Shown here: piece by piece, positions 1 to 64,000 of the stretch
Position numbering within the stretch: the first letter of the stretch is position 1
How the letters are laid out: each line of letters starts with the position of its first letter
Assembly: GCA_035526025.1 (NCBI GenBank)
Contig: DATLDE010000011.1
Span: 49,374-113,373, forward strand
Direction: 5' to 3'
Source of the DNA: Candidatus Limnocylindrales bacterium
GTDB taxonomy: Bacteria; Patescibacteriota; Microgenomatia; Levybacterales; UBA12049
Length of the DNA stretch: 64,000 bases
Translations under genes and position numbers: made by a program
Notes under the pieces: model-generated
What the model was told of the DNA's origin: nothing
Databases searched by the model: none
What the model saw: the letters and a program-made list of their open reading frames with translations, nothing else

Positions 1-679
1 ACTGTGTAAATATACTTGATCTAGCAACAAGTCTCTGTACAGCAGCTTTTTGTACCTCAAGAGGGGCTAAATCAGCACGCGCATATCCTGTCCCCATACT
101 GTTCCATGTACCAGCTGAGAACTGAAATGCGCCATAGTAGCCGTTTCCTGTATTCTTGGCAGGATCCATACCTGCTTCACAGCTTCCAAGATAATTAAGT
201 TGTCCCTCAGTCAACGATTGTGCTGATGCAACAGCCGCTACTGGTGCTGCAGGAGCCTGAGAAACAACAGGAACTTGCGTAACTGCTGCAGACGCACCAG
301 CAGATGGTGTATTCAAGGATGTTGCTACATAAGTATATTCAGGTGTTTCATCTGCTATTCGCTCTTCAAGTTCTGGGTTAAGTAACTCAGGAAGAATTGT
401 TTTGGTGTTTCTAATCTTTAATACCATTCCTGATTCAAGTTTAGCTGCATCTTCAAGCTCTGAATTATCATTCCAGATATTTGTCCAGTAGTCCTCACTG
501 CCATAATAAGCATTGGCAATCATAGAAAGATAATCACCATCTTGAACGATATATGATGAAAATTTCTCATTATTAACTACCTGGCTAAATGAATAGCTGG
601 GTGTCGGGTTGGGAGTTGCTGGCAATGACGTAGTTAATATTGATGATGCCATTACCCCGGCAATTAATGTAGTAATCAT
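1..679 (-). CDS. LysM domain + transglycosylase-like (Rpf/SLT-like) cell-wall protein, C-terminus truncated by window edge
   Basis: Minus-strand translation from the ATG at 677-679 gives MITTLIAGVMASS (signal/TM). A LysM-like block follows (DGDYLSMIANAYYGSEDYW...GMVLKI). The C-terminal region reads GYYGAFQFSAGTWNSMG...APLEVQKAAVQRL, as in transglycosylase-like domains. The frame is open to position 1. It is absent from the ORF track because there is no stop. Confidence 0.5.
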   Translation of the reverse strand, partial: MITTLIAGVMASSILTTSLPATPNPTPSYSFSQVVNNEKFSSYIVQDGDYLSMIANAYYGSEDYWTNIWNDNSELEDAAKLESGMVLKIRNTKTILPELLNPELEERIADETPEYTYVATSLNTPSAGASAAVTQVPVVSQAPAAPVAAVASAQSLTEGQLNYLGSCEAGMDPAKNTGNGYYGAFQFSAGTWNSMGTGYARADLAPLEVQKAAVQRLVARSSIFTQ

Positions 680-882
680 ATTTAAAACAAAAACCAAATG
701 GCTAATTTAGTCACTTGGCTATGTTTAGGAGTTATTATATACTAATTATTCTTATTTGTCAAGTAGTATAATAATTAAATTTGAGGCTCTAATATAATTT
801 ATATATATCCTATAATATTTTAATCGACTATTTTACGATTCCTTAATACCTTCCATGTAGAAGAGAATTAATTGAGAATTTA

Positions 883-1701
883 TTAATTACCTGACTTCAA
901 ATTAAGTGCGTCAAACTGTTGTAGGGCATGTCTGAAAGGATCTTGACTGACGCGGACATTTCCTGTGAATGGATAATTGATACTGAAAATAAGAAAGAGA
1001 ACACCAGCGATTATTGTTGCCAAAATACCAGTCAATATATAATGAGCTGAAACGCTTTTCATTGTAAAAAAGTACGAGGATATTACTGTAATCAAGCCGC
1101 CACCGATCAATAATGGCCAAAATATAGTTGGTAGACTTGCTTCACCAGCCAAATGCCTGAAGTGCCTCTGCGATTCAAGATTGCCAAGGCTTGACTCTGC
1201 GCTACTGAGTCCCGCTTCTTCTGAGGCATCTTGGGGAACCATATCCCGGTATAACTCCCAAGTACTATTTAAAGGGTCAGGGCTTGTATGTTTCATGACA
1301 GATCCATGTGATTTCCATTCTTTCACCATAACGTACTGAATATAATTCCTGTATTCTGCCTGAGCTTTGGATCTTACAGGTTCAGGAAGCCTCTGAGTAT
1401 CACGGAACGCAACTACAACAGCTGCAGCTTCACTTGTTACTACTGCACGTGTCGTAGTATAACGATCCCAGACCGCAAATACTACGAAGGCCAGGACGAC
1501 TGCATATACCAACGCAGTGGCGCTAAATATATACCCGACAATAGCTTCATCGTTTTTTAAGCTATGGGGTTTTATATAAGGTCTGAGGATCCAGAATAAA
1601 AATAGCGCAATGGAGACTGCTGACCCAATAAAAATAAGTGCATTAATAAAAAGTGACATAAAACTAATATCAATAAGTATTAGCTTGCCCTGAGCGAGCA
1701 A
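883..1701 (-). CDS. multi-pass membrane protein (DUF4239-like)
   Basis: 272-aa ORF with several hydrophobic helices at both ends and a charged central region. Family assignment is from memory only. Confidence 0.4.
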   Translation of the reverse strand: MLAQGKLILIDISFMSLFINALIFIGSAVSIALFLFWILRPYIKPHSLKNDEAIVGYIFSATALVYAVVLAFVVFAVWDRYTTTRAVVTSEAAAVVVAFRDTQRLPEPVRSKAQAEYRNYIQYVMVKEWKSHGSVMKHTSPDPLNSTWELYRDMVPQDASEEAGLSSAESSLGNLESQRHFRHLAGEASLPTIFWPLLIGGGLITVISSYFFTMKSVSAHYILTGILATIIAGVLFLIFSINYPFTGNVRVSQDPFRHALQQFDALNLKSGN

Positions 1702-1827
1702 AGCGAGCCGAACGGGTGCTGAGGGTCAGAGTCGAACTGACATAGCCTGTTCTTCAGACAGGTGCCTTGACCACCTTGGCTACCTCAGCAAAAAGCGGTA
1801 ACTGATATTGTATCAAAAAAACCTCGA

Positions 1828-3387
1828 TTAGTCAGCAGTTGTTGTAGTTACTTTATTTACAGGATTTCTTTTTTGTCCGGGACTATCACACTCTCCACTG
1901 CAATTTATAGGAGTACGGGTTACCTGAAGATCAAGCTTGCCATTGGGCTGCAGGCCAGACAATACAAATCTGTCAACTGAAGCTGGTCTGTTTTTGGCAT
2001 CAAAGTAGAGTATTGAGAATGTCTGGGGTTGGCCTGTATCACCCCCCGAAGCTTGGGTACATTTGTCATTCATCGTCCTGAGATTGGCACCACCCGTAGT
2101 ACCAACATTAAAGTTAATAGTTCCTGAATCGAGCTTGACATGCTCAGACATGCACCGATGTGAGTGTCCTGATATAACAATTCGTGTATTATTCACAACT
2201 TCTTTTGCAGCATCAGGCTTATGTACAACTACAAGATCCGGTATTTCTTGATCAACTATCTTCTTAAGTTTCTGTCCAGTTTCCAAATCAGTTTTCACAC
2301 GATCGCTTTGGCCAAATAATTGATCATCCGGTGAATAATCTTTGTCAGCAACTCCTGTAATTTTTATACCCTTAACCTCAACCATTTGACCGTCAAGAAC
2401 AGTTACATTTGGGATGTTGCTGAGAGCGGTCATTGTTTGCTCAGAATCATGATTCCCTCTTACCACATAATAATTAACACCAAGATTTCCCAAATCAGCA
2501 AGAGGTTCATTCTCAAAAGAAGCGCCCCATTCAGTCAAGTCCCCGGCATCAACAACAGCATCAACACAACTTGTCGATATAATAGAACGTAGAAGCGGGG
2601 CAACATTTCTGGAATGTATATCTGATACAACCATAATGCACGTTGATGGATCCTCAGTTGTATTATTTTGCTTTTGTAGAGCATTTGAAAGACGAAGATA
2701 ATTTCTGACTGTTAATGCAATTAAATCGTCATGTTCATCAAATTTTTCTAGTAAACCAAGTTGTTCTTTGGCATAGGCTATACCTCCTGTATATTTAGCT
2801 TTCTCAACGCTTTTACTATCATATGTTGAGGCGGAGTAAGCACTAACAGAACCGGCAAGTACAGCACCAGCCAAAACTCCACGCATAACCATGTGGGCCT
2901 TTTCCTTCCCAGAAGTCTTTTCTTTTCGCGTTATAGCCTCAGCAGATACCCATCCGACACTTCCTCCGAGTGCAAAAATTACCAAATCCCTTGCAAGATC
3001 TTTTTGGATTTCCTTTTTTATTGTTTTGAGGTTATTTCCAAATGATTCGGCAAAACTACTTACACCTTCACCTTCCTGGAGCGTATTCAAAGTTTTCTCA
3101 ACCGGAATAGATCTGACTCTCACATTTTGCCCAAATGGCCCTGAGTGAGTTGGAAGAATAATATCTCCCAAAGGTGTTTCTACTGTGACCCCATGTGTTC
3201 CCAATACAGTTTCCGACTCCCAGACTATACCTTGAGGTTTACTGGTATGCTCTACTGCATCAGGTGCGAGTACTGCCAGAGAGCCCATGCCAACTGCGGC
3301 AACACCCTTGAAAAGCCTACGTCCTGCCCTACGTGTTCTTCTGAATCTATCTTTTCCTTGACTTGAATCCTGTTCAATATTACTCAT
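1828..3387 (-). CDS. Tat-secreted calcineurin-like metallophosphoesterase
   Basis: N-terminal RRAGRRLFKGVAAVGMGSLAV matches a twin-arginine signal. The C-terminal half carries GDLTEWG, VVRGNHDS and ISGHSHR metallophosphoesterase motifs. Confidence 0.6.
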   Translation of the reverse strand: MSNIEQDSSQGKDRFRRTRRAGRRLFKGVAAVGMGSLAVLAPDAVEHTSKPQGIVWESETVLGTHGVTVETPLGDIILPTHSGPFGQNVRVRSIPVEKTLNTLQEGEGVSSFAESFGNNLKTIKKEIQKDLARDLVIFALGGSVGWVSAEAITRKEKTSGKEKAHMVMRGVLAGAVLAGSVSAYSASTYDSKSVEKAKYTGGIAYAKEQLGLLEKFDEHDDLIALTVRNYLRLSNALQKQNNTTEDPSTCIMVVSDIHSRNVAPLLRSIISTSCVDAVVDAGDLTEWGASFENEPLADLGNLGVNYYVVRGNHDSEQTMTALSNIPNVTVLDGQMVEVKGIKITGVADKDYSPDDQLFGQSDRVKTDLETGQKLKKIVDQEIPDLVVVHKPDAAKEVVNNTRIVISGHSHRCMSEHVKLDSGTINFNVGTTGGANLRTMNDKCTQASGGDTGQPQTFSILYFDAKNRPASVDRFVLSGLQPNGKLDLQVTRTPINCSGECDSPGQKRNPVNKVTTTTAD

Positions 3388-3464
3388 AGCTGTTGAGAGG
3401 ACTTATTATACAAGATGCGCTACCTAATTAGTATGGAAGAATAATTTCAGAGGAGCGAGATTGT

Positions 3465-3537
3465 GGACGCTGAGGGATTCGAACCCCCGACATCTTCAGT
3501 GTAAATGAAGCGCTCTACCAGCTGAGCTAAGCGTCCT
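3465..3537 (-). tRNA. tRNA-Val (anticodon TAC)
   Basis: Reverse complement is GGACGCTTAGCTCAGCTGGTAGAGCGCTTCATTTACACTGAAGATGTCGGGGGTTCGAATCCCTCAGCGTCCA. It has the canonical cloverleaf, GTTCGAATC T-loop, and anticodon loop TTTACAC. Confidence 0.8.
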
Positions 3538-3646
3538 AAGTAGAATAGATTATAGAATAAATTAAATTTTCAAGCAATGGTTATTTGAGATGACAAAAAG
3601 ACAGTTCATGAAATAATTCCAAAATAATTTCTGATACAATAATAAT

Positions 3647-4102
3647 ATGGATACCCTGCCAGACATGGAAGCATACAGATTCGTTGCGATTCTAAATAAA
3701 AAAATTGAGATTGGTAAGCTGATGAATGCTCTTGGGCATATGGCTGCAGGATTGGGTGGAGGATCAAAAAAAGCCGGTCTTATGTATTTTCTGGAATATT
3801 TTGATAAGGATGGTGGCCTGCACCCAAATATATCAAACTATCCATTTATTGTTCTAGCAGCTGATAACTCCAGTCAGATAAGAACCGCCAGAATTGGAGC
3901 AATAGAAAGAGGAATTTCTTTTACTGACTTTACAAGTTCCATGACTGTCGGATCAACCCAGGAACAGCTAGATAATACCGCAAATACAATTGAGACGGAT
4001 CTTGAATATTATGGTTTATGTATGTTCGGCGCAACACAGGAGCTTCAGGACATCACAAAGAAATTTCACTTTTCAAATAACACTTTGCCCAATCATGAAT
4101 GA
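3647..4102 (+). CDS. hypothetical protein (DUF2000-like)
   Basis: 151-aa ORF. Glycine-rich AAGLGGGSKKAG segment. Overlaps the next gene by 8 nt. Confidence 0.4.
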   Translation: MDTLPDMEAYRFVAILNKKIEIGKLMNALGHMAAGLGGGSKKAGLMYFLEYFDKDGGLHPNISNYPFIVLAADNSSQIRTARIGAIERGISFTDFTSSMTVGSTQEQLDNTANTIETDLEYYGLCMFGATQELQDITKKFHFSNNTLPNHE

Positions 4103-4673
4103 AACAAGATCTGAAACAGAAAGAGTATACGCCGTTCCTAGCATGGCATTACTTGAAAGCTTTACTCTCCCTCCCGATAGCTGGTCACCAACCCAGGAAC
4201 CATCTTCAGTTATTGAAGCAGGTGAACAATACAAATTTAAAACAGCATTAGTCATCGGTCGATTTCAGCCTTTGCACTGGGGGCATATTTACTTAATACA
4301 CAAAGCACTGGAGATGTCAAAATCTGTAGTAATAGGAATCGGAAGCTCAAACACAGCTGATGAAAAAAACCCATTTCCAGCCTTACAACGTCACCTTTTA
4401 TTAGAAAGAACTCTCAATAGGGAGGGGATTAGATCAAGAATAAATAATATTGTCCATCTCACAGATCATGATGATGATAATCAATGGTTACAAAGAACAG
4501 TTTACAGGACAGGTGAAGTTGAGGCGGTAGTAGGCAATAATCAATGGGTAAATGGGATTTTTGAAAACGCTGGGTTTCAGACAGTAGAAATCCCCATGTA
4601 TAAAAGACAGATTTATAAAGGTGAGGAGATCAGGAGAAATTTGCGCAGTGCAGGTCTCCTAAGACCCCATTAA
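4095..4673 (+). CDS. cytidylyltransferase-fold nucleotidyltransferase, NadM-like NMN adenylyltransferase
   Basis: ALVIGRFQPLHWGHIYLIHKAL is the (H/T)xGH nucleotidyltransferase motif in the archaeal NMNAT context GRFQP.HxGH. Start chosen at the internal ATG at 4095 (MNETR...). Track ORF is 3990..4673. Confidence 0.55.
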   Translation: MNETRSETERVYAVPSMALLESFTLPPDSWSPTQEPSSVIEAGEQYKFKTALVIGRFQPLHWGHIYLIHKALEMSKSVVIGIGSSNTADEKNPFPALQRHLLLERTLNREGIRSRINNIVHLTDHDDDNQWLQRTVYRTGEVEAVVGNNQWVNGIFENAGFQTVEIPMYKRQIYKGEEIRRNLRSAGLLRPH

Positions 4674-4710
4674 CTAATATCATTTATCAAAAACATAGAA
4701 GTCTTTTTTT

Positions 4711-6183
4711 TTAATTGAAATTCCCAACATCTTTTGAAATCCAGTATTTTATTTTATTTTCCGGCAAAAGCATAATCCTACTCGGACTTAGTCCCTCAAC
4801 AAATTCCTCCGTGTGGCTTACAAAAAGCATTGCCCCTTTATAAGTTTTTAACGCTTCAAGTATTGTTCTTTGCGATACCATATCAAGATACGTTGTGGGT
4901 TCATCAAGTATAAGCAAATTATAATTTTGAAGCATCAGCATCGCAATCGATAGTCTGGTCTTCTCGCCCCCTGAAAGTGTACCGATTTTTTGATAAAGTT
5001 GAGGTCTTGGGAAATTAAATGAACCGAAAATTGGCAATATTTGCTGAAGAGCCAGACTGCATTGCTCCTCAATCATTTCCATTATCGTCTGTTCAAAATT
5101 AAATGTTTCAAATTCTTGTGAGTAATACCCGATATGAAGCTCAGGATCTTTTATAATATCACCAGTTGTAGGCTGCAGTCTTCCCATGAGGATTTTGATA
5201 AATGTACTTTTTCCAGCACCGTTTGGACCATACAGTGCGATGCGCTCTCCACGTTTTATAGCAAGTGATACATCATTTAAGATTTTTTTTCCTTCAAAAC
5301 TTATTGAGATATCTTTCACCCGTAGAGGGATTTCACTGGTTCGCTTTGGCTCAGGGAGCGTAAATTTAATACCACGAACTTCTTTGGGCAATTCTGGCAA
5401 TTTGTCTTTGATACGATCAATACGTGTCTGTACGCTTGCACGCGCTCTCGCACCCTTTTCTGTAAATCCACTTGCCATTTTCAAAAGACTTTTTTTCATA
5501 CGATTTATTTCTTTTTGATCATTCTCAAATTTTTTCGCAAGCATCGCGTCATTGTTTCCTTTTAACTTAACGTATTTTGTATAATTTCCTTTATATTCCT
5601 CAATTTTCTTTGTTGTAGGGTTAATTGCCAGGATTTTATCGATATGATTATCAAGAAGACTGATATCATGAGAAATTATTAGTAGGGTATTTGGATAATC
5701 ACTCAAAAATTCCATTATCCATCTCTTGCCCTCTGTATCCAGAAAATTGGTTGGTTCATCAAGCAAGAGAATCTCTGGCTCCTGAATTATTGCACGAAGC
5801 AAGGCGAGCTTTGTGCGCTGTCCACCACTTAGAATTTTGGGCATTGTGTCCAGATCTGCATTCACTTCAAGAGACTCAAGCATTACCATAAGCTCCCACA
5901 TTTCTTTTTTCATTTCAGGGTCTATATAGCTTTTGATATCTACTGCAGCAACGAGTAGGGGATCATGTTTTACTTCTTGAGGTACATATCCGATACTTCC
6001 TTGAATTTGTAGGGATCCAGTCGAAGCCTGATCTTCACCTCTTAAGAGCTTAAATAAAGTTGATTTACCAGCCCCATTTGGACCGACCAACCCAATCAGC
6101 TCACCCTTTATGACAGAAAAGCTGGAGTCAGTATAGACAACTTGACGGGAATAACCATAAGAAATATTTTTGGCGATAATCAT
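4711..6183 (-). CDS. ABC-F family ATPase (tandem ABC domains, no membrane domain)
   Basis: Two Walker A sites (GPNGAGKST twice), two ABC signatures (LSGGQRTKLALL, LSGGEKTRLSIA), two Walker B sites (LLLDEPTN, LILDEPTT). 490 aa. Confidence 0.75.
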   Translation of the reverse strand: MIIAKNISYGYSRQVVYTDSSFSVIKGELIGLVGPNGAGKSTLFKLLRGEDQASTGSLQIQGSIGYVPQEVKHDPLLVAAVDIKSYIDPEMKKEMWELMVMLESLEVNADLDTMPKILSGGQRTKLALLRAIIQEPEILLLDEPTNFLDTEGKRWIMEFLSDYPNTLLIISHDISLLDNHIDKILAINPTTKKIEEYKGNYTKYVKLKGNNDAMLAKKFENDQKEINRMKKSLLKMASGFTEKGARARASVQTRIDRIKDKLPELPKEVRGIKFTLPEPKRTSEIPLRVKDISISFEGKKILNDVSLAIKRGERIALYGPNGAGKSTFIKILMGRLQPTTGDIIKDPELHIGYYSQEFETFNFEQTIMEMIEEQCSLALQQILPIFGSFNFPRPQLYQKIGTLSGGEKTRLSIAMLMLQNYNLLILDEPTTYLDMVSQRTILEALKTYKGAMLFVSHTEEFVEGLSPSRIMLLPENKIKYWISKDVGNFN

Positions 6184-6286
6184 AATTATTTTTGAGGAAA
6201 AGAATTAAACTAATTAGTTCTTGTGAGGGTCGCAAAGCGCAAAACACAATCTCTTCTTACATTTCTATTTATTATACCAGATCTAG

Positions 6287-6369
6287 TGCGGACGAAAGGA
6301 GTTGAACCTTCACACCCTTTCGGGCACTACCACCTCAAGGTAGCGTGTATACCATTTCACCACGTCCGC
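6287..6369 (-). tRNA. tRNA-Leu (anticodon GAG)
   Basis: Reverse complement is GCGGACGTGGTGAAATGGTATACACGCTACCTTGAGGTGGTAGTGCCCGAAAGGGTGTGAAGGTTCAACTCCTTTCGTCCGCA. The long variable arm is typical of Leu. No encoded CCA. Confidence 0.8.
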
Positions 6370-6559
6370 GTATTTTTGTGCCCCTGAGGGACTTTCTTTT
6401 GAACACTTCTTGCCTTGGATTCAGAAAATAATAAATGTTTATCAAAACCTTGAAGATGCTCAAGACGGTCAGCTTATACCTCAGGACATTACAACCTCTA
6501 AAGCATATTATACGAAAAAATTGAATTAAAAGAAAGTTAAATGATTAATAGAGAATTGG

Positions 6560-6832
6560 TTACTTTCCGTAGACTTCATCATGTGTTCCAATATCGACAA
6601 AGTATGCTGTACTATCATCAAGTAAATGATAAATCATTCTTATATTCATTGTAATTGAGATACTCCACATGTTTGTTAAGTTCCCAGTTAATTTATGGAG
6701 TCGCAATGAAGGATGCCTCGGATTAGTTTTTAATAGCTGTAATTGTTTAATGATTTTCTTTTCTAGTTTTTGATCTGTTTTTTTAATTCTTGATAATTCT
6801 TTTACGACAAGCGGAGAGAGTTTAAAATTCAT
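6560..6832 (-). CDS. type II toxin, RelE/ParE superfamily
   Basis: 90 aa. HPSLRLHKLTGNLTNMWSISIT...YFVDIGTHDEVY fits the RelE/YafQ-like core. Start overlaps the upstream antitoxin stop (ATGA). Confidence 0.65.
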   Translation of the reverse strand: MNFKLSPLVVKELSRIKKTDQKLEKKIIKQLQLLKTNPRHPSLRLHKLTGNLTNMWSISITMNIRMIYHLLDDSTAYFVDIGTHDEVYGK

Positions 6833-7086
6833 TACAATTCTTCAAAAAACTTAGTGACATCGTTAACTGAAACTGCATTATTAATCTGCTCCATTGCTTC
6901 CTTGGCTCTTTTTTCAGTCCTTTCAGACATTTTAAATGTAGGATATTCTTCAGTCTCTACCTCTTTGATTATGAGATGTTTTACAAATTGAGTTACAGGA
7001 ATACCTAAGCGCGAAGCTTTAGACTGCAATAAATCATTCAGTTGGTCCGAAAGGCTAATTTTGAGTTGTATTTGTTGTGTATTCAT
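6832..7086 (-). CDS. cognate antitoxin (RHH/ParD-DinJ-like)
   Basis: 84-aa acidic protein immediately upstream of, and overlapping, the toxin. PVTQFVKHLII is ribbon-helix-helix-like. Confidence 0.5.
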   Translation of the reverse strand: MNTQQIQLKISLSDQLNDLLQSKASRLGIPVTQFVKHLIIKEVETEEYPTFKMSERTEKRAKEAMEQINNAVSVNDVTKFFEEL

Positions 7087-7227
7087 AAAATTACTTAATT
7101 AATACCTAAATTATACCTATAAACTGTAGCTATGTCAAGATATAAAAAAATAAAGTGTTCAACTCTCCTTTAGGTGGTCATAAAAAATAGGCTAAAAATA
7201 CAAAAACTATTAAGTTATAAAATCGCC

Positions 7228-7255
7228 ATTTAGCCCGATATATCAATCTATTCGT
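7228..7255. repeat. 27-bp direct repeat, copy 1 (ATTTAGCCCGATATATCAATCTATTCGT)
   Basis: Matches 8581..8607 in 26 of 27 positions. The two copies bracket the Fic gene. Confidence 0.7.
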
Positions 7256-7391
7256 ATGTTTGAGACCGACCATGTCTCCTCTGGTGCACAAGAGAACTCT
7301 TATTTTGAACTCTTGCTGACATATTGTAACAAGTTGATGGAGGCTTATCAAGATAAAGCTGAAGACAAAATTGATAAAAATGAATAATTCC

Positions 7392-8426
7392 TTATTTCTC
7401 ACTCAAAACATAATAAGTGGCTCTTCCTTGTCCTTTTTTCTGAATAAGTCCTGCATCGATAAGTTTTTGAAAATCTAAAACTCTCGTGGGCTTGGCTCTT
7501 GACACTAGCTTTGCATATTCTCGATGGGTAATTGAACCATTTTCTTTTATAAAATTGAGTATTTTAATATGATAATCTTCTAATCTCGTGACTGATTTAA
7601 TAAAGGTTTCTGGCAGTAATTTTTGAACCCGGAGAAGCTCATCAATAATTCCTTCTGTAAAATACTCAAGCCATCTGGTGAAATCCATTTTCTCAGCTAA
7701 ATCATAATAATTTCCAAATTCTCCAACTGTTTGAAAGTATTTTGTAACATTTTTGTTATAATAATTTTCAAAACTAAAGAGACTGAATGTATTTAAACCC
7801 ATTTTTGCTAACAACACTTTTGTCATGAGTCGAGTTGTTCTTCCATTGCCATCCATAAATGGATGTATAATCACCATTTGTTTATGAAAAATACCAGCTA
7901 AAATAAGTGGATCAATACCTATGTTGTTAACATTGACATACCTTGTAAGCTCTTGAAGCATAGGTATTACATCTTGTACATCAGGAGGTAAATAAACCAT
8001 TTTGCCGGTTCGTGGATCATTAACAACTACCGGCTTTTGTCTAAGACCAATTTCGAACTTAGGAAGTAATCCTTCCATGACTTGTTTTTGAATTTTTAAG
8101 ATGAGGTCAAGTGAAAATTCCACTTTTCCCTCAGAAAGTTGTTGATTTAATTCTTGAAGCGCTCGGTTATAATTAAGTACTTCTTTTTCGCTGTCTCTAA
8201 TATGAGAAGGTGTGGTCTTAAGAATTTTTTTAACTTCGGTAAGAGGTAGTGGATTGCCCTCAATACTTGTGGAAGAGTAAGCTGATACTTCGCGGGCCGT
8301 CTTTTCAAATTCAAGAAGTATAATATTTGGGAAATGTCTGTTATTTAGCTCCGCCACAAGAGAAGTGATTTGCTTAATATTGGCGAGTAAACGTTCTGTA
8401 ATAGTGTACCTAGGATTAAATGACAT
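7392..8426 (-). CDS. Fic/DOC family protein (AMPylator-type) with C-terminal winged HTH
   Basis: HPFMDGNGRTTRLMTKVLL matches the Fic motif HPFx(D/E)GNGR. An N-terminal TSIEGN inhibitory-helix motif (S/T)xxxE(G/N) is present. 344 aa. Confidence 0.8.
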   Translation of the reverse strand: MSFNPRYTITERLLANIKQITSLVAELNNRHFPNIILLEFEKTAREVSAYSSTSIEGNPLPLTEVKKILKTTPSHIRDSEKEVLNYNRALQELNQQLSEGKVEFSLDLILKIQKQVMEGLLPKFEIGLRQKPVVVNDPRTGKMVYLPPDVQDVIPMLQELTRYVNVNNIGIDPLILAGIFHKQMVIIHPFMDGNGRTTRLMTKVLLAKMGLNTFSLFSFENYYNKNVTKYFQTVGEFGNYYDLAEKMDFTRWLEYFTEGIIDELLRVQKLLPETFIKSVTRLEDYHIKILNFIKENGSITHREYAKLVSRAKPTRVLDFQKLIDAGLIQKKGQGRATYYVLSEK

Positions 8427-8580
8427 TAGACGTATTATAGACGATTACTAGACGATTGTCAAGTATGTCTCACAATATTTGATTTAAATTAAAGAATACG
8501 AAGAGAAGAGTTGAACTTTTTTGAAGCTAAATTTATAGATTTGCTTACCACAAATAACTGTATGTTCTTATCAAGACAAA

Positions 8581-8607
8581 ATTAGCCCGATATATCAAGC
8601 TATTCGT
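8581..8607. repeat. 27-bp direct repeat, copy 2 (ATTAGCCCGATATATCAAGCTATTCGT)
   Basis: Second copy lies about 30 bp from the 3' end of tRNA-Leu(CAG). Confidence 0.7.
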
Positions 8608-8636
8608 CGCTTTGACAATACTACTATCTTCTCATG

Positions 8637-8719
8637 TGCCCAGGAGAGGAGTTGAACCTCCACGCCCTTGCGAGCACTGGCACCTGAAGCCAGCGTGTAT
8701 ACCATTTCACCACCTGGGC
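8637..8719 (-). tRNA. tRNA-Leu (anticodon CAG)
   Basis: Reverse complement is GCCCAGGTGGTGAAATGGTATACACGCTGGCTTCAGGTGCCAGTGCTCGCAAGGGCGTGGAGGTTCAACTCCTCTCCTGGGCA. Long variable arm. Confidence 0.8.
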
Positions 8720-8809
8720 ATGACAGGCTTATTCTAACGCCAAGCATAATTTTAACAGAAGATGATACAGTTGACAACGGAGGTGAATTTTGCAAATATA
8801 TAGTAGCCC

Positions 8810-9376
8810 ATGAGAAAGTTATTACTTGCCTCAATCCTCCTGGCAATCACTCCGCTTGCCATGATCCTTGGCCTCGTCGTCTTCTTAAATAGCTATAGCC
8901 AGACAGCCCAACCAATCACATACCGCGAAACCGTCGCGTACGCAGCGCTCCCATCTGATCAAAACATTATTTCAGGGAATATAATTGAAAGTCAGAACGG
9001 CAAAGCTGAAAAAATCAGACAATTTTTAGCTCGATACAATTCACCACTTGAGCCTTATTCAGTTGACATTGTAAATGCAGCAGAAGAGTATGGCCTTGAT
9101 CATAGGTTAATTCCGGCAATTGCCATGCAGGAGTCTACACTTTGTAAAAAAATACCCGTAAATTCTTTTAATTGTTGGGGATTTGGGATTTATGGAACCA
9201 AGGTAACAAGATTTGCTGACTTTAAAGAGGGTATTTATACCGTAACAAGGGCACTTGCTACAAGATATAAGAAAAGAGGACTTGTAACAGCCGATCAAAT
9301 AATGACTATGTACACCCCAAGTAGTAATGGTAGTTGGGCAAGAGGTGTAAATACAGTCCTCAATCAGCTTCAGTAA
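8810..9376 (+). CDS. secreted/membrane-anchored GH73-like glucosaminidase-domain protein (FlgJ-like), paralog 1
   Basis: N-terminal TM/signal. FLARYNSPLEPYSVDIVNAAEEYGLDHRLIPAIAMQES...NCWGFGIYG resembles the FlgJ glucosaminidase core (FLARL..P...A.QES.WG...NLFGIK). Confidence 0.45.
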   Translation: MRKLLLASILLAITPLAMILGLVVFLNSYSQTAQPITYRETVAYAALPSDQNIISGNIIESQNGKAEKIRQFLARYNSPLEPYSVDIVNAAEEYGLDHRLIPAIAMQESTLCKKIPVNSFNCWGFGIYGTKVTRFADFKEGIYTVTRALATRYKKRGLVTADQIMTMYTPSSNGSWARGVNTVLNQLQ

Positions 9377-9551
9377 ATCGATCACATCTTATAGTTTGGT
9401 ACTTGACAAACCTATAGTTATATGATATTATCCCTTCCAGATCCTAAGGCAAGTGCCCAAAACACTTGCGTTAGGATTTTTTTTAATAAAAATTAAATAG
9501 CATCTCTATTCTCACCAATACCAATCTTACAAGATTTTTCCAATACTTATT

Positions 9552-10100
9552 ATGAAAAAAATTTTATTTTTAATACTTTGCGCTTTATTTTTTCAGAATG
9601 CAGACCCTACTTTTGCCAAAACACCTATTGCACGATCATCTGCAAAATTAGTTGTATCTAATAGCTTACCTAAGAAGGATAGGCGTGCTGAAATACTTGA
9701 ACAATTCCTTATTGAGCGAGGGTCTCCACTTGCGCCGCATGCTCAGACATTTATAGACGAGGCTGATAAAAATAAGATTGACTGGAAGCTAGTCGTTGCC
9801 ATTTCAGGCAACGAATCTCAATTTGGTCTTCTGATCCCACCATATTCCAATAATGGATGGGGTTATGGAGTTTATGGGAACAATGTCAGAAATTTTGCGT
9901 CATGGGATGAGGGAATTGTAGTTGTATCAAAAGCATTGAGAAAAGACTATTTGGATATGTGGGGCGCAACAAATATTTATGAAATAGGAGCTATTTACGC
10001 AGAAGATCCGTTATGGGCAAATAAAGTAAGCTACTATTTAACACTCATTGAAGAATACGATTCGGAACCTTCGAACACTTCTATTTCAATTTCTCTATAA
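9552..10100 (+). CDS. secreted GH73-like glucosaminidase-domain protein, paralog 2
   Basis: Signal peptide. Same motif layout as 8810..9376 (QFLIERGSPLAPHAQTFIDEADKNKIDWKLVVAISGNES...NGWGYGVYG). Confidence 0.45.
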   Translation: MKKILFLILCALFFQNADPTFAKTPIARSSAKLVVSNSLPKKDRRAEILEQFLIERGSPLAPHAQTFIDEADKNKIDWKLVVAISGNESQFGLLIPPYSNNGWGYGVYGNNVRNFASWDEGIVVVSKALRKDYLDMWGATNIYEIGAIYAEDPLWANKVSYYLTLIEEYDSEPSNTSISISL

Positions 10101-10105
10101 ATATT

Positions 10106-11827
10106 CTATAATAATATTGTCTTTTCGTGGTTCCAGTCAAAATGCGTAGCATTTTGATAGAGGAGCAACCGACGAAAAGCCGCAATCCGAATGCAATGAG
10201 GATAAAGGCTGCAGTCGAGTTGTGACGAGCGGACGTGGTGAAATGGTAGACACGCAAGTTTTAGGAACTTGTGCTCAAAAGGCTTGGAGGTTCGAGTCCT
10301 CTCGTCCGCACACAACAGTACAGTCTCATCCTTAAACCCTCGAATAGCCTGATATAACGGGCTAATCTTATGATTCAATGTACCATTATAGCTCCAAGCT
10401 AATCCTTCAGGGAACATTGAACCAAGCAGTACCTTAGCCTGACTTTGATTTGATCTTTTGTAAGCTTCCCCAAGATCTGCTAAGAGTGTCTTTATAAAAG
10501 ACGTAACTTTATCAATATTGTAATTCTCCATCGTTGCGTCATCTTTACTGATCAAAACTTGAGTAATTTGGTTTTCAATAGTTGCGTTTTGCTCCTTAAA
10601 GATTTCATCAGAATATACACCTGAAAGGTTTTTCTCAACTAACTGTTTTCTAAGAGCTTTAAGCCTCACTATCTCATCATCAGCATTATTTTTAATCTTA
10701 AGTAGCCTTGAATATCTTGCATGGTATGTCTTGTAAAGACAGGTTATGAAAAGATTAAGGCATTCTGTTTTGGGAGTAACTTCTTTGAGTAAATTTATCA
10801 GGACATTATCAAGATCATTTGTTTTAATTGATTTACTATTGCAGGGTTTACCACAGCGGTAATATTGATATTTAATGTGTCGCCCCTTACTCCATGCACC
10901 AGTTAAGCCAAATCCGCATTTTGAACACTTTATAATCCGTCTTAGCGGAAAATCAGGGTTAATGTGATTCCTTTTGGCTAAAGCCACTTTATTTGGGTTC
11001 CGACCGTCCAGAATGGCCTGTACCTTATAGAATTGCTCCTCTGTGATCATTGGTACATATTGTCCTTTTACTTCCTCATTGTATGTGTTTGAGGACAGAA
11101 TTCCCATATAAAACTTATTTCTAAAAAGTTCATTTACTCTCTGGCGAAGCAGGGGATACTCTTTTTGTTTACGCATATGCCTCAAGCCCCAGTCATTCAT
11201 AATTTCAGCCATCTCAGAAAGGCTCTTAGTGCCTGTCGCCATAAGATCCCATGCTTTTCTCATACTATCCCAAGCTTTTGGATCTTTTACCGCATAACCT
11301 GTCTGAACCATATAACCAAGAGGCACAGAGCCTGTAACGATCATTCCTGACAAAAACCGTGCTCTAAGCCCATTTCGTGACCTTTCTGAGCGGATATCAT
11401 TATCAAGTTGTGCAAAGCCAGCAAGAATTGTCTCAACCAGCTTTTCTGTTGGACTTTCTCCAGTTGGCTCGGAAATTGAAACAACATTTGCTCCGTATTC
11501 AGCAAGTTTTTTCCTTATACTTAAATAATCAGCAGTTATTCTTGAAATCCTATCTATTCTATAGACAAATACAGCTTGAACCCTATTCTTGTTTTTCCGG
11601 CAATACTCAAGTAGATTAATCAGAACAGGTCTTCCGGTTATGTTTTTAGCAGAACGCCCCTCTTCTCTAAATATTTCAATCACGTCATAGCCTCTTTTCT
11701 CCGCTTCTTTTCTGCACATACCCTCTTGGGTATCCAGGGAGAAGTTATCAACCTGCTCCTCAGTTGATACCCGAATGTAGATTACTGCTCTTTTCCCATC
11801 AGCATAAATTGCTTTTTGCGGTCTCAT
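10106..11827 (-). CDS. large serine recombinase (resolvase/invertase N-domain + recombinase domain + zinc ribbon)
   Basis: N-terminus AVIYIRVSTEEQ carries the catalytic Ser. Zinc ribbon: CSKCGFGLTGAWSKGRHIKYQYYRCGKPC. 573 aa. The last roughly 70 codons run antisense through tRNA-Leu(TAG) and beyond. The true C-terminus is uncertain. Confidence 0.8.
   Translation of the reverse strand: MRPQKAIYADGKRAVIYIRVSTEEQVDNFSLDTQEGMCRKEAEKRGYDVIEIFREEGRSAKNITGRPVLINLLEYCRKNKNRVQAVFVYRIDRISRITADYLSIRKKLAEYGANVVSISEPTGESPTEKLVETILAGFAQLDNDIRSERSRNGLRARFLSGMIVTGSVPLGYMVQTGYAVKDPKAWDSMRKAWDLMATGTKSLSEMAEIMNDWGLRHMRKQKEYPLLRQRVNELFRNKFYMGILSSNTYNEEVKGQYVPMITEEQFYKVQAILDGRNPNKVALAKRNHINPDFPLRRIIKCSKCGFGLTGAWSKGRHIKYQYYRCGKPCNSKSIKTNDLDNVLINLLKEVTPKTECLNLFITCLYKTYHARYSRLLKIKNNADDEIVRLKALRKQLVEKNLSGVYSDEIFKEQNATIENQITQVLISKDDATMENYNIDKVTSFIKTLLADLGEAYKRSNQSQAKVLLGSMFPEGLAWSYNGTLNHKISPLYQAIRGFKDETVLLCADERTRTSKPFEHKFLKLACLPFHHVRSSQLDCSLYPHCIRIAAFRRLLLYQNATHFDWNHEKTILL
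10229..10310 (+). tRNA. tRNA-Leu (anticodon TAG)
   Basis: GCGGACGTGGTGAAATGGTAGACACGCAAGTTTTAGGAACTTGTGCTCAAAAGGCTTGGAGGTTCGAGTCCTCTCGTCCGCA. Long variable arm. Confidence 0.8.
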
Positions 11828-12213
11828 AGGCCTCCTTTCTCATGAAGCAACTCATTTAAAGTTTTTCCTTCAAATATTTCTCGCTCAAAATCATCAAGCC
11901 AACTTTCAGCTAGGAATTGGACTTTTGTTACCGTATCTTTTAACTCATTTTCGCTAAATTGAGTAGCCATAGGACCTAACGCCTTTTTTGCCTCTTGAAT
12001 AATTTTTCCGTCATATTCTTGCTCCGGGAATAAATCATCCAAGGATTGTTTAAGTGATTGAGAAATTGGCTTGGGCGCAGAGACAGGTAGGGATTCATCT
12101 AAAACTTGTGCTAAAGGAGTAATTATCTTTTCTTGAGAAAGTGGCAACTGTTGAACTGCTGCATTCATATTTGGTCTATCAACATTGTCAATTTTCAAAG
12201 CTAAACTAGTCAT
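11824..12213 (-). CDS. hypothetical acidic protein, overlaps the recombinase start (ATGA)
   Basis: 129-aa ORF translationally coupled to the recombinase. Confidence 0.45.
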   Translation of the reverse strand: MTSLALKIDNVDRPNMNAAVQQLPLSQEKIITPLAQVLDESLPVSAPKPISQSLKQSLDDLFPEQEYDGKIIQEAKKALGPMATQFSENELKDTVTKVQFLAESWLDDFEREIFEGKTLNELLHEKGGL

Positions 12214-12454
12214 ATATGATTAGTATATAACTATATATGCCTAGTTGTCAATCGCCAAATTATTTGCTCTTATTAAGAGCTTTTAAGTGCTTTTACAATG
12301 CTTCTTTTAGGGGTCTTACCCCTCTAATGCAAGGGTAAAATGCACTCCTCATTCTTCGTCGCCCTTGCATTATTCACCCTGCTTATGACTTTCAGTCAGG
12401 TAGTCGGGCATGGGCATGCCCGACAAAAACAATTATGAGAAAGGAGGTGAGAAT

Positions 12455-12790
12455 ATGGAATTATTAACAGTAGAGCTTAAAGAGAAACTTCCAGCTCTTT
12501 ATGCTCAAGAGAAAGAGAGAGATCCATTGGTGTATATTAAATTCTTTGATCCAACCGGATCATGGACATGGTATGCAACTGAAGGTGAGGAGGCAGATGA
12601 TGACTTTCTTTTCTTTGGGTATGTTGTAGGACACGATTCAGAGCTTGGGTATTTTACTCTTAGCCAGCTGAGGAGTGCTAAAAAAGGCGTGAGCGGTATT
12701 TTGAGCTTACCAATAGAACGTGATCTATATTTCAAGCCATGCAGGCTTTCTGAGGTAAAAGGATTAAATCAGTCCATGTGTAAGTTTTAG
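12455..12790 (+). CDS. DUF2958 family protein (plasmid/ICE-associated)
   Basis: KFFDPTGSWTWYATEGEE...FGYVVGHDSELGYFTLSQL...ERDLYF matches my memory of the DUF2958 signature. Start taken at the ATG preceded by GAAAGGAGGTGAG. Track ORF is 12410..12790. Confidence 0.6.
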   Translation: MELLTVELKEKLPALYAQEKERDPLVYIKFFDPTGSWTWYATEGEEADDDFLFFGYVVGHDSELGYFTLSQLRSAKKGVSGILSLPIERDLYFKPCRLSEVKGLNQSMCKF

Positions 12791-12837
12791 TGATAGTGGG
12801 GTGCTGACAAAGTGCCCCACTATTCTAATATGCTAGA

Positions 12838-13629
12838 TTATTTTATACTTTCCCAAATACTTCCAGTTACGCCATTTGCTATTACATCCTCAGCTGTTGC
12901 GAACATGATTGATAACTCATCAGTGTTATCTTCCTCAAGTATTCTTTTAGTATAGCGTTTTGCATAAATCATCCTTTCCTTTGTTCCTCCGACAAAAAAT
13001 ATCATGGGAAAAGGTGAATTTATGTGGTTTTCCCACTCATTACTGTAGTAAAAATCTTTGTATGCGCGTATTCGTTTTCGTATTCTGTAATATGGAAGTT
13101 TCTCATCAAAAATAGTCAGTAGGAAGTATTGTATTTTTTTGCCCTTTTCTTTTTTAGAAAAACATATATCAACCGACAGATCAGAGTTTTTTAAAAATTT
13201 AAAGTCACTATCTTCATTACAGATATCGCTTTCGGTTGAATATGTGCGAGTTACGGTATCATTGTTTTTCCTCTCAAGCTCGCAGCAAATTCTAGAGATA
13301 AGTAAACAGTGTTGAATAAAGCTATCAGAGCGGGTCTTATCCCAGTAGAGTTTATGAATAAAATTTGTGTCATATTTTCCTTTTGCTTTTATATATCTTA
13401 TCCCGTTATTATCCAATGTATAGATTGCCGATATTCTGTTTTTCCCAATGATCGTATTGTCATATATTCTTTTGATGTATTTCTTCTCTGTTAGGTCTTT
13501 TAACCAGTTATTTATTCTTGCCTCGTCTTTGTGATTGAGGAGGGATTGGATATGTTGTCTGTTGAGGAATCTGTATCGTGGAATTAGTGTTGTTATTTCT
13601 TGTTGTTTGTTAGTTATGTTAGGTATCAT
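12838..13629 (-). CDS. replication-relaxation (Replic_Relax) family-like protein
   Basis: 263 aa. N-terminal wHTH-like region (LIPRYRFLNRQHIQSLL...WLKDLTEKKYIKRIY). Family call is tentative. Confidence 0.4.
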   Translation of the reverse strand: MIPNITNKQQEITTLIPRYRFLNRQHIQSLLNHKDEARINNWLKDLTEKKYIKRIYDNTIIGKNRISAIYTLDNNGIRYIKAKGKYDTNFIHKLYWDKTRSDSFIQHCLLISRICCELERKNNDTVTRTYSTESDICNEDSDFKFLKNSDLSVDICFSKKEKGKKIQYFLLTIFDEKLPYYRIRKRIRAYKDFYYSNEWENHINSPFPMIFFVGGTKERMIYAKRYTKRILEEDNTDELSIMFATAEDVIANGVTGSIWESIK

Positions 13630-13788
13630 TATGTTTGTTTTTTTTGTATATATTTATTTTTTACTTTTATTATTTATGCCATGCCCAACCGTATTAATAT
13701 ACTCCGTTATTTTTAAGGGTAGGTGTCACAATTCTATTGCATATTAGCTTCAAATTAGCTTAAAAATTGTCGTTAACATCAACGACAA

Positions 13789-16548
13789 TTAAATATATTG
13801 TTGTTTTATAGTTTTTATTCCTTTTTTAACCCCGTTTGTTTTTACTGTGAGCTTACTTGCTTCTAGCAATTGCTTATCTTTTTTTTCAGAGTCTGTTTTC
13901 TTTGTGTTTCCTTTTGTAGGTACTGCTTTGAACAATTTTTCCAGTTGCTTTTCAACATCTGCTTTTGGAGTCGCATAGTGTGCCCTTGAATTCTCAATAA
14001 TCTTTTTTGCTGTTTTGTCACTCCCTTGTTCTGTTACGGGTAACGTAACGCCTGAAAATGCATCTTCTGAATGCTCATTGGTCACTTTCATATAGAAGTG
14101 GTGTGGCGCAAGATTAACTATTGCCCCTTTTTCTACTTCCGGCTCAAGGAAGGGTAGAAGGATTTTTTCATCATCAGGTCCGTTTTTAAGAGCAATTAAG
14201 TTTCCACTATTACTTAAAACTATCTTTGATAATTTTGGATCTTCAATTTGGGCAATATTTTGATGAGACGGCGTGAAGTAAACATGATACTTTCTTGCTT
14301 CTGAAAAAAGATCAGTAAAATGCGCACTTGCAAAGTTTTGAAATTCATCGATATAAACATAGAAATGAGATCTATCTTTTTCCGGTATTGCGGCTCTGGC
14401 ATATACAGCCAGTTGGATAAGGGAAAGTATTAGCGTGCCAAAGAACGCACTCCGCTCTTCTCCAAGCTTCCCTTTTGAGAGATTTACCAGAAGAATTTTA
14501 CCCTTATCCATTATTGCTGAAATGTTAATTGTTGTATTTTTCTGAAGTAAGATATTTCTTGACAATTTATCTGTCATAAATTCACCCAGTTTGTTGGTCA
14601 AGGGGGAGGCAGCATCTGCCTGCTGAATTTTGCCATATGAGCTATACTCTTTTTCCCAGAATTGCTTTAATACAGGATCAGTAAGAGTTTGAGTAACAGT
14701 TCTTCTATAGTCCTTATCAGTTAACAGTTTTTGAATTGCCATTAAAGAAATGTATGGAGTCTCAGGAGTCGGAGTATGTACCTGGAGTGCAGTAAGCGTG
14801 GCATTTCTGAGGATATGCTCCATTTTCTGACCCCAATGCTTCTCTGGTGTTATTTTCATAAATACAGCCATTAATGACCTGGCAATGAAACCATGCTCCT
14901 CATCAATATCTGAGAATTTTATATCTGGGGAGAGTATATTAAGTCCCAATGGAAAATCTTTATCAGAAGGATTAATTAGGACTACATCTTTCAATCTGTG
15001 TTTGGGGATAAGAGTCAGTAAATGCTCAATCAAATCCCCATGAGGATCAAGAATTGCAATCCCTTTCCCATTTTGAATGTCTTGTAGTGCCATACCTTCA
15101 ATAATGGTTGTTTTACCCATACCTGTTTTACCGACAATGTACGTGTGCTCCTTTTTATTCTTATCAGTTAACCCTACTTCAGTTTTTTCTCCACCATAAT
15201 TATTTGTACCAACTACAACGTCAAACTGCGTTGCTGTTTTTTTAAATGAATGAGGAGCAGGTAGTTCCTTACTTTTGCTTTTAACCATATCCTCAGTTTT
15301 GGTTGTTTGAGTGTAAGGCAAGTGATAGATGCTTGAGAGTTCTGTAACTGATAAGAAAATTGTATGGGAAAAAGAAAGGAGCCTGTTACCAAGTTGGTAG
15401 ACAGAAAAGAGTAAAATATATTGTTTTATTCTTTTAGGAATGAATGATGAAAAAACTGTGTGACGCGGAATAATTGCCTGATACTGGGCATTATCAAATG
15501 TTGAAAGTGTTGCCTGGAACCCCCTTATCCTCTCCCTAACAATATTCGAGTTATTTCCAATAACAAGAAGTCGCATGCTTGTTTCAAACACAGGAAGTTG
15601 TAACTTATCCTGTACCTGCTGAAACAATACTTGTTGAGTAGCTGTTGGGGTAAAGACTTTCTTGGGCTTTGCCTCATAATTATTACGTGGAGCTGGTTGG
15701 TTACTGCTACTTCTCAGTGCAATATCAGCAAAAAAACCAATAATTCCAACTAATAACCCAAGAGTCCAATAAATTAATTTACTAATTACATTAATTGGAA
15801 AAACAATGACTGAAAGCAATCTATTCTTTTGAATAATTGGTGAAATATCCTTATTGTGCCAGAGGTGATTTAGTAGCTTATCTGCCTCCTGTGTTTTTGC
15901 CCTATTACTTGCCTTGTCCATAGGAGAAAGGATTAATTGCAGGGAAATAAGCTCCTGTGGTGCAAGCTTTGTCATATTGCCTGTTAGGTATGCAATTGGA
16001 TCATGCTCTCTTAGTTTTGTTTGATCTGTTAGAGGGATAGCGAAGTGGTTTACTAAACGGAATGTTATTAACCGTATAGCTTTACTTGCTGTGAGAAAAT
16101 TTCTTATGCCTTCAAATGATCGCGGAAGATAATCAGCTACCTCCTCTATCTCAACACTTGGTAAGTATGAAAGAAGTGTTTTTCGTATAACTGGGGCATC
16201 AGATTTAGCTGTGTGAATAAGATAACGGATTCCTTCTTCTTTGGTTGCAACAAGCTCAACACTGATTGTTGTTTTGTCATGTATAAATCTTTGCCAGAAT
16301 GTTTTTCCTTTGATTAGCGAATGGAGTTGGGTAAATAACTGCTCTGTAGCATAGGAACTCTGGAGTGTTTGCTTGATTGGTTTAATTGAAAGAACAACAT
16401 GTGGGGTATTGAGTTTCCTTTTTAGCAGTAAATACCTGGAGAGGAGATAAACTATGAGCAAAGTAAATGCTACGCATGAGAGTAATATTAAGTACGCTGG
16501 AAGAACTGCCAGAAATGATATATATTGTGTTGGCATATGCAATATCAA
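13789..16548 (-). CDS. conjugative-transfer-type P-loop ATPase (TraG/TraD/VirD4 coupling-protein-like, or VirB4-like), membrane anchored
   Basis: N-terminal TM helices. Walker A YIVGKTGMGKTTIIEG near residue 480, followed by IAILDPHGDL. Walker B YVYIDEFQNF. Lys-rich C-terminal tail. Confidence 0.6.
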   Translation of the reverse strand: MILHMPTQYISFLAVLPAYLILLSCVAFTLLIVYLLSRYLLLKRKLNTPHVVLSIKPIKQTLQSSYATEQLFTQLHSLIKGKTFWQRFIHDKTTISVELVATKEEGIRYLIHTAKSDAPVIRKTLLSYLPSVEIEEVADYLPRSFEGIRNFLTASKAIRLITFRLVNHFAIPLTDQTKLREHDPIAYLTGNMTKLAPQELISLQLILSPMDKASNRAKTQEADKLLNHLWHNKDISPIIQKNRLLSVIVFPINVISKLIYWTLGLLVGIIGFFADIALRSSSNQPAPRNNYEAKPKKVFTPTATQQVLFQQVQDKLQLPVFETSMRLLVIGNNSNIVRERIRGFQATLSTFDNAQYQAIIPRHTVFSSFIPKRIKQYILLFSVYQLGNRLLSFSHTIFLSVTELSSIYHLPYTQTTKTEDMVKSKSKELPAPHSFKKTATQFDVVVGTNNYGGEKTEVGLTDKNKKEHTYIVGKTGMGKTTIIEGMALQDIQNGKGIAILDPHGDLIEHLLTLIPKHRLKDVVLINPSDKDFPLGLNILSPDIKFSDIDEEHGFIARSLMAVFMKITPEKHWGQKMEHILRNATLTALQVHTPTPETPYISLMAIQKLLTDKDYRRTVTQTLTDPVLKQFWEKEYSSYGKIQQADAASPLTNKLGEFMTDKLSRNILLQKNTTINISAIMDKGKILLVNLSKGKLGEERSAFFGTLILSLIQLAVYARAAIPEKDRSHFYVYIDEFQNFASAHFTDLFSEARKYHVYFTPSHQNIAQIEDPKLSKIVLSNSGNLIALKNGPDDEKILLPFLEPEVEKGAIVNLAPHHFYMKVTNEHSEDAFSGVTLPVTEQGSDKTAKKIIENSRAHYATPKADVEKQLEKLFKAVPTKGNTKKTDSEKKDKQLLEASKLTVKTNGVKKGIKTIKQQYI

Positions 16549-16719
16549 TAATTTTGAGGCAGTAGTCTAAAGCGGACAGAGGTTTTAGATGAAGCTGATG
16601 ATATCAGAAAAGGTTATTTAAGTACAGATGTCATACAATACCCAATAACCTGCTAAGAGACTTTTTTAATACTTGAAGTTTTAGAGCATGATGGGAAAAA
16701 AGACCAAAGCATCTTGGTT

Positions 16720-17655
16720 TTAAGCAGCAATCTTGTCATAGTAAAATAACTTTCCTCTTACGTCGTCAAAGCAGCGTTTCGAAGTTAGAGCTGATGGTAT
16801 ACCATTTGCATGCCCAGCTTGTTGATAAGCTTGCCATTCTTCAGGATCAAATCTGTCAACATATTCACTGGCATCTCTAGCAATAAAATAAACTGGTATC
16901 CCCGCAGCTAAAGCTGTAGTTCCTTTTAAAAATTCACGCCTATCCTTTAATGGTTCTTCTTTCTTGTTTATATAAGACACTGCAGCAATTTCAGCTGCTG
17001 CAGCTGCTGCTACGTATGGAGCTGTAGCTAAAGTTAATTTTTTCATACCGTATAATGCGGTTACAGCATTTCTAGTGTTTTCACCTCGTCTCCCACCTTG
17101 CACTACGTGATATAGCTCATGAAAAACTACTCCATTTAGTGCAGAATTCCAATGCGGAAGAATGTCTGGGGCTATTTCTAAAACTATTGGATCTTCAGGA
17201 TACATAGGGTGACGTACTGTGCCTGAAAATCCGCTATGTCCATCTCCGTTACCCCTATCTTCTTTACGCATTTGATTTATTTCTAGTCCGTATTTTTTAA
17301 CGTATGCAGATACTCTGTCTACCTCAGAGACTCCTCCGTCAAGATAGGATAAGTAAGTTAGGGCACGAGACATAGTATCCAAATTGACTGCGGGTTGGCT
17401 TGGACTTCCATCTGATCCTCCACCTATTACTATAACAGTGTCAAACTTTCCAGCTTTCATGTATTTTTTTATTTCCTCTGCCTTGGGCTTTAGAAGTTCA
17501 GCAGTTTGTGGAGATATATCATAATCAGGACCAAATGTTCGGTTTTCATAGGCTTTACTTCCCAGGACCCCCCCCAATACAGTAGCAACTCCCGCTTTTG
17601 CACCTAAACGTAAGAATCTTCTTCTGCCTATGCTTACAGGATCTCTTTCCGCCAT
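16720..17655 (-). CDS. Tat-signal secreted protein with HExxH zinc-peptidase-like motif
   Basis: N-terminal RRRFLRLGAKAGVATVLGG. FHELYHV is an HExxH motif. A second internal Tat-like motif, DRREFLKGTTALAAGIP, is also present. Confidence 0.45.
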   Translation of the reverse strand: MAERDPVSIGRRRFLRLGAKAGVATVLGGVLGSKAYENRTFGPDYDISPQTAELLKPKAEEIKKYMKAGKFDTVIVIGGGSDGSPSQPAVNLDTMSRALTYLSYLDGGVSEVDRVSAYVKKYGLEINQMRKEDRGNGDGHSGFSGTVRHPMYPEDPIVLEIAPDILPHWNSALNGVVFHELYHVVQGGRRGENTRNAVTALYGMKKLTLATAPYVAAAAAAEIAAVSYINKKEEPLKDRREFLKGTTALAAGIPVYFIARDASEYVDRFDPEEWQAYQQAGHANGIPSALTSKRCFDDVRGKLFYYDKIAA

Positions 17656-17870
17656 AATGCGGATTATATACCGTTCTAGGATAAATTTCTACACTATTTT
17701 GAGCAGGTTAATTCCCCACTAGAGAAAAAATATATCTAAGTCCATTTCTACAAAACTTAAAAATTTTTACATTAAACACTGTCATATTCAAAAATACATG
17801 AAAAAGTAAATAATTTTATTTTCCTATAGTACTTGTTTTTGCCATTTCAGGCTGCTAAAATAGGCAAATC

Positions 17871-18767
17871 ATGATGCAAGCCGAAAGAAGACCGAGCCGA
17901 TATGAGTTTGGTGATCTAAATAGAAGTCTTTTAAAGGATCTTCGCATTGTCCATTTGCCAGAAACCACCAGCACAATGGATTTAGTTGATGGATTAGCCA
18001 GATCATGGGCAAAAACAAAACGCGAATTCATACCCCCAGTTGTAATAATTGCGGATCATCAAACTGCAGGAATCGGCAGAGGAGATTTGGGAGAAGAAAA
18101 AAAGTGGCATGACATACCCGAGCTATCTATGCTTTTTAGCATTTTTATTCCAAAAGACAGAATAGAAGAAGAAAATCTACCCGAGTTATCAGATTTGGTT
18201 GCATTAAGAACATGCATGGCACTTAGAAAAGCAGGAGGAAATTTTCTTATAAAAGCCCCCAATGACATTGTTGACGCAGATACTGGTAAAAAGGTTAGCG
18301 GACTTCTTGTTAGATCGATTTATTCAGATGAAGGAGAATATTTGGGAGCAAATGTTGGAGTAGGTACAAATGTTCATTATAGAGATAATCAATTAGCTAA
18401 TTTTCCTGTGGAACCTGAATATGGAGCAATCTCAGTAGATAGCGCAACTGGTCAATTCAATAGTAGACAAGATTTATTGGTTGATATCTTAACTGGTATT
18501 TCCACAGTTGTTCCGGAAGCCGCCACTATCAATAAGGGAAGTGTTCATAACCCAACATCTGTTCATGCTATACAAAATGCCGAATGGAGAAGGCATTCAT
18601 ATTTACTAAATGAAAGGGTAGTAGTTAGAGAAGGTGAACAAGTCGTAGCCGAGGGAACAGTTGTTGACACAGAAATTGGTAACGGATTTATATTGAGATC
18701 AAATGATGGAATTGAGCATGCGGTACCGGTTTTTGGAACAGATACGAAGGTGAGGTTAGCTTCATGA
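17871..18767 (+). CDS. biotin--protein ligase (BirA-like; BPL catalytic domain + BPL_C-like C-terminus), paralog 1
   Basis: TSTMDLV...VVIIADHQTAGIGRGDLGEEKKWHD is a divergent BirA GRGRxGRxW block. The C-terminus VVVREGEQVVAEGTVVDTEIGNGFILRSNDGIEHAVPVFGTD is SH3-like as in BirA. Confidence 0.6.
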   Translation: MMQAERRPSRYEFGDLNRSLLKDLRIVHLPETTSTMDLVDGLARSWAKTKREFIPPVVIIADHQTAGIGRGDLGEEKKWHDIPELSMLFSIFIPKDRIEEENLPELSDLVALRTCMALRKAGGNFLIKAPNDIVDADTGKKVSGLLVRSIYSDEGEYLGANVGVGTNVHYRDNQLANFPVEPEYGAISVDSATGQFNSRQDLLVDILTGISTVVPEAATINKGSVHNPTSVHAIQNAEWRRHSYLLNERVVVREGEQVVAEGTVVDTEIGNGFILRSNDGIEHAVPVFGTDTKVRLAS

Positions 18768-19186
18768 TTGGTGAAGGATTTAGGAGATTACCCAGACCCG
18801 AAGGAGATGGCCATCCAACTAGAGAAGTACGGGGAAATGTTACTAGAAGTATCGAGCGTTTAAGGCCAGATTCCATAGCAGTTGAGTTAGTGCCACCTCA
18901 TGAGCTTATGCCATTTATTCTTCCTCCAAGTGCCGAAGGGGTAGTGCAAGCAATAGCGGCATTCGCAATCAGTGGAGAAACCCGTACTGCAGTTTGCGAA
19001 TTTGAAGATCGCAGAAACGATACGGTAACAAGAATTACTCTTGAAAATCCAACTGGTGATCCTTTCAACATGAGAATTACCCTTTCCAGTCCAGACAGAG
19101 AAGAAGGAGAAAAAGTACCACCCGGTATTGGCATTAAGGTTGTTGATAAAGAAGGAGCAACTCAAAAAGAGTTAGATAAAAAGTAA
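18764..19186 (+). CDS. hypothetical protein
   Basis: 140-aa ORF overlapping the ligase stop. No recognisable motif. Confidence 0.35.
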   Translation: MIGEGFRRLPRPEGDGHPTREVRGNVTRSIERLRPDSIAVELVPPHELMPFILPPSAEGVVQAIAAFAISGETRTAVCEFEDRRNDTVTRITLENPTGDPFNMRITLSSPDREEGEKVPPGIGIKVVDKEGATQKELDKK

Positions 19187-19263
19187 GACTTTGGAGACGG
19201 CTGAATCCTCGAGAAGATCCTCTTATTCAAGTTGGACAGACAGTTGAGCCTGGAGCTACTCTT

Positions 19264-19446
19264 ATGCTTGCAACAAGAGGCAAAAGTATCAAAAGAAGAA
19301 TAAAACTTCCAAGAGATAAATTTCCCAAGGGAGGTAAAGTTACTGCTATTTACGTTGACCCAGAGGACAACAATGAAGAACTCCGAAAAAAGGGTAAATT
19401 AGTTAATGGTGAATTTGTTCTTGCAGTTATAGATCCAGTTAAATAG
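19264..19446 (+). CDS. small ORF of uncertain status (possible fragment)
   Basis: 60-aa ORF. The frame is open about 78 nt upstream of the ATG without another start codon. KGGKVTAIYVD is KOW/hybrid-barrel-like. Confidence 0.25.
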   Translation: MLATRGKSIKRRIKLPRDKFPKGGKVTAIYVDPEDNNEELRKKGKLVNGEFVLAVIDPVK

Positions 19447-19449
19447 CCT

Positions 19450-22400
19450 ATGCCTGTATCCGTTAAAGAAAGATCAAGAACTCCAGAAGAAGGTGTCCGT
19501 CCGATTCGTAAAATGTTTATTGCAAACCGCGGTGAAATTGCTGTGCGTGCTGCAAAGGCATGTGAGAGAAGAGGGATTGCTGCTGTAATCCCATATTCTG
19601 ATCTTGAGTCCGAAAGAAATTCTTACGCAACTCGTTTTGTGGATAAGAACGCTAACAAAGGCTGGGAATTAGCAGCTATAGAGGGATATAGTGGCGACGA
19701 AACGTATGGAGATCCTAACGCAATACTACAAGAAGCAATTATACATAATTGTGACGCTATTTTTCTTGGATATGGATTTTTAGCAGAAAACGCTGATTTT
19801 GTTAAGCAAGTTGAGGATCATAATGAGGCAAGAAGAAGCCGAGGGGATGAACCTATTCGTTTACTTGCTCCTGATTCACGTGCCATGAGGCTTTTGGGAA
19901 ATAAAGCAAATGCTCGGGAGTTTGTAAACACTGTTAAAGTTGGCCTTGGAAGAAACAGAAGAACAGTGCCCATTGTTGAAGGATCTGATAAGCCTCGAAC
20001 CCAAATTGAAGAACTAATAAGGGATGTTGAGGGGGACGGAAAGAGCAAAGAAGGTATTGGATATCCTGTTATGGTAAAAGCTCCTGATGGAGGTGGTGGA
20101 ATGGGTAATATTGTAGCACGTACTCATGCTGAGCTTGATGCAGCATATAGGGATCTTCGCGGAACAGGAGAAGATCAAGGATTAATTGTTGAGCACTATA
20201 TAGAAAACGCAATTCATGTTGAGATGCAAGTTATTGCTGATCAACACGGTAACGTTGTGATTTTGGGTGAGCGTGATTGCACTCTTCAGAGAAGAAGTCA
20301 AAAACTGGTTGAAGAGTCCCCATCTCCACATATAAATGAACGGCAAAGGAAGAAAATAACTGAAGAATCTGCTGCAATTGTAAAAAAAGCAAAATATTCA
20401 GGACCGGTAACAATTGAAATGATCTTTGATAAAGACAGAGTTGATGAAGACGGGGATATGTGGCATGGTTTCATGGAAGCAAATACACGCTTGCAGGTAG
20501 AGCATGTTGTAACTGAAATTCAGACAGGAATAGATATTGTTGACACAATGATAGATGTTGCAGAAGGTCGTGAGTTAAAATTTAAACAAAAAGACATTAA
20601 GCCTCAAGGACATACTATGGAGCTTCGTGTTTACGCAGAAGATCCTGACCGTAATTTTGAACAACAAGAAGGAATTTTAAATGTATTAAGTCTTCCTGAA
20701 GATGTGGAGGGAGTAAGGATTGATAAAGGATATGAAGAAGGTGATGAAGTATCAGTAGAATACGACGGAACGATATTTAAAATAAATATACATGGCGTAA
20801 CAAGAGCTGACATGCTTGAGCGGACAAGTCAAGTAATTGCAATGTGTGAAATTGCTGGAGTTAAAAATAATCTTGCCTTTCTTGATGAGCTTATTAATAC
20901 ACCAGAATTTCAACGAGGAACAGTGAAAACGAAATTTGTCGAGGAATGGGTAGACCGTAGGCGAAAAGAGGCAAGAGACCAAATAATGAATGAGTTATTG
21001 GGCGAAAATGGAACATTTACTCCATTTCCCCCATCAAAACTTCGTGATAATTTTCCTGTAAATCCAACTTTTAAAACTTCTAACTCTGCTGAATCCACAA
21101 CGCTAGAGGAAAGCCTTGCGCGACAGAAAGAAAAAACAGGATTAGAAAGAGCGTCAGAATATGGAATTGTTGAAAGAGATGGAGTTAGGTACGTATTATA
21201 TCTATTAAATTCCAAATTTAATGCAGGAACATTTGGAAAAGAAGAAGGGTGGATGTTGACCGATGCAATTAAACTTGCACATAAGTACAATCTCCCATTA
21301 ATAACAGATACTTCAACAGCGGGTGTCAGAAACACTGAAGGATCATACGGAATAGATATGATGATGAACTCTACCAGCGATCTAAGTGAATATCCTCCAC
21401 TTTTTCATATTGACATACGGCATGGATACGTATTGGGTGGAGTTCCAGCCTCATATTCTGGAAGAGCCAATTTGTTTATGGCGGTTAATGATGACGCTAC
21501 CAAAATAGGAATAACTGGAGCAAATGCATTGGCTGCTGGAGAGGATTTGCATCCTACTGACTTAGAAGGTAAGTCAAGCACAAAAGCTGCTGACGCATAT
21601 AGAGCATTGAATGAAAACCAAGAAGACGAAGGCGCTCCAGTGCATACTCCCACCCGTCATCACGAGGAAAGAACTGGTGCTGATATGCTGCCAGCAAGTT
21701 TAACAGAAGCTGGGGCAAAGATTAGCCATATATTACAAATTCTAAAATTCACTCATCCCCACATCAGATCAGATCTAGATACACATGTCTTTAGTCCACA
21801 TGAGCAAATAGGATACGGACATATGCCTCACGCTGTTACTCTTTACGATTCAGGTGAACAACGACCCGGTTTTGTGCCCCCAACAATCAGCCGATTATGG
21901 GAAAGGTTTGCGAGTAATAGAGGAAAAGAAAAAATTATTTTTGCACCTGAAACTCCAGAAATCACAATCGGAGAGAGAAGAAGAATAGTAAAGCACCCCG
22001 ATAGACCTACAGGTCTTGACCTTGTTGATACTGGTTCCGAACTTTTTGATGATGCTGTATTTCTTGATCATGTAACTTTTGTCGATAATGTACACCAAGT
22101 TCTTCCCATTACCTCGGCCTTAGTTCGCTTTGGTGATCACCCAATTTTAGTGGTTACTCAAAATCGTCAAGAGAGAATCAATGACGCTGGAGAAAGAGAA
22201 ATATATTACAAACCAATTCGTCCTACTGATTGGGAAGCCACAAAACGTCATCTTCAATGGGCAGAAAATGTAGGTATCACAGTTATGCTAATGGGCGACA
22301 CTTCAGGAGCAGATTCAAGTAGGCAGGCTGAAGACCGGGGACAAGAAATTAAGCTCGCCGAAATATCGCAATTTGTTCAACAGCTAAAAGTGCCAGTAAT

Positions 22401-22875
22401 TACTAATCAATCTGGACTAGGGGGAAGTGGTAGTGTTCTTCCCTTTAGTTGGTATGGAGATTATGCAGCCATGTGGGAGAATGCCACAAGGTGGCCAGCC
22501 GATGCCCCAGCAATGAGAAGCTTTATTGAAGGAGTCTCTCTTCTTAAAGAATCAGACGCAACAGCAGAGGAGATAGCAGCACTTGATTTATTTGCAGCTC
22601 AATTTATCGATGTTACTGCTGAAGCGCATCTAGCAAAAGGTAGGATTGATAAAATACTTCTAGAAGGACCCGGAGGTGCGCATATAAACCCAAGAATAAT
22701 TGTTGATAGTAACAGGGAGATGTTGAGAGACGTGTTACCAAAATTACGACAAAGATATCTTGACGGCACTTTACTTGAAGAAAGAAGGAGAAGAAAAGAG
22801 CATGTTGCATTGATTGGCTCCAGACCAAATCCAGACTATGCAGCACAAGTTGCTGAATTAGAAGAAAGACTTTAA
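19450..22875 (+). CDS. biotin carboxylase - carboxyltransferase fusion protein (acyl-CoA carboxylase-like BC + PccB/AccD-like CT), no BCCP domain
   Basis: BC motifs MFIANRGEIAVRAAKACERRGI, GYPVMVKAPDGGGGMGNIVA, ERDCTLQRRSQKLVEESPSP, FMEANTRLQVEHVVTE. First CT subdomain PLITDTSTAGVRNTEG...GGVPASYSG. Second CT subdomain VPVITNQSGLGGSGSV. No (A/V)MKM biotinyl motif anywhere in the 1141 aa. Confidence 0.7.
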   Translation: MPVSVKERSRTPEEGVRPIRKMFIANRGEIAVRAAKACERRGIAAVIPYSDLESERNSYATRFVDKNANKGWELAAIEGYSGDETYGDPNAILQEAIIHNCDAIFLGYGFLAENADFVKQVEDHNEARRSRGDEPIRLLAPDSRAMRLLGNKANAREFVNTVKVGLGRNRRTVPIVEGSDKPRTQIEELIRDVEGDGKSKEGIGYPVMVKAPDGGGGMGNIVARTHAELDAAYRDLRGTGEDQGLIVEHYIENAIHVEMQVIADQHGNVVILGERDCTLQRRSQKLVEESPSPHINERQRKKITEESAAIVKKAKYSGPVTIEMIFDKDRVDEDGDMWHGFMEANTRLQVEHVVTEIQTGIDIVDTMIDVAEGRELKFKQKDIKPQGHTMELRVYAEDPDRNFEQQEGILNVLSLPEDVEGVRIDKGYEEGDEVSVEYDGTIFKINIHGVTRADMLERTSQVIAMCEIAGVKNNLAFLDELINTPEFQRGTVKTKFVEEWVDRRRKEARDQIMNELLGENGTFTPFPPSKLRDNFPVNPTFKTSNSAESTTLEESLARQKEKTGLERASEYGIVERDGVRYVLYLLNSKFNAGTFGKEEGWMLTDAIKLAHKYNLPLITDTSTAGVRNTEGSYGIDMMMNSTSDLSEYPPLFHIDIRHGYVLGGVPASYSGRANLFMAVNDDATKIGITGANALAAGEDLHPTDLEGKSSTKAADAYRALNENQEDEGAPVHTPTRHHEERTGADMLPASLTEAGAKISHILQILKFTHPHIRSDLDTHVFSPHEQIGYGHMPHAVTLYDSGEQRPGFVPPTISRLWERFASNRGKEKIIFAPETPEITIGERRRIVKHPDRPTGLDLVDTGSELFDDAVFLDHVTFVDNVHQVLPITSALVRFGDHPILVVTQNRQERINDAGEREIYYKPIRPTDWEATKRHLQWAENVGITVMLMGDTSGADSSRQAEDRGQEIKLAEISQFVQQLKVPVITNQSGLGGSGSVLPFSWYGDYAAMWENATRWPADAPAMRSFIEGVSLLKESDATAEEIAALDLFAAQFIDVTAEAHLAKGRIDKILLEGPGGAHINPRIIVDSNREMLRDVLPKLRQRYLDGTLLEERRRRKEHVALIGSRPNPDYAAQVAELEERL

Positions 22876-22877
22876 AT

Positions 22878-23726
22878 ATGAAAACAGAAGCTGCAATTAG
22901 TGTTCGACCTTATACCGAATATGATCAGAATAGAGTCAGATCTGCAGTGGGAGCATTGGGATACGATTTTCAATACCGTCAGATCACTGGAACCACCATG
23001 GATGATGCTCTGTCTTCGGAAAGACCTACTGTTTGGGTTGCTGATAGTCAAAGAAATGGCCGAGGAAGAACAGGAAATAGATGGGAAGACACATCAAAAG
23101 CAAATGTTCTGGTAACAGTTGCCGTCGACCGGATAAAACTTTCAAATCCTTTACTGCTTCCTCAGCTTGGTGCATTGGCTGCCTGCAGGGCTGCCAGAAC
23201 AGTTACAAAAAGTGATGCTCCTCAGATACGTTGGCCCTATGACCTAGAAATTGATGGTAAAAAGTTCGGGGGAGTATTGGTCGAACAAAAGGTTTCTGCA
23301 ACCGGAAAACCGTTAACCTTAATTGGCGTTGGAATGGATGTACATGATCAGTCTTTTCCTCAATTTCCTTGGGAAGCAGTAGCTCTTGAACAAGTACAAG
23401 GCATTGAATCAATAGATAGGAACGCACTATTAATTGAATTTACAAAAGAGTTAACTAGCCTGCTAGATATAATCGATATTGTTGATACTGATCCGCAAGC
23501 ATACGCAACATGGAACAACATTTGGATAGCTCATCAAAGCTTAGGAGGAAAACATGTTATAGCAGAGAATATCGGTCCAGATAAATTTGGGGACGTGGAG
23601 GGAATTGCAAGGGTACCTATGCTAGGAAGAGGGCTTGATTTAGTCACAACAGGTTTCGATGGATTGGAAAAAACTGTTACGGTTTCAAGCTGGAATCCCC
23701 TCTCTTTAATTAGAAACTTGGAATAA
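22878..23726 (+). CDS. biotin--protein ligase (BirA-like), paralog 2
   Basis: QRNGRGRTGNRWEDTSKANVLVTVAV matches the BirA signature GRGRxGRxW..G.xL. It has a C-terminal SH3-like domain. Its start lies 3 nt after the BC-CT stop. Confidence 0.65.
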   Translation: MKTEAAISVRPYTEYDQNRVRSAVGALGYDFQYRQITGTTMDDALSSERPTVWVADSQRNGRGRTGNRWEDTSKANVLVTVAVDRIKLSNPLLLPQLGALAACRAARTVTKSDAPQIRWPYDLEIDGKKFGGVLVEQKVSATGKPLTLIGVGMDVHDQSFPQFPWEAVALEQVQGIESIDRNALLIEFTKELTSLLDIIDIVDTDPQAYATWNNIWIAHQSLGGKHVIAENIGPDKFGDVEGIARVPMLGRGLDLVTTGFDGLEKTVTVSSWNPLSLIRNLE

Positions 23727-23730
23727 AAAT

Positions 23731-24360
23731 ATGCCAGTTGAACAAGCAAGGAACGTTTTCGTACTCGACATCGGTCAAGTCCTTGCCGACGGTGGACGGG
23801 AATATTTCACAAGAAGAAAAGGACAATTTAGTTTTAGAGATAGAGCCTCTCTTGCTATTGTTTATGATGATTTTGTTCCCCTACCAGGTTCGATAGAGGG
23901 AGTAGGTGCGCTTTCCAAAGTTGCTACATTTGGCGGATATTATACGGTAAGACCTCCAGAGTTAAAACAACAAGGAACCAACTGGTTGACCCGTTATAAT
24001 TTCCCTGATGCAGAAAATATCCATACCTGTGTAAATCACGAAGATAAAGTAAGACAAATTATCAATGATTTACTCTTGAATGAAGATGGCCAAAATAACA
24101 GAAGCGTTGTACTGATTGATGATAACTTGGACCCTTTACTATCCGCAGCTGAAAAACTGGTAGACCAAGACCCCCCCCTCAAGCAAGCAACTGAAAAATT
24201 AATTCTTGTAGGATTTGGAAAAAAACATCAAGATATGCCTCAAGGAGGAGTACATCTTGCAACAGGCATTAGAACATTCTCGCTTTCTTCCTGGGAAAAC
24301 CAGAATAGAGATGATCTTATTGGAGACTTGCAAATGTTATATCAGAGCCATTCAGGTTGA
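23731..24360 (+). CDS. hypothetical protein (degenerate HAD-like motifs)
   Basis: VFVLDIGQVL and VVLIDDNLDPL resemble HAD motifs I and IV, but motif I lacks the second Asp. Confidence 0.35.
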   Translation: MPVEQARNVFVLDIGQVLADGGREYFTRRKGQFSFRDRASLAIVYDDFVPLPGSIEGVGALSKVATFGGYYTVRPPELKQQGTNWLTRYNFPDAENIHTCVNHEDKVRQIINDLLLNEDGQNNRSVVLIDDNLDPLLSAAEKLVDQDPPLKQATEKLILVGFGKKHQDMPQGGVHLATGIRTFSLSSWENQNRDDLIGDLQMLYQSHSG

Positions 24361-24418
24361 TATGGCAATAAATTTACATTTGCAGTAATAATTAAGACTA
24401 TGTTATAATGCAAATCTT

Positions 24419-24781
24419 ATGGGAGCTCCACAAGAAAGAAATTGCGAAGCGCTGATTACTTACACTACGGTTAGGAGAGGTCAAGCAAGGTATGAAATTC
24501 TTAAACCACCTGAGGGCATGGAATTAAATTCTACAGGAATGGTTGCGAACAGAGAAGTAATTAGTGGCATAGAAGAGGTTTGCATAAATTGTGGGAGATG
24601 TGGAATTGATAATGTAAAGCGCAGGTCATCAGATAATAAACATCCATGGTCTGCTGCTGTTGGCGCAGAAAGACTAGCGGCCCAAGTACTTGAAGACCAA
24701 TGTCAGCCTTTTCAACCCCTGAAGGAATTGGGATTAAAGCCAAATAAAGATTTCCATCCAATGCTTACTCATATAAAATAG
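24419..24781 (+). CDS. hypothetical protein with CxxCxxC cluster
   Basis: 120 aa. CINCGRCG. Confidence 0.3.
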   Translation: MGAPQERNCEALITYTTVRRGQARYEILKPPEGMELNSTGMVANREVISGIEEVCINCGRCGIDNVKRRSSDNKHPWSAAVGAERLAAQVLEDQCQPFQPLKELGLKPNKDFHPMLTHIK

Positions 24782-24834
24782 GCCTACCGCGCGGTTATTT
24801 GAAGTCTTAGGGTTTGACATTTTATATTAAAAAT

Positions 24835-25548
24835 TTAATTTGTGGGCATTATCAAATCTCTTTCCATATCTATATTATCCAATAACAAATTCAACTCCAA
24901 TAATCTTACTCTACTTTCTTCAACTTCTTTAGGAGTCCTACTTCTTAATGGACCCAATATGAGTTCATCCCAGTGCTTGTATATGGCTGCATTTATTTGA
25001 GCGTTGATTAATTCGTCATCTAAAAATCCCGCAGCTGATCTTGGATCCTCATCTGAATCATTGGATCCAACAACTAACGGACGTGGTTCATCGGTAGCAG
25101 CCATTACTAAATCAGTACTTGGTCTCTCAGGATATTCAATATCATAATCTCTTTCGTAATCTTGCGCTCCTTCCGGCAAAAAAAGTGTTTTTTGTTTCCC
25201 GTCGCCAAACCAAATAAATCTCTTGCCTGCACCACCTCTGATATATTTATCGTCTACAAATGGGTCAGGAATTACAGGGGTAAAAACAATGTGCCCGTCA
25301 TATAAGCTTGGCCCCACAGGCTCATTGCAAACTGCAGATACGACAACCCCCCCCTCAGTATTTCTATAAAGAGAGATTCGCTCTTTAGATACGTGCGAAG
25401 GAATTGCGAGTCCGTTCGGATCTATTACAAAAGTGAATCCGCTCCGCTTTGCAAGCCTGCTTAAACGAGTTGTTGTTTGTTTTGCAAGTTCTTGTTCCGG
25501 AATTGGTACAGCAGCTTCATGTCTTTGCATGGGGCGATTATAGCACAA
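24835..25548 (-). CDS. hypothetical protein
   Basis: 237-aa ORF. Acidic. No motif recognised. Confidence 0.4.
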   Translation of the reverse strand: MCYNRPMQRHEAAVPIPEQELAKQTTTRLSRLAKRSGFTFVIDPNGLAIPSHVSKERISLYRNTEGGVVVSAVCNEPVGPSLYDGHIVFTPVIPDPFVDDKYIRGGAGKRFIWFGDGKQKTLFLPEGAQDYERDYDIEYPERPSTDLVMAATDEPRPLVVGSNDSDEDPRSAAGFLDDELINAQINAAIYKHWDELILGPLRSRTPKEVEESRVRLLELNLLLDNIDMERDLIMPTN

Positions 25549-25623
25549 ATTATGCCTATAATTAGTTTCTTACTGCGACCTTTTTATAAAAAGTGTATAA
25601 TCTAAAATAGAGGTAAATTATTT

Positions 25624-25827
25624 ATGGGAGCCAAACAACTAGGAAAAAATGTTAAGAAAGCCAGGGAAAAAGCAGGTTTGACCCAAGAGGAGCTTGCCGA
25701 AAAAATAGGCTTGCATGCTAGTTCTATTTCCCGCATTGAAAGAGGTGCTGCCAACCCTACGCATTCTATTTTGGATAATATCCGTAAACTCTTGAAAATG
25801 GATCCTTCGGAAATATTCCCCAACTAA
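25624..25827 (+). CDS. XRE-family HTH transcriptional regulator
   Basis: KAREKAGLTQEELAEKIGLHASSISRIERG is a canonical Cro/C1-type HTH. Confidence 0.75.
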   Translation: MGAKQLGKNVKKAREKAGLTQEELAEKIGLHASSISRIERGAANPTHSILDNIRKLLKMDPSEIFPN

Positions 25828-25830
25828 TAT

Positions 25831-26148
25831 TTATTCTGTTTTTTCATTTTCTTCGAAAACTTTCTTAGCAAACACCTGCATCAAATCAGCAAGAACGGTA
25901 GCTTGTTCATAAGTTGCGTTGGGATCTGTTTTCTTCAAGCTTTTTAGAGCTGATTTTATCAAAGCTTTGCGGTTTTTACTCTCAGCAGCAAACTGGAAAC
26001 TAGATTTTGGAATTCTCTTAAATACCTCCTTAAATAAACCTTTTTGGCTAATTTCTTTTATATCTTCCCAAGGCAAATCATCAATATTTGAAGTACTCAT
26101 GTTGTGAGTATAAATTTTTTGGAGGTATTTAACAAGAGATGTGATCAA
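25831..26148 (-). CDS. hypothetical protein
   Basis: 105-aa ORF. Confidence 0.35.
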   Translation of the reverse strand: MITSLVKYLQKIYTHNMSTSNIDDLPWEDIKEISQKGLFKEVFKRIPKSSFQFAAESKNRKALIKSALKSLKKTDPNATYEQATVLADLMQVFAKKVFEENEKTE

Positions 26149-26186
26149 CTTCTATTTTCACACTATTATTCGGGCCCGAACGTAAG

Positions 26187-27212
26187 CTATTTATTATCTT
26201 CTTCCCGCAATACTTTTTTTATCTCTTCAATTGTTAAACGTTTTTCAAGTTGCAATTGCCGAATACGCTTGACTACATCAATCGCTGAATGCTCATACAA
26301 TTGGTATCCACTTGGAGTATGATCTTTTGCGTTTAGTAATCCCTCTTTGGTCCAGAAGCGTAATGTGTGAATTGTCTCTCCTGTTTTCTTGGCAAGGCTT
26401 CCTATTTTTAAAAGTTCTTCTTGTGGTTGAGTCTCAAACTCTTTAAATACGGCGTTCTTTTTACTAAGTGCGTTTAGGTATATATCAAGTGATCTTTCAA
26501 CAGAGGTAAAGATAATTGTATAAAAGGGCTGCATGTCTTTTTTATTTTGTGCTGATTCAAATGAGTTAAGATATGCAGTTCTTTCTTCATTTCGTATAAT
26601 ACCCATTGGGTACCCATTCAGCAAAAGAATTAAGTTCATTAATAGTCTAGTTGTACGCCCATTTCCGTCAATAAATGGATGAATACTGACAAACTTCATA
26701 TGAGCATCCGCTGCGATTTTAACAGGATGATCATCTTGTTGTGCCTGAAGCCAACTGATGAAATTGCGCATTTCGATATGTAGAGAATTGGGCATGGGAA
26801 ATTCTGCATTTGAGCCACGAATAAAAACCTCAGTCAACCTGTATTTACCTGCCCAGTTATCGTCAATACCGGTCAAAATAATTTTATGAATGTCCAAGAT
26901 GTCTTTTTCAGTAATAAATTGATGGCTTTTTCGTGTCCGCGCTAACTGATTTATGAAATCAAGCGCTTTTGCGTGATTAATTGCTTCTATTTGATCTTTT
27001 AGAGGTTTACCATTTATAACAGCTGTTATGCCCCTCTCGATCACCTCTGCAGTTTCAATACGTGTTAAGGTGTTGCCTTCAATAGCGTTTGAGGAATATG
27101 TAAGCTCAACTTTTAGCCATTCTTCAATATTCTTTCGTAATTCCGGGGGAATTGGCTGATGAGAGTCCAGCTGCTTTTTTTTCTTAGTTAGCCTTAGAAG
27201 TAGATTATCCAT
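26187..27212 (-). CDS. Fic/DOC family protein fused to a C-terminal MerR-type HTH
   Basis: HPFIDGNGRTTRLLMNLILL is the Fic motif. An AIEGN inhibitory motif is present. The C-terminus LLKIGSLAKKTGETIHTLRFWTKEGLL is MerR-like HTH. Confidence 0.75.
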   Translation of the reverse strand: MDNLLLRLTKKKKQLDSHQPIPPELRKNIEEWLKVELTYSSNAIEGNTLTRIETAEVIERGITAVINGKPLKDQIEAINHAKALDFINQLARTRKSHQFITEKDILDIHKIILTGIDDNWAGKYRLTEVFIRGSNAEFPMPNSLHIEMRNFISWLQAQQDDHPVKIAADAHMKFVSIHPFIDGNGRTTRLLMNLILLLNGYPMGIIRNEERTAYLNSFESAQNKKDMQPFYTIIFTSVERSLDIYLNALSKKNAVFKEFETQPQEELLKIGSLAKKTGETIHTLRFWTKEGLLNAKDHTPSGYQLYEHSAIDVVKRIRQLQLEKRLTIEEIKKVLREEDNK

Positions 27213-27263
27213 TCATAAAGTATAAAGCATCACTTCATGCTTTGTCAAGTGGACAAGTTAAAA

Positions 27264-27461
27264 TTAATCACGCCTGACCCAAAACTCTAGAACACGTCTT
27301 TTCTGGGGATCAATAGTGATTTTGTCCCAATATTTCTTAAGATGTTTTGTATCAATTTTCTCTCCCTCTAAACCATAATTTATCAATTGCTCAAGCTTCC
27401 AAATAACATGTTTTTCAGAATTTTTCTCAAGTATTGCTGTGTCCGTACTCCAATTATGCAT
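27264..27461 (-). CDS. small hypothetical protein upstream of the Fic-MerR gene
   Basis: 65-aa Lys/Glu-rich ORF in the same orientation as the Fic gene. Uncertain. Confidence 0.3.
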   Translation of the reverse strand: MHNWSTDTAILEKNSEKHVIWKLEQLINYGLEGEKIDTKHLKKYWDKITIDPQKRRVLEFWVRRD

Positions 27462-27572
27462 AAGTCTATTCTACCAGATCCTAAGCGAATATTCAGCATA
27501 AACGGATGGCCTCAATTTAGCCTCAAAACAGCACTTGACAGAAATGGGCCACATTATGTATACTTCTTGTAT

Positions 27573-27845
27573 ATGAATACAACATCTATACATATAAAAA
27601 TAGAAGCTGATATTAAAGCACAAGCTCAAAAAACAGCAGAAGAACTAGGTCTTTCTTTGAGCGCTGTTATGAAAGCATTGCTCAAACAATTCATTCGCAC
27701 AAAACATTTATCCGTAGGATTAAGCGAAGAGCCTTCTTCCTACATGCTTGAAGCATTAAAAAAATCAGATAAAGAATATAAAGAAGGCAAAACTTCCCCA
27801 AGTTTTACCGCAGTTGAAGACTCTTTCAAATGGCTCGATCAATAA
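27573..27845 (+). CDS. RelB/DinJ-family antitoxin
   Basis: MNTTSIHIKIEADIKAQAQKTAEELGLSLSAVMKALL is an RHH DinJ-like N-terminus. Start at the internal ATG of track ORF 27387..27845. The stop overlaps the toxin start. Confidence 0.6.
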   Translation: MNTTSIHIKIEADIKAQAQKTAEELGLSLSAVMKALLKQFIRTKHLSVGLSEEPSSYMLEALKKSDKEYKEGKTSPSFTAVEDSFKWLDQ

Positions 27846-28124
27846 ATGAGCATGTCTATCAAGTATTCAACCACATTCAAAAAACAATATAAGAAAGCTC
27901 CAAAAAAGATACAAGAAAAAGTAAAAGAACGAATCAGTATTTTCGTTCAAGATCCTACAAATCAACAACTGAATAATCATGGTCTCACAGGAAAATTTCA
28001 GGGAATACGCAGTATAAACATCACAGGAGATTGGAGAGCAGTTTATTCAATACGCTTAAATTCACAATCACAAAAGGAGTATTATTTCGAGCTAGTGGGA
28101 ACACATAGCCAACTATATAAATAA
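27846..28124 (+). CDS. YafQ/RelE-family toxin
   Basis: HGLTGKFQGIRSINITGDWRAVYSI...FELVGTHSQLY matches the YafQ/RelE core. Confidence 0.7.
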   Translation: MSMSIKYSTTFKKQYKKAPKKIQEKVKERISIFVQDPTNQQLNNHGLTGKFQGIRSINITGDWRAVYSIRLNSQSQKEYYFELVGTHSQLYK

Positions 28125-28258
28125 CATAATCAGCTCACTTTTCCGGCTCTTCCGCTGCTTGATAAGCCTCCATCAAACTGCTAAAATGGACTATGAACTG
28201 GAGGAAAAGCGGTTCAAAATAAATACTATCCTCCGCACACCAGCGGAAAAATATAAAT

Positions 28259-29089
28259 ATGGAAAAATCACAAATTGAACGTCTCAAAGACGGTACAATC
28301 AAATTGACTATTACAATACCAAAAGAAAAGGTCAGTAAAGCCCGAGAGGACGCCATCGTGCATATTGCCAAACAGGCCAATCTCCCTGGATTCAGAAAAG
28401 GAAAAGCCCCAGAAAAACTTGTTGAGGAAAAACTAGATAAAGCCGAGATCCAAGAAGACGTGCTAAAAAATCTACTACCTGCAGCATATCAGGAAGCTGT
28501 ACTTCAGCATCAATTACGTCCAATTATGAGTCCCAAAATTCATATAGAAAAGCTTGAGGAAGACATGGATTGGACTCTTGATGCCATAACTTGTGAAGCA
28601 CCCGTTGTAGAAGCGGGGGATTATAAGACAAGTGTCAAAAACGTGACTGCAAAGAGTAAAATTATAATACCAGGCAAGGAAGAAAAAAAACCTACATTTG
28701 AAGAAATAGCAAAAGCTCTTTTGGAAAAAGCAGAAGTCGCTATTCCGGATGTCCTACTTGAGCAGGAAACAGATAGATTACTGTCTCAACTTCTGGCAGA
28801 CATTAAAAAATTGGGTCTCAATCTTGAACAGTATCTAGCCTCCACTAAAAGAACTCCTGATGACTTAAGGGCTGAGTACGCAAATAGAGCCAGAGATGAC
28901 ATGAAGCTTGAATTTATTCTCCAAAAAATTGCAGAAAATGAGAAAATAACAGTTGAGGACAGAGAAATTGAGGAGGCTATTCAAAAAGCTAAATCTGATG
29001 AAGAAAGAAAACATCTTGAGGGAAATAGATATATGCTGGCTGCAATACTCAGGCAACAAAAAACACTTGATTTTCTTATGGGACTGTGA
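28259..29089 (+). CDS. tig: trigger factor (N- and C-domains only, no PPIase domain)
   Basis: GFRKGKAPEKLVEE is the TF ribosome-binding signature GFRxGxxP. 276 aa with no FKBP-like segment. Confidence 0.65.
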   Translation: MEKSQIERLKDGTIKLTITIPKEKVSKAREDAIVHIAKQANLPGFRKGKAPEKLVEEKLDKAEIQEDVLKNLLPAAYQEAVLQHQLRPIMSPKIHIEKLEEDMDWTLDAITCEAPVVEAGDYKTSVKNVTAKSKIIIPGKEEKKPTFEEIAKALLEKAEVAIPDVLLEQETDRLLSQLLADIKKLGLNLEQYLASTKRTPDDLRAEYANRARDDMKLEFILQKIAENEKITVEDREIEEAIQKAKSDEERKHLEGNRYMLAAILRQQKTLDFLMGL

Positions 29090-29104
29090 TAGAATCGGGC
29101 TGTT

Positions 29105-29746
29105 ATGGCTAGCAAATTCAAGAAGCTTACAGGCATCAAGAACCCTCTTGAGTCACTAAGTGATTTTACAGGGATAGGCCACGCCACTGCAAAATCCGCA
29201 AAAGACGATATTTTAAAAGGTTCAGCAAATGATTTCATGGAAATGCTCGGACTTGGTCTGGAATCAACAGACAAAAAAGGATCCAAACATTCAGAGCCAA
29301 CTGACATTGTTGATTTTACCAAATCAAAGGATTCTCAAAAATCCAAACCTGAGTCCCGCATCGAGGCAGCAATTGATTACCACCGCGATATAGTCAGGTC
29401 AAGTGAAAATATATCAAGGACTGAGCTTCAGACAATGAATAGTAAAGTCCAGCAGATAAAAATGGAGCTACAAGCGCTTGTTGCATCATCAAAAGACCTG
29501 CAAATGACTTTTGCATCAGTAACAGTTGAGCAGACTACGACAAATATAGGTACATATCATGAAAATTTCTTTGACTGGATGATTAATATGATACGGGATG
29601 CAAGAAAGAAAGTTGAAGACTCAGGATCATGGATGAATGCAGCAAAAGGAAAAGGAAATAAAAAAGGCTACTGGGGAATGTTCAAAAAACATGGCACAAG
29701 CTTTGGTCTTTCAAATGAGCGAAGTGTTGCAACTCAAGTCGGGTAA
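29105..29746 (+). CDS. hypothetical protein
   Basis: 213-aa ORF. Confidence 0.4.
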   Translation: MASKFKKLTGIKNPLESLSDFTGIGHATAKSAKDDILKGSANDFMEMLGLGLESTDKKGSKHSEPTDIVDFTKSKDSQKSKPESRIEAAIDYHRDIVRSSENISRTELQTMNSKVQQIKMELQALVASSKDLQMTFASVTVEQTTTNIGTYHENFFDWMINMIRDARKKVEDSGSWMNAAKGKGNKKGYWGMFKKHGTSFGLSNERSVATQVG

Positions 29747-29750
29747 GCTC

Positions 29751-29887
29751 TTGACCATTTGAAAAAAGTTTGCTATTATCAATTTATGAAATCACAAAAA
29801 TTTGTAACATTATCACTCCTTCTTAACCCGTAAGGGCGGGGAAGAATGTTGTGAATTGAATACCCGCCAACTGAGCGGGTTTTTTTG
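29751..29887 (+). promoter_or_regulatory. promoter + 15-codon Leu-rich leader ORF + intrinsic terminator (putative attenuator)
   Basis: Promoter: TTGACC 29751-56, 17-nt spacer, TATTAT 29774-79. Leader ATG at 29786 encodes MKSQKFVTLSLLLNP* (29786..29833). Terminator hairpin CCCGCCAACTGAGCGGG plus a T-run (29864..29887). The upstream GGGCGGGG (29834-41) could form an antiterminator. Confidence 0.5.
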
Positions 29888-29912
29888 TGGTTTGAAAGGA
29901 GGTGGGAAAAAT

Positions 29913-30233
29913 ATGAGAAATGAGCAAGTACCATTAGAGGTATTAAGAGTAGCAACTGATACAAGATGGCATGATCAGGTTGCAGAAGTAATGAATAAAA
30001 GAAGACCGGGGGCTGTTACGGTCTTTGAGGCAACAGATGATCAACCTAAAGGATATTCATATCCTGTTGAAAGTCCGTTTAGAGCATTAACTAGAGCTGC
30101 ACAAAATTTTGACACAGCTTTAGAAGCTATTACACCTGACGCAGATGCCAGAGCAATAGAAGTCAGAAAAGCAATTAAAAAAGTTTATAAAGATCAAACC
30201 AAAAAAAGATTTGGTAGACGCAGGGGAAAATAA
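29913..30233 (+). CDS. hypothetical basic protein
   Basis: Start at the ATG after the RBS AAAGGAGGTGGG. Track ORF is 29856..30233. Arg-rich tail. Confidence 0.45.
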   Translation: MRNEQVPLEVLRVATDTRWHDQVAEVMNKRRPGAVTVFEATDDQPKGYSYPVESPFRALTRAAQNFDTALEAITPDADARAIEVRKAIKKVYKDQTKKRFGRRRGK

Positions 30234-30292
30234 CTTATCCTTATAATCAAAACTGTTTGGAGGCATATTGAAACAAAGGAGGTGAGTAAATT

Positions 30293-30700
30293 ATGAATAG
30301 AAACATAGAAGGAGATACAAGAGAAAGAATGGTAACTGGTGAAAATTTAGCCATGCAGTTAGCAGGTAAGGTTACAGCAACTCTTGATACAATGTCAGAA
30401 AAAGGTATACCAGATGGTGCTACTGTTGGGCGGTTAAAAGGTGTATTCCCACAAATCAGAGATAGGGATATTGATCGCATCTTGGGTAAATCGTCAAAAA
30501 GAATGGGAACCATAGTGGTACCACGCGATAGTGTTGTTAAATTGGTTGTAAGCGTTGGATATCCAAGTCAAGTTGGAAATAAACCCTTTGATAAAGCACT
30601 GGAAAGTGCAATTCGTGATGAAAATAGAAAGAGGGCCGAAGCGCAACGCCTTAAAAGAAATGGAGGAAGTGTTCAGTCTAGATCTTCCGGAGGAAAATGA
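30293..30700 (+). CDS. hypothetical basic protein
   Basis: RBS AAGGAGGTGAG precedes the ATG. 135 aa. Confidence 0.45.
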   Translation: MNRNIEGDTRERMVTGENLAMQLAGKVTATLDTMSEKGIPDGATVGRLKGVFPQIRDRDIDRILGKSSKRMGTIVVPRDSVVKLVVSVGYPSQVGNKPFDKALESAIRDENRKRAEAQRLKRNGGSVQSRSSGGK

Positions 30701-30724
30701 TAAGCATTACATATTTCAAATAGC

Positions 30725-30855
30725 TTGACGAAAAAATATACTCGTGGTATTATAGCTTAGATGAAGGCGAAATTATTTTTAAATGAAATTAGTATTAACT
30801 CCTAGAGAGAGGTTCTATCGCGTTTGCAATGGACCTCCCGAACGGGAGTTTTTTT
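30725..30855 (+). promoter_or_regulatory. promoter + short leader ORF + hairpin/T-tract upstream of ilvA (putative attenuator)
   Basis: Promoter: TTGACG 30725-30, 17-nt spacer, TATTAT 30748-53. Leader ATG at 30761 encodes MKAKLFLNEISINS* (to 30805). Hairpin CTCCCGAACGGGAG plus 7 T (30835..30855) lies immediately before the ilvA ATG. Confidence 0.45.
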
Positions 30856-32106
30856 ATGCTTATGGAAGTTACTGTTAAAACAATTGATGACGCCGCGAAA
30901 ACACTGGAAAGTGTTGTGAAAAAGACACCTCTTCAGCACAATAAAAGATTATCTGATCAATTTGGTGCAAATATTTATTTTAAACGTGAAGACTTACAAG
31001 ACGTAAGGTCATATAAGATACGCGGTGCATATACTCTGATGAGCACTCTTAGTACGGAGGAGAAAAGTAAAGGGGTAGTTGCAGCGAGTGCCGGAAATCA
31101 TGCACAAGGCGTTGCGATGAGCGCAAGCCTTCTTAAGATAAAAGCGACCATTTTCATGCCGGTTATCACACCGCGTCAGAAAATAAACAAGGTAAAGCAT
31201 TTTGGAAAAGATTTTATAGAAATAAAACTTGTCGGGCAGGTATATGACGAAGCTTCCGCTGCAGCGTACGCATATTGTAAGGCACAAAAAATGGTATATG
31301 TTCACCCATTTAATGATCCACGAACAATGTCAGGGCAGGGAACAGTAGGTAAGGAGATATTGGAACAACTTGAATCATCACCTGATTATATTTTCTGCCC
31401 GATTGGCGGAGGAGGGCTTATATCAGGACTTGGTACTTACGTAAAAGAAAAGTATAAAGATACAAAAATAATTGGTGTTGAACCCAAAGGCGCTCCGGCG
31501 ATGTATGAATCCTTCAAACAAAAAAAAGTTATCACGCTAAACGATATAGATACATTTGTTGATGGTGCGGCAGTAACGACAGTCGGGGACCTGAGCTATA
31601 AGATCGCAAGCCTTGTAACAGACAAAATCGTTGTCAGTGATGAAGGGAAAATATGTACAACTATGATTGAGGTATATCAGAATGAGGGCATCATAGCAGA
31701 GCCAGCTGGTGCCTTATCAATTTCAGCAATAGATGATTTTGCAAAAGAAATAAAAGGCAAAACTGTAGTCTGCATTCTAAGTGGTGGGAATAACGATATT
31801 CTGCGCTATCCAGAAGTTATGGAAAAAAGCCTGGTGTATAGAGGGCTCAAACACTATTTTCTGATAGAATTTGCACAAAAACCAGGCCAGTTAAAACAAT
31901 TTTTAAATCACGCCCTCGGTCCAAATGATGACATTGTACTTTTCGAATACATAAAAAGAAATTCAAGAGAAAAAGGACCTGCATTAATTGGGGTTGAGTT
32001 AACAAAGAAAGAAGATTTATCAACACTTTTGGAAAGAATGAAAAAAATGCAGTTGCGTTATACTAAAATAACAAGTGATGATCCACTTTATGGATTTATA
32101 TTATGA
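30856..32106 (+). CDS. ilvA: threonine dehydratase (threonine ammonia-lyase) with C-terminal ACT-like regulatory domain
   Basis: TPLQHNKRLSDQFGANIYFKREDLQDVRSYKIRGAY and SAGNHAQGVA place it in the PLP fold-II family. Track ORF begins at 30829, but that ATG lies inside the hairpin. 30856 or 30862 is the more likely start. Confidence 0.75.
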   Translation: MLMEVTVKTIDDAAKTLESVVKKTPLQHNKRLSDQFGANIYFKREDLQDVRSYKIRGAYTLMSTLSTEEKSKGVVAASAGNHAQGVAMSASLLKIKATIFMPVITPRQKINKVKHFGKDFIEIKLVGQVYDEASAAAYAYCKAQKMVYVHPFNDPRTMSGQGTVGKEILEQLESSPDYIFCPIGGGGLISGLGTYVKEKYKDTKIIGVEPKGAPAMYESFKQKKVITLNDIDTFVDGAAVTTVGDLSYKIASLVTDKIVVSDEGKICTTMIEVYQNEGIIAEPAGALSISAIDDFAKEIKGKTVVCILSGGNNDILRYPEVMEKSLVYRGLKHYFLIEFAQKPGQLKQFLNHALGPNDDIVLFEYIKRNSREKGPALIGVELTKKEDLSTLLERMKKMQLRYTKITSDDPLYGFIL

Positions 32107-32189
32107 CCCTTCGACTATGCTCAGGTCATTCGACTCTGAGGGAGCCCTCAGGCTCAGACTCGAAGAGATCATGTTGAGTTTATCGAAAT

Positions 32190-32561
32190 ATGAAAAAAAT
32201 TTACACTGATAAAGCACCCAGGCCTGTCGGCCCATATTCTCAGGCAATTATAAGCAATGGAATGGTATTTACAGCGGGACAAATTGGCCTGGATCCAATA
32301 TCAGGTAATCTGGTAGGAGTGGATATTGCAGAACAAACAACGCAAGTCATCAAAAATCTGAATGAAGTACTTACGGAAGCGGGTAGTTCCCTTCAAAAAG
32401 TTATTAAAACCACGTGTTACTTAAAAAATATGGATGATTATACTGTTTTCAATGAAATTTATGCAAAGCACTTTACAAATAATCCAGCGCGCTCAACTGT
32501 GGAAGTCTCCAAACTTCCTAAAGACGCGCTAATTGAAATAGAAGTAATCGCTGAGATTTGA
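32190..32561 (+). CDS. ridA: RidA/YjgF-family reactive-intermediate deaminase
   Basis: YSQAIISNGMVFTAGQIGLDP. 123 aa. Confidence 0.75.
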   Translation: MKKIYTDKAPRPVGPYSQAIISNGMVFTAGQIGLDPISGNLVGVDIAEQTTQVIKNLNEVLTEAGSSLQKVIKTTCYLKNMDDYTVFNEIYAKHFTNNPARSTVEVSKLPKDALIEIEVIAEI

Positions 32562-32571
32562 CTCTTCATTT

Positions 32572-33651
32572 ATGATTAATAAAAACCGCCTGATTAATAC
32601 ATTCCTGGAACTCGTGAAAATTGATAGCCCTTCTGGTGAGGAAAAAGCCATCAGTAAATTCATCGCTTTAAAGCTTTCTGATTTAGGTGGTGAAGTATCA
32701 TTTGACAGTTATGGAAATCTTCTTGGAAAGTTCAAAGGAACAGGGGACGCAATAATGCTAAACGCACATCTCGATACAGTTGAACCCGGACGTGGAATTT
32801 CACCTTTAGTTAAAAATGATCGTATTACAAGTGACGGCCGTACTGTTCTAGGCGCTGATGCAAAATCGGGAATTGCCATGATTTTGGAAGCTATCACTTC
32901 TCTTGTTGAGGATAAAATTTCTCACCTACCACTTGATGTATTGTTCACTGTTGAGGAGGAAACAGGCCTACATGGAGCTTCCAATCTTGACTATACGATG
33001 CTTGAAGCAAAATATGGAATAACTTTTGATGGACAAAGCTCGGTCAATAACATCACAAGTTCTGCTCCCGGGTTTATCCGGGTTGATGCAGCAGTTATAG
33101 GGCGGGGTGCCCATGCTGGCTATGAACCAGAAAAAGGATTATCTGCTATCAAAATAGCTGCAGAAATAATTACCAAACTTGATGTTGGAAGGATTGATTC
33201 TGAAACAACGGCAAATATAGGTACAATTCACGGAGGAAGTGTCAGAAATGCTGTCCCTGAGACTGTACATATTGAAGCTGAGATTAGAAGCAGAAATTTA
33301 GAAAAACTAAATGCTCACAAGACACACTTTGAAAAAGTCTTTAAAGATGCCTCCAAAAAATATACTGATGCAAAAATAGATCTAAATCTTTTTAAAGAAT
33401 TTGATCCTTATCTATTTGATGAAACACAACCACTCAAAAAAATGGCTCTTCAAGCAATTAAAAAAATAGGCCTTGTGCCAAGTCTTAAGCCTTCAGGGGG
33501 CGCAACTGATGTGAACATTTTTCATACAAAAGGATTGAAGGCTTTATGCGTAGGCGCTGGGTATTATAATGCTCACACAACACGTGAATACGCTGTTATT
33601 TCCAAAATGGTTCAAGGAGCCAAGTTTTGTGAAGAAATTGTAAAGATATAA
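32572..33651 (+). CDS. M20-family metallopeptidase (PepT/ArgE/DapE-like)
   Basis: NAHLDTVEPG carries the metal-binding His. Dimerisation-domain layout. 359 aa. Confidence 0.6.
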   Translation: MINKNRLINTFLELVKIDSPSGEEKAISKFIALKLSDLGGEVSFDSYGNLLGKFKGTGDAIMLNAHLDTVEPGRGISPLVKNDRITSDGRTVLGADAKSGIAMILEAITSLVEDKISHLPLDVLFTVEEETGLHGASNLDYTMLEAKYGITFDGQSSVNNITSSAPGFIRVDAAVIGRGAHAGYEPEKGLSAIKIAAEIITKLDVGRIDSETTANIGTIHGGSVRNAVPETVHIEAEIRSRNLEKLNAHKTHFEKVFKDASKKYTDAKIDLNLFKEFDPYLFDETQPLKKMALQAIKKIGLVPSLKPSGGATDVNIFHTKGLKALCVGAGYYNAHTTREYAVISKMVQGAKFCEEIVKI

Positions 33652-33657
33652 ATAATG

Positions 33658-33731
33658 TGGATCTAAGTGGATTCGAACCGCTGACCTCTTCAATGTCAAT
33701 GAAGCGCTCTAACCAACTGAGCTATAGATCC
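33658..33731 (-). tRNA. tRNA-Val (anticodon GAC)
   Basis: Reverse complement is GGATCTATAGCTCAGTTGGTTAGAGCGCTTCATTGACATTGAAGAGGTCAGCGGTTCGAATCCACTTAGATCCA. One C-A mismatch in the T-stem. Confidence 0.7.
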
Positions 33732-33836
33732 TTTTATCTCCTCATTCTAACAAAACCGTAGCTTTTAGACAAACTAAATTTCATAAATTATGAAGGTAAC
33801 CTTGACAGTTCAAAGCATTGATGGTGTAATTGCATT

Positions 33837-34073
33837 ATGCCTAGAGATATTCAACCATATGAAAAAGCTGGTGCACGCTTAAAACTTCGGGAAATAGTAG
33901 CCAATAACTTCATAGGCGGAGTATTTTGGGCTGTTGGAGCAACAGTAGGGCTTGCTATTGTATTCTCTGTACTTACAATTGTCTCAAATAACATTGACCT
34001 TATTCCTGTTATCGGATCATTTGTTTCTGAAATAATTGATTTTGTCATAACCAAGAATCCAAATCTCAGGTAA
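33837..34073 (+). CDS. small membrane protein
   Basis: 78 aa with one long hydrophobic helix. Confidence 0.35.
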   Translation: MPRDIQPYEKAGARLKLREIVANNFIGGVFWAVGATVGLAIVFSVLTIVSNNIDLIPVIGSFVSEIIDFVITKNPNLR

Positions 34074-34112
34074 CATCTTTATAAACTCCTAAAATTCAGC
34101 TATAATCCGTTT

Positions 34113-35861
34113 ATGGATAAAGAAAAATTGGAACACCTCAGACATTCTACAGCTCATCTTCTGGCAGCTGCTGTAATGGAAATCTGGCCAAATACCAAAA
34201 GAGCTATTGGTCCGGCAATAGATAATGGATTTTATTTTGATTTTGAGTTTGAAAATCCAATCTCAGAAGAAAATTTCCCACAAATTGAGAAAAAAATGAA
34301 TGAAATTCTAAAATCCTGGAATAACTTTGAAAAACATTTGTTAACTCCCGATGATGCAAAAAAAGAATTCCCAAACAATCCATATAAACATGAATTAATT
34401 GATGAATTCTCAAAAAATGATGAGAAACTGAGCTTTTATAAATCCGGTACGTATTGGGATCTTTGTAAAGGCGGGCATGTCGAAAATCCATCAAAAGAAA
34501 TCGGAGCTTTTAAATTACTATCAGTTGCAGGAGCATACTGGAGGGGCAGTGAAAAAAATAAAATGCTGACCAGGATTTATGGAACTGCATTTTCATCTAA
34601 AAAAGAGCTTGACGAACATTTAAATATGCTTGAGGAAGCAAAACTACGGGATCATAAAAAATTAGGAAAAGAATTAGATCTTTTTGTATTTTCAGATATT
34701 GTAGGTAAAGGCTTACCCTTATGGACTCCTAAGGGCTCGATTATTCGTCGTGAACTGGAGAGATTTATAACAGATGAAGAAATTAAAAGAGACTATTTAC
34801 ACGTTTATACACCAGATTTAGCAAATGTAGCATTATATGAAAAGTCTGGCCACTATCCCTATTACAAAGAATCAATGTATGCACCGATTAAAGTAGATGG
34901 CGAAGAGTTTATGCTTAGACCAATGTCTTGCCCGCATCATTTTGAACTATATCTTAGCAAGCCGCATAGTTATAAAGAATTGCCAATAAGATATGCTGAA
35001 CTTGCCAAGCTTTATCGTTATGAACAATCAGGCGAGCTAGCAGGACTGCAAAGAGTACGCTCTTTCACTCTAGCTGATGCACATATAGTTGTAAGTGTTG
35101 AACAGGCAACAGATGAAATAACAAAAGTTCTTGATTTAATTGATGATTCGGTAAAATTATTGGGGCTTAAGTTGGGAAAGGACTATTGGTACAGATTGTC
35201 ACTGGGGGACCGAGAAGACGAAAAAAAATATTTCAAAGATGACCTATCATGGGACAATGCAGAAAAAGCTTTACGAGATGCTCTGAAAAAAAGAAAAGCG
35301 GATTTTGAGGAAGCAGCTGGTGAGGCTGCTTTTTATGGTCCCAAGATAGATATACAAATGAAAAATGTAAATGGCAAAGAAGACACAGCTTTCACTGTAC
35401 AGTATGATTTTGTAATGCCAAAACGGTTTAATCTTACATATATAAATGACCTGGGAGAAGACGTAATGCCTGTTGTAATTCATAGATCATCAATTGGTGC
35501 TATTGAAAGACTTATGGCATTCCTAATTGAGCATACTGCTGGTGCATTTCCTACATGGCTTGCGCCTGTTCAGATTTCTTTACTTCCAATTGCGGATAGA
35601 CACATAGAATTCGCAGAAAAAGCCAAAAAAGAATTGAAAAATGCAGGTATACGCGTTGAGATTGATTCCAGATCAGAAAGACTTCAGGCCAAAATTCGAG
35701 ATGCTGCTTTACAAAAAGTACCATTTATGGGTATAATAGGGGATAAGGAATTAGAGGGAAGTACCGTCTCTGTTAGAATGCGGGGAGGAGAAGACTTAGG
35801 ATCTCTATCTGTAACGACACTTAAAGATAAATTAAAAGAAAACATTGATAAGAAAATTTAA
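34113..35861 (+). CDS. thrS: threonyl-tRNA synthetase (lacking the N-terminal TGS/N1 domain)
   Basis: Begins at the HSTAHLLAAAV editing-domain motif, followed by the class II core and the anticodon-binding domain. 582 aa. Confidence 0.85.
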   Translation: MDKEKLEHLRHSTAHLLAAAVMEIWPNTKRAIGPAIDNGFYFDFEFENPISEENFPQIEKKMNEILKSWNNFEKHLLTPDDAKKEFPNNPYKHELIDEFSKNDEKLSFYKSGTYWDLCKGGHVENPSKEIGAFKLLSVAGAYWRGSEKNKMLTRIYGTAFSSKKELDEHLNMLEEAKLRDHKKLGKELDLFVFSDIVGKGLPLWTPKGSIIRRELERFITDEEIKRDYLHVYTPDLANVALYEKSGHYPYYKESMYAPIKVDGEEFMLRPMSCPHHFELYLSKPHSYKELPIRYAELAKLYRYEQSGELAGLQRVRSFTLADAHIVVSVEQATDEITKVLDLIDDSVKLLGLKLGKDYWYRLSLGDREDEKKYFKDDLSWDNAEKALRDALKKRKADFEEAAGEAAFYGPKIDIQMKNVNGKEDTAFTVQYDFVMPKRFNLTYINDLGEDVMPVVIHRSSIGAIERLMAFLIEHTAGAFPTWLAPVQISLLPIADRHIEFAEKAKKELKNAGIRVEIDSRSERLQAKIRDAALQKVPFMGIIGDKELEGSTVSVRMRGGEDLGSLSVTTLKDKLKENIDKKI

Positions 35862-36435
35862 GCCAAATCAAAAGAAAATTTATAGGCTCAATCAAAGAAT
35901 TTTTGCATCCCCTCTAAGAGTTCTAGATGCAGAAGGAACATTAATTGGAGTCCTAACAAAATTTGAAGCACTAAAGCTTGCCCAGGAACAGGAGCTAGAT
36001 CTAGTTGAGATAGCACCAAAAGCAAACCCACCTGTTGCAAAGATAGTTGATTTTAATAAATTTCTTTATCAACAGGAGAAAAAGAAAAAAGAAGAAAAGA
36101 AAAAAGCAAAAACAAGTGAGACCAAGGAAGTTAGACTTGGCCCATTTATGTCTGAGAACGACCTCCAAGTTGTTATCAGAAGGGCCCGGGATTTTCTCGA
36201 AGAAGGACATAAATTAAGGCTTGTTTTGAAATTCAGGGGAAGACAAATAGTCCATCCCGAATTTGGACACAAAATCATAAATAAATTTGTTGAGTCTCTA
36301 AAAGACTTATCAAAAGTTGATAGAGAAGCGCATTTTGAAGGAAAACAACTGGTAGCACTCCTATCAGCTGATAAAGGGGCGCAGGTCAAAAAACCGAGCC
36401 CGCCTGCGAGCGCAAGCGAGACAGGGGAGGAGTAA
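35845..36435 (+). CDS. infC: translation initiation factor IF-3
   Basis: RVLDAEGTLIGVLTKFEALKLAQEQELDLVEI. The true start may be a downstream non-ATG codon (ATT/ATA), as is usual for infC. Confidence 0.8.
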   Translation: MIRKFKPNQKKIYRLNQRIFASPLRVLDAEGTLIGVLTKFEALKLAQEQELDLVEIAPKANPPVAKIVDFNKFLYQQEKKKKEEKKKAKTSETKEVRLGPFMSENDLQVVIRRARDFLEEGHKLRLVLKFRGRQIVHPEFGHKIINKFVESLKDLSKVDREAHFEGKQLVALLSADKGAQVKKPSPPASASETGEE

Positions 36436-36438
36436 AGC

Positions 36439-36651
36439 ATGAAGAAAACGACGAAGACAAAACAAAAAGTTAGAGGATCTGTAAGTAAACGCTTTAAGGT
36501 TACAAAAACCGGCAAAGTGCAATTTGCGCATCAAATGGGAAGTCATAAAAAACTTCACAAGTCAAAAAGCCGCATCAGACGTCAAAAAGAGCCAGGAGAA
36601 CTAACAGGCGCATTTGCAAAAAAAGTAAAACAAATGCTGGGAGTCGCATAA
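36439..36651 (+). CDS. rpmI: 50S ribosomal protein L35
   Basis: MKKTTKTKQKVRGSVSKRFKVTKTGKV. Confidence 0.85.
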   Translation: MKKTTKTKQKVRGSVSKRFKVTKTGKVQFAHQMGSHKKLHKSKSRIRRQKEPGELTGAFAKKVKQMLGVA

Positions 36652-36661
36652 AGGAGATATT

Positions 36662-37012
36662 ATGGCAAGAGTAAAAAGAGGAACTATATCACGAAGAAAA
36701 CACGTTAAATTACTTTCCCTTACAAAAGGGTTTAAGGGTACGAAAAGTACACTTATAAAAGAAGCTAAATCAGCTAGTCTTCATGCTGGGCAATACGCAT
36801 ATCACGGAAGAAAAATCAAAAAAGGAGACTTCAGGACACTTTGGATCACAAGAATTGGTGAAGCTGTAAAATTACAAGGCCTTTCATACAGTGTATTTAT
36901 AGATAAACTTAAAAAAGCAAATATTGAACTTGATCGAAAAATATTAAGCAATCTATTGGTTGAGGACCCGGCAGCATTCAAGCACGTTGTTGACTCAGTC
37001 AACAAATCTTAG
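36662..37012 (+). CDS. rplT: 50S ribosomal protein L20
   Basis: MARVKRGTISRRKHVKLLSLTKGFKG. Confidence 0.9.
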   Translation: MARVKRGTISRRKHVKLLSLTKGFKGTKSTLIKEAKSASLHAGQYAYHGRKIKKGDFRTLWITRIGEAVKLQGLSYSVFIDKLKKANIELDRKILSNLLVEDPAAFKHVVDSVNKS

Positions 37013-37120
37013 TACGATAAACATATGATTAACAAGCAAATTTCTTGGAACTTCTATTATTTTACCACCCTTACCGGGATGGTTAAGTAATGGTAAATTA
37101 ACAAAATACCAAAACATAAA

Positions 37121-37143
37121 CCTCCCAGTTGGAGGTTTTTTTT
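37121..37143 (+). terminator. intrinsic terminator after rplT
   Basis: CCTCCCAGTTGGAGG followed by an 8-T run. Confidence 0.6.
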
Positions 37144-37161
37144 ATTGAGAATATAAAACAT

Positions 37162-37536
37162 ATGATAAGAAATGAATTAAAACGAGACACTGTTGAGATA
37201 TGGCAACGAAGAAATTCAGGAACACCTGGGGGCGGAGATGTTATCACAGCTACATTATTTCCGTTGCCTCATGGCGCTGGTGTCCATAAATTTGATACTC
37301 CAACAGGTACTGTAACTGTTGATATGAGATTTGAAAATATAAATCCTGCAAACGAAACACAGCACGCTGTCGTAAAAGGTCCTCACACTGGTGGAAAAAT
37401 CGAGGTAGAGCTTAAAAATGGACGGGGGAGGTCAACGCCCACTCCAGATGTAGAAGTAGTTTGTGATGTATTCAAACTCACAAATGCATTAAAGGCAATG
37501 CACGCGCATGATAGTCGCCCTAGAAAGGGCTGGTAG
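37162..37536 (+). CDS. hypothetical protein (Gly/Thr/Pro-rich)
   Basis: Start at the internal ATG (MIRNELKR...) after the terminator. Track ORF is 37129..37536. Confidence 0.4.
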   Translation: MIRNELKRDTVEIWQRRNSGTPGGGDVITATLFPLPHGAGVHKFDTPTGTVTVDMRFENINPANETQHAVVKGPHTGGKIEVELKNGRGRSTPTPDVEVVCDVFKLTNALKAMHAHDSRPRKGW

Positions 37537-37549
37537 CCTAGTAATATAT

Positions 37550-37694
37550 TTGACTAAATTCAAATAGTTTGATATACTATATTCAGATGAAGAACCTAAC
37601 AAAAATAAATGCATTCTTTTTTGCCTTTGCGTAAGCGGAGGTAGTTTTTGCGTTAAAAAAACTAACTAACCTCCGAAAAGCGGAGGTTTTTTTA
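37550..37694 (+). promoter_or_regulatory. Phe-leader transcription attenuator (pheM/pheL-like) upstream of pheA-pheS-pheT
   Basis: Promoter: TTGACT 37550-55, 17-nt spacer, TATACT 37573-78. Leader ORF 37587..37634 encodes MKNLTKINAFFFAFA*. GCGGAGG (37635-41) can pair with CCTCCG (37670-75) as an antiterminator. The terminator CCTCCGAAAAGCGGAGG plus 7 T spans 37670..37693. Confidence 0.7.
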
Positions 37695-37707
37695 TGGAGA
37701 AAATTAT

Positions 37708-38931
37708 ATGACAAGAGCTGAAACAGCAACACAACCACCGAGTGATGTTTTGAGAAAAACTGAGGGTAGTCCTCTGCGTACTTATGCATATCTTAAGCCA
37801 AATGGTAACTTTACTCACTTGGCAGCTTTAGAATTGATAAAGCGACCTCAGCATGAATCTGCTATTCTAATTGGTGAAAGCGGAATCGATAATCTATTTG
37901 GATCAATTATATCTGGGCGTACATCACACGCGCTTATTCCCATTGAAAACTCCACTGAAGGACCTGTACCAAAGTCTCACGCTAATCTTTTTGAACATGA
38001 TGTTACCATAGTAGGCGAAATGAATATGCCTATAATTCCGTCTATTTATTATCAAGATAAAACCACGGTTAAAAAAGTCGCATCAAAAGACTCAGCTCTA
38101 GGACAGTGCAAGCAACACATCAGAAAGCATTTTGGAAGCGATGTAGAATTAATTGAAATGGAAAGCACAGGGGATGCTGTTGCGCTTGCAGCAAAAGATC
38201 CAACCGTAGCAGCTATAGGAAGTTCGATATCAGCCAGGGAACAAGGTATAGATAATTTGCATCAAATAGATAACTTTAATGACAAAGACTTAAACGCGAC
38301 AACATTCGCATTAGTTCAAAAGGGTGGCGAGCTTCCTTCACCCACAGGAGATGATAAAACAACTTTTATAATGACGATTGAGGACTCAAAAGGAAAATTG
38401 GTAGATGCTCTAGATGTGCTCGCAAAAAAAGGAGTAGATCTGAATAAAATTAAATCAATAAATAAAACTCTTGATACCGTAAGCTTCTTAGTTTCGGCAG
38501 ATGGACATGTTGATGATGAAGGCCCGACTGGCGCAGCGCTAATGGCTCTTGCCGAATCAGGTGTTATTGTAAAAAAACTTGGATCTTATCCAAAAGATGA
38601 TTACGCACCTCCTGAAAATAATGAAGATTATGATTTTGACGCAGCTATTGAGCGAATACAAAATGAAGCCAAAAACGGTGATGAAATGGATAAGAATAAA
38701 ACAATTGTTGTATTCACCCTACAAGATAAGCCAGGAGCACTTTTGGGTGCTTTAAAACCATTTGCTGACGAAGGAGTGAATTTAACCAAAATTGACTCAC
38801 AACCAAGCGGTATTCCAAATGAACATATTTTTTATCTTGCGTTTGATAATCAAACACCTCGTGCCGATGAGCTTATTACAGAATTAGGCAAACACTGTCA
38901 TCATGTTGCAAAATTGCAGCGTGCAGCATAA
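37708..38931 (+). CDS. pheA: prephenate dehydratase with two C-terminal ACT domains
   Basis: IPIENSTEGPV is the PDT ENS.EG motif. ACT-like segments TTFIMTIEDSKGKLVDALDVLAKKGVDLNKIKS and IVVFTLQDKPGALLGALKPFADEGVNLTKIDSQPS. Confidence 0.75.
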   Translation: MTRAETATQPPSDVLRKTEGSPLRTYAYLKPNGNFTHLAALELIKRPQHESAILIGESGIDNLFGSIISGRTSHALIPIENSTEGPVPKSHANLFEHDVTIVGEMNMPIIPSIYYQDKTTVKKVASKDSALGQCKQHIRKHFGSDVELIEMESTGDAVALAAKDPTVAAIGSSISAREQGIDNLHQIDNFNDKDLNATTFALVQKGGELPSPTGDDKTTFIMTIEDSKGKLVDALDVLAKKGVDLNKIKSINKTLDTVSFLVSADGHVDDEGPTGAALMALAESGVIVKKLGSYPKDDYAPPENNEDYDFDAAIERIQNEAKNGDEMDKNKTIVVFTLQDKPGALLGALKPFADEGVNLTKIDSQPSGIPNEHIFYLAFDNQTPRADELITELGKHCHHVAKLQRAA

Positions 38932-38961
38932 AAATAATACCTTCTATGATACAATTAATTT

Positions 38962-39993
38962 ATGGAATATGAACTTCTTACAATCAAGAATAACGCTATC
39001 TCACTTATTCTTGACGCAAAAGAAAGAAAAGAACTTGAAGAAATAAAACTGCAGTTCCTTGGACGAAGCGGAGAACTCACCCAAGCCTTAAAAGGGTTAA
39101 AAAATCTATCAGTAGATGACAAGCCAAAAGTAGGCAAGATTGCGAATGAAGTAAAAAATATAATTGAGGATGCTATAAAACAGAAGCAAACTGAGCTCGT
39201 ACATCCAAAAAAAGCCACCCAAAAAATTGATACATCAGAGCCTGGAATTACTCCGGAAATAGGACACCTACATCCAATGACTCTTACTCTTTTTGAAATG
39301 GTCGAGATATTTAAAAAAATTGGTTTTCAGGCAGCTGATGGACCTGATATAGAAACAGATCATTATAATTTCGAAATCTTAAACATTCCCAAAAATCACC
39401 CGGCCCGTGATACCCAACAATCACTTTACCTCGATACAAGAAATTCAAAGACAAATCCTGGTGAAATTTTACTTCGTACACACGGCTCAAACATGCAGGG
39501 AAGAATTATGGAAAAAACAAAACCACCTATAAGAGCAATTTATCCAGGAAAAGCATTTCGATATGAACAAGTTGATGCATCACACGGATTTGAATTTTGG
39601 CAACTGGAGGGACTTGCAATCGGAACTGATATCACCATGACAAATTTATTTGGAACAATGTCATACATTGTCAAAGAGTTTTTTGGGAAAGATACAAAAG
39701 TAAAATTTGTATGCCACAATTTTCCATTTGTTGAACCGGGAGCAGAAGCTTACATGAGTTGCACTGTTTGCAAAGGCAAAGGATGTAGTTTTTGCAAACA
39801 TTCAGGCTGGGTTGAAATTCTAGGGTGCGGGATGATACATCCAAAAGTTTTAAAAGCTGTTGGATATGATTCTCAAAAATATTCAGGCTTTGCATGGGGT
39901 ATGGGACTATCACGTATGGTAACACTTCGCTACATGATGGATGATCTTAGGCTCTTGACCAATCCTGATATGCGAATATTGGAACAATTTTAA
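38962..39993 (+). CDS. pheS: phenylalanyl-tRNA synthetase alpha subunit
   Basis: Class II core (FRYEQVDASHGFEFWQLEG, GWVEILGCGMIHPKVL). Confidence 0.9.
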   Translation: MEYELLTIKNNAISLILDAKERKELEEIKLQFLGRSGELTQALKGLKNLSVDDKPKVGKIANEVKNIIEDAIKQKQTELVHPKKATQKIDTSEPGITPEIGHLHPMTLTLFEMVEIFKKIGFQAADGPDIETDHYNFEILNIPKNHPARDTQQSLYLDTRNSKTNPGEILLRTHGSNMQGRIMEKTKPPIRAIYPGKAFRYEQVDASHGFEFWQLEGLAIGTDITMTNLFGTMSYIVKEFFGKDTKVKFVCHNFPFVEPGAEAYMSCTVCKGKGCSFCKHSGWVEILGCGMIHPKVLKAVGYDSQKYSGFAWGMGLSRMVTLRYMMDDLRLLTNPDMRILEQF

Positions 39994-39995
39994 TT

Positions 39996-41885
39996 ATGCT
40001 TGCACCATTATCCTGGCTTAAAGATTACGTAAATATAAAAAGTAATATAAAATCACTTACTGAGCGATTGGGTGAGGTAGGACTTGGTACTGAAGAAATG
40101 ACCAAAACCTCAGATGGCGACACAATTCTTGATCTTGAGATCACTCCAAACAGACCTGATTTGCTTTCAATTATCGGAATTGCCAGAGAAGTTGCAGCTG
40201 TTGAAAATACAAAGATAAAGTATCCGGACTTGAAGACTGATCTTAACCCCAAAAAAAATGCAGATATTCTACCTCTTAAAATACATCCTAACTACGAAGT
40301 TACACCCAGACTTACTGGAATAGTTATAAATAACGTAACTGTTAAAGAATCACCTGATTGGTTAAAAGAAAAACTTAAAAAACTTGGACAACGCCCTATT
40401 AATAATATAGTTGACATCACAAATTTTGTGATGTATGAGCTGGGTAATCCTATTCATTCTTTTGATTACCATAAAATTGCAGGTCATGAAATTTACGTAC
40501 AACAGTCAAAAGGTGGTGAAAAATTTGAAAGTGTTGATGAAATTGTATATCACCTACCCAAAGACGCGATAATTTTTGAGGACACAGAAAAAATATTTGA
40601 TTTAGTCGGCATAAAAGGAGGGAAAAATAGCGGAACTTACAATGACACAAAAGCTGTATTTATAGCAGTCGAAGTCGATGATCCTGTCCTTATTAGAAAA
40701 GCATCCCAAGCACTGAGCCTCCGATCTGATGCAAGCGCTATATTTGAGCGAAACGTAAACAGAGGCGGAACAATTGATGCGCTAAAAAGAACTGTTGATT
40801 TAATTTTAGAATGCGCTGGTGGTGAAATCGCGAGCGAATTATATGATCTTAAAAAAGACAATTTTGAACCCTGGAAACTATCCTTACGAATTGAGAGATT
40901 AAATAAGTTATTAGGAATTGAAATTTCAGAAAAGAATGTACTGGAAATACTCGAATCACTCAATTTATCTCCAAAGCTTAGTAGTGAAAAAGTAGAATGT
41001 ATAATACCTACTTACAGAAATGATTTACAGATTGAGGAAGATCTAATTGAGGAGGTTGCACGTATTTACGGGTATAGTAAATTCCCGCAAATTCTACCAA
41101 GTGGTGAGATTCCAATAGATGAAGTCCCATATTTTAAAGATTACAAAATCGATGAAAAGGTAAAAGGACTTCTGGCTGCTGCAGGATTTTCTGAAATATA
41201 TACATATGGTTTAGTTAGTGAAAAAGATCTACATAATCACGGAGTAAGTTCTGAAAAAACACTTAGAGTAGATACTCCAGTCAGTCGGGAATATGAATAT
41301 CTTAGGCCAAATCTTTTGATCAATTTAAAAAAAGCGCTTTATCAGAACAGACTTATATCTGCAAAAATAAATTTGTTTGAGCTGGGAAAGGTTTATAATG
41401 GTAAAAAAATAGATGAAGCCTCTGAGAAATACAGTCTTGCCGGGATAACCAATAGCAAAAGTTTCCTAGAGGTAAAAGGAATATTGGAAAGAGTCTATAA
41501 AAATTTGAACATCAACGAGGATCCAACTGAGTATATCGAGTTCATCGATGAGGGAGTATACTTTGAACTTGATTATTCATCTTTACTGGAAAAAACCAAT
41601 CAAACAAAATTATTTATTCCTGTCCCCAAATTTCCACCAATATTTGAAGATATGTCATTTATCGCATCAGAAAACGTGTTAATCGGGGACATAATTAAGA
41701 CTATGAAGTCTCAAAGCACTCTTATTTCAGAAGTCACAGTGCTGGATAAATATAGAGATACCAGAACATTTCATATAATTTATCAAAGTCGCGAAAGGAA
41801 TTTAAAAACAGAAGAAATCATTGAGATTAGAAATAAAATCATAAAAGCCCTAAATGAAAAGCATAACGCTAGACTAAAAGAATAA
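39996..41885 (+). CDS. pheT: phenylalanyl-tRNA synthetase beta subunit (short form)
   Basis: MLAPLSWLKDYVNIK N-terminus and B3/4 and B5 region motifs. 629 aa. Confidence 0.85.
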   Translation: MLAPLSWLKDYVNIKSNIKSLTERLGEVGLGTEEMTKTSDGDTILDLEITPNRPDLLSIIGIAREVAAVENTKIKYPDLKTDLNPKKNADILPLKIHPNYEVTPRLTGIVINNVTVKESPDWLKEKLKKLGQRPINNIVDITNFVMYELGNPIHSFDYHKIAGHEIYVQQSKGGEKFESVDEIVYHLPKDAIIFEDTEKIFDLVGIKGGKNSGTYNDTKAVFIAVEVDDPVLIRKASQALSLRSDASAIFERNVNRGGTIDALKRTVDLILECAGGEIASELYDLKKDNFEPWKLSLRIERLNKLLGIEISEKNVLEILESLNLSPKLSSEKVECIIPTYRNDLQIEEDLIEEVARIYGYSKFPQILPSGEIPIDEVPYFKDYKIDEKVKGLLAAAGFSEIYTYGLVSEKDLHNHGVSSEKTLRVDTPVSREYEYLRPNLLINLKKALYQNRLISAKINLFELGKVYNGKKIDEASEKYSLAGITNSKSFLEVKGILERVYKNLNINEDPTEYIEFIDEGVYFELDYSSLLEKTNQTKLFIPVPKFPPIFEDMSFIASENVLIGDIIKTMKSQSTLISEVTVLDKYRDTRTFHIIYQSRERNLKTEEIIEIRNKIIKALNEKHNARLKE

Positions 41886-42155
41886 ATGAATAAGGTAGAC
41901 ACTCTTAATGCTGAGATTGATAAATTAAGAGAACGAAATAAGAAAGTTGATAGAAATAAGGCTTGGGAAATAAGTTCTACAAGAAAACTCCTAATAATAA
42001 TTCTAACTTACATAGTCGCGGTCATCACTCTAATTACCATAGATAATCCCTCACCCTTTGAAAATGCTATTATTCCTTCCATCGGATTCTTTCTATCAAC
42101 ATTGACTCTTCCGCTCGCTCGAAAACTTTGGGAGAAAAAAATTTATAAAAAATAG
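41886..42155 (+). CDS. small membrane protein
   Basis: 89 aa with hydrophobic helices. Confidence 0.35.
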   Translation: MNKVDTLNAEIDKLRERNKKVDRNKAWEISSTRKLLIIILTYIVAVITLITIDNPSPFENAIIPSIGFFLSTLTLPLARKLWEKKIYKK

Positions 42156-42157
42156 AC

Positions 42158-44476
42158 TTATGGAGCGGTGGACGGAGTCGGGGATGTGTCTGCTCCACTT
42201 ACCGCGGGGACAGCAGTTGGCGCGGGTTCATCTTTCTTTTCCTCTTGATTTGGATTTTTCACCTCATCTGGGGGATTGTACATCTTATCATCCTTTTTAA
42301 ACTGCGCTATCCACTCGTCAATTCCTTTTTGCCATCTATTTTGACCATCACTTGATACGGGATCATCTTCTTTAAATACAAAGTACTCTTGTCCATCTTT
42401 GCTTTTATATATTGGTGATTCGCCTGTTGGCTCAGTACCTTTTACAAAATATTCAGATCGCGTTGGAATACTTCCATGGGGAAGACCGCCTCCCAAACTA
42501 TCGATTTGAAGCGCTATGACGTTATCCGGCTTTTGTGGGATTTCATCTGCTTTGTCCTTAAGAACTTCTTTCATGATTTTGTTCCAGATTGGACTTGCTC
42601 CAGTAATACCACTGGCGATTGCTTGATTCATCGGAGTGTTATCATTATTTCCTACCCAGACACCAACAACAAAAGACGGAGTATATCCAATAGTCCAGTT
42701 GTCGCGTTTGTCATCAGTAGTTCCTGTTTTTACAGAAACTGTCTTCCCGGGAATATTAAGTGTTGAATTTGGGCCAAAAGCCTGTTTCCTTGCATTATTA
42801 TCCAGAAGAATATGAGAAATAATAAAAGATACTTCCTCTGACAACGCTTTTTTCCCTTCGGTTTTTTGACGCTCATATAGAACTTTTCCTTTGATATCTG
42901 TGACTTTGAGAATGGTCACAGGGTCATGTTTTATACCTTTATTGGCGAAAACACCGTAAGCTGTTACTTCGTCAATGAGAGAGGTCTCACGCCCTCCGAG
43001 AACTAGAGATAGTCCAACACCTGCTCGATTTTTGGCCGTTGGTTCCCAGTTATTTATTCCCATCTCATAAGCTTTTCGCAGGACTGGAGTTATCCCAACT
43101 TTAGCCAACATTTTAACAGCCGGAATATTGTATGAATTTCCTAAAGCAAATCTTACTTGAGTTGGTCCTCTAAATACTCCGTCATAATTCACTGGAGTAT
43201 ATATGGGGGGATTTCCACTTGAGGGGAATTCGGTTCTGGTATCCATTAAAAGAGTTGAGGCAGTATATCCACTTTCTAGTGCCGCTGCATATACGATTGG
43301 CTTCATCGAAGATCCGGGCTGTCTGGTATTATGAACTGCAACATTATAATTTCCTTCATTTTCACGATCAAAATAATCTTTGCTTCCGACCATTGCGAGC
43401 ACTTCACCAGTTTTCGGGTCTGACACAATAGCAGCGCCATTTCCAACTTTATAAGTTTTAAGTTCATCAACTTCATCTTTAACTATTTTCTCAGCTTTTT
43501 CCTGCAATGCATAATCCAGGGACGTGGTCACCTGAAGTCCGCCGGTTGTGACAGCTTGTTCCCCAAATTGTGCTGCCAACTTTTCTCTTACATACATAAC
43601 AAAATGCGCTGCTTTTATAGCCTCATCGCGTTCTGAGAATTTATAATTTTTAATTTCAGCAAGTGCTTTGACTGATTCCTTCTTTGTTATATATTTATTT
43701 GAAACCATTTGCTTCAGAACAGCTTCTGTTCTCCCAATGTAGGATTTTCCACCATTAAAAGGCGCATACCGGCTTGGGCTCTGTGGTAATCCCGCTAGAA
43801 AAGCCGACTCTGCAAGATTCATTTCATTTGCTTTTTTACCAAAATATTGTTGACTTGCAGCCTCCACACCGACCGCTGTCCCTCCATATGGAATGTTATT
43901 TAAATACATCTCCAGGATTTCAGGTTTCTTATATTTTCTATTTACCTGAATTGCAAGTATCAGCTCTTTTATTTTTCTGGGAAGACTTCTTTCGTTTGAT
44001 AACAATACATTTTTTACAAGTTGCTGGGTAATCGTTGACCCCCCGGCAAGTCCTTTCCCACGCGCAGCATTCCAGGCAACTCTCACATACGCAATCGGTG
44101 AGAATCCGTTATTTTTATAAAAATCCTTGTCTTCAATCGAAATAGTTGCTTCCTGAAGCTTGATAGGTATCTTGGATAATGATACATAGGATCTATTTTC
44201 ATCCTGATACACAGAGTACAGTAATTCACCTTTTCTGTCAGTTATGCGGGTCGCATCTTTATATTTGGATGTGACCAATTTTCCAGGAGTAGGCAAATCC
44301 CTGGAGAACCATAAAAACATAAGCGGAATCGCTACTATAAAGGCAATCAACCCATAAAGCGCTATTCTCAGTAGCTTGTTATAAGTTAATAGCTTTGAAG
44401 TATTTACTGTTCTTAATGTTCTTCTTCGGGCGAGTCTGCTACGACGATTTCGATAATCCATAGAGGGTTGATACAT
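42158..44476 (-). CDS. class A penicillin-binding protein (PBP1A: GT51 transglycosylase + transpeptidase)
   Basis: GT51 motif GGSTITQQLVKN. Transpeptidase motifs SSMKPIVYAAAL (SxxK), SYN and KTGTT. Pro/Thr-rich C-terminal tail. Confidence 0.85.
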   Translation of the reverse strand: MYQPSMDYRNRRSRLARRRTLRTVNTSKLLTYNKLLRIALYGLIAFIVAIPLMFLWFSRDLPTPGKLVTSKYKDATRITDRKGELLYSVYQDENRSYVSLSKIPIKLQEATISIEDKDFYKNNGFSPIAYVRVAWNAARGKGLAGGSTITQQLVKNVLLSNERSLPRKIKELILAIQVNRKYKKPEILEMYLNNIPYGGTAVGVEAASQQYFGKKANEMNLAESAFLAGLPQSPSRYAPFNGGKSYIGRTEAVLKQMVSNKYITKKESVKALAEIKNYKFSERDEAIKAAHFVMYVREKLAAQFGEQAVTTGGLQVTTSLDYALQEKAEKIVKDEVDELKTYKVGNGAAIVSDPKTGEVLAMVGSKDYFDRENEGNYNVAVHNTRQPGSSMKPIVYAAALESGYTASTLLMDTRTEFPSSGNPPIYTPVNYDGVFRGPTQVRFALGNSYNIPAVKMLAKVGITPVLRKAYEMGINNWEPTAKNRAGVGLSLVLGGRETSLIDEVTAYGVFANKGIKHDPVTILKVTDIKGKVLYERQKTEGKKALSEEVSFIISHILLDNNARKQAFGPNSTLNIPGKTVSVKTGTTDDKRDNWTIGYTPSFVVGVWVGNNDNTPMNQAIASGITGASPIWNKIMKEVLKDKADEIPQKPDNVIALQIDSLGGGLPHGSIPTRSEYFVKGTEPTGESPIYKSKDGQEYFVFKEDDPVSSDGQNRWQKGIDEWIAQFKKDDKMYNPPDEVKNPNQEEKKDEPAPTAVPAVSGADTSPTPSTAP

Positions 44477-44557
44477 TATAGCAAATTATCGACAAGTATG
44501 TGGGGCTGCACACCTGGCCTTAATATTGGTAAAACCATATGTTATACTGTAAATAAC

Positions 44558-45763
44558 ATGGACAAAATTGAAGAATTACTTACACGAGGAGTGGATAAAA
44601 TATATCCCTCAAAAGTTGAACTTGAAAAAGTACTGAAAAGTGGCAAAAAATTACGTCTCTATCAAGGGTTTGACCCAACTGGAACGCAGCTTCACATAGG
44701 ACATATGGTTGGATTTAGAAAACTTAGACAGTGGCAAGATCTGGGCCATCATGTTATATTTTTGATAGGAGACGGCACAGGACAAGCAGGTGACCCCTCA
44801 GGCAAAACAAAATCACGAGATAAGTTCATGAACCGCGATGAACTACGATCAAATGCAAGAAATTATGTTATGCAGGCCAAAAAAATTGTTAGATTTGACG
44901 GAGATAATCCCGTAGAGATTCTCTATAACGGTGACTGGCTCAACAAACTAGCTCTGGTAGATATTTTAAACATAGCAGGCAATTTTTCACTCCAACAACT
45001 TTCAGAACGGGACCTTTTTCAGGAAAGAATGAAAAAAGGAGAAACTGTAAATATGCGTGAATTTCTTTACCCATTACTTCAGGGATATGACTCTGTTGCC
45101 ATGAAGGTTGATCTTGAACTGGGAGGATCTGACCAGACTTTTAATATGCTTTGTGGAAGAACTCTTGTAAAATCTATGCTTGATAAAGAAAAATTTGTCA
45201 TGACCACGCCGCTCCTAACTGATTCAGACGGACGAAAAATCGGAAAAACAGAGGGAAATGTCATAGGGATAACAGATGAACCAAATGAGTTATTCGGAAA
45301 AATAATGGGCTTATCTGATGATGTTATCGTTAAAGCATTTGAGTACCTAACAGACCTTCCAATTGAGGAAATCAGTATTATCAACAAAAAAATTACTGAC
45401 GGAGAAAATCCTATGCAATTCAAAAAACAGCTGGCTTTTGAACTGGTGAAACAATTAAATGATAAAGATGAAGCAATAAAATCTCAAGAAAATTTTGAAA
45501 AGACAGTACAAGACAAAGAGACTCCCTCAGAAATATCTACTGTCTCAGTACAAAAAGCCCAAAGTATTTTAGACGTTTTAATTCATACTGGACTAGCGCT
45601 TAGTAAATCCGATGCGAAAAGACTTGTGGAACAGGGAGCTGTTGAGATTAATAATAAACGGATTACGGATGGATATATACTAATTGAAAAACTTGCAAAA
45701 AGCGATGAGACACTAATTCAGGTAGGAAAAAGAAGATTTATTAAGGTGAAGATTGAAAAATAA
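44558..45763 (+). CDS. tyrS: tyrosyl-tRNA synthetase (C-terminal S4 domain)
   Basis: GFDPTGTQLHIGHMVG is the HIGH motif. KIGKTEGN is KMSKS-like. S4 domain AKRLVEQGAVEINNKRI. Start at the internal ATG of track ORF 44468..45763. Confidence 0.8.
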   Translation: MDKIEELLTRGVDKIYPSKVELEKVLKSGKKLRLYQGFDPTGTQLHIGHMVGFRKLRQWQDLGHHVIFLIGDGTGQAGDPSGKTKSRDKFMNRDELRSNARNYVMQAKKIVRFDGDNPVEILYNGDWLNKLALVDILNIAGNFSLQQLSERDLFQERMKKGETVNMREFLYPLLQGYDSVAMKVDLELGGSDQTFNMLCGRTLVKSMLDKEKFVMTTPLLTDSDGRKIGKTEGNVIGITDEPNELFGKIMGLSDDVIVKAFEYLTDLPIEEISIINKKITDGENPMQFKKQLAFELVKQLNDKDEAIKSQENFEKTVQDKETPSEISTVSVQKAQSILDVLIHTGLALSKSDAKRLVEQGAVEINNKRITDGYILIEKLAKSDETLIQVGKRRFIKVKIEK

Positions 45764-45904
45764 TTTGCTATAATAAATATATGGAAACTTTTGGAAAACA
45801 CAAAACAATTTGGAAAGTAATAATGATAGTAGCCTCACTTTCATTAATAGCTGCAACATTTCTTCCATACCTGACCCTTCTAAATCAATAGCTTTTAATA
45901 ACTT

Positions 45905-47932
45905 ATGAATTTACAATCTCCGATCACAATGGGCGGAAGACCTCTGAAGATGTTTTCAACAAGGCTTGAAAAACTTGAAATATTTACTTTTGAAGATTTT
46001 CTTTTGCACCTACCTTCGCGTTATGAAGACTTTTCACTGATTTCAAAAATCGGCAGACTTCAAGCGGGTGAGACAGTAACCATAAAAGGAAAAGTGCAGG
46101 AATCAAAAAATCAATACCTAAGAGGAAATCGCATCAAAACTATCCAAAAAGCAGTTCTGTCAGACGAGACTGGCTCAATAGAGCTTACATGGTTTAATCA
46201 ACCATTCATAGTCAAAGCAATTCCTGTAGGATCAGACATCTCAGTATCTGGAAAAGTTGAGCTTTCCAAAAAAGGACTATCGATAAGTTCTCCAGATTAT
46301 GAAATAATTTTTAATGAAAAATCTGATTCTCTCCATACGGGAAGACTTGTACCTATTTATCCTGAGACAAAAGGAATATCATCCAAATGGCTTAGGCGCC
46401 AAATTCACAATATTTTAGTCCAGTACGGAGCAAACATCAAAGACTATCTACCTGTTGAAGTTATAAAACGGAATAATTTCTTAGATTTGCATGACGCATT
46501 GCAAGAAGTTCATTTTCCCAAATCACTTGTTTCAGCGACAAATGCAAGAAACAGGATAGCATTTGATGAGCTTTTTCTTTTACAACTGGCAAGTATTAAA
46601 AAACGCAGTGATTGGAAGATAAAGAAAAAAGGGCATAAGTTTGAAATTACTAAATATCAAAAAAAAATTGATAACTTAATTTCGTCTTTACCATTTATAC
46701 TTACTGATTCACAGCAGATTGCTGTTAATGAGATTCTCACAAACTTATCAACTGATCAGCCGATGAATAGGCTTCTACAGGGAGATGTGGGATCTGGTAA
46801 AACAGTAGTTGGTGCAATAGCAATGTATTTAGCTTATCTTAACGGTTTTCAATCAGTACTTATGGCTCCAACTGAAATCTTAGCTGAGCAACATTTTGAA
46901 ACTATCAAAAACCTACTTGAGCCAATTGGTGTGAGAGTTAAGATTGTTACCGGATCAAAAAAATTAACCGATGAGTTTGATATCTTGATAGGAACACACG
47001 CGATACTAAATGAAAAAGTTTTGTTTTCCAAATTAGGACTTGTAATCATAGATGAGCAACAACGATTTGGAGTAAACCAAAGAGGTATTATCCGAGACAA
47101 AGGAGAAAATCCACACTTACTTACTATGACCGCGACTCCGATACCAAGAACGGTTGCGCTCACAATGTACGGAAATCTTGATCTTTCTTATCTTAAAGAA
47201 TTGCCCAAAAACAGAAAGCTCATAAAGACTTGGCTCGTTCCACCTGTTAAAAGAGATCCTGGATATTTATGGATAAAAAAAGAAATTATAGAAAATAAAT
47301 CTCAAGCATTTATAATATGTCCGTTTATTGAAGAATCGGAAAGCATGCAAACGATTAAAGCGGCTGCAAAAGAATATGAAAAACTGTCAAAAGATATTTT
47401 CCCGGACCTCAAACTGGGTCTTCTGCACGGTAAGTTAAAAGGTAAGGAAAAAAACGAAATTCTTAATAAATTCCGTTCAGGCGATTTTGACATATTGGTT
47501 TCTACTCCAGTTGTAGAGGTAGGAATTGATATACCAAATGCAACTATAATAATGATTGAGGCAGCAGAACGCTTTGGTCTCGCCCAACTACACCAGCTCA
47601 GAGGAAGAGTAGGAAGGGGAGATAAGCAATCATATTGCCTCCTTTTCACTGATAATCCTAATTCACTCCATTCCCCTAGATTAAAAGGAATGGAGACACT
47701 GTATTCCGGCGCAGAACTGGCAGAGTTAGATCTCAAACTTAGGGGACCTGGAAATCTATATGGAATCGCCCAACATGGAGTACCAAAATTAAAAGCTGCG
47801 TCATTTTCCGATACACATACACTCCATATAGCAAAGAGGGAAGCAGATAAAATTTTTTCTGAACTTAATAAACATATTTTATTATCGGAAAAGATTGAGA
47901 ATACTGCATATTCCCATGTTTCCCCAGACTAA
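45905..47932 (+). CDS. recG: ATP-dependent DNA helicase RecG
   Basis: DVGSGKTVVGAIAM (motif I), IIDEQQRFGV (motif II), TATPIPRT. N-terminal wedge-domain region. Confidence 0.85.
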   Translation: MNLQSPITMGGRPLKMFSTRLEKLEIFTFEDFLLHLPSRYEDFSLISKIGRLQAGETVTIKGKVQESKNQYLRGNRIKTIQKAVLSDETGSIELTWFNQPFIVKAIPVGSDISVSGKVELSKKGLSISSPDYEIIFNEKSDSLHTGRLVPIYPETKGISSKWLRRQIHNILVQYGANIKDYLPVEVIKRNNFLDLHDALQEVHFPKSLVSATNARNRIAFDELFLLQLASIKKRSDWKIKKKGHKFEITKYQKKIDNLISSLPFILTDSQQIAVNEILTNLSTDQPMNRLLQGDVGSGKTVVGAIAMYLAYLNGFQSVLMAPTEILAEQHFETIKNLLEPIGVRVKIVTGSKKLTDEFDILIGTHAILNEKVLFSKLGLVIIDEQQRFGVNQRGIIRDKGENPHLLTMTATPIPRTVALTMYGNLDLSYLKELPKNRKLIKTWLVPPVKRDPGYLWIKKEIIENKSQAFIICPFIEESESMQTIKAAAKEYEKLSKDIFPDLKLGLLHGKLKGKEKNEILNKFRSGDFDILVSTPVVEVGIDIPNATIIMIEAAERFGLAQLHQLRGRVGRGDKQSYCLLFTDNPNSLHSPRLKGMETLYSGAELAELDLKLRGPGNLYGIAQHGVPKLKAASFSDTHTLHIAKREADKIFSELNKHILLSEKIENTAYSHVSPD

Positions 47933-47981
47933 TTTAATCCTGCACTTGACAATCAATCAATTTGTTATTACGCTAGATCTA

Positions 47982-48728
47982 ATGACTAAAAAGATAATCA
48001 TTGCATCAGCCATTGCATTTGCGACATTTACACCTTTTGCTTTTGCTGAATCTCATCCAATTAATGACTCCACAAATCCACCAACCCGTAAAGAGAAATT
48101 TGTTCAAAGAATGGAAGATAAAAAATTTGTAACTACGGAACATAAGGAAAATGGAGAAGAGCTAAAAAGCCTTCAACAAGATAAATTAAAAGCATTGCAC
48201 GAAGAGTTTAATGCCAAACATGATGAATTTAAGAAAAAAATCCTTGACTTAAAAGATCAACACAAAAAAATCATAGTTGATCGAGTAGATAGTCGACTTG
48301 TAACAATAAATCAAAATTGGGTTCAAAGAATGAATGCATCTATTCTTAGACTTGAGAGATTACTTGATAAATTCTCAGGTAGAGCTGAGAGGTTAAAAGC
48401 AGAGGGTAAAAATACAACTGAGGTAGAGACGGCGATTGTAGCTGCTGAAAGAGCAATACAGACTGCCAAAGACGCTGTAGCGGTTCAGGGAGCAAAGGAA
48501 TATGTAGCAGACCTCTCTAACGAAGAAAATCTTAAATCAACAGTGGGGGATGCAATATCAGAGCTTCGAAAAGATTTAAAAATAGCACATGATATCGTTA
48601 AAGTTGCAAAACAAAAAGTTATAGATGTTGCAAGAGCACTTGCAAAAATTAATAAAACAAGTGATATTCCAAGCATAGAACCAACTCAGACAAGCACACC
48701 TAGCCCAACTGAAGTACCTGAAATATAA
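47982..48728 (+). CDS. secreted coiled-coil protein
   Basis: Signal peptide MTKKIIIASAIAFATFTPFAFA. Lys/Glu-rich heptad-like sequence. Confidence 0.45.
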   Translation: MTKKIIIASAIAFATFTPFAFAESHPINDSTNPPTRKEKFVQRMEDKKFVTTEHKENGEELKSLQQDKLKALHEEFNAKHDEFKKKILDLKDQHKKIIVDRVDSRLVTINQNWVQRMNASILRLERLLDKFSGRAERLKAEGKNTTEVETAIVAAERAIQTAKDAVAVQGAKEYVADLSNEENLKSTVGDAISELRKDLKIAHDIVKVAKQKVIDVARALAKINKTSDIPSIEPTQTSTPSPTEVPEI

Positions 48729-48732
48729 TAAT

Positions 48733-49173
48733 ATGGATAATAATAACAATAATAATACACAAAATAATAATCCGACTGGTCAAGTTTCCCAGCCAGAACA
48801 ACAGCAAGTACTTCAACCAGAGGCTCAACACGCACCTCCTGAACCAGCACAGACCCCAACTCAACCAACAGAACAAACTCCGCCAGTTATTCAAAATCCT
48901 ACTGCTGCTCAGCCAAAAAAAGGAAATAAAACATTTTTGATAGTGTTTCTAATTATCTTAGTTCTAATAACCGGGGTCATGTTATATTTTATGAAAAATA
49001 ATCAAAATTCCACCAAATCCGTTACCCCCTTAGTAAGCTCACCGACCCAAGCTCCACTCACAACTCCTACTGCTTCTGGATCCGCTGAAGAACAAGAGGT
49101 TAAAAATGTAGACATAAATGACACAAGTCCTACAGAATTCCCCGCAGTAGAATCCGACATTAAGAGATTATAA
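48733..49173 (+). CDS. low-complexity (Asn/Gln/Pro/Thr-rich) single-pass membrane protein
   Basis: Begins MDNNNNNNTQNNN. TM helix FLIVFLIILVLITGVMLYF. Confidence 0.4.
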   Translation: MDNNNNNNTQNNNPTGQVSQPEQQQVLQPEAQHAPPEPAQTPTQPTEQTPPVIQNPTAAQPKKGNKTFLIVFLIILVLITGVMLYFMKNNQNSTKSVTPLVSSPTQAPLTTPTASGSAEEQEVKNVDINDTSPTEFPAVESDIKRL

Positions 49174-49193
49174 AGTCGAACTTTATTATTATC

Positions 49194-49856
49194 CTAGGCT
49201 GCTTTGGGTATAACTACTTTATATGAAACAACTGTGGGGTCACCTGTTGATCTATCCCTTGATGAAACGGACATAATATATTCTTCCCCGACTTTCAGTT
49301 GAGTAACTGCTTCCCAACGTGGGGATTTCTCTGGTTCACCATCAACTCGCATCTGTACTGTTCTGTGAAGAGGAACGGTTTTTAAAATGCGATCAGGCGT
49401 TCTAATGGATCTAATTTGTGCTTTTACATCTTCTAGTTCCCTTGAAATTTCTGGATTTTCCATATTGCGTGCATTAACAAAGCTTAAAACCAGGCTTCCA
49501 GGGGATGTGACTACATTTCTCTGCTGCTTTATAGTATTTCTCTGCTGCTCTACAGTAAAAGTACAATGATTTTCTGTATACGCATTTTCAGTCATTACAT
49601 GCCCGCTAAACAATTCTATCCTGGCAGAAGGTTGGGAAGTTTTATCAGAGTCCAACGGGGAAATTTGTATTCCAGTTTCACTTACTGTAGCAGGATTTTT
49701 TCTTTGTGAATCTACCAATGCAGCTCTGCCTCCGCCAACACCAAGCGCCAAACCAGCGCTCATTAATAAAATAGGCAATCTTTTCCTAGGCTCCCTCTCT
49801 CCTCTCATATGCACATAATTATAGCAACAACCGCTCCGCTTGTCGAATGCTTGCAA
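49194..49856 (-). CDS. secreted hypothetical protein
   Basis: Signal-like RKRLPILLMSAGLALGVGGG. The true start is probably the internal ATG (MRGEREP...). Confidence 0.4.
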   Translation of the reverse strand: MQAFDKRSGCCYNYVHMRGEREPRKRLPILLMSAGLALGVGGGRAALVDSQRKNPATVSETGIQISPLDSDKTSQPSARIELFSGHVMTENAYTENHCTFTVEQQRNTIKQQRNVVTSPGSLVLSFVNARNMENPEISRELEDVKAQIRSIRTPDRILKTVPLHRTVQMRVDGEPEKSPRWEAVTQLKVGEEYIMSVSSRDRSTGDPTVVSYKVVIPKAA

Positions 49857-49886
49857 GAACCGATTAAATAAAGTAAAATAGAGAGC

Positions 49887-50114
49887 ATGTCACAAGAACC
49901 AAAAAGAAGACATTCAATTGCTCGGAAAGGGAAAAGAAGAGCCGCAATTAAACTTGCTGTAAATAGATCTGTAATTTGTAAAAATTGCCAAAATCTTTAT
50001 TTGCCACATACTGTTTGTGCCAATTGCGGTTATTATAAAGGGAAACAAATTGTTGCAACGAAACTGAGTAAAAAGTTATCCGGGGAAACACCGGCTCAAG
50101 TACCTCAATCCTGA
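49887..50114 (+). CDS. rpmF: 50S ribosomal protein L32
   Basis: KRRHSIARKGKRRAA...CKNCQNLYLPHTVCANCGYYKGKQI. Confidence 0.85.
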   Translation: MSQEPKRRHSIARKGKRRAAIKLAVNRSVICKNCQNLYLPHTVCANCGYYKGKQIVATKLSKKLSGETPAQVPQS

Positions 50115-50124
50115 TAATTAACTG

Positions 50125-50484
50125 ATGAAAACCTCTCAAGACCCCAGACATCAAAGAAGACAGGCAATTGTTCAAGAGTTATTTGGTTTTGATTTTCATA
50201 CTCAGAGAATTGGACTTGAGACAAAGAATGTAATTGATAATAAAGCAATAATAGACAAAAACATACAAAAAGCTGCGCCTGATTTTCCAGTGGAAAAAAT
50301 AAATAGAATTGATCTAGCAGTATTAAGACTAGCGTCCTATGAATTACTAATTGATAAAAAAGAACCGCCAAATGTTATAATTGATGAGGCAGTTGAACTG
50401 GCTAAAGAATTCGGAAATGAAACCAGTCCTGGTTTTATTAATGGAGTACTAGGTCAAATTTTATCTTATGCACGCACTACCTGA
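50125..50484 (+). CDS. nusB: NusB-family antitermination protein
   Basis: RHQRRQAIVQELFGFDF...DLAVLRLASYELL...VIIDEAVELAKEFG. Confidence 0.7.
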   Translation: MKTSQDPRHQRRQAIVQELFGFDFHTQRIGLETKNVIDNKAIIDKNIQKAAPDFPVEKINRIDLAVLRLASYELLIDKKEPPNVIIDEAVELAKEFGNETSPGFINGVLGQILSYARTT

Positions 50485-51133
50485 ATTCAAAAATCCAAAA
50501 TTATTACGCCTTGCATTTATTCATAGGTCGTATTTGAATGAATCAAAAACTGACGCTGAGTCTAACGAAAGACTTGAATTCTTAGGAGATAGCATTATTT
50601 CATTTGTAATTTCAGATCATCTTTATAAAACATACCCTGGATTTGATGAGGGCATTCTGACAAATCTTCGATCATTAGTTGTTAATACCAAGAGCCTTGC
50701 AAAAGCAGGAAAAGCTTTAAAATTTGGTGATCAGCTTTTACTATCCCGGGGAGAAGAAGAATCAGGTGGACGTTTAAATGATTCACTTCTGGCTAATACA
50801 TTTGAGGCATTTACCGGTGCGTTATATATAGACCAGGGCATTGTTACTGTATCCAAATTTTTGCACGAAATTCTTGTTCCATCTATCTCAGAACACGTAC
50901 AAAAAAAAGTTTTTAAAGATCCAAAAAGCTTATTACAAGAACAGGTGCAAGCCAAAAAACAAAACTCACCTGTGTACAAAGTACTTACGGAGGTCGGTCC
51001 AGCACATGCAAAGCAATTTACAATTGGGGTATACATTCAAAATGAGTTACTGGGAGAAGGAAGTGGGAAATCCAAACAGATTGCTGAAGAAATTGCAGCT
51101 GGAGTAGCACTTGAGAAGATCAGCAAACTCTGA
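50468..51133 (+). CDS. rnc: ribonuclease III
   Basis: ERLEFLGDSII is the RNase III signature. C-terminal dsRBD. Confidence 0.85.
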   Translation: MHALPEFKNPKLLRLAFIHRSYLNESKTDAESNERLEFLGDSIISFVISDHLYKTYPGFDEGILTNLRSLVVNTKSLAKAGKALKFGDQLLLSRGEEESGGRLNDSLLANTFEAFTGALYIDQGIVTVSKFLHEILVPSISEHVQKKVFKDPKSLLQEQVQAKKQNSPVYKVLTEVGPAHAKQFTIGVYIQNELLGEGSGKSKQIAEEIAAGVALEKISKL

Positions 51134-51146
51134 TACAATATACACT

Positions 51147-51374
51147 ATGTCACTTGTGATTAGACTTACCAGAACAGGAAAAAAAGGAGAGCGAAAATTC
51201 CGTGTTGTCGTGAAAGAAAAGCGAAGCAAGCGGGATGGGGGATATATCGATCTTTTAGGTTGGTATGAAAAATCAAAGGATATGAAAAATAAAAAAATTG
51301 ATATGGAAAAATATAAATACTGGATATCAAATGGTGCACAACCAAGCAGCACCGTACAAGAACTAGTAAAATAA
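51147..51374 (+). CDS. rpsP: 30S ribosomal protein S16
   Basis: MSLVIRLTRTGKKGERKFRVVV. Start at the internal ATG of track ORF 51111..51374. Confidence 0.8.
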   Translation: MSLVIRLTRTGKKGERKFRVVVKEKRSKRDGGYIDLLGWYEKSKDMKNKKIDMEKYKYWISNGAQPSSTVQELVK

Positions 51375-51619
51375 TGAAAGACACCCTGCACTATATAATC
51401 TCTTCGATTGTTGACAGTCCTGACTCCGTTGTAATTGACGAGAATGAAGTTGATGGAATTATAAATTTCGTAGTCACAGTAGCAAAAGAAGATATGGGTA
51501 AAATAATTGGAAAAGAAGGAAAAGTTATAAGAAGCATTAGAAATATAATGAAAATTAAGGCCATGAAAACCGATGTACGTATAAATATCACACTTGCTGA
51601 CATTCCTCAGGATTCTTAA
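51374..51619 (+). CDS. KH-domain RNA-binding protein (YlqC-like)
   Basis: GKIIGKEGKVIRSIRNIMKIKA is a KH GxxG motif. It sits in the conserved position after rpsP. Confidence 0.7.
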   Translation: MKDTLHYIISSIVDSPDSVVIDENEVDGIINFVVTVAKEDMGKIIGKEGKVIRSIRNIMKIKAMKTDVRINITLADIPQDS

Positions 51620-51714
51620 TTTCTCTTCTATTTAGAATTAACTTTTTGCAAGTATAGGGAAGTGAAATATAAAAGTTATATCAATATCAAACTACTATTT
51701 GATAAAATATATTT

Positions 51715-52407
51715 ATGAAAATAACCATACTCACATTATTCCCGGAAATGTTTAAAGGTCCGTTTGAGCAATCGATTATAAAAAATGCAATTGACAAGAA
51801 ACTTGTCGAAATTACATATGTAAATATTCGAGATTCTGGAATTGGCAAACACAAAATTATTGATGACACGGAATATGGGGGAGGAATTGGAATGGTAATG
51901 AAAGTTGATGTATTACATAATGCAATAGAAAGTGTACGAACCGGTGAGAATAACGAAGAAGTTGTACTCCTAAGCGCAACGGGGGAGACATATAATCAAA
52001 AGATAGCTAAAAGTTTCTCAAAATTAAATCATCTGATTTTAATTTGCGGCCATTATGAGGGGGTGGATGAAAGGATAAAAAAATATATTAATATGGAAGT
52101 TTCGATCGGAGACTTTGTATTAACGGGTGGAGAGATACCGGTAATGTTGATTACCGACAGTGTTTCCAGGTTAATCACAGGTGTACTTCCCAAAGGCGCA
52201 ACTGAAGATGAATCATTCTCTGAAATTAATAATAAAATATTGCTTGAATATCCACACTATACAAAACCTCGCATTTTTAAAAACAAACATGTACCAGATA
52301 TTCTACTATCAGGAAATCACCCTGAAATTAAAAAGTGGAGGGAAAAAAAAGCTATAGAAGTAACAAATTCCCTACGTCCTGATTTATTAAAAAAGAGGAA
52401 CGGCTGA
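51715..52407 (+). CDS. trmD: tRNA (guanine37-N1)-methyltransferase
   Basis: MKITILTLFPEMFKGPF and YGGGIGMVMKVD. Confidence 0.85.
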   Translation: MKITILTLFPEMFKGPFEQSIIKNAIDKKLVEITYVNIRDSGIGKHKIIDDTEYGGGIGMVMKVDVLHNAIESVRTGENNEEVVLLSATGETYNQKIAKSFSKLNHLILICGHYEGVDERIKKYINMEVSIGDFVLTGGEIPVMLITDSVSRLITGVLPKGATEDESFSEINNKILLEYPHYTKPRIFKNKHVPDILLSGNHPEIKKWREKKAIEVTNSLRPDLLKKRNG

Positions 52408-53130
52408 TGATGATGAGGTCGGCAAGTCTTCTACATTAAAAATTGGTGTTGATTTCCATTTAGATAATTTTTCTATAACTTCTCTTTTTTTTGGTGAGAC
52501 TGCAGCAATCGCTTCATCAGCTTTAATTGTAATCACAGGGTAAGGCTTGTAATGAAATTTTAATTTTACTAAAGTGTACTCTGAACTCCCATCAATCTCA
52601 AAAACTTCAACCAGGGGTGATTTCTCACTCAACTCTTTTAAAAAATTTCTCACTTTAAGAGTATTACCCTCTAAGGAAATTGTCATATCAATCGTCTGAG
52701 AAACAGTTTTCTTTTCTCCAACCTTTCTGGCACTTCCTGAAGCAATTTCGCCTATAACGAATTTATAATCATTTACTGATGCACCCGACTTAGCTGATGA
52801 ATCTGATAGTGCATCGATAATTCCCCCAAAGTCTTTTTGTGCAGGAACAGCGCTTGTAACTATTGCTAATTGGTCTTCTAATTCATCTTTATTTAGGTTT
52901 TTCATAAATTCTATATTTTCGTTTACCACTCTTATTTGTTCTCTTTTCGCGATCACTTCACTTCTTAAAGAAAAATAATTATTTGCCAATGGTATAATTA
53001 TTGACGCTATTAGCATAAAGCAAATCGTAATTGTAGCAAGTATAATAGAAATTGAATAAAGACTTGAATCTTTAAATCGGAAATATAAATATCTTAAATC
53101 GTTTTTTCCAAAAAATAATTTATTATTCAT
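52387..53130 (-). CDS. type IV pilus assembly protein PilO-like
   Basis: Single N-terminal TM helix followed by a coiled-coil region. Positioned immediately after pilM-pilN. Confidence 0.5.
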   Translation of the reverse strand: MNNKLFFGKNDLRYLYFRFKDSSLYSISIILATITICFMLIASIIIPLANNYFSLRSEVIAKREQIRVVNENIEFMKNLNKDELEDQLAIVTSAVPAQKDFGGIIDALSDSSAKSGASVNDYKFVIGEIASGSARKVGEKKTVSQTIDMTISLEGNTLKVRNFLKELSEKSPLVEVFEIDGSSEYTLVKLKFHYKPYPVITIKADEAIAAVSPKKREVIEKLSKWKSTPIFNVEDLPTSSSSAVPLF

Positions 53131-53660
53131 TATATTGAAATCATCAAAGTCACACTAAAGCTATTGTCACTTTTATCAATTTTTAAATTTGAAAGCAAAA
53201 TATTTGAAAAACCATTTTGAGATTTATCTGCATTTTGGATTGTGTCAAGGAACTGATTAATATTGAATAATGACATACTGCTAACAGTTACGTTTAAAAT
53301 ATCTCCTTCTACTTTAAACGAGTCAATTGCAACGCCTGATGGTAGCAAGCTTTGTAAATTATTTAAAAACTGATCATATTGTGGGCGATTTTTTAATATA
53401 TTATTTATTATTTGAATCCTATCATTAACTAAGCCCAGCTTGACTATTTCACTAGATGAAAGTGATAAATTGAATTCGGCAGCTTTTTTTTGCTTTGACA
53501 ATTCCGGAAGAGGAGAAAGCGATATAAGGATAAAAAGCACAATTGATGCTGCTGATACCAAAAACAATAAACCAACAGCAATAATCCTTAAAGAGCTATT
53601 ATTTCTATGCTTTGAAACATTTATTTTGGATTTATAATCGAGTAAATTTATGTTATTCAT
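53130..53660 (-). CDS. type IV pilus assembly protein PilN-like
   Basis: N-terminal NINLL..K followed by a TM helix, the typical PilN layout. Start overlaps the pilM stop. Confidence 0.55.
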   Translation of the reverse strand: MNNINLLDYKSKINVSKHRNNSSLRIIAVGLLFLVSAASIVLFILISLSPLPELSKQKKAAEFNLSLSSSEIVKLGLVNDRIQIINNILKNRPQYDQFLNNLQSLLPSGVAIDSFKVEGDILNVTVSSMSLFNINQFLDTIQNADKSQNGFSNILLSNLKIDKSDNSFSVTLMISI

Positions 53661-54687
53661 ACTCTTTTAAAGCGAGTCCGCATGCAACAGCATATTCGGG
53701 GCCTTGTCGCTGCAATGATTCAGGTACTCCTTGGACATTCATCATTTTCCATGGGTTTGCTATAACTGTTTCAATTCCTATGTTTTTTACAAAATATATA
53801 TCAATTCCAGGCATTTTGGCTGAACCACCTGATAACACAATTTGAGAAATAGGAGATTCATTTTTATATTTCTCATTATAAAATGCAATTGCTTTTCTAA
53901 GTTCGGTTAGTAAATTTGAAAAAATTGGATCAATTGCTATTCCTATTTTTCCTCCTAAATTTTTATCTGATAAACCGTATGTTTTTTTATATTCTTCTGC
54001 TTGCGCAATACTCAGTCCAAAATCTGAAGCAATAGCGCGTGTCATTGCAGTACCACCAAGAGGTATTGAATATGTAAATACAATTACCCCTCCTTGCACA
54101 ATCGCAATAGAAGTACTAAGTGATCCGATATTCATAATAATAGATGTGGGAGAACTTGGACCTTTGAATAATCCCCTAATTATTGATAAAAGTTCGGTTT
54201 CAACCGCAACAACAGAAAGACCCGCTAAGTCCAGAATGGTCTGGTATCTCTTAATTAGCTGAATCGGAGCAGCTACCAAAAGCACCTGCATCATTTGACC
54301 ATTACCGCTAGTTTTTGGCCTATTAACCACATTCCAGGCAAGAGACATGGTTTCGATTGGTGCCGGAATATGCTCCTCTGCCTCCCAGTAAATAGCAGTT
54401 GATAGCTCCTTTTCAGAAATGGCCGGCATATCAATCATTTTGGTGAAAATATGACTCTCAGGAAGCGCAATTACAACTTTTGTTGACGTAATTTTCGCGT
54501 CATTTATCAATTTGTTAATTGCCTGCGCTAAATCCTGATGATCAAAAGGAGATTCTGATTGTAATCCTGGGGTAGGAGTGGGCGTGGATAAAGCACTATT
54601 ATAGGTTATAATTTCTTTTTCACGATTAAACCAAACTGCTTTTATAGTAGAAATGCCTATATCAAGGCCGAATGTATTGCTTTTCAT
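53653..54687 (-). CDS. pilM: type IV pilus assembly protein PilM (actin-like ATPase fold)
   Basis: FGLDIGISTIKAV N-terminus. 344 aa. Confidence 0.75.
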   Translation of the reverse strand: MKSNTFGLDIGISTIKAVWFNREKEIITYNSALSTPTPTPGLQSESPFDHQDLAQAINKLINDAKITSTKVVIALPESHIFTKMIDMPAISEKELSTAIYWEAEEHIPAPIETMSLAWNVVNRPKTSGNGQMMQVLLVAAPIQLIKRYQTILDLAGLSVVAVETELLSIIRGLFKGPSSPTSIIMNIGSLSTSIAIVQGGVIVFTYSIPLGGTAMTRAIASDFGLSIAQAEEYKKTYGLSDKNLGGKIGIAIDPIFSNLLTELRKAIAFYNEKYKNESPISQIVLSGGSAKMPGIDIYFVKNIGIETVIANPWKMMNVQGVPESLQRQGPEYAVACGLALKEYE

Positions 54688-55547
54688 TATTTGGGTGAGA
54701 AGAGTACGAACGGAAATAGCTCGACCGGTAATTTCGGGAATCCCTTATAACTTAATATCTTTCTCTTAGTTTCATTTGAAGTCCCAGTTGCAGTGATTAT
54801 AGTTCCCTGCGAAGGCAAGTCAGGATCACCTGCTGCTTTCTGTACGCCTATCACTGTTGATGAATACAATGGAATCACACGCACGATTAATCCTGAAGTT
54901 ATAGGAATAGACTTTTTTCTAAAATAGGTAGTTCCATTGATATTATCCCCAGCAGTAGAAATTTGCTCTGCGTTGCTACTACTTGCCCGGGAGCTACATG
55001 GATCCAGTAAATAAGTAGTGGTCTTAGGAGTAGTTAAGCTTCCCGAGATCACTACTACCTCAAGAGCTGACTGTGTATTATTGGATTCAATTGGGTCACA
55101 TGTATCTGTTGCACTGCCCCAATTTATATCTAGTGTACCTGTCCAAGGGCTTGAATATGTGGGATATGTAGCTAACCAAATATCAACAGGCTCATCCTTG
55201 AGAACAATTGTACCATTGTTTAAATTTAATGAATTTCCAGACAAAATCGTAACAGTGGTCGCATAAGTGGTGTTATTTGGAAGACTGGATGAATTTGGCA
55301 AATTTGATGTTGAAGATAATTCTATCCCAGCTTCTGCGGCGGAAAAAGCGCGTTCGGAATTTTCCCCGTCGCTTGAGGTACGCAAATTGCTTGTTGTCCG
55401 AACGGCAACTGAAAGTCCAACTGTCAAAGCAATAACCATAACCAAAATTACAATTAATAATCCTTGTCCAGACTGTAAGTTTTTTTTATTATATAAAGGT
55501 ATTTTAAAGTTCATAATTTTATATAGTAGATACATATATCGTAACAA
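54687..55547 (-). CDS. pilus-associated protein (PilX-like minor pilin candidate)
   Basis: Hydrophobic N-terminal segment GQGLLIVILVMVIALTVGLSVAV without Glu at +5. Confidence 0.4.
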   Translation of the reverse strand: MLRYMYLLYKIMNFKIPLYNKKNLQSGQGLLIVILVMVIALTVGLSVAVRTTSNLRTSSDGENSERAFSAAEAGIELSSTSNLPNSSSLPNNTTYATTVTILSGNSLNLNNGTIVLKDEPVDIWLATYPTYSSPWTGTLDINWGSATDTCDPIESNNTQSALEVVVISGSLTTPKTTTYLLDPCSSRASSSNAEQISTAGDNINGTTYFRKKSIPITSGLIVRVIPLYSSTVIGVQKAAGDPDLPSQGTIITATGTSNETKRKILSYKGFPKLPVELFPFVLFSPK

Positions 55548-55588
55548 TCGCCCGTACTAGTGTCAACCTTATTTAAATAGAATTAAGC

Positions 55589-56146
55589 CTACTGACTGTA
55601 GTTCCTTAATGTCACTGAAGTATCAAAAGGAATAGAAACTCTTTGCTCCCAAATATTACTTGGATTTTTTGAATTGAGTACAAAACTAAATTTGATGGTA
55701 GGTGGATCATTTAGAGTGTTTTGCGTACAAGTAAATGAGCAATTTGTTGCAACTGCCGAATTTGTGTCTATTAATGATAATCCATTTGACTCTATAGTTG
55801 CTGAACTTCCACCTGTACATACGAATGTCGTTGACTCATTTTCAAGAGATGTTACCGTAATACTAGTTGTTCTTACAGGACTGATGCATGATGATGGTGA
55901 GTTCAATTTTTTTGTATACCTTATTGCTTTAGATACTTGAGAAATTGCACTGTTTCCATTATATTTCAGAACTACAATCAAATCTGTTCTCTTACTAACT
56001 CTGAGGGTTGTAAAGAGAATTGATATTATAATCGCTCCAACAAATCCGGAAATCCCAAGTGACATTAAAAGCTCAATCAAAGTAAATCCATGAAGCGCAA
56101 ATTTTAAATTTTTATTCTTTTTTCTAAACTTAATTATATTATTCAT
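55589..56146 (-). CDS. prepilin-type pseudopilin
   Basis: HGFTLIELLMSLGISGFVGAII is a prepilin cleavage/methylation motif. Confidence 0.7.
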   Translation of the reverse strand: MNNIIKFRKKNKNLKFALHGFTLIELLMSLGISGFVGAIIISILFTTLRVSKRTDLIVVLKYNGNSAISQVSKAIRYTKKLNSPSSCISPVRTTSITVTSLENESTTFVCTGGSSATIESNGLSLIDTNSAVATNCSFTCTQNTLNDPPTIKFSFVLNSKNPSNIWEQRVSIPFDTSVTLRNYSQ

Positions 56147-56176
56147 TTAACTTTAGGAAATCTATATAATTCTAGA

Positions 56177-57022
56177 TTAATTCACTGTAAAATTAATAAC
56201 TGCAGAATCTCTTCCAGGACATGTAGTTCCACCAGGAACATATCTTCCAAATACCGTATGGCTGCCAGCGCCAATTGCATTTGCTGGATATCCTGCGGTA
56301 GCAACTCCCGGATTGCTATTACCTGTACTCGCGGCGGTAAAATAAGATGGCTGTCCATCTCTATAAAAATAAACAGCTCCTGTTGGCGTGCAGCCTGAAC
56401 CTGTTACCGTAGCGGTAAATGTTATGCTCTGACTGACAGATACTGGATTGGGGGATACTGTCATGGAAATACTTCCACCTCCTGCAGGAGGTGCTGACGT
56501 GGGAGTTGCTGTAGGAATAGTTGTAGGTGCTCCTGGACCTGCTACAGGAGAATCACCAAATTCTGAGAACTGAGAAGGTTTTATTTTCGATAGACAAGAT
56601 ACGAGACTGCTCTTATGACAGAATACGCCGCTTGAACACTTGCTATCACTCCACGCCACATTCACAGTAGCTTTTGCAACATTTTCAGCACATCCTGGTG
56701 ACTGTTCAATCGTTACCGATCTTATGAAATTATCATAATTCATAGCTGTACAGGATGAGGGAACACTAATTGATGTTGCATTTTTGTCCAGACAATAAGT
56801 ACCATTGTATGACTGGAATTCGCTATAATTACTATTTCTAATTTTTTGTAATATCTCTATTCCTTCTTGAGCTGACTGTGTAGCCGAAACCTGTCTTTTT
56901 CCATAATCAACATTTTTTAATGATGATGTTACTATGACAGAGATTCCTGACACAATTATTCCAATTACGCTTATTGCCAATAGTGCTTCAATTAATGACT
57001 GGCCTTTCATATCATTGAACAA
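56177..57022 (-). CDS. prepilin-type protein with C-terminal Ig-like domain
   Basis: GQSLIEALLAISVIGIIV. C-terminal SVSQSITFTATVTGSGCTPTGAVYFYRDGQ is Ig-like. Confidence 0.65.
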   Translation of the reverse strand: MFNDMKGQSLIEALLAISVIGIIVSGISVIVTSSLKNVDYGKRQVSATQSAQEGIEILQKIRNSNYSEFQSYNGTYCLDKNATSISVPSSCTAMNYDNFIRSVTIEQSPGCAENVAKATVNVAWSDSKCSSGVFCHKSSLVSCLSKIKPSQFSEFGDSPVAGPGAPTTIPTATPTSAPPAGGGSISMTVSPNPVSVSQSITFTATVTGSGCTPTGAVYFYRDGQPSYFTAASTGNSNPGVATAGYPANAIGAGSHTVFGRYVPGGTTCPGRDSAVINFTVN

Positions 57023-58142
57023 CTAGATTAACTGTTGAGGATACAGCTGCTGGACAAGCACCGTTGGAGACATACCTCGCATATAATGGATGAGTCCCAA
57101 CTCCAATCACCGATGCAGGGTAACTTGAATATGTGGCAACCCCGGGATTTGAACTTCCTGTTGTAGCGGCCACAAATCTTGTGGATTGATTATCCCGGTA
57201 AAAATCAACATATCCAGTTGGAGTACAATTTATTCCTGTAACTGTAGCAGTAAGCGAAATGCTTTGACTTGAAGATACTGGATTGGGAGATACCGAAAAA
57301 GATATAGTTGTATTAACACCAGCTGGTGCAGTTGTAGCAGTAGGAGCAGTAGTTGCAACGGGAGCAGTTCCTACCCGACCACCACATGTTTCCTCACAGT
57401 CACTACCGGCAAATGCTCCTGCACCTAAGTCATAACATATAGCGGGTGAGACACTGTTATAATAGTAATATCTCTTGTTACAGGAAGGAGTCACATTTGG
57501 TTGACCACATGTAGCATCACAATACGTTCCAGTCCCTGGATCACCTTCTACACAGTTGTATGGTGCTGGATACAATCGGTATTTCGCAGTAGATGCATTA
57601 CAACTGGCTGATACCGCTGGAGTGGCGGTAGGATCAGTTGAAGCAGAAGGTACAAAGGCTCCTGACGATAGGATGATCGTACCAGTCCTGTCAATTGATA
57701 ACGTACTTGTTTTACCCAGTCCTGTGACCATAATAATTCCAGGTGTTGTCATCGTACCGGTTGAAACATTAAACATAACTACCGATGTAGATCCCGTTGC
57801 AAATGTTAAGGATGATGCCAATTTCCTTCTTTCTATAACAGTACGCACTCCTCCACATACTACAGATTGCTCATAATCGGTTCCAGAAACAGTTATTTTC
57901 ACCTCATAACCATCTAATGTGCCTGCACCGCAATTTGCTGGCTTTACCTGAGAAATGGCTCTTGAACGGGCAACATTCAGTGTATTTTGCACTTCAGACA
58001 CACTCCCATTAAAAACTTGAGAATTATTCAATATGCTAGAGGATGTTACGCCAGCGCTGATAATAATTCCACTTATAGCGAAAACTAACAAAAGCTCAAC
58101 CAATGTAAAACCTTTAATATTTTTATAGTATTTTTTAAACAT
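57012..58142 (-). CDS. prepilin-type protein with C-terminal Ig-like domain (paralog of 56177..57022 C-terminus)
   Basis: KGFTLVELLLVFAISGIII. C-terminal SSSQSISLTATVTGINCTPTGYVDFYRDNQ is Ig-like. Confidence 0.65.
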   Translation of the reverse strand: MFKKYYKNIKGFTLVELLLVFAISGIIISAGVTSSSILNNSQVFNGSVSEVQNTLNVARSRAISQVKPANCGAGTLDGYEVKITVSGTDYEQSVVCGGVRTVIERRKLASSLTFATGSTSVVMFNVSTGTMTTPGIIMVTGLGKTSTLSIDRTGTIILSSGAFVPSASTDPTATPAVSASCNASTAKYRLYPAPYNCVEGDPGTGTYCDATCGQPNVTPSCNKRYYYYNSVSPAICYDLGAGAFAGSDCEETCGGRVGTAPVATTAPTATTAPAGVNTTISFSVSPNPVSSSQSISLTATVTGINCTPTGYVDFYRDNQSTRFVAATTGSSNPGVATYSSYPASVIGVGTHPLYARYVSNGACPAAVSSTVNLVVQ

Positions 58143-58152
58143 CTTTCAGAAG

Positions 58153-58665
58153 TCATGGGCTACTTACCGTATACAATCCCGGGTAAGCACCCCCCCAATC
58201 GCAAGATCCATACCGAATAATATTATTAATTTCACTATCAGTTGTATTTTCAAGTCGGGTAGTTAAAATATATGATGTACCAGGAGCTACACCGCAAAAA
58301 GAACTGCTGTAATATGAATATGTATAGCCGCTTGAGAAAGGAACAGGCGACCCGCTATTTTTTGGGTCTTTAGGAACCGTTTTTAAAAAATTCGGAGTTA
58401 AGCCCGCGATCCATGAATCTCCTTGTTGGCTATTTACCCAATCACTAACAGGATACGAATCGTTATCTGACCTATAAAGCTCTAATGCTGCGCGGATTTG
58501 CTGAAGATCGGCTTTTCTTTTGGAGTCTCTTGATTTTTGTAATTGCCCTGAGGGATTTAACAATGCCATACTTGTCGTAGCTAAAACACCCAAAATCCCA
58601 ATTACTACCAATAATTCAATTAGTGTGAATCCTTTTCTCATATATTTATTATCTATCACATCCAC
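58153..58665 (-). CDS. type IV pilin
   Basis: RKGFTLIELLVVIGILGVLA. Confidence 0.75.
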   Translation of the reverse strand: MDVIDNKYMRKGFTLIELLVVIGILGVLATTSMALLNPSGQLQKSRDSKRKADLQQIRAALELYRSDNDSYPVSDWVNSQQGDSWIAGLTPNFLKTVPKDPKNSGSPVPFSSGYTYSYYSSSFCGVAPGTSYILTTRLENTTDSEINNIIRYGSCDWGGAYPGLYTVSSP

Positions 58666-59453
58666 TATATAAGTAAATATCCAGTTATTTTACTAATTAA
58701 AATATCTCCCCAAAACATCGAGATAATTGTACCGCTTACCAAAAAAGGGCCAAATGGGATAGTACTGCCTTTGATTTTTTTCTTTTTTGCCATCACCAGT
58801 ATCAAAGATATAATTGCACCACTTATAAAAGCTATATACATACCGAGGATTATTTTTGGATAACCTAACAAAAAGCCCATTAAAAATACATAGATAACAT
58901 CTCCAAATCCCATCCCGCGACCTTTTGTAACTAAAAATATAAACAAAAATGCCAAAAAAGAACATAAAGCAGAAATAAAGCTTAATCTTAAATCCGAAGA
59001 AAAATATATAGATTTAAAAATAAGAGCAACAACAAATGCCATGACAGTCACGTTAAATGGTATCAGCCCATACTTGATGTCTGTAAGAAAAATCACGATA
59101 AGCGATGATAATATAACTAAAGAATAAGCAATAGTTAACCAAAAATGAATATTAAATTCTCCGATATTTGTAGAAAATATATATGCAGAAGCAAATAATA
59201 TCCCTGTTATCAGCTCTGAAAGAGGATAATAGAATGAAAGCTTTTTTTTACAATATCTACATTTCCCACCTGTTGAGATATATGAAAATAACGGAATTAG
59301 ATCAAATGGGGAAAGAATTTTCTTGCAATATTCACAGTGTGATCTTCCCTTAAATGGATTTTCACCATTTGGTAATCGATCCGCCAAAACATTTAAAAAA
59401 CTGCCCACAAATATACCCAGTATAAAAAGTACAATTACAAATAATTCAGGCAT
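58665..59453 (-). CDS. pilD: prepilin peptidase (A24 family)
   Basis: Zinc-binding CEYC...CRYC pairs. Multi-TM. GMGFGDV. Confidence 0.8.
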   Translation of the reverse strand: MPELFVIVLFILGIFVGSFLNVLADRLPNGENPFKGRSHCEYCKKILSPFDLIPLFSYISTGGKCRYCKKKLSFYYPLSELITGILFASAYIFSTNIGEFNIHFWLTIAYSLVILSSLIVIFLTDIKYGLIPFNVTVMAFVVALIFKSIYFSSDLRLSFISALCSFLAFLFIFLVTKGRGMGFGDVIYVFLMGFLLGYPKIILGMYIAFISGAIISLILVMAKKKKIKGSTIPFGPFLVSGTIISMFWGDILISKITGYLLI

Positions 59454-59507
59454 GTCTAGAGCGTATCTAAAATGAATATTATATGCAAGAAGAAATATGA
59501 AGTTGCT

Positions 59508-59975
59508 TTATGGACAGCCAGTACCAACTGCAGCGACTATGCACTGCTTTCCGGTAACAGAATCATATTTTGCAAATGCAGTTGCTCCACCTGATGCTGC
59601 TAATGATTTTTTGGAAAAAAGGGTAGCTGTCATTGAAAATGCAGTTGCACTATACGTTGGGTTATAAGTCCACTTAGTTCCAGCCCCATCCGGATCTATG
59701 GGAGCTGATTTTAAATTTCCCGATGAAATCAATATAGCTTCAGTTGTCGGATAAGCCCCATTATTTGATGCTGCATAATTCTCAGCAGCTCTTGCCACAA
59801 GTCCTACATCATTCAATACTTTTGTATCATTAGATGCGTTTATTTTGTCAACTGGATCAATTGTCGAGATAAGACCAACAGCTAAAATACCTAGAACTGA
59901 AATAACTACCAAAAGCTCAATCAGAGTAAATCCTTTGGGAATAAAAGTGGATTTGGAATTATTTATTTTATTCAT
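59508..59975 (-). CDS. type IV pilin (major pilin candidate)
   Basis: PKGFTLIELLVVISVLGILAVG. C-terminal Cys pair. 155 aa. Confidence 0.75.
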   Translation of the reverse strand: MNKINNSKSTFIPKGFTLIELLVVISVLGILAVGLISTIDPVDKINASNDTKVLNDVGLVARAAENYAASNNGAYPTTEAILISSGNLKSAPIDPDGAGTKWTYNPTYSATAFSMTATLFSKKSLAASGGATAFAKYDSVTGKQCIVAAVGTGCP

Positions 59976-60049
59976 TTTCTATCTGTATTTAGTAGACCAC
60001 ATTTCTAGATAACGTGTCAAGAGGTTAAAAAGCGAAAAAAACGCGAATT

Positions 60050-61540
60050 TTATAACTTAGTGTGAACTATACCTACTTTATTTTCAGAGTCATTATTTGA
60101 AATTTCGCTATCTTTTGATAGATCTTCACCTTTAAAAACTTTCAGCGAAAAGCAAAATTGAGCACCTTTGCCCAATCCCTCAGAATTCGCCCAGATTTTT
60201 CCTTTATGCAATTCTATAATTGATCTGGAAATATACAGCCCAAGCCCACTTCCTGACGCACTTTTATTATTTGCATAAGAGTCTGGCAACATACTGAATT
60301 TCTGAAAAAGTTTATCTATATTTTCTTTTGATATTCCGGCACCAGTATCACTTATGCTTGTCTCAATCATGTCATTATTCTGGAAAAAAGAAATAGAAAT
60401 ATTTCCATTTTTAGGTGTAAATTTCAGAGAATTACCGATAAGGTTAAACAAGACCTCTTTAATTTTGTCAGCATCAGCCAAAACTTCGGGAAGTCCAGCT
60501 GCCGAATTAACTATCACATGCACTCCTAGTTCGGTTGCCCTCGGTTGGATCTCACCAACAATTTCTTGAGTTATTTTATACAAATCAACTTTCTGCAGCT
60601 CAACGGTTATCCTACCAGATTCTATCCTTGAGATATTTAACATATCATTTACAAGTTTTATCAATCTCTCAACAGAGCTATATGCACGGTCCAAGTATAA
60701 TTTCTGGGTATCATTCAAAATTCCGGCATCACCTTGCAACGTCATCCATAAGTATGACTTTATTGCAGTCATAGGTGTCCTCAACTCGTGAGACGCGAGA
60801 TATACAAATTCATCTTTAAGCTTATCCAAAACTTTTAATTTTTCGTTTGCATCCTGAAGATTATTGTACAAAGAAGCATTATCAATAGCGATTCCTATTA
60901 CCTGAGCCAGACGAGCCAATAAGTCTTTTGTGTATTCAGATATGTTTTGCTCTTCATCTGTTAGAGCAACCGCAATGACACCTGTTAATTGATCTCTTAC
61001 GATAAATGGGTAGGCGTGTACGGACTTCACTCCATTGAAATCCTTCAAACTAATTAACTTTGTTGATCCTTCTTTTGAAACAAACGAATTTTGCAGGGTA
61101 TTTGAGGATGTAGCAGTCTTATTTATTATGGCTTGTGGTATGATATTGTCTTTTTCAGAAAGAGATAATTCTGTTAAATAATATCTTTCAAAGTCATTTT
61201 TGAAGTTTTTGCTATACATGGATTCAGTTTCATATAGGGATAATCTCTTAAGAACCTCCTTTGACTCATCATATTCAAATATTGCAGCAATCTGAAAATC
61301 TGTTTCTGTAACAAGTAACTGAGTAACTCTTCTGGCAATTTCGTGATGATCTGTAACTGAACTAAGTATTATTTCATCGATTTTGCGAAGAAGTAGTAAT
61401 GTTTTGTTGCGCTCTGAAAGCTCTACGCTTTTTTTGTACATTTCCTGATTTATGTGAACAAGCTCTTGGGGAAGGTCGGATTTTCCACTGGTGTCATCGG
61501 ATGTTTTTTTGAGAAAAGGCAGCATAGGATTGATTACCAT
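60050..61540 (-). CDS. sensor histidine kinase (GAF-like N-terminus, HisKA + HATPase_c)
   Basis: LASHELRTPMTAIKSY is the H-box. N, G1 and G2 boxes are present (GNSLKF, DTGAGI, GSGLGL). Confidence 0.8.
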   Translation of the reverse strand: MVINPMLPFLKKTSDDTSGKSDLPQELVHINQEMYKKSVELSERNKTLLLLRKIDEIILSSVTDHHEIARRVTQLLVTETDFQIAAIFEYDESKEVLKRLSLYETESMYSKNFKNDFERYYLTELSLSEKDNIIPQAIINKTATSSNTLQNSFVSKEGSTKLISLKDFNGVKSVHAYPFIVRDQLTGVIAVALTDEEQNISEYTKDLLARLAQVIGIAIDNASLYNNLQDANEKLKVLDKLKDEFVYLASHELRTPMTAIKSYLWMTLQGDAGILNDTQKLYLDRAYSSVERLIKLVNDMLNISRIESGRITVELQKVDLYKITQEIVGEIQPRATELGVHVIVNSAAGLPEVLADADKIKEVLFNLIGNSLKFTPKNGNISISFFQNNDMIETSISDTGAGISKENIDKLFQKFSMLPDSYANNKSASGSGLGLYISRSIIELHKGKIWANSEGLGKGAQFCFSLKVFKGEDLSKDSEISNNDSENKVGIVHTKL

Positions 61541-61566
61541 TTTATCTTAACTGCTTTTTAGGAATA

Positions 61567-61845
61567 TTACAAAAGCAATTGTGGAATTTGATCTTTTGGA
61601 GCCTGTGAAATTATACTTTTAACCGCATCACGGCAAACTTCAATTGATGCAGGGCCAAAAAGCTTTTCGTATTGTCTAACCAAATTTTCTAAAATTATTT
61701 TCTTATCACCAGATATAATTAGTTCATTTTTTGCTTCATCAACTTTAATCCCGGTAACTTTCTGAGCCTGCTCCAGCGCAATAGGACCAATGATTGTTTC
61801 CTGCTCTTTTATTATTTTATCAACTATTTGGGCAAAAATATCCAT
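61567..61845 (-). CDS. hypothetical protein
   Basis: 92-aa ORF. Confidence 0.35.
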   Translation of the reverse strand: MDIFAQIVDKIIKEQETIIGPIALEQAQKVTGIKVDEAKNELIISGDKKIILENLVRQYEKLFGPASIEVCRDAVKSIISQAPKDQIPQLLL

Positions 61846-61848
61846 AGC

Positions 61849-62673
61849 TTATGCTCTATTACCTTGCTCTTTTGTGTCAAAGCAGTTAATTCCAAAAACG
61901 ATAAGCATCCAGGCAGTAGGCAAAATGATATCTACCCAATGTCCGTTATAATAAGTCCCAACCGTCGTTGTATATGAAAAAGAAAAATCACCAAAAAAGA
62001 GAACAAGCAATCCTAAAATTATGCTCAAAATAGGATATTTATATCTGCCCCCAAGATAATTAAAAGATAATCCATAAATAAGTAATGCGAAAAGTAAAAT
62101 TACTAAGTCACCAAGAGGATATGCAAGATCAAAGAAAAGCTTCAAACCTCCTTCTTCAAAATCAATAACTCCACCGCGAGCCACAACAATAAGCAAATAA
62201 TATGCTACAAATGTAGCAATAATTGTAATGACAGCAGCAAGTATTTTCCCGCCAACATGTTTTAATGAAATACGAGCTCCACTTGCTTTTGATAAACTAA
62301 CCAGTCCGATTGCTAAAAAGGGGAAAGATAAACTGTAACCTACATCGGCCAGAGAAGGGTATGGTACATCTATCTTCTGAAGAATATTATAGTATATAGA
62401 CCAAAACATTTGACCTATTCCCCAGGAAAATGCACCCAGAGACATAAAAAACATAGCTCTTCCGACCTTACTTTTAAGCATTCCCCATTGTTTTGCTTTG
62501 GTCATTCCCCAAATTCCACCAATGAGTGGGATAAGTCCAAATGCAAACTGATACCAATAATTGGCAGCAGTTTCTTTAATTCCGAGGAAATAAAAAGTCG
62601 AGCCCCATACAATAATTAGGCAGTAATAAATGAAGATAATCTTTGAATCTTTACTAATATTCCTTAATTGCAT
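61849..62673 (-). CDS. polytopic membrane protein
   Basis: 274 aa with about 7 hydrophobic helices. Confidence 0.45.
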   Translation of the reverse strand: MQLRNISKDSKIIFIYYCLIIVWGSTFYFLGIKETAANYWYQFAFGLIPLIGGIWGMTKAKQWGMLKSKVGRAMFFMSLGAFSWGIGQMFWSIYYNILQKIDVPYPSLADVGYSLSFPFLAIGLVSLSKASGARISLKHVGGKILAAVITIIATFVAYYLLIVVARGGVIDFEEGGLKLFFDLAYPLGDLVILLFALLIYGLSFNYLGGRYKYPILSIILGLLVLFFGDFSFSYTTTVGTYYNGHWVDIILPTAWMLIVFGINCFDTKEQGNRA

Positions 62674-62773
62674 AAATTATTACTACTATTGTTAGTATGC
62701 ACCCTCCAAAATAAATGTCAAGAGCATAGCATCTTTCAAATGCTTGGCATGCAAAAAGTAAAATAATTCTAAA

Positions 62774-64000
62774 TTATTTCACAACCCATACAGTCTCCAT
62801 TGACTTATCTCTCGCTGCAATATGTACATTGGGATAATTTCTTAGCTTTAAGTAATACTCAACAATCTCCTGCGTAAATTCTTCACCTTTTATTGTCAAT
62901 GGAATGCCAGGTGGGAATGGGGTTATGTATTCTGCAGCAATTCTTCCAATAGCCTTCGCTAATGGCACCATTTCAATTTGACTCCATAACAGCTTTGAAA
63001 CGTCGCTCAACTCTAAAATTCTGGGAATGTTTGTAGGAATATTTAGGTCAAACTTCGCACGTATTTTCCCTCGTTTTGGTAATTGTACTATTTGCTTAAG
63101 TGCACTTACTGTAATTTTTACATCGCTCAATGTGGCGCGGAAAGGAACCAAAAAAAGAATTGTACCTATATTATATTCCTCTACAATAACTTTGTATTTT
63201 TTTTCAAGAAGTTTTGCTATTTCATATCCATTAAATCCTGCTTTAGATACATTTACAATTACCTTTGTTTCATCACGATTATGCACAGAGATATGTCTAC
63301 TCTTCAACAGGTTAGTGGTTACAACTTCAAGTCCATCAATATGACTAATTTGCTGGGAAAGGGATTCTGCAATCATTAGAATATGATCTATTTTACTTTT
63401 ACCTCTTTTTTCCATCATTTCTCTTGCTGCATCCAATGACGCAAGAAGTAAAAACGATGGACTGCTTGTTACTAAACTCCGATAAGAATCCATTAATAAA
63501 TCAATATTAATTCTTCCATCGTTCCAATGAATCATTCCTGACTGCTGAAGAGAACCACCTTGCTTATGTGTGCTTTGCACGCATATATCAGCACCCGCTT
63601 CCATGGAAGAAGTTGGCAGCCTATTTGAAAAATGTAAATGTGCTCCCCATGCTTCATCTACAAAGACTACTAATTCTGGATATTTACGGCGTATCGTTGT
63701 AATTATCTTTTTTAAATTTATAGATATTCCCTCATAGGTAGGATTTACAAGAAGCAAAACTTGAGGTTTTGTTTTTTCAATCGTTTCATATATCTCTTTT
63801 TCCGTGTTTGGAAGAAATAATTGAAGTTCTTGGTCAATATTCGTAGGAAGAAAAATAAGATTTATGCCATAATCCTCACATGCTGCCACTATTGATTTGT
63901 GAACGTTTCTTCCAGAGAGTATCCTTAAGTTTGGAATCTGCTTGCTTAGTGCCCTAAGAACTACAAAATTGCTACCGGTTGTTCCGTTTACAGAAAAAAG
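62774..64000 (-). CDS. Orn/Lys/Arg decarboxylase family (PLP-dependent), N-terminus beyond window
   Basis: The frame is open upstream of the track start to the window edge (..FSVNGTTGSNFVVLRAL..). QSTHKQGGSLQQS carries the PLP lysine. Confidence 0.65.
   Translation of the reverse strand, partial: LFSVNGTTGSNFVVLRALSKQIPNLRILSGRNVHKSIVAACEDYGINLIFLPTNIDQELQLFLPNTEKEIYETIEKTKPQVLLLVNPTYEGISINLKKIITTIRRKYPELVVFVDEAWGAHLHFSNRLPTSSMEAGADICVQSTHKQGGSLQQSGMIHWNDGRINIDLLMDSYRSLVTSSPSFLLLASLDAAREMMEKRGKSKIDHILMIAESLSQQISHIDGLEVVTTNLLKSRHISVHNRDETKVIVNVSKAGFNGYEIAKLLEKKYKVIVEEYNIGTILFLVPFRATLSDVKITVSALKQIVQLPKRGKIRAKFDLNIPTNIPRILELSDVSKLLWSQIEMVPLAKAIGRIAAEYITPFPPGIPLTIKGEEFTQEIVEYYLKLRNYPNVHIAARDKSMETVWVVK

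Follow-up and report, generated by a model that had tools for sequence, protein, structure and literature searches.

Which parts of a compact cluster of tRNA-Leu genes are ancestral, and which were brought in by mobile elements? The question is raised by a locus in the window (the whole 64,000-nucleotide stretch of DNA analysed, from an uncultured CPR bacterium of the Candidatus Levybacteria) where tRNA-Leu(GAG) (6286–6369, minus strand), tRNA-Leu(CAG) (8636–8719, minus strand) and tRNA-Leu(TAG) (10229–10311, plus strand) lie within 4 kb, with a RelE-type toxin–antitoxin pair, a Fic gene and two tandem GH73-like paralogs between them. ARAGORN detects all three genes with these anticodons, the Rfam tRNA model confirms them as tRNAs (54–57 bits vs a gathering score of 29), and the interspersed genes are present as an earlier note on this DNA had described them. 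That note took the region for a repeatedly targeted insertion locus. Our analysis bears out the reuse of the insertion site and the status of the RelE pair and Fic as inserted cargo, but the tRNA cluster itself proves ancestral. In our opinion, the locus probably consists of a conserved tRNA-Leu/GH73 core in which the tRNA 3′ ends serve as attB for elements with large serine recombinases (LSRs), with three insertions and a swap of the recombinase tail.

Conserved core and variable flanks

Comparison of 80 related loci yields a conserved order: Leu(GAG), Leu(CAG), GH73a, GH73b, Leu(TAG), trigger factor. Because this order is kept in 80 related genomes, the tRNA cluster and the GH73 pair belong to the core genome and are not cargo; and because the three tRNA-Leu genes recur, in the order and orientation of the window, in dozens of related genomes, their clustering is not due to chance. 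The secreted GH73-like paralogs (8810–9376 and 9552–10100, plus strand) have a profile resembling that of solved LytB-type endo-beta-N-acetylglucosaminidases (E=2e-8), and they score below the cut-off of Pfam Glucosaminidase. It should be noted that the 80 species loci were retrieved with a GH73-like protein as query; GH73a, GH73b or both adjoin tRNA-Leu(TAG) in 80/80 of them, and wherever tRNA-Leu(CAG) is present the GH73-like genes usually occupy the interval that separates these two tRNAs. Their identities lie between about 35% and 90% in Levybacteria, Woesebacteria, Daviesbacteria and WWE3. The proposal that all the cargo is accessory thus stands for the RelE pair and Fic and falls for the GH73-like paralogs, which are core in Levybacteria and Microgenomates.

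It is the 3′ flanks of the tRNA-Leu genes that vary; part of the DNA between the tRNAs is cargo and part is core. For the GAG–CAG gap, the median over 32 species is 54 nt, vs 2266 nt in the window; for the distance from tRNA-Leu(TAG) to the trigger factor gene, the median over 47 species is 109 nt, vs 17.9 kb in the window. The content between the tRNAs accordingly differs among relatives, as repeated targeting had led the earlier note to expect. In the window, the 3′ flank of tRNA-Leu(GAG) contains no att relic, and this site is therefore read as unoccupied. In the related locus L001, the same site holds an element with a 92%-identical recombinase, and the CAG and TAG sites are empty. The attB sequences reconstructed from the window match the empty sites of relatives, and the spacers at empty sites (L005, L009, L007) are 19–33 nt long.

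The element at tRNA-Leu(TAG)

A 17,927-bp element (10312–28238) is integrated at tRNA-Leu(TAG). Its bounds follow from L001, with its empty CAG and TAG sites and its related element at GAG, relative to which the sequence resumes at 28288. The third tRNA had been noted as the border of a recombinase-bearing element; it is also the attachment site of that element, and the recombinase ORF runs antisense through it. The tRNA forms the B arm of attL, with the core GCAC at 10308–10311. The LSR gene (10106–11827, minus strand, 573 aa), the 3′ end of which is the P′ arm of attP, is followed by the conserved backbone of the element: p129 (11824–12213, minus), DUF2958 (12410–12790, plus), a Replic_Relax nickase-like protein (12838–13629, minus) and a VirD4/TraG-like coupling ATPase (13789–16548, minus). 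The remainder (16720–28124) is variable cargo, which is missing from the interval that separates Leu(TAG) from trigger factor in L001, L003, L004 and L016. It includes a 1141-aa fused biotin carboxylase/carboxyltransferase between two biotin/lipoate-ligase-family genes, a 311-aa protein and several unknowns, Fic and MerR genes (26187–27212, minus) and a RelB/RelE pair (27387–28124, plus). The P arm and core of attR occupy 28135–28238 on the minus strand (GCAC at 28235–28238), and the antisense strand encodes CAEDSIYFEPLFLQFIVHFSSLMEAYQAAEEPEK followed by a stop; trigger factor starts at 28259, 20 nt beyond the attR core. The predicted attP is 28190–28238 joined to 10312–10370, and the reconstructed attB is the tRNA-Leu 3′ end plus ACCAGCGGAAAAATATAAAT. 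None of the fetched contigs was circular by terminal overlap, and none gave direct evidence of excision; the elements may be active at present.

Tandem mini-elements at tRNA-Leu(CAG)

Two recombinase-less units, a 1352-bp Fic unit (mini-element 1) and a 906-bp toxin–antitoxin unit (mini-element 2), are arranged in tandem at tRNA-Leu(CAG). In each, a P′ relic of 56–58 nt is followed by a promoter, then by the cargo and finally by a P arm. The tRNA forms attL of the array and carries core copy 1 at its 3′ end (8636–8639). Directly after it lies P′ relic 1 (KISPIYQAIRRFDNTTIFSCA; 8578–8635, plus strand), which in antisense is the sole terminator-like hairpin within 6000–10600. A promoter (8462→8434) matching the consensus at 12/12 positions precedes the Fic/DOC-family gene (7392–8426, minus), the product of which scores 61 bits, carries the HPFMDGNGRTTR motif and ends in a C-terminal wHTH. 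Core copy 2 (GTGC, 7284–7287) and the P arm of this unit (7284–7387, plus) follow; the arm encodes the tail QENSYFELLLTYCNKLMEAYQDKAEDKIDKNE, ending in a stop, in frame with P′ relic 2 (7228–7283, plus), which corresponds to the end of a recombinase gene, its last 19 codons (SPIYQSIRMFETDHVSSGA). In the second unit, a sigma-70 promoter (7138→7110, again 12/12) precedes an antitoxin gene (6832–7086, minus) that lies upstream of, and overlaps, the gene for a ParE/RelE/YafQ-type toxin (6560–6832, minus). In its P arm (6382–6529, plus), TTGAAC stands at a distance of 17 nt from the core, and the encoded tail contains CAPEGLSFEHFLPWIQKIINVYQ. The array ends with core copy 3 (GTGC at 6378–6381, GCAC in the tRNA sense) and the ancestral 8-nt spacer, the B′ arm of the CAG site (together 6370–6381, minus). 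Homologues of the toxin–antitoxin unit occur at other tRNA-Leu sites in L026 (Leu(GAG)), L032 (Leu(TAG)) and L092, and the mini-elements may have been mobilised in trans. Canonical LSRs, however, are not known to join attP to attL or attR, so that the origin of the tandem array counts against the integration model that we favour.

Attachment-site geometry and the recombinase family

GCAC at the tRNA discriminator is common to 5/5 junctions in the window, a 25-nt motif occurs three times where none is expected by chance, and the CAG and TAG flanks have in common a 92-nt repeat in inverted orientation. B arms follow the pattern GTGC, 12 nt, TYGAAC and P arms GTGC, 17 nt, TTGAAC, as seen in the window, L026, L084 and five tRNA-less LSR contigs. 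On the element side, the T-loop-like motif is thus 5 nt more distant from the junction than in the tRNA. Judged from sequence, this shift matches the 5-bp displacement reported by Rutherford et al. 2013 (PMC3783163), who found a ZD motif in the arms of attP and attB, 5 bp nearer the centre in attB. The B′ arms of different sites have little sequence in common, and an extra constrained stretch lies 30–55 nt from the crossover, beyond the canonical 50-bp attP.

The recombinase is a member of a large CPR family in which the gene spans its own attachment site. It has resolvase, recombinase and zinc-ribbon domains, the last with a coiled coil, and is less than 30% identical to every characterised recombinase compared. 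In about 70 of 84 loci the ORF ends antisense inside a tRNA in a constant register, C-termini such as CADERT and GAGEGNRT being tRNA antisense translations. The family-typical 511 aa correspond to 10294–11827; in the window protein, where the T-loop supplies the codon CGA in place of TGA, reading continues through the tRNA for a further 62 aa, which is atypical. At least 10 tRNA types are used, with the same junction geometry at Gly, Glu, Lys, His, Met and Ser tRNAs. Within the limits set by flank length, p129 was found in 73/84 loci, the coupling ATPase in 38/84 and Replic_Relax in 35/84. As far as sequence comparison can demonstrate them, the insertion polymorphism, the junctions, their geometry and the family-wide tRNA overlap are established. 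The extent of the element to about 28.2 kb, the att relics in the GAG–CAG gap and the overlap of the recombinase gene with the tRNA go beyond the earlier note.

Proposed mechanism and the C-terminal tail

We propose that the 3′ end of each tRNA-Leu gene acts as the attB of a single family of integrative elements, which carries the LSR, its small partner p129, DUF2958, the Replic_Relax protein and the VirD4-like ATPase. Strand exchange would occur in GCAC, i.e., across acceptor position 72, the discriminator and the base that follows it, presumably at a single dinucleotide therein, so that the tRNA would stay host-encoded. The acceptor and the T arm would together make up the B half-site, in which GTTCRA of the T-loop would be the motif for the zinc-ribbon domain; in the P half-site that motif would lie 5 bp further out, and the recombinase gene would itself provide the P′ half-site with its 3′ end. 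With attP inside this gene, integration would replace a conserved tail of about 30–32 aa with a few residues encoded by the tRNA antisense strand.

The far arm does encode a conserved tail of about 30 aa in frame with the recombinase, which implies that integration swaps the C-terminus. The tail is present in at least 12 independent P arms, and P0078 is a natural 536-aa protein that retains it. Pooled values are pS 0.67, pN 0.35 and pN/pS 0.52; over 20 codons, the closest pair has 6 synonymous differences and 4 nonsynonymous ones (pN/pS 0.16). Very short tails in L132, L157 and L102 indicate that the long form is not universal, and AlphaFold gives the tail a pLDDT below 50. YFE (TATTTTGAA), which forms part of the tail motif, falls on the DNA motif of the P arm, and part of the conservation may therefore be at the DNA level. 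The swap may nonetheless have a functional or regulatory role.

Alternative explanations

The absence of the toxin–antitoxin pair and Fic gene from the closest relatives (L002 has a gap of 117 nt) and the differing gaps at tRNA-Leu sites would also suit the view that everything between the three tRNAs, GH73-like paralogs included, is accessory cargo from repeated insertion. We consider this very improbable, as GH73 genes lie beside tRNA-Leu(TAG) in every species locus and no att relics were found around the pair; its conserved position across related loci rules it out as cargo. Duplication or gene conversion among the tRNA-Leu genes, which are mutually similar (83% for GAG vs CAG), might in principle repeat the 3′ flanks with no mobile element. 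That is scarcely credible: the repeats reach past the tRNA and encode the recombinase C-terminus in frame, the empty sites of relatives lack them, and the same junctions recur at the non-Leu tRNAs listed above.

Two other explanations deserve more weight. The Fic and toxin–antitoxin units might be inert deletion remnants of two full elements, products of pure decay that no longer move, their common left boundary being kept by host selection for a tRNA trailer and terminator hairpin; taken jointly, these two propositions have, in our judgement, a little under an even chance. Both units lack a recombinase, toxin–antitoxin modules resist loss, and the retained 58 nt right after tRNA-Leu(CAG) supply the only such hairpin of the region, the pairs of which hold in 78% of cells in the tRNA sense vs 18–45% in slid controls. 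Decay, however, does not readily account for a homologous toxin–antitoxin unit with the same P′/P architecture at different tRNA-Leu genes in L026 and L032, for full-length att junctions on both sides of each unit, for tail ORFs that are still open, or for the five P′ relics that end at one common codon. It is also quite possible, although we tend to doubt it, that the tail is a mere by-product of constraints on attP DNA, the recombinase working alike with or without it and the swap having no regulatory meaning. YFE(P/L) corresponds exactly to the arm motif TATTTTGAAC, some members stop just past it (L132; P0048 and P0140, ending ...MFEPI), structural confidence is low, and synonymous-site constraint extends to the P′ side. 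Yet the 16–20 codons past the motif keep L, M, E, A and YQA while their third positions vary (GCT/GCA/GCC/GCG and TTG/TTA/CTT/CTA are all seen); the pN/pS values and the frame across the junction, kept in every copy, likewise argue against a mere by-product.

Comparison with known systems

SCCmec and pseudo-SCC composite islands, which reside at rlmH (orfX) and are moved by the large serine recombinases CcrAB/CcrC, share with the present elements the enzyme type, a constant target where a conserved host gene has its 3′ end, and tandem arrays in which recombinase-less, att-bounded units stand beside complete ones; here, the target is a tRNA, attP lies inside the recombinase gene, the recombinase is below 30% identity to any characterised one and the host belongs to the CPR. 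CIMEs and the ICESt3-type accretion at the fda site involve tyrosine integrases and long identical cores. They likewise comprise att-flanked units that lack genes for recombination and transfer and that either adjoin integrative elements in tandem or descend from them, but the core here is at most 4 nt, the enzyme is a serine recombinase, and attP × attL reactions are not expected of such enzymes. In SSV1-type archaeal integrases and in mycobacteriophages BPs and Brujita (integration-dependent immunity), attP lies within a gene whose product is altered by integration through a tyrosine recombinase; here a serine recombinase exchanges only its last ~30 residues and the gene is not split. The small serine recombinases of the phiRSM type (Askora 2011, as cited in PMC7192596) integrate at the 3′ end of tRNA-Ser; they have a resolvase-like S-core without the recombinase and zinc-ribbon domains found in the present LSR.

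Classical tRNA islands and prophages also target tRNA 3′ ends, reuse sites and form variable islands, but use tyrosine integrases; here, owing to exchange at the discriminator, the 3′ part of the tRNA is not duplicated. Use of t(m)RNA genes by S-Int was previously unreported according to Mageeney et al. 2020 (PMC7192596), who found 14/297 computational cases. The A118/LI serine integrases (PMC3783163) resemble the present family in domain set, shared attP/attB arm motif and 5-bp shift, and differ in that here the motif is the tRNA T-loop, with an extra constrained stretch 30–55 nt out.

The tRNA-Leu cluster and the GH73-like pair

The earlier note placed a RelE-type toxin-antitoxin pair, a Fic gene and two GH73-like paralogs between three tRNA-Leu genes, and ARAGORN, Rfam and domain searches confirm this arrangement. 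ARAGORN finds six tRNA genes in the window. The three of interest, each found by ARAGORN and by the Rfam tRNA model, are tRNA-Leu(gag) (6286-6369, minus strand), tRNA-Leu(cag) (8636-8719, minus) and tRNA-Leu(tag) (10229-10311, plus); the Rfam scan of 6000-10500 returned no RNA family apart from them. Between tRNA-Leu(cag) and tRNA-Leu(tag) lie two secreted paralogs, GH73a (8810-9376, plus) and GH73b (9552-10100, plus). Their joint profile, made from 4 sequences, matches solved LytB-type endo-beta-N-acetylglucosaminidases (E=2e-8), while Pfam GH73 matches one paralog at 23.6 bits (below the 30.2 cut-off) and the other not at all; "GH73-like" is, in our opinion, a fair name.

A search with the GH73-like protein as query, in which each species was represented by a single genome, gave 80 loci, mainly from Candidatus Levybacteria and other Microgenomates. 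They place the host in this lineage, and the tRNAs and window proteins were mapped onto them. The order tRNA-Phe, tRNA-Val(tac), tRNA-Leu(gag), tRNA-Leu(cag), GH73a, GH73b, tRNA-Leu(tag), trigger factor, DUF5660 is kept in relatives, with tRNA-Val(gac) further downstream in the same conserved order. This conservation indicates that the tRNA cluster and the GH73 pair are ancestral core genome. As judged from these loci, the variable parts are the spaces 3' of each tRNA-Leu, and the true hot spots are the three tRNA 3' ends. Thus, the gap between Leu(gag) and Leu(cag) has a median of 54 nt in 32 species and exceeds 600 nt in 5 of them; it measures 117 nt in the closest relative (L002, GH73a 90% identical) and 2266 nt in the window. 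The gap between Leu(tag) and trigger factor (47 species, median 109 nt, above 600 nt in 19) measures 17.9 kb in the window, and that between Val(tac) and Leu(gag) (23 species, median 63 nt, above 600 nt in 8) measures 2749 nt.

The proposal of a repeatedly used insertion locus is borne out by these gaps, which vary between species and in the window lie far above the medians. Two related statements hold in part. The cargo had been taken as accessory throughout; the toxin-antitoxin pair and the Fic gene are indeed inserted, whereas the GH73 pair is core in relatives. Likewise, the hotspot lies at the three tRNA 3' ends, the cluster itself being core. For annotation, this means that the GH73-like pair and the tRNA cluster are not an island, and that the island calls are 6382-8635 and 10312-28238.

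Several observations concern the surroundings of the cluster. On the 3' side of tRNA-Leu(gag), positions 3537-6285 encode a DUF2000 protein, a cytidylyltransferase-like protein and an ABC-F ATPase; tRNA-Val(tac) and tRNA-Leu(gag) are at most 150 nt apart in 13 of 23 relatives, and the segment may be an older insertion. A search for an att relic there found none. The spacer of about 110 nt between GH73b and tRNA-Leu(tag), 10120-10228, has an unusually stable fold (-37.1 kcal/mol, z=-3.8; matched by 0 of 200 shuffles) and holds a perfect 9-bp hairpin, TCAAAATGC-GTA-GCATTTTGA. It has no Rfam match, a sequence resembling it by eye lies upstream of tRNA-Leu(gag) in L002, and it could be a terminator with a tRNA leader, or an unknown RNA. 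It should also be noted that many contigs belonging by the conserved locus to Levybacteria or Microgenomates (L002, L008-L010 and others) are titled Gammaproteobacteria, Lysobacterales, Methylomirabilota or Bathyarchaeia; such records look like mislabelled or mis-binned MAGs.

Attachment junctions and extent of the inserts

Three inserts are delimited by junctions: one of 17,927 bp at tRNA-Leu(tag) (10312-28238) and, in tandem at tRNA-Leu(cag), a Fic unit of 1352 bp (7288-8639) and a toxin-antitoxin unit of 906 bp (6382-7287). Inserts are present in some relatives and absent at the same site in others. The large element has the gene of a large serine recombinase (LSR) at attL on one side and recombinant junctions on both sides. 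Common to all junctions is GCAC, comprising acceptor position 72, the discriminator and the next base. In the tRNA sense, and with a slash marking the join, attL-TAG reads ...GGTTCGAGTCCTCTCGTCCGCAC/ACAACAGTACAG... (GCAC at 10308-10311), attR-TAG, located at 28235-28238 and having a P (element) arm, reads ...GGTTCAAAATAAATACTATCCTCCGCAC/ACCAGCGGAAAAATATAAATATG, its ATG being the trigger factor start, and attL-CAG reads ...CTCCTGGGCAC/ATGAG.... The internal junction of the tandem array lies at 7284-7287 and the last at 6378-6381, followed by only 8 nt and then tRNA-Leu(gag).

From these junctions, the attP of the 17.9-kb element is predicted to read ...GCGGTTCAAAATAAATACTATCCTCCGCAC/ACAACAGTACAGTCTCATCC... 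and the empty attB ...GGTTCGAGTCCTCTCGTCCGCAC/ACCAGCGGAAAAATATAAATATG. The crossover dinucleotide would lie inside GCAC, a placement that sequence narrows to these four bases and not to the exact two. Reconstructed empty sites resemble real ones in relatives, where tRNA-Leu(cag) is followed by a short spacer and tRNA-Leu(gag), and tRNA-Leu(tag) by about 20 nt and trigger factor. In L001, which has a 92%-identical LSR, the element sits at tRNA-Leu(gag) and nothing is inserted at Leu(cag) or Leu(tag); the contig is again homologous to the window from 28288, at trigger factor. No circular (excised) contig was found by terminal overlap among all fetched loci.

The two kinds of arm differ in layout. 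Read in the recombinase sense, B (tRNA) arms consist of GTGC, 12 nt and T(C/T)GAAC, which is the T-loop, and P arms of GTGC, 17 nt and TTGAAC. The latter layout is common to every P arm of the window (three in all), to L026 and L084, and to the five LSR contigs that have no tRNA (L082, L083, L132, L137, L157).

Three copies of a 25-nt motif, TTAGCCCGATATATCAAGCTATTCG, are present in the window, where chance would give none: one just 3' of tRNA-Leu(cag), one just 3' of tRNA-Leu(tag), and an orphan at 7230. Together, the flanks of these two tRNAs make up an inverted repeat of 92 nt. The motif encodes ISP(I/L)YQAI, which hardly varies at the C-terminus of the LSR family. Being absent from empty sites and from attR, this palindromic motif is ruled out as the crossover site. 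Separately, the crossover has a copy of the octamer TATCAAGC (codons Y-Q-A) on either side. The two copies are direct repeats about 105 nt apart, one in ISPLYQAI and the other in LMEAYQA of the tail described below (8592-8599 and 28150-28170 in the window; also P arms of L084, L097, L023 and L026), and may be accessory binding sites.

The recombinase and its family

The LSR open reading frame (10106-11827, minus) has Resolvase, Recombinase and Zn_ribbon_recom domains (PF00239 110.8 bits against a cut-off of 23.3; PF07508 34.8 bits and PF13408 32.0 bits, both over cut-off). The catalytic serine motif R-x-S-T is present, and IRVSTEEQ is invariant across the family. In the AlphaFold model of the homologue P0078, long antiparallel helices at 355-402 and 408-432 form a coiled coil in the zinc ribbon. 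By its domains and att sites, the window enzyme is classed as a large serine recombinase, with attP x attB catalysis predicted.

Homologues number more than 1000, most of 506-513 aa, and the family is less than 30% identical to any LSR in phage or plasmid collections; an exact-match lookup of the window LSR returned only the same arrangement on a 3.7-kb contig. To our knowledge, serine integrases were long held not to use tRNA genes. A typical C-terminus here runs ...S(C/G/S)A and then DERT, GEGNRT or GDGTRTRDLLLGK, which are tRNA 3' ends translated antisense. Among 84 DNA loci (80 from a metagenome scan plus L001, L008, L082 and L083), the frame ends inside an antisense tRNA, in constant register, in about 70. 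Among the targets are tRNAs for Leu (gag, cag, tag, taa), Gly (gcc, ccc, tcc) and Glu (ttc, ctc), and further for His, Met, Ser, Lys, Phe, Val and Arg. About half of the family members use as stop the TGA of the T-loop TTCAAGT; the window T-loop TTCGAGT gives a CGA codon instead, so the frame continues for another 62 codons, to 573 aa instead of 511 aa. The third tRNA does adjoin the recombinase-bearing element, as the earlier note had it; beyond that, the LSR frame reads antisense through tRNA-Leu(tag). Synonymous sites are strongly constrained at LSR residues 481-520 (relative codon entropy 0.42, against about 0.85 in the remaining gene). This constrained 3' stretch, which includes the ISPLYQAI codons kept in the relics described below, lies 30-55 nt from the crossover, beyond a canonical 50-bp attP; it may reflect an extended attP, an accessory site or a tRNA terminator.

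Backbone and cargo of the 17.9-kb element

Upstream of the LSR gene lies, in 73 of the 84 loci, a gene for a 129-aa protein (p129). Beyond it are a VirD4/TraG-like coupling ATPase, a Replic_Relax protein, which matches the PHROG family "replication initiation by nicking", and DUF2958. The coupling protein and the Replic_Relax protein are the only transfer-type genes among the scanned ORFs of 10.3-28.2 kb; a search for VirB4-type genes among the same ORFs gave no match, and the element thus looks mobilisable rather than self-transmissible. It does not fit a self-transmissible ICE, as a complete mating-pair-formation or type IV secretion set was not found in the scanned ORFs, nor an actinomycete-type ICE (AICE) with its FtsK/SpoIIIE-family TraB translocase, as the 919-aa ATPase matches TrwB_AAD_bind, DUF87 and TraG-D_C and not FtsK_SpoIIIE.

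The other 10 kb are cargo. Two biotin/lipoate protein ligase-family genes flank a 1141-aa fused carboxylase (all within 17871-23726) that joins biotin carboxylase domains to an acetyl-CoA carboxylase carboxyltransferase-like domain; in addition there are several unknowns, another Fic gene, here with a fused MerR domain, and a RelB/RelE pair adjoining the P arm. Biotin and carboxylase genes are unusual mobile-element cargo in a reduced-genome CPR bacterium. At only 27% identity, the two window Fic proteins are ruled out as recent duplicates.

Units without a recombinase

The two units at tRNA-Leu(cag) (6382-7287 and 7288-8639) each begin with a P' relic (from the LSR gene 3' end), followed by a promoter that matches the sigma-70 consensus perfectly, the cargo and lastly a P arm. 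Both are bounded by att junctions and hold the toxin-antitoxin pair or the Fic gene only, with no recombinase or transfer gene, as in CIMEs and pseudo-SCC elements. The ParE/RelE/YafQ-type toxin and its overlapping upstream antitoxin (6560-7086, minus; ParE_toxin 33.6 bits, cut-off 23; YafQ 32.5 bits, cut-off 30) share position 6832, where the antitoxin stop overlaps the toxin start. The antitoxin has a weak CcdA-like match, below cut-off, and the pair is assigned by sequence to type II, RelE/ParE superfamily. The Fic protein (7392-8426, minus; PF02661 61.3 bits) has the motif HxFx(D/E)GNGRxxR, seen in the alignment as HPFMDGNGRTTR. Both relics (8578-8635 and 7228-7283) break off at one codon, that for the I of ISPIYQ, an endpoint shared by relics in L026 and L005.

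Two readings compete: the units may be non-autonomous elements that are mobilised in trans in the manner of CIMEs or pseudo-SCC, or they may be deletion remnants of which the host keeps the first 58 nt. Relevant to mobilisation in trans or by accretion is the homologous toxin-antitoxin unit at other tRNA-Leu sites: with the same architecture at tRNA-Leu(gag) in L026, and between tRNA-Leu(tag) and trigger factor in L032; the same pair also lies downstream of an LSR-occupied tRNA in L092. An excision product was not seen. An attP x attL reaction would explain the tandem array, but this enzyme class normally refuses it. The deletion-remnant reading is supported by the retained 58 nt themselves, which read antisense form the only terminator-like hairpin of the region, directly after the tRNA, and by the pairing of this hairpin across the family, intact at 78% in the tRNA sense against about 50% in the recombinase sense and 18-45% in slid controls. 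The same hairpin lacks true covariation, because most of its pairs are fixed by Pro and Gln codons; the comparison leaves the 25-nt motif as a conserved RNA hairpin at the level of a suggestion.

The inserts at 6370-8635 part tRNA-Leu(cag) from tRNA-Leu(gag), which are often 1-55 nt apart in relatives and probably co-transcribed there; in the window, tRNA-Leu(gag) may now rely on read-through from the toxin-antitoxin promoter (7138 to 7110). In L032 (11640-11770), a second tRNA-Leu(tag)-like gene directly follows tRNA-Leu(tag), with roughly 50 nt of GC-rich sequence inserted in its D-arm region; next come a degenerate relic of a recombinase 3' end and then the toxin-antitoxin unit.

A C-terminal tail encoded across the crossover

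P arms carry the LSR reading frame on past the crossover, where it encodes a conserved tail: CAEDSIYFEPLFLQFIVHFSSLMEAYQAAEEPEK, then stop, at attR-TAG; GAQENSYFELLLTYCNKLMEAYQDKAEDKIDKNE, then stop, at the internal junction (7284-7387); and CAPEGLSFEHFLPWIQKIINVYQ... at the last junction (6378-6529). Comparable tails are found in L084, L097, L027, L023, L005, L026, L082 and L137, and P0078 is a natural 536-aa protein with a tail. Its body is well modelled by AlphaFold and its tail has pLDDT <50. The tail start, YFE, coincides with the TATTTTGAAC arm motif, and these residues may be constrained as DNA. In the 16-20 codons after YFE, synonymous differences exceed nonsynonymous ones (pooled pS 0.67 vs pN 0.35; window vs L084, 6 synonymous and 4 nonsynonymous changes), an excess that speaks for translation of the tail in some state. 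In certain members of the family it is very short. Querying the protein collection with the reconstructed excised-form C-terminus gave no further tail-bearing proteins, only N-terminally truncated recombinase fragments ending in tRNA antisense sequence.

On the simplest reading, the excised element would encode an LSR with a conserved, amphipathic tail, about 538 aa long in total, and the integrated element a tail-less LSR ending in tRNA-antisense residues. This isoform switch, perhaps with p129 and antisense tRNA transcription, might set the direction or level of recombination. Single-gene cassettes, each made up of a P' hairpin, a promoter, the gene and a P arm, would be lined up around it in a tRNA-anchored array mobilised in trans. 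Taken jointly, state-dependent isoforms with a switch, such an array, and an origin of many orphan coupling proteins in these elements make up a proposal that we hold tentatively and consider rather unlikely to be right in every part.

Two short ORFs overlap the tail-coding frame. The first, 74 aa at 7178-7402 (minus), is probably spurious, being antisense to that frame at the internal junction; the second, 81 aa at 28135-28380 (minus), is the tail-coding frame itself, continuing over the trigger factor start, and is unlikely to be a separate gene.

Significance and relation to known systems

At the sequence level, these results define a family of integrative elements that is widespread in CPR bacteria, where mobile elements are barely described. 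A 2025 survey of Patescibacteria counted 5,713 VirD4-like genes, nearly all distant from virB4, and very few recognised relaxases (PMC12102498). Elements of this LSR family could account for some of the orphan genes, a possible explanation for CPR VirD4-like genes with no secretion system nearby; if true, the cassette and isoform reading would explain many of them as parts of mobilisable elements. The attP-inside-gene layout also offers a specific hypothesis for the control of recombination direction. Moreover, a whole LSR clade on tRNA genes presents a readable code, in which the T-loop serves as zinc-ribbon motif and strands are exchanged at the discriminator; with at least 10 tRNA types targeted, the clade is a natural retargeting experiment that may interest serine-integrase engineers.

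That integrative elements at tRNA genes build tandem arrays is already known. According to Mageeney et al. 2020 (PMC7192596), use of t(m)RNA genes by serine integrases was unreported before the 14 computational cases of that study. The literature searched, with TIGER/Islander and the LSR-mining databases outside its scope, held no description of this LSR clade, of a serine integrase whose own gene contains attP, or of CPR integrative elements. As far as established, what is new is a large, CPR-wide LSR clade that targets tRNA 3' ends and whose coding sequence itself contains attP, accompanied by att-bounded units of a single gene. In the A118/LI integrase, the zinc-ribbon-domain motif lies 5 bp nearer the centre in attB than in attP (Rutherford et al. 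2013, PMC3783163); the same 5-bp shift is seen here, the motif being the tRNA T-loop. If the single-gene units do form a cassette array, it would resemble an integron.

Follow-up and report, generated by a model that had tools for sequence, protein, structure and literature searches.

Two near-identical direct repeats bracket a Fic gene next to tRNA-Leu(CAG) in the 64-kb stretch of DNA analyzed here (the window). Our analysis indicates that these repeats are very probably relics of the 3′ ends of large serine recombinase (LSR) genes of two lineages, carried by two recombinase-less elements that are stacked at the 3′ end of this tRNA gene. Copy 1 (ATTTAGCCCGATATATCAATCTATTCGT, 7228-7255) and copy 2 (ATTAGCCCGATATATCAAGCTATTCGT, 8581-8607) are identical at 25 of 26 positions when 7230-7255 and 8582-8607 are compared without gaps, and copy 1 contains a single additional T after AT relative to copy 2. 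With up to three mismatches allowed, the 26-mer occurs at three sites in the window, against 0.00 expected from 100 dinucleotide-preserving shuffles, which bears out the repeat pair of the original prediction. The third site, revealed by the search for additional copies that had been suggested with it, lies on the minus strand at 10340-10365, carries three mismatches and is situated inside the LSR open reading frame (ORF) at 10106..11827, where it encodes ISPLYQAIR. Copies 2 and 3 have the same orientation relative to their respective tRNA genes, tRNA-Leu(CAG) and tRNA-Leu(TAG), and each is separated from the tRNA 3′ end by 28 nt, close to the 30 bp or so originally estimated for copy 2. A generic dispersed repeat was ruled out, as only three copies are present in 64 kb, each at the 3′ flank of a tRNA-Leu gene.

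From these data, the 26-mer is evidently the conserved final coding stretch, ISP[I/L]YQ[A/S]IR, of an LSR gene. In support of this, both copies matched an nhmmer profile built from 59 LSR 3′ ends. Relic 1 aligned to profile positions 147-198 (E value of 3.9e-9) and corresponds to the final ~18 codons of a recombinase gene, frame-shifted by the one extra T (tblastn match FSPIYQSIRMFETDHVSSGAQENS). Relic 2 aligned to positions 143-197 (E value of 8e-10); its translation, KISPIYQAIRRFDNTTIFSCAQERS followed by a stop, runs into the tRNA and matched LSR residues 487-517 by tblastn with 58% identity (E value of 1.6e-6). The two copies evidently derive from different recombinase lineages, because identity falls to about half in the adjacent 28-nt spacer (0.75 over 56 nt including the motif) and because both copies resemble foreign LSR genes more than they resemble one another or the resident LSR. 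For relic 1, the nearest LSR 3′ ends (L057 and L062) show 0.80-0.82 identity, versus 0.66 for the resident gene. Upstream of the 26-mer, neither tblastn nor the nucleotide profile detected other recombinase pseudogene remains within 6.3-8.7 kb. The 74-amino-acid (aa) ORF at 7178..7402 overlies relic sequence, and nothing supports it as a gene, as had been suspected. All relics begin at position 143-147 of the 200-position profile, a common cut point in independent relics that random deletion leaves unexplained.

Two recombinase-less units at tRNA-Leu(CAG)

The spacing between tRNA-Leu(GAG) and tRNA-Leu(CAG) is 2266 nt in the window versus 38 and 35 nt in two relatives (L017 and L074, respectively). 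Relatives lacking the Fic segment, which the original prediction had proposed to look for, thus exist: L001, L017, and L074 have no Fic gene between these two tRNA genes, and L001 has no motif beside tRNA-Leu(CAG). Within the same species, neither an excision product nor an unoccupied CAG site was found. Comparison of the junctions showed that the 2266 nt consist of two tandem units without a recombinase, designated E1 and E2 (Table 1). The units are arranged head-to-tail in the order tRNA-Leu(CAG), E2, E1, 8 nt, and tRNA-Leu(GAG), the last being a host gene just past the distal end of E1 whose own 3′ flank represents an empty site here. Both E1 and E2 have kept two arms and small cargo and contain no recombinase or transfer genes; apart from the cargo, they have just short ORFs that overlap the relics.

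Table 1. Coordinates of the tRNA-Leu genes, the two small units and the neighboring intact element in the window
Feature	Position	Strand	Description and basis
tRNA-Leu(GAG)	6286..6369	-	ARAGORN; Rfam tRNA, 54.5 bits
E1	6378..7283	-	906 nt, recombinase-less unit; junction comparison, distal-arm homology and phase
E1 distal arm (P arm)	6378..6527	+	LSR-phase frame alone open; peptide pattern as in other distal arms
E1 cargo	6560..7086	-	ParE/YafQ-type toxin (6560-6832) and antitoxin (6832-7086); Pfam
LSR relic 1	7229..7283	+	Motif 7230-7255 and 28-nt spacer 7256-7283; nhmmer
E2	7284..8635	-	1352 nt, recombinase-less unit; junction comparison
E2 distal arm (P arm)	7284..7387	+	GTGCACAAGAGAACTCTTATTTTGAAC...TTGATGGAGGCTTATCAAG; homology to distal ends of intact elements
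Fic protein	7392..8426	-	344 aa; Pfam Fic E 1.6e-16, HTH_24
Fic promoter	8434..8462	-	TTGACA-17-TATAAT, 12/12 consensus
LSR relic 2	8577..8635	+	Motif 8582-8607 and 28-nt spacer 8608-8635; tblastn, nhmmer
tRNA-Leu(CAG)	8636..8719	-	Target gene; 3′-terminal GCAC is the junction core; ARAGORN, Rfam
tRNA-Leu(TAG)	10229..10311	+	Target of the intact element; ARAGORN, Rfam
Intact integrated element	10312..28238	-	~17.9 kb; delimited against L001, junctions compared

All 16 junctions examined end in GCAC, with a shared stretch of 4-9 nt, and we infer that crossover takes place at this core. The comparison showed that elements of the family are bounded by the shared GCAC, which belongs to the tRNA acceptor end on one side (acceptor end, discriminator, and next C) and to a tRNA-like distal arm on the other. 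Because the junctions are GCAC cores, each displaced from its repeat by 28 nt toward the tRNA, the Fic unit spans 7284-8635 and not 7228-8607. The proposal of a cassette inserted by site-specific recombination holds as far as DNA inserted in this way at a tRNA gene is concerned, but the repeats themselves are the last coding stretch of LSR genes and not a duplicated att or target site.

In the sense of the tRNA, E1 comprises LSR relic 1, a promoter, the antitoxin and ParE toxin genes, the distal arm, and the GCAC core. The toxin matched the Pfam families ParE_toxin (E value of 6e-8) and YafQ (E value of 1e-7), with a weak match to CcdA, and the promoter (TTGACA-17-TATAAT, 7110-7138) agrees with the consensus at 12 of 12 positions. 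The distal arm starts with GTGC and a pseudo T-loop (GTGCCCCTGAGGGACTTTCTTTTGAAC) and, in the recombinase phase, contains an open frame of 49 codons (APEGLSFEHFLPWIQKIINVYQNLED...). A comparison of the LSR C terminus with the arm peptide yielded 32% identity over 28 aa with an E value of 58 and was regarded as chance. At locus L015, tRNA-Gly(TCC) and tRNA-Arg(TCT) flank a homologous toxin-antitoxin module together with the remnant of a distal arm; this unit has no LSR relic, and its left arm is different and shorter.

E2 comprises, again in the tRNA sense, the spacer, LSR relic 2, ~110 nt, the Fic promoter, the Fic gene, the distal arm, and the GCAC core. The Fic gene is the sole sizeable gene between the two copies, in agreement with the original prediction. 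Its product carries the motif HPFMDGNGRTTR (HxFx(D/E)GNGRxxR type), an N-terminal S/TxxxEG-type segment (STSIEGN), and a C-terminal winged helix-turn-helix; it has 4742 homologues at 72-92% identity, and the named ones bear candidate-phyla-radiation names. The promoter overlaps three (A)ATCGTCTA / ACGTCTA repeats, its -10 hexamer is followed by the ATG after 7 nt, and it is nearly invariant in all six aligned Fic loci. In the recombinase phase, the distal arm reads AQENSYFELLLTYCNKLMEAYQDKAEDKIDKNE followed by a stop, which corresponds to a 43-aa ORF on the plus strand (7256-7387). This arm is homologous to the distal ends of the intact elements at L016 (34 nt, 91%), at L004, and in the window (28138-28238); overall, the arms of E2 resemble an L016-like lineage and not the resident recombinase. 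The architecture of E2 recurs at L084 (Fic 92% identical) and at L085-L088 (Fic 80%), with different flanks past the core. At L085-88, the unit occupies a different site, where it follows the g188/g182 gene pair beside tRNA-Leu(GAG). By exact-protein look-up, an identical Fic protein was found on one 2.35-kb contig together with the same toxin-antitoxin pair, while the neighboring 188-aa protein had no identical record. A decayed tRNA-3′-end-like fragment is also present within E2 at 8497-8520, which this architecture leaves unexplained.

The intact element at tRNA-Leu(TAG) encodes, by Pfam, the resident LSR (10106..11827), DUF2958, Replic_Relax, a TrwB/TraG-like ATPase, a biotin carboxylase fusion, and two biotin ligase-like genes, with Fic-MerR (26187-27212) and RelB/YafQ (27387-28124) as distal cargo next to its distal arm (28138-28238). 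In L001, tRNA-Leu(TAG) is unoccupied, the trigger factor gene begins 12 nt past the tRNA, and this region matches the window from 28288; an LSR element lies instead at the 3′ end of tRNA-Leu(GAG), and there is no Fic or toxin-antitoxin pair. Across the relatives, each of the three clustered tRNA-Leu genes has been used for integration, and the locus illustrates in detail how small candidate-phyla-radiation genomes may acquire and keep Fic and toxin-antitoxin genes.

We propose that E1 or its parent first integrated at the GCAC core of tRNA-Leu(CAG) and that E2 or its parent, belonging to the other recombinase lineage, then entered the same core and pushed E1 outward. Each unit would thereby have left one relic recombinase 3′ end on its tRNA-proximal side, and the two relics would together make up the apparent direct repeats. 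The units may have arisen by deletion, or they may be non-autonomous elements that a cognate recombinase mobilizes in trans; the shared truncation of Fic units located at different tRNA-Leu genes favors movement as a unit. The predicted E2 circle junction would be ...CTCTTGTGCAC joined to ATGAGAAGATAG..., the predicted site without E2 would read tRNA-Leu(CAG) ...CTGGGCAC joined to CAGAGGAGACATGG..., and the fully empty site ...CTGGGCAC joined to AAAAATACGCGGACG....

A serine recombinase family at tRNA 3′ ends

The resident LSR matched the Pfam families Resolvase (E value of 8e-32), Recombinase (E value of 2e-8), and Zn_ribbon_recom (E value of 2e-7), and the serine context RVSTEEQ is invariant in all 12 aligned members. 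We found at least 1080 homologues with a typical length of 511 aa. All 14 LSRs inspected either end in ...ISP(L/I)YQxI...(S/C/G)A(D/E/G)E(R/G)(T/S) or read on antisense through the tRNA, as the resident ORF does through tRNA-Leu(TAG). In 63 of 84 loci, the LSR 3′ end directly meets a convergent tRNA gene, and the remaining loci are nearly all contig ends. The abutting tRNAs include Leu, Gly, Glu, His, Met, Ser, Lys, Phe, Val, Ala, and Arg, the distance from the motif to the tRNA end is 26-30 nt across about 60 loci, and the stop codon is normally a TGA supplied by the T-loop of the tRNA. A contig search with a single LSR protein returned at least two loci, both at tRNA-Gly(TCC), and viral contigs searched with the motif yielded one further LSR, at tRNA-Phe. 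Collectively, these comparisons showed that the 3′ ends of this LSR family run antisense into the 3′ ends of apparent target tRNA genes in candidate-phyla-radiation bacteria and that the last ~18 codons before the tRNA include a conserved ISP(I/L)YQxI stretch, which is the 26-mer.

In an excised or tandem form, the recombinase ORF would continue across the core into the distal arm and gain ~30 C-terminal residues, while the integrated form would be short. The distal arms are open in the LSR phase only, over 29-49 codons with in-frame indels, and two LSR ORFs with no adjacent tRNA called (P0078/L091 and L055) read into such an extension. L055 is a short contig that ends ~210 nt past the match, and the attP-form contig L091 showed no terminal overlap that would indicate circularity. 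Since the extension ORF is open even in units that carry no recombinase, its conservation may be at the level of DNA and not of protein. A protein search by shared words with the 40-aa distal-arm peptide gave no candidates. In a comparison for half-site symmetry, GGTTYAA and ACTRT blocks were noted in both arms of the elements in the window and at L004; other lineages fit less cleanly.

The literature searched yielded no account of serine recombinases that target tRNA genes in candidate-phyla-radiation bacteria. The family is very large, with more than 1000 proteins, and appears to target tRNA 3′ ends, a preference usually credited to tyrosine integrases; its genes are physically interlocked with their tRNA targets. 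If the sites are confirmed, these enzymes would combine the simplicity of serine integrases with conserved, harmless tRNA sites and could be of use in engineering bacteria that are difficult to manipulate. As regards annotation, the LSR ORF is often over-extended through the tRNA, short hypothetical ORFs at element ends represent arm sequences, and assemblies are prone to breaking at LSR-tRNA sites.

Alternative origins of the repeats

The interpretation as relics of two stacked elements could be refined if the 26-mer with its spacer were itself a cis-acting site, either a long arm site or a tRNA terminator, in which case the small units would be true non-autonomous elements requiring exactly the ~55-nt arm. 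We regard this refinement as possible but not as probable. It would account for the common start of the relics at profile positions 143-147 and is consistent with the synonymous codon choice in the motif, which departs strongly from that of the rest of the gene (AGC 94% vs 39% of AGY, CCG 56% vs 14%, ATT 92% vs 50%). Over codons 460-495, synonymous conservation reaches 3-5 times the level of the whole gene, with Ser489 as the top column of 258. In the tRNA sense, copy 2 forms an 8-bp hairpin followed by AUUUUGUCUU (z = -2.7) and is the only terminator-like match. No Rfam family was matched other than by the three tRNAs. Across 57 family members, however, the hairpin test gave a weak result: pairing is seen in 74% of cells, the central pair is broken in 39 of the 57, covariation is marginal, and pairing does not account for the AGC preference. 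Furthermore, the toxin-antitoxin unit at L015 is entirely devoid of a relic, just two independent truncation events are to hand, and a 54-nt arm would be unusual given that known serine-integrase attP sites measure 40-50 bp in total (10.1101/2025.05.02.651858). A more far-reaching version, in which the last ~130 nt of LSR genes, and the 26-mer in particular, would also act in cis as an extended arm-type part of att and in which the recombinase would switch its C terminus with the integration state, appears doubtful to us. If it were true, small elements would have to carry the 26-mer region to be moved, the short, T-loop-stopped C terminus versus the one ~30 residues longer would be a built-in sensor of integration, and the direction of recombination could be set without a separate directionality factor.

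Alternatively, E1 and E2 could have arisen by in-place decay of two full-size elements and never have been mobile as small units. The intact 18-kb element carries the same kinds of cargo at its distal end, addiction modules resist loss, and the different, shorter left arm of the L015 unit would fit such a decay. Nevertheless, we consider this origin rather unlikely: the same truncation, together with the ~110-nt non-coding stretch, is found here, at L084, and at L085-88, where the tRNA-Leu sites and flanks differ, and because of this the truncation would predate the spread of the Fic unit.

An origin of the 26-27-mers as the attL and attR sites of one Fic cassette, including an integron-like variant, is highly improbable, even though a near-identical direct pair does bracket one gene beside a tRNA and the segment is missing from relatives. 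The same sequence is coding DNA in ~60 intact recombinase genes, where its distance from the tRNA is constant, the junctions as located from occupied versus empty sites and from arm homology lie 28 nt away at GCAC, and the sequences flanking the two copies come from different lineages. A short core suffices for serine recombinases (PMC5704250). Among the ORFs scanned from 1.8 to 28.1 kb, Pfam detected neither a Phage_integrase-type match nor an integron integrase, and the motif is coding and not attC-like, so the suggested integron-like system did not hold up. Least probable of all is a local duplication of the tRNA-Leu(CAG) flank by slippage or unequal crossing-over, with Fic caught between by chance, or the duplication at a tRNA-adjacent hotspot that had been envisaged: a tRNA-3′-end-like sequence does follow copy 1, but it is the distal arm of E2, identical in L084, 91% identical in L016, and unlike tRNA-Leu(CAG), identity is limited to the coding motif with each copy nearer to LSR ends elsewhere, and the whole Fic unit is found at other tRNAs.

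Comparison with known systems

The units resemble integron cassettes in that a single promoter and gene unit lies between repeats. However, the scanned ORFs include no IntI, no attI/attC structure is present, the repeat codes for part of a recombinase, and both units carry promoters of their own (12/12), whereas cassettes are promoterless. In myxophage Mx8 (intP/intX) and in SSV1-type integrases, which are tyrosine recombinases with a tRNA target, attP lies inside the int gene, the integrase frame spans the crossover, and the integrated and excised forms differ at the C terminus. The LSR family shares with them the tRNA gene target and, as predicted here, a reading frame across the crossover; it differs in that the integrated form is the short one, stopped in the T-loop, and the excised form would be ~30 residues longer.

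With phiC31, Bxb1, A118, and TndX, the family shares the Resolvase, Recombinase, and zinc ribbon domains, the catalytic-serine context RVSTEEQ, a gene at the element edge beside att, and little identity between sites. According to a review (PMC5704250), elements with serine recombinases insert into dispensable protein genes and thereby disrupt them. Unlike phiC31-type integrases, the family described here appears to target tRNA genes at their extreme 3′ end; the tRNA gene survives, and the ORF ends inside it. In this respect it is reminiscent of Islander-type tyrosine islands (PMC4383910), which likewise leave the tRNA 3′ target intact, carry a tRNA-like fragment at the far end, and can occur several per tRNA. 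The recombinase superfamily is different, though, the far-end fragment is here an element-borne tRNA mimic with a 5-nt insertion instead of a displaced exact copy, and junction identity amounts to just GCAC and a few bases.

The closest known kind is, by its organization, that of cis-mobilizable elements (CIMEs) formed by tandem accretion, here apparently with tRNA-targeting serine recombinases. As in the definition of CIMEs (PMC5704250), integration and transfer genes have been lost and both end sites kept, and successive integrations have produced a tandem stack at the 3′ end of a target gene in which addiction-type cargo is retained. The described cases differ in that they involve tyrosine integrases and longer direct repeats, compared with an LSR and a 4-9-nt core, and in that the units described here each keep ~55 nt of a recombinase gene 3′ end. 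As suggested by the occurrence of the Fic unit at different tRNA-Leu genes, such units may be mobilized by the recombinase of another element.

The repeated 26-mer and the recombinase 3′ end

The original prediction placed two direct repeats around the Fic gene beside tRNA-Leu(CAG), and both were recovered: copies 1 and 2 are identical at 25 of 26 positions (ungapped), with an extra T near the 5′ end of copy 1. Searching the window with up to three mismatches yielded three sites, versus none in 100 shuffles; the additional one, copy 3, had been overlooked. From the position of tRNA-Leu(CAG), copy 2 ends 28 nt from the tRNA 3′ end. Copy 3 lies 28 nt past the 3′ end of tRNA-Leu(TAG), in the same orientation to its tRNA.

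Copy 3 lies within the resident large serine recombinase (LSR) gene, where it reads ISPLYQAIR in frame. Copy 2 reads ISPIYQAIR, and copy 1 is the same stretch, frameshifted. Copies 2 and 3 differ in a coding-like manner (third-position changes and I/L, I/V, F/L and N/D replacements), and their likeness extends across the 28-nt spacer into the tRNA (KISPIYQAIRRFDNTTIFSCAQERS* versus KISPLYQAIRGFKDETVLLCADERT). More than 1000 database proteins are related to the resident LSR (53-92% identity; typical length, 511 aa); their few source names are mostly from the candidate phyla radiation, e.g., Levybacteria. All 14 inspected sequences contained ...LNxxISP(L/I)YQxI..., followed about nine residues on by (S/C/G)A(D/E/G)E(R/G)(T/S), an ending that is the tRNA acceptor and T arm read antisense. 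In a set of 84 LSR loci (80 metagenomic loci and a few others), the LSR 3′ end adjoins or overlaps a convergent tRNA gene in 63, and most others are contigs stopping there. These tRNAs are Leu (four anticodons), Gly, Glu, His, Met, Ser, Lys, Phe, Val, Ala and Arg, and in every case 26-30 nt separate the motif from the tRNA end. The usual LSR stop is the TGA of ...ACTTGAACC..., i.e., the T-loop read backwards. Since the T-loop of tRNA-Leu(TAG), TTCGAGT, is without this TGA, the resident ORF continues antisense across the entire tRNA and reaches 573 aa, 62 aa beyond the norm; gene callers would probably over-extend it. In one locus (L068), a second motif copy (9645-9667) lies 5 kb away from the LSR, on the other strand and near the contig end; this copy could be another LSR or a relic.

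Features of the window, with strand where assigned
Feature	Position	Strand	Description
E1	7283→6378		In tRNA sense: spacer, LSR relic 1, promoter, antitoxin, ParE, distal arm ending GCAC; then 8 nt of host sequence and tRNA-Leu(GAG)
E1 distal arm	6378-6527		More diverged; 8 nt from tRNA-Leu(GAG) 5′ end
Copy 1	7230-7255		
Junction ORF	7256-7387	plus	43 aa; E1 relic and E2 arm
E2	8635→7284		In tRNA sense: spacer, LSR relic 2, ~110 nt, promoter, Fic, distal arm ending GCAC
E2 distal arm	7284-7387		Just beyond Fic
Fic protein	7392-8426	minus	344 aa; sole substantial gene between copies 1 and 2
Fic promoter	8434-8466		TTGACA-17-TATAAT
tRNA-like fragment	8497-8520		Inside E2, between LSR relic and Fic promoter
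Copy 2	8582-8607		
tRNA-Leu(CAG)	8636-8719	minus	Ends GCAC; E2 follows
Glucosaminidase-like genes	8810-10100		Two paralogs, 188 and 182 aa, 32% identical, between tRNA-Leu(CAG) and tRNA-Leu(TAG)
Resident LSR	10106-11827	minus	Resolvase, Recombinase and zinc-ribbon domains; encloses copy 3
LSR over-extension	10106-10311		
tRNA-Leu(TAG)	10229-10311	plus	Occupied
Copy 3	10340-10365	minus	
18-kb element	10312-28238		Inserted at tRNA-Leu(TAG)
Core genes of 18-kb element	12410-16548		DUF2958, Replic_Relax protein, 919-aa TrwB/TraG/HerA-like ATPase
Metabolic cargo of 18-kb element	17871-24360		1141-aa biotin carboxylase and carboxyltransferase fusion; two biotin/lipoate ligase-like genes
Trigger factor homologue	from 28259		

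Two recombinase lineages behind copies 1 and 2

A nucleotide profile of 59 LSR 3′ ends matched both relics, the leftover LSR ends carrying copy 1 (E value of 4e-9) and copy 2 (8e-10). Over the 55-56 nt from the motif to the tRNA side, copy 1 showed an identity of 0.80-0.82 to the LSR ends of L057 and L062, whose proteins are only ~55% identical to the resident LSR, and of 0.66 to the resident LSR itself; for copy 2, the values were 0.79 to the best match and 0.68 to the resident LSR. The two copies share an identity of 0.75, nearly all inside the motif, so neither was copied from the other. The proposal that the repeats are duplicated att sites was therefore not borne out: they are LSR 3′ coding ends from two lineages, and the sequence comparisons indicate that they are alike by descent from one strongly conserved coding stretch.

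Although copies 1 and 2 are independent, all relics start at profile position 143-147 of 200, i.e., 54-57 nt from the tRNA. Codon usage in the motif is skewed relative to the rest of the gene (AGC among AGY, 94% versus 39%; CCG, 56% versus 14%; ATT, 92% versus 50%). Synonymous conservation in codons 460-495 is three to five times the gene-wide level, with Ser489 the most extreme of 258 columns; as this comparison was made within one sequence set, shared ancestry affects all columns equally. In the tRNA sense, the motif could form a hairpin, with a U-rich tail in copy 2, the only terminator-like match in the region; among 57 family members, most do not form the central pair and covariation gives marginal support, so the evidence for a hairpin is weak. 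A DNA-level role of the motif, for example as an extended arm site, is possible and, if real, would explain the common cut point. TTGAAC is found, always in one orientation, in the LSR 3′ region (codons 483-485, ACA TTG AAC, where AAC is used at 93% versus a 36% background), the antisense tRNA T-loop and the distal arm, the element end away from the tRNA. Moreover, GCTTGATA(A/T) is found in both the 26-mer and the distal arm (EAYQA).

Element boundaries at the tRNA-Leu genes

In a relative, L001, whose LSR is 92% identical, all three tRNA-Leu genes are present and ordered as in the window. Its element sits at tRNA-Leu(GAG), while tRNA-Leu(TAG) is empty and followed after 12 nt by the trigger factor gene; the start of the window's trigger factor homologue thus defines ~17.9 kb of inserted DNA at tRNA-Leu(TAG). 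At the far end of this insertion are a tRNA-like stretch with 5 inserted nucleotides (GGTTCAAAATAAATACTATCCTCCGCAC), CTTGATAAGCCTCCAT ~60 nt further inward and a reading frame in phase with the recombinase; the complete small elements of L004 (~8 kb) and L016 (~5.5 kb) have the same end. The E2 distal arm is homologous to this end, with 34 nt at 91% identity to L016, and the ~29 nt of the arm nearest the core (GAGTTCAAAATAAGAGTTCTCTTGTGCAC) match L084, another Fic locus, exactly. GCAC ends all 16 tabulated junctions. The GAG-to-CAG distance is 38 nt in L017 and 35 nt in L074 versus 2266 nt in the window, essentially all of which is insertion. The original prediction thus held in that the Fic segment was inserted site-specifically at a tRNA; it was wrong on what the repeats are and on where the unit ends, now placed at GCAC cores.

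A search for relatives lacking Fic with a single repeat copy had been suggested as a check; the GAG-CAG interval of L001 is indeed without Fic, but the motif and ParE are absent from it as well. This 525-nt spacer holds (11641-12000) a 119-aa gene of the 23S rRNA intervening-sequence/Avd-like family, without LSR-type arms, in the place of Fic and the toxin-antitoxin pair. The acceptor stem of the occupied tRNA-Leu(TAG) is GCGGACG/CGTCCGC, identical to that of tRNA-Leu(GAG), versus GGGCCGG/TCGGCCC in the empty gene of L001 (13740-13824), the rest being 98.5% identical; this difference on both strands may reflect conversion linked to element traffic. The tRNA-like fragment inside E2 (AGTTCAACTCTTCTCTTCG in tRNA sense), a decayed tRNA-Leu T arm and acceptor 3′ strand conserved in L084 and L085, may be a trace of an older junction. 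The glucosaminidase-like gene arrangement is conserved in L001, L085, L005, L067 and L082.

In eight distal arms, including three recombinase-less Fic units (E2, L084 and L085) and E1, the LSR-continuous frame (xGT GCx ...) alone is open, for 29-49 codons; the other two close after 0-18. The peptides are related (e.g., CAEDSIYFEPLFLQFIVHFSSLMEAYQAAEEPEK, AQESSYFELLLSHFSKLLEAYQAEVEEK and AEDRLYFEPLLASFIKFMQAYQAEEE), and indels are in-frame. Two database LSRs read on into an arm-type tail without a tRNA called alongside: P0078 of L091 (...IGDPSALYIEPALTWFTSLMEFYQNVDISMN*) and that of L055 (...FGEPAGPWVELFFNSLLQMYEKL..., on a 1.9-kb contig ending ~210 nt past the LSR match). The junction of the E1 relic and E2 arm is configured likewise. 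The excised form would accordingly encode an LSR ~30 residues longer than the integrated form. Because the frame is open in recombinase-less units too, its conservation could be at the DNA level.

Mobility and cargo

The Fic family is large and well conserved, with 4742 matches at 72-92% identity. The Fic proteins of L084 (92% identical to the window's) and L085-88 (80%) share the E2 arrangement: tRNA-Leu 3′ end, spacer, decayed motif, the ~110-nt stretch also seen in E2, invariant promoter, Fic, distal arm and GCAC, with unrelated flanks beyond. In L085, the unit sits at tRNA-Leu(GAG) after the g188/g182 gene pair, which corresponds to the position of the window's tRNA-Leu(TAG), not the CAG site. 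Presence at different tRNA-Leu genes could possibly reflect descent with rearrangement; the common layout implies that the recombinase was lost before the unit arrived there, and this favours movement of a recombinase-less unit. In L089 and L090, the distal arm that comes after Fic is from a further, L055-like lineage. L015 has the ParE/antitoxin pair as well, between tRNA-Gly(TCC) and tRNA-Arg(TCT), with a distal-arm remnant and no LSR relic.

Public assemblies (L084, L087, L088, L089, L090 and an SRR8554898 contig) repeatedly have contig breaks 70-370 nt upstream of Fic, where the tRNA and LSR relic lie, consistent with multi-copy sequences in the sampled populations. The Fic promoter, a perfect consensus into which three ATCGTCTA/ACGTCTA repeats are interwoven, hardly varies among Fic loci (L084-L089) that diverge elsewhere. 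With the Fic ATG 7 nt after the −10 hexamer, the mRNA would be nearly leaderless, and the repeats may serve as an operator bound by the helix-turn-helix of Fic itself.

The intact 18-kb element ends with Fic-MerR and RelB/YafQ. Its core genes, the same set as in L001, suggest that the element, in a candidate-phyla-radiation genome, is conjugative or mobilizable. In L091 (4287-6035), with its LSR in the excised configuration, a DDE_3 transposase and a BrnT/CopG toxin-antitoxin pair lie just past the core, another case of addiction cargo at the distal end. Fic and toxin-antitoxin pairs at the distal ends of both the small units and the 18-kb element mark such cargo as typical of this LSR family.

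We found no description of a tRNA-targeting serine-recombinase family in the literature searched; according to a review (PMC5704250), serine-recombinase elements disrupt protein genes. The window's recombinase-less units with distal cargo fit the cis-mobilizable elements and tandem accretion described in that review (PMC5704250). The locus consists of accreted, recombinase-less elements, a known kind of structure, here belonging to a tRNA-targeting serine-recombinase family.

What the first reader, a model, noticed from the sequence alone, without database searches (positions are those of the whole stretch)
10106..16575. Integrated mobile element at the 3' end of tRNA-Leu(TAG)
A block of genes typical of integrative mobilisable or conjugative elements lies immediately 3' of tRNA-Leu(TAG): a large serine recombinase (catalytic Ser, recombinase domain, zinc ribbon), a co-transcribed small ORF, DUF2958, a replication-relaxation-like protein, and a 919-aa TraG/TraD/VirD4-like ATPase. 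About 8 bp past the ATPase stop, 16559..16571 (GCGGACAGAGGTT) resembles the reverse complement of the tRNA 3' end (GCGGACGAGAGGA). This is a weak candidate for the other junction.
Basis: partly seen in the sequence, partly recalled or inferred. Interest (0 to 1): 0.75.

Follow-up and report, generated by a model that had tools for sequence, protein, structure and literature searches.

The report
tRNA-targeting serine-integrase mobile element in Patescibacteria
A 17.9-kb mobile DNA element, about three times longer than first thought, sits just after a leucine tRNA gene of an ultra-small (Patescibacteria) bacterium. It belongs to a large, apparently undescribed family whose serine integrases target tRNA gene ends, a target normally used by tyrosine integrases.

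Summary
The gene block is real: a large serine recombinase, a coupled 129-aa ORF, DUF2958, a Replic_Relax (MOBC relaxase-type) protein and a VirD4-like coupling ATPase lie 3' of tRNA-Leu(TAG).

The proposed far junction is wrong. The motif is at 16572-16584, not 16559-16571. It lies upstream of the start, not the stop, of the minus-strand ATPase, in a region conserved with a related element.

Two relatives (L081, L065) have tRNA-Leu(TAG) directly followed by the trigger-factor gene, which starts at 28259 in the window. The insertion is therefore 17,927 bp. It is flanked by the only two copies of TCCGCACAC in the window (10305-10313 and 28232-28240).

The distal end carries a tRNA-like arm whose T-loop motif lies 5 bp further out than in the tRNA. 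This is the known attP-versus-attB half-site offset of large serine integrases.

Of 65 related Patescibacteria loci with sequence beyond the recombinase, 60 have its ORF running antisense into a tRNA 3' end, and the stop codon usually lies in the T-loop. In the window no stop occurs there, so the ORF is 573 aa instead of about 511.

Best reading: an integrative mobilizable element of the serine integrase + MOBC + VirD4 type. It is a new variant of a known kind. Its mobility is inferred, not shown.

The parts
10229..10311 (+). tRNA-Leu(TAG), intact. Its 3' acceptor and T arm serve as the host (B) half of the attachment site.
   Evidence: ARAGORN; Rfam RF00005, 56.8 bits; acceptor stem GCGGACG/CGTCCGC.
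10305..10313 (+). tRNA-proximal copy of the 9-bp core repeat TCCGCACAC: the last 5 nt of the acceptor stem, the discriminator A and 3 nt beyond. The crossover lies somewhere inside it.
   Evidence: The repeat occurs exactly twice in the 64-kb window, against 0.16 expected.
10106..11827 (-). Large serine recombinase gene, 573 aa as integrated. The element-encoded part is 10314-11827. The last ~62 codons (10106-10312) are host DNA, read antisense through the tRNA and its upstream region.
   Evidence: Pfam; NCBIfam XisF/Ccr-like below cut-offs; translation; homologues have a modal length of 511 aa and end in antisense-tRNA peptides.
11824..12213 (-). 129-aa ORF translationally coupled to the recombinase and conserved in nearly all family members. 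It is all-alpha with no known fold. It is a candidate accessory or directionality factor (inference only).
   Evidence: AF2 mean pLDDT 72; no Foldseek PDB match at E<=0.001.
12222..12251 (-). Promoter-like site (TTGACA-18-TATACT, 11 of 12 matches) just upstream of the 129-aa ORF and recombinase operon.
   Evidence: This is a consensus match only.
12410..12790 (+). DUF2958 protein, 126 aa.
   Evidence: Pfam E=3e-12; present in many related elements.
12838..13629 (-). Replic_Relax (PF13814) protein, 263 aa. This is the MOBC relaxase superfamily.
   Evidence: Pfam 33.2 bits against a cut-off of 25.3; PF13814 is equated with MOBC in PMC5357655; PD-(D/E)XK fold assignment in PMC3424549.
13789..16548 (-). 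VirD4/TraD-like type IV coupling ATPase. The probable ATG is at 16536. It has two N-terminal transmembrane segments, Walker A GKTGMGKT and Walker B YVYIDEF.
   Evidence: Pfam; NCBIfam weak CD1115/TraD/CedD hits; TrwB in PDB at E=0.006; sequence inspection.
16553..16629 (.). Upstream region of the coupling-ATPase gene, 87% identical to that of L081. It marks the end of the conserved backbone, not a junction.
16720..25548 (.). Variable cargo: 311-aa ORF (-), BPL/LplA-like 298 aa, 140-aa ORF, 1141-aa biotin carboxylase plus carboxyltransferase fusion, BPL-like 282 aa, and ORFs of 209 aa, 120 aa and 237 aa (-).
   Evidence: Pfam; NCBIfam; absent from the 82 related loci.
25624..25827 (+). Xre-type HTH regulator, 67 aa. 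Homologues occur in 18 other elements of the family, on the strand opposite the recombinase in 17 of them.
   Evidence: Pfam HTH_3 E=7e-16; tblastn; L082 nucleotide match.
26187..27212 (-). Fic domain plus MerR HTH protein, 341 aa (cargo).
   Evidence: Pfam.
27387..28124 (+). RelB-type antitoxin (domain in residues 66-130 of ORF 27387-27845) and YafQ/ParE-type toxin (27846-28124). This addiction module sits at the distal end.
   Evidence: Pfam.
28205..28240 (+). Distal junction. It comprises the element's P' arm (GGTTCAAAATAAATACTATCCTCCGCACAC) and the second copy of TCCGCACAC (28232-28240). On the other strand it reads GTGC-N19-GAACC, whereas the tRNA reads GTGC-N14-GAACC.
   Evidence: dyad TCCGC/GCGGA.
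28241..29089 (+). Host flank: the original tRNA trailer (ACCAGCGGAAAAATATAAAT) and the trigger-factor gene (28259-29089). In L081 and L065 this gene directly follows tRNA-Leu(TAG).

Best explanation
Window 10314-28240 is one 17.9-kb integrative mobilizable element of a Patescibacteria (Microgenomates-type) chromosome.

**Integration (inferred).** The element's large serine recombinase recombined an element site (attP) with a chromosomal site (attB). The left half of attB is the acceptor/T-arm end of tRNA-Leu(TAG). The crossover fell within TCCGCACAC, at or next to the discriminator base. The tRNA gene therefore stays intact and no long repeat is made.

**Site recognition (inferred).** The element's distal arm copies the tRNA's GCGGA...TYGAACC motifs, but with the T-loop-like motif 5 bp further from the crossover. 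Large serine integrases use exactly this offset to tell attP from attB through the zinc-ribbon domain.

**Consequence for the recombinase gene (shown).** The other attP arm lies inside the 3' end of the recombinase gene, so integration swaps the last codons. Integrated, the ORF runs into host DNA and gives 573 aa here. In most relatives it gives about 511 aa, because the T-loop TTCAA reads TGA on the antisense strand. The excised form is predicted to give 539 aa.

**Transfer (inferred).** The MOBC-type relaxase and the VirD4-like coupling protein would hand the excised element to a type IV secretion system encoded elsewhere in the genome. An Xre regulator, the coupled 129-aa ORF and a RelB/YafQ module would control and stabilise the element.

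**Shown:** gene content, empty sites in relatives, the 9-bp repeat, the +5 motif, and family-wide abutment to tRNA genes. **Inferred:** the crossover position, excision, transfer, and the roles of the small ORFs.
For: 1. **Domains:** one search covers the backbone proteins. Searches cover the cargo and refine the families.
2. **Empty sites:**
   - L081 comes from a closely related host. Its tRNA-Leu(gag) is 98.9% identical and the body of its tRNA-Leu(tag) 98.5% identical to the window's. Its recombinase is 92% identical.
   - In L081 the element sits in tRNA-Leu(gag), and tRNA-Leu(tag) is followed about 12 bp later by tig.
   - L065, a complete 1.6-Mb chromosome, shows the same tRNA-tig adjacency.
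   - Conversely, the window's own tRNA-Leu(gag) site is empty, and its similarity to the occupied L081 site stops exactly at ...CCGCAC.
3. **Repeat:** TCCGCACAC occurs only at 10305-10313 and 28232-28240, 20 nt upstream of the tig ATG, where synteny predicts the junction.
4. **P' arm test:**
   - Across 64 loci, a tRNA-end core followed by GAAC occurs upstream of the recombinase 5 times at a shift of +5 and 4 times at a shift of 0. It occurs at most once at any other shift, and once in total in the reverse-complement control.
   - The same +5 spacing is seen in attP-like junctions in L005, L055 and L077.
   - The 5-bp rule is established for LI/A118-type integrases (PMC3783163).
5. **Family:** 60 of 65 related loci with at least 100 nt beyond the recombinase have a convergent tRNA abutting it. 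The tRNA type tracks recombinase similarity: Leu for the closest, then Gly, Glu, Ser and others.
6. **Distal region belongs to the element:** Xre homologues lie in 18 other elements, on the strand opposite the recombinase in 17 of them.
7. **Known architecture:** streptococcal IME class 8 combines a serine integrase, a PF13814/MOBC relaxase and a VirD4 coupling protein (PMC5357655).
8. **Available secretion system:** Patescibacteria carry chromosomal T4SS genes, and most of their thousands of VirD4 homologues lie far from virB4 (PMC12102498).
Against: - No excised circle or same-species empty allele was found. The metagenome scan for attB and attP junctions gave only chance hits.
- The 11.6-kb distal part shares no genes with the 82 related loci, except the Xre gene and a 65-aa ORF. 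L081's backbone similarity stops at 16629. A two-step origin is therefore not excluded.
- The 9-bp repeat alone is weak evidence. About 0.7 chance 9-mers per 10 kb are expected in the unrestricted search.
- The P arm inside the recombinase gene shows only a loose mirror of the motif.
- No oriT and no directionality factor were identified.
- The 62-aa host-encoded tail could impair this particular recombinase.
- No T4SS genes lie in the window.
Confidence: 0.72

Rival explanations
1. Composite origin. A ~6.3-kb element (10314-16629) and an 11.6-kb segment (16630-28240) arrived separately. For example, the distal segment could be the decayed remnant of an earlier element of the same family that kept its P' end, with the present backbone acquired by recombination or accretion.
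For: - Backbone similarity with L081 ends at 16629, and the DNA beyond differs completely in the two elements.
- Several family members are only 6-11 kb long.
- L074 carries a 16-nt tRNA fragment 134 nt from its P' site, and L029 has a second ATPase gene downstream of the recombinase. These are hints that accretion occurs in this family.
Against: - No att-like core, tRNA fragment or P'-type arm lies near 16.6 kb.
- A serine-integrase attL or attR is not a substrate for a second integration.
- Variable cargo next to a conserved backbone is normal for mobile elements.
Confidence: 0.15
2. One reading: a 6.5-kb element ending about 16575, with GCGGACAGAGGTT as a relic of the second junction.
For: All recognisable mobility genes lie within 10.1-16.6 kb.
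Against: - The motif is mislocated, needs a gap and is inverted.
- It lies in a stretch conserved with L081's ATPase upstream region.
- Host synteny resumes only at 28259.
- The P'-type arm is at 28.2 kb.
Confidence: 0.05
3. An immobile relic or domesticated locus. The recombinase and its neighbours are fixed host genes that merely sit next to tRNAs, or this copy is dead because of its 62-aa read-through tail.
For: - No excised form was observed.
- The recombinase C-terminus is abnormal here, at 573 aa against about 511 aa.
Against: - Reciprocal empty and occupied sites occur in close relatives.
- Near-identical recombinase 3' ends occur next to different tRNA-Leu genes in MAGs named as different Patescibacteria lineages.
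- All five backbone ORFs are intact.
- 15 of 80 public contigs or loci stop within 100 nt of the junction or inside the recombinase gene. This is as expected for a polymorphic site.
Confidence: 0.06

Closest known systems
Streptococcal IME class 8 (serine integrase + Rel_PF13814/MOBC relaxase + VirD4 coupling protein; Coluzzi et al. 2017, PMC5357655)
   Same: It has the same three signature proteins in a compact module, with the integrase at one end facing outward. It has no VirB4 and so depends on a helper T4SS.
   Different: The host is Patescibacteria, not Firmicutes. In that collection of 16 serine-integrase IMEs, two are in intergenic regions of undetermined specificity and the other 14 are inside genes; none is reported at a tRNA. 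Here the target is a tRNA gene end and the gene is preserved. The sequences are very distant.
Large serine integrases of phages (A118/LI, Bxb1, phiC31)
   Same: The domain architecture matches: Resolvase, Recombinase, and a zinc ribbon with Cys301/304/325/329. attL and attR share only a short core. A distal motif lies 5 bp further from the centre in attP than in attB (PMC3783163).
   Different: The known examples named above target protein-coding genes (from memory), as do the streptococcal serine-integrase IMEs (PMC5704250). Here the B arm is a tRNA acceptor/T arm, one attP arm lies inside the integrase coding sequence, and the stop codon is supplied by the host. The motif sits about 3 bp further out than in LI.
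tRNA-integrating genomic islands with tyrosine integrases (Islander type, PMC4383910)
   Same: The target is the 3' end of a tRNA gene, the tRNA is kept intact, and the integrase gene is adjacent to the tRNA.
   Different: The recombinase family and chemistry are different. There is no displaced tRNA fragment of tens of bp; only 9 bp are repeated.
phiRSM filamentous phage, whose small resolvase-like serine recombinase integrates at a tRNA-Ser gene (reference cited in PMC7192596; the target site is recalled from memory)
   Same: A serine recombinase acts at a tRNA gene end.
   Different: It is a small serine recombinase without the recombinase and zinc-ribbon domains, and the element is a phage, not a mobilizable element.

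Membership tests
Large serine recombinase (serine integrase) | N-terminal resolvase catalytic domain with the nucleophilic serine | tested here: met
   PF00239 E=8e-32, residues 14-161. The motif YIRVSTEEQ is at residues 16-24.
Large serine recombinase (serine integrase) | Recombinase domain followed by a zinc-ribbon domain | tested here: met
   PF07508 and PF13408 score above their cut-offs. The cysteines are at 301, 304, 325 and 329.
Large serine recombinase (serine integrase) | attP and attB differ, share only a short core, and have the distal motif shifted 5 bp | tested here: met
   A 9-bp core is shared. The +5 shift is seen in the window and in 4 other loci, with none at neighbouring shifts. 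This is a computational result only.
Large serine recombinase (serine integrase) | Catalyses attP x attB integration; excision needs a directionality factor | not testable with these tools
   The 129-aa coupled ORF is a candidate factor but has no recognisable fold.
Integrative mobilizable element (IME) | Own integration module, bounded insertion, empty site in relatives | tested here: met
Integrative mobilizable element (IME) | Relaxase and/or coupling protein but no complete mating-pore (VirB4) genes | tested here: met
   The element has PF13814 and VirD4-like proteins. No VirB4-type protein lies between 10.3 and 28.2 kb.
Integrative mobilizable element (IME) | oriT and demonstrated mobilisation | not testable with these tools
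   No oriT was recognised. The 16553-16629 palindrome is conserved only with L081.
Integrative conjugative element (ICE) | Self-encoded T4SS including VirB4 | tested here: not met
   No such genes lie in the element.
MOBC relaxase (Replic_Relax, PF13814) | Match to the family profile above its curated threshold | tested here: met
   33.2 bits against a cut-off of 25.3, covering profile positions 3-182 of 191.
MOBC relaxase (Replic_Relax, PF13814) | PD-(D/E)XK catalytic residues and nicking at oriT | not tested
   The residues were not mapped. The activity is experimental.
VirD4/TraD type IV coupling protein | N-terminal membrane anchor plus Walker A/B nucleotide-binding domain with TrwB-like and TraG-D_C regions | tested here: met
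   Pfam hits score above their cut-offs. Two hydrophobic segments and the GKTGMGKT and YVYIDEF motifs are present. All NCBIfam equivalog models score far below their cut-offs, so it belongs to no named subfamily.
Islander-type tRNA island (tyrosine integrase) | Tyrosine integrase, and a displaced tRNA fragment as a long direct repeat | tested here: not met
   The recombinase is of the serine type. No second copy of the tRNA 3' end lies within the inserted DNA; the only other match within 3 mismatches is the separate tRNA-Leu(gag) gene.
Prophage | Virion or packaging genes | tested here: not met
   Pfam found none. Only 2 relatives of the recombinase are in IMG/VR.

The most novel reading that the evidence does not exclude
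This may be the type example of a very large Patescibacteria-wide family of elements: more than 1000 recombinase homologues at E<=1e-10.

1. A large serine integrase has evolved to read the universal tRNA acceptor/T-arm as its attB half-site, with attP mimicking a tRNA end at a 5-bp offset.
2. The integrase C-terminus and stop codon switch with integration state, because attP lies inside the gene.
3. The divergent MOBC relaxase plus VirD4 pair would account for many of the unexplained VirD4 homologues of Patescibacteria that lie far from virB4. If so, their chromosomal T4SS, reported as essential in a Saccharibacteria model and thought to be co-opted away from conjugation, would still move DNA between cells.
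Probability: 0.3. Interest if true: 0.75.

Novelty: new variant of a known kind. Interest (0 to 1): 0.6.

Why it matters
tRNA gene ends are the classic target of tyrosine integrases. The serine-integrase elements described in the papers consulted usually insert inside protein-coding genes and break them (PMC5704250, PMC4383910).

A whole family of large serine integrases that uses tRNA ends would widen the known target range of these enzymes. It would also show the zinc-ribbon offset rule in a natural attP/attB pair. Large serine integrases are major genome-engineering tools. These ones could offer ready-made landing sites in organisms that are very hard to manipulate genetically.

[quoted passage not shown] This element family is a concrete candidate for that missing piece, and the idea can be tested.

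For annotation, the case shows that recombinase lengths in this family are artefacts of the host tRNA sequence, and that MAG contigs tend to break at these junctions.

Tried and rejected
- **Long att repeats.** I looked for a long direct repeat of the tRNA 3' end (22-mer with up to 3 mismatches, plus general repeat finding). None lies within the insertion.
- **Left ends of the L006/L007/L011/L014 clade.** I tried to define them from where nucleotide similarity starts. The CTTGCTCA strings nearby turned out to lie in unrelated coding sequences, so no junction could be called there.
- **P' arms from attP-like junctions.** BLAST of the candidates from L005, L029, L044, L055 and L077 against all loci gave nothing useful.
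- **Metagenome scan.** One degenerate pattern covered attB, attP, attL and attR of this element. It gave 55 hits, all chance matches in unrelated DNA. No same-species empty site or circle was obtained.
- **Exact-protein look-up.** The flanking 182-aa protein gave only one short contig, with the same arrangement and no DNA.
- **The 129-aa ORF.** Pfam and NCBIfam gave nothing. The AF2 model (pLDDT 72) has no Foldseek match in the PDB, so its role as a directionality factor remains a guess.
- **Inverted three-gene block.** I looked for inverted repeats flanking it (12.2-12.4 kb against 16.5-16.7 kb). None of 9 nt or more exists.
- **The 16553-16629 motifs.** I checked whether they are family-wide, as a possible oriT. 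They are shared only with L081.
- **Chimeric tRNA.** I considered that the tRNA-Leu(TAG) acceptor stem was supplied by the element. I rejected this because L082, L065 and L013 have similar GCGG-type stems, and L081 is the odd one out.
- **Prophage.** Rejected, because there are no virion genes and the family is nearly absent from IMG/VR.
Full report
**1. What is at the stated coordinates**

ARAGORN and Rfam both call an intact tRNA-Leu(TAG) at 10229-10311 on the plus strand.
- ORF 10106-11827 (-) has Resolvase (E=8e-32), Recombinase and Zn_ribbon_recom domains.
- ORF 12410-12790 (+) is DUF2958.
- ORF 12838-13629 (-) is Replic_Relax.
- ORF 13789-16548 (-) has TrwB_AAD_bind, DUF87 and TraG-D_C.
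- A 129-aa ORF (11824-12213, -) overlaps the recombinase start by 4 nt.

Three details of the observation are wrong.
- The string GCGGACAGAGGTT is at 16572-16584, not 16559-16571.
- The ATPase is on the minus strand, so this string lies upstream of its start, not after its stop. The probable ATG is at 16536.
- The resemblance to the tRNA end is inverted and needs a gap. An ungapped search does not recover it.

**2.

The recombinase ORF does not end before the tRNA. It reads antisense through the entire tRNA gene and 120 nt beyond. Residues 506-533 are antisense tRNA (…CADERTRTSKPFEH…), and the protein is 573 aa long.

A database search found more than 1000 homologues with a modal length of 511 aa. 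Nearly all of the 60 C-termini inspected end in …S[C/S/G]A[D/E]ER[T/S] or …GAGDGTRTRD…. These peptides are translations of antisense tRNA acceptor and T arms.

**3. The family**

I fetched 80 related loci from species-representative genomes. All plausibly come from Patescibacteria MAGs (Daviesbacteria, Levybacteria, Woesebacteria, Gottesmanbacteria and others), although many records carry other taxon names.

Of the 65 loci with at least 100 nt beyond the recombinase, 60 have a convergent tRNA gene whose 3' end abuts the recombinase. The recombinase stop codon usually lies in the tRNA; in most of the closest, tRNA-Leu loci it is 20 nt into the gene, where the T-loop TTCAA reads TGA on the antisense strand. 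In the window the T-loop is TTCGA, so there is no stop and the ORF runs on for 62 codons.

The tRNA type tracks recombinase similarity:
- Leu, with any anticodon, for the closest relatives (69-80% identity).
- Gly and Glu next.
- Ser, Lys, His, Phe, Asp, Asn, Pro and Gln for more distant relatives.

Fifteen of the 80 contigs or loci stop within 100 nt of the junction or inside the recombinase gene, which is what a polymorphic site would cause.

The conserved module is DUF2958, Replic_Relax, the coupling ATPase, the 129-aa ORF and the recombinase. The first three genes are inverted as a block in the window, L013 and L081 compared with most other loci.

**4. True extent of the insertion**

L081 carries a recombinase 92% identical to the window's. 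Its host is closely related: tRNA-Leu(gag) is 98.9% identical and the body of tRNA-Leu(tag) is 98.5% identical. In L081 the element sits in tRNA-Leu(gag), and tRNA-Leu(tag) is followed about 12 bp later by the trigger-factor gene.

L065, a complete 1.6-Mb chromosome, shows the same order. Two peptidoglycan-hydrolase-like paralogues are followed by tRNA-Leu(tag) and then tig, about 90 bp downstream of the tRNA.

In the window tig starts at 28259. So 17.9 kb is inserted, not 6.5 kb. Conversely, the window's tRNA-Leu(gag) site is empty, and its similarity to the occupied L081 site stops exactly after …CGTCCGCAC.

The nonamer TCCGCACAC occurs exactly twice in the 64-kb window, both times on the plus strand: at 10305-10313 and at 28232-28240. 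About 0.16 occurrences are expected by chance. The second copy lies 20 nt upstream of the tig ATG, where synteny places the junction. The inserted DNA is 17,927 bp.

**5. The distal arm looks like a serine-integrase attP half-site**

Read on the recombinase strand:
- The tRNA end is GTGCGGACGAGAGGACTCGAACC.
- The distal end is GTGCGGAGGATAGTATTTATTTTGAACC.

Both share the same core, and both carry a T-loop-like motif, but in the distal arm it lies 5 bp further out.

I tested this across 64 loci. I searched upstream of each recombinase for the first 6 nt of its own antisense tRNA followed by GAAC at every offset from -8 to +14 relative to the tRNA spacing.
- Five hits fall at +5 (the window, L020, L024, L039 and L074).
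- Four hits fall at 0.
- At most one hit falls at any other offset.
- The reverse-complement control gives one hit in total.

L075, and the attP-like junctions of L005, L055 and L077, show the same +5 spacing.

Rutherford et al. showed that in LI/A118-type integrases the zinc-ribbon motif lies 5 bp nearer the centre in attB than in attP (PMC3783163). The geometry found here matches that rule, with the motif about 3 bp further out overall.

The crossover cannot be fixed by sequence alone. It lies within the 9-bp identity. The gag/tag comparison suggests it lies at or before the AC formed by the discriminator and the next base (10310-10311). This is inference.

Because one attP arm lies within the recombinase coding sequence, the predicted excised form encodes 539 aa ending …CAEDSIYFEP…, against 573 aa when integrated.

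**6. Does 16.6-28.2 kb belong to the element?**

Nucleotide similarity to L081 ends at 16629. It is therefore backbone, not a junction.

Beyond it lie the following genes:
- a 311-aa ORF;
- two BPL/LplA-like proteins;
- a 1141-aa biotin carboxylase and carboxyltransferase fusion;
- several ORFs with no family match;
- an Xre HTH protein (25624-25827);
- a Fic/MerR protein;
- a RelB/YafQ toxin-antitoxin pair that ends 108 nt before the distal core.

The Xre protein has homologues in 18 other elements of the family, on the strand opposite the recombinase in 17 of them. In several they lie next to the 129-aa ORF or next to the P' end. L082 has a 76% identical copy just upstream of its recombinase operon.

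No att-like core or tRNA fragment lies near 16.6 kb. I therefore favour a single 17.9-kb element with variable cargo. A two-step (accretion) origin remains possible, at about 15%.

**7. How it probably moves**

PF13814 (Replic_Relax) is the MOBC relaxase superfamily, which has a PD-(D/E)XK nuclease fold (PMC5357655, PMC3424549).

The 919-aa ATPase has two N-terminal membrane segments and Walker A and B motifs. It gives weak matches to VirD4-like CD1115, TraD, CedD and TrwB. It is a divergent type IV coupling protein.

The element has no VirB4 or other pore genes, so it is an IME rather than an ICE. The same trio of serine integrase, MOBC relaxase and VirD4 defines streptococcal IME class 8.

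Patescibacteria commonly carry a chromosomal T4SS. A survey of them found 5,713 VirD4 homologues, of which only 148 are encoded near virB4. It found only 109 relaxase homologues, with MOBC the commonest class (PMC12102498). Mobilisation of this element through that resident system is a reasonable inference, but it is untested.

The 129-aa ORF is conserved and translationally coupled to the recombinase. It is predicted to be all-alpha and has no fold relative. Its role as a directionality factor is a guess.

**8. Comparison and novelty**

In the literature consulted, serine-integrase IMEs insert within protein-coding genes and disrupt them, whereas tRNA 3' ends are the domain of tyrosine integrases (PMC5704250, PMC4383910). 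Text searches combining serine recombinase or integrase, tRNA and Patescibacteria or candidate phyla radiation found no description of this family. The library searched is incomplete.

I therefore rate the finding a new variant of a known kind. The enzymology and the IME architecture are known. The target class, the host phylum, the att-in-gene arrangement with a host-supplied stop codon, and the tRNA-mimicking attP arm are new.

**9. Limits**

- No excised circle or same-species empty allele was obtained. The metagenome scan returned only chance hits.
- The crossover position, excision, transfer and the roles of the small ORFs are all inferred.
- The +5 rule rests on five distal sites plus a few attP-like junctions.
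- The flanks of the related loci were limited to 10 kb, so most distal ends were out of reach.

Noticed in passing
window 12410-16548, compared with L003-L080: The DUF2958, Replic_Relax and ATPase block is inverted relative to the 129-aa ORF and recombinase operon in the window, L013 and L081, compared with most family members. No flanking inverted repeat of 9 nt or more was found.
   Followed up: partly
window 6286-10311; L012, L013, L065, L081: Three tRNA-Leu genes (gag, cag, tag) surround two paralogous peptidoglycan-hydrolase-like genes, and this arrangement is conserved across relatives. Each tRNA-Leu is the occupied site in a different genome: cag in L012, gag in L013, L065 and L081, and tag in the window. 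The cluster is an integration hot spot.
   Followed up: partly
L081 13740-13824, compared with window 10229-10311: The empty tRNA-Leu(tag) of L081 has a body 98.5% identical to the window's but a different acceptor stem (GGGCCGG instead of GCGGACG, with compensatory changes) and an encoded CCA. In L081 the element sits in tRNA-Leu(gag), which has the GCGGACG stem. The altered stem may make the tag site refractory to integration.
   Followed up: partly
window 17871-23726: The cargo encodes a 1141-aa fusion of biotin carboxylase with carboxyltransferase alpha- and beta-like regions. It is flanked by two BPL/LplA-family ligase paralogues and a 140-aa ORF. No biotin-carrier domain was detected. 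This is unusual metabolic cargo for a reduced-genome bacterium.
   Followed up: no
window 7392-8426 and 26187-27212: There are two Fic-domain proteins with C-terminal HTH regions. One lies in the host flank between tRNA-Leu genes and one in the element cargo (Fic + MerR). L013 has a Fic-like gene inside its element.
   Followed up: no
L074 4958-4973 and 5092-5121; L029 12623-13747: L074 has a 16-nt exact copy of its tRNA-Glu 3' end 134 nt from the P'-type arm. L029 has a second coupling-ATPase gene just downstream of its recombinase, with no tRNA between them. Both suggest tandem or accreted elements in this family.
   Followed up: no
L009, L016, L022, L026, L027, L032, L034, L036, L043, L054, L055, L061, L072, L076, L079: Fifteen of the 80 public contigs or loci stop within 100 nt of the recombinase-tRNA junction or inside the recombinase gene. 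Assemblies appear to break systematically at this site.
   Followed up: partly
titles of L002, L004, L009, L016-L080; P0121: Many MAGs that carry this Patescibacteria-type element are labelled Gammaproteobacteria, Pseudomonadales, Nanoarchaeota, Clostridiales, Anaerolineae, Sulfotelmatobacter or Limnocylindrales. These labels probably reflect mislabelling or mis-binning.
   Followed up: no
window 28229-28250: The distal junction forms a perfect 5-bp dyad, TCCGC-N6-GCGGA. The terminator scan picks it up as a hairpin directly upstream of tig. The reconstructed empty attB would have the same dyad, made from the tRNA acceptor strand and its trailer.
   Followed up: partly
window 57012-58142: This protein has an N-terminal prepilin-type methylation motif and a bacterial Ig-like domain. 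It sits in a minus-strand gene cluster and may belong to a type IV pilus or pseudopilus system.
   Followed up: no
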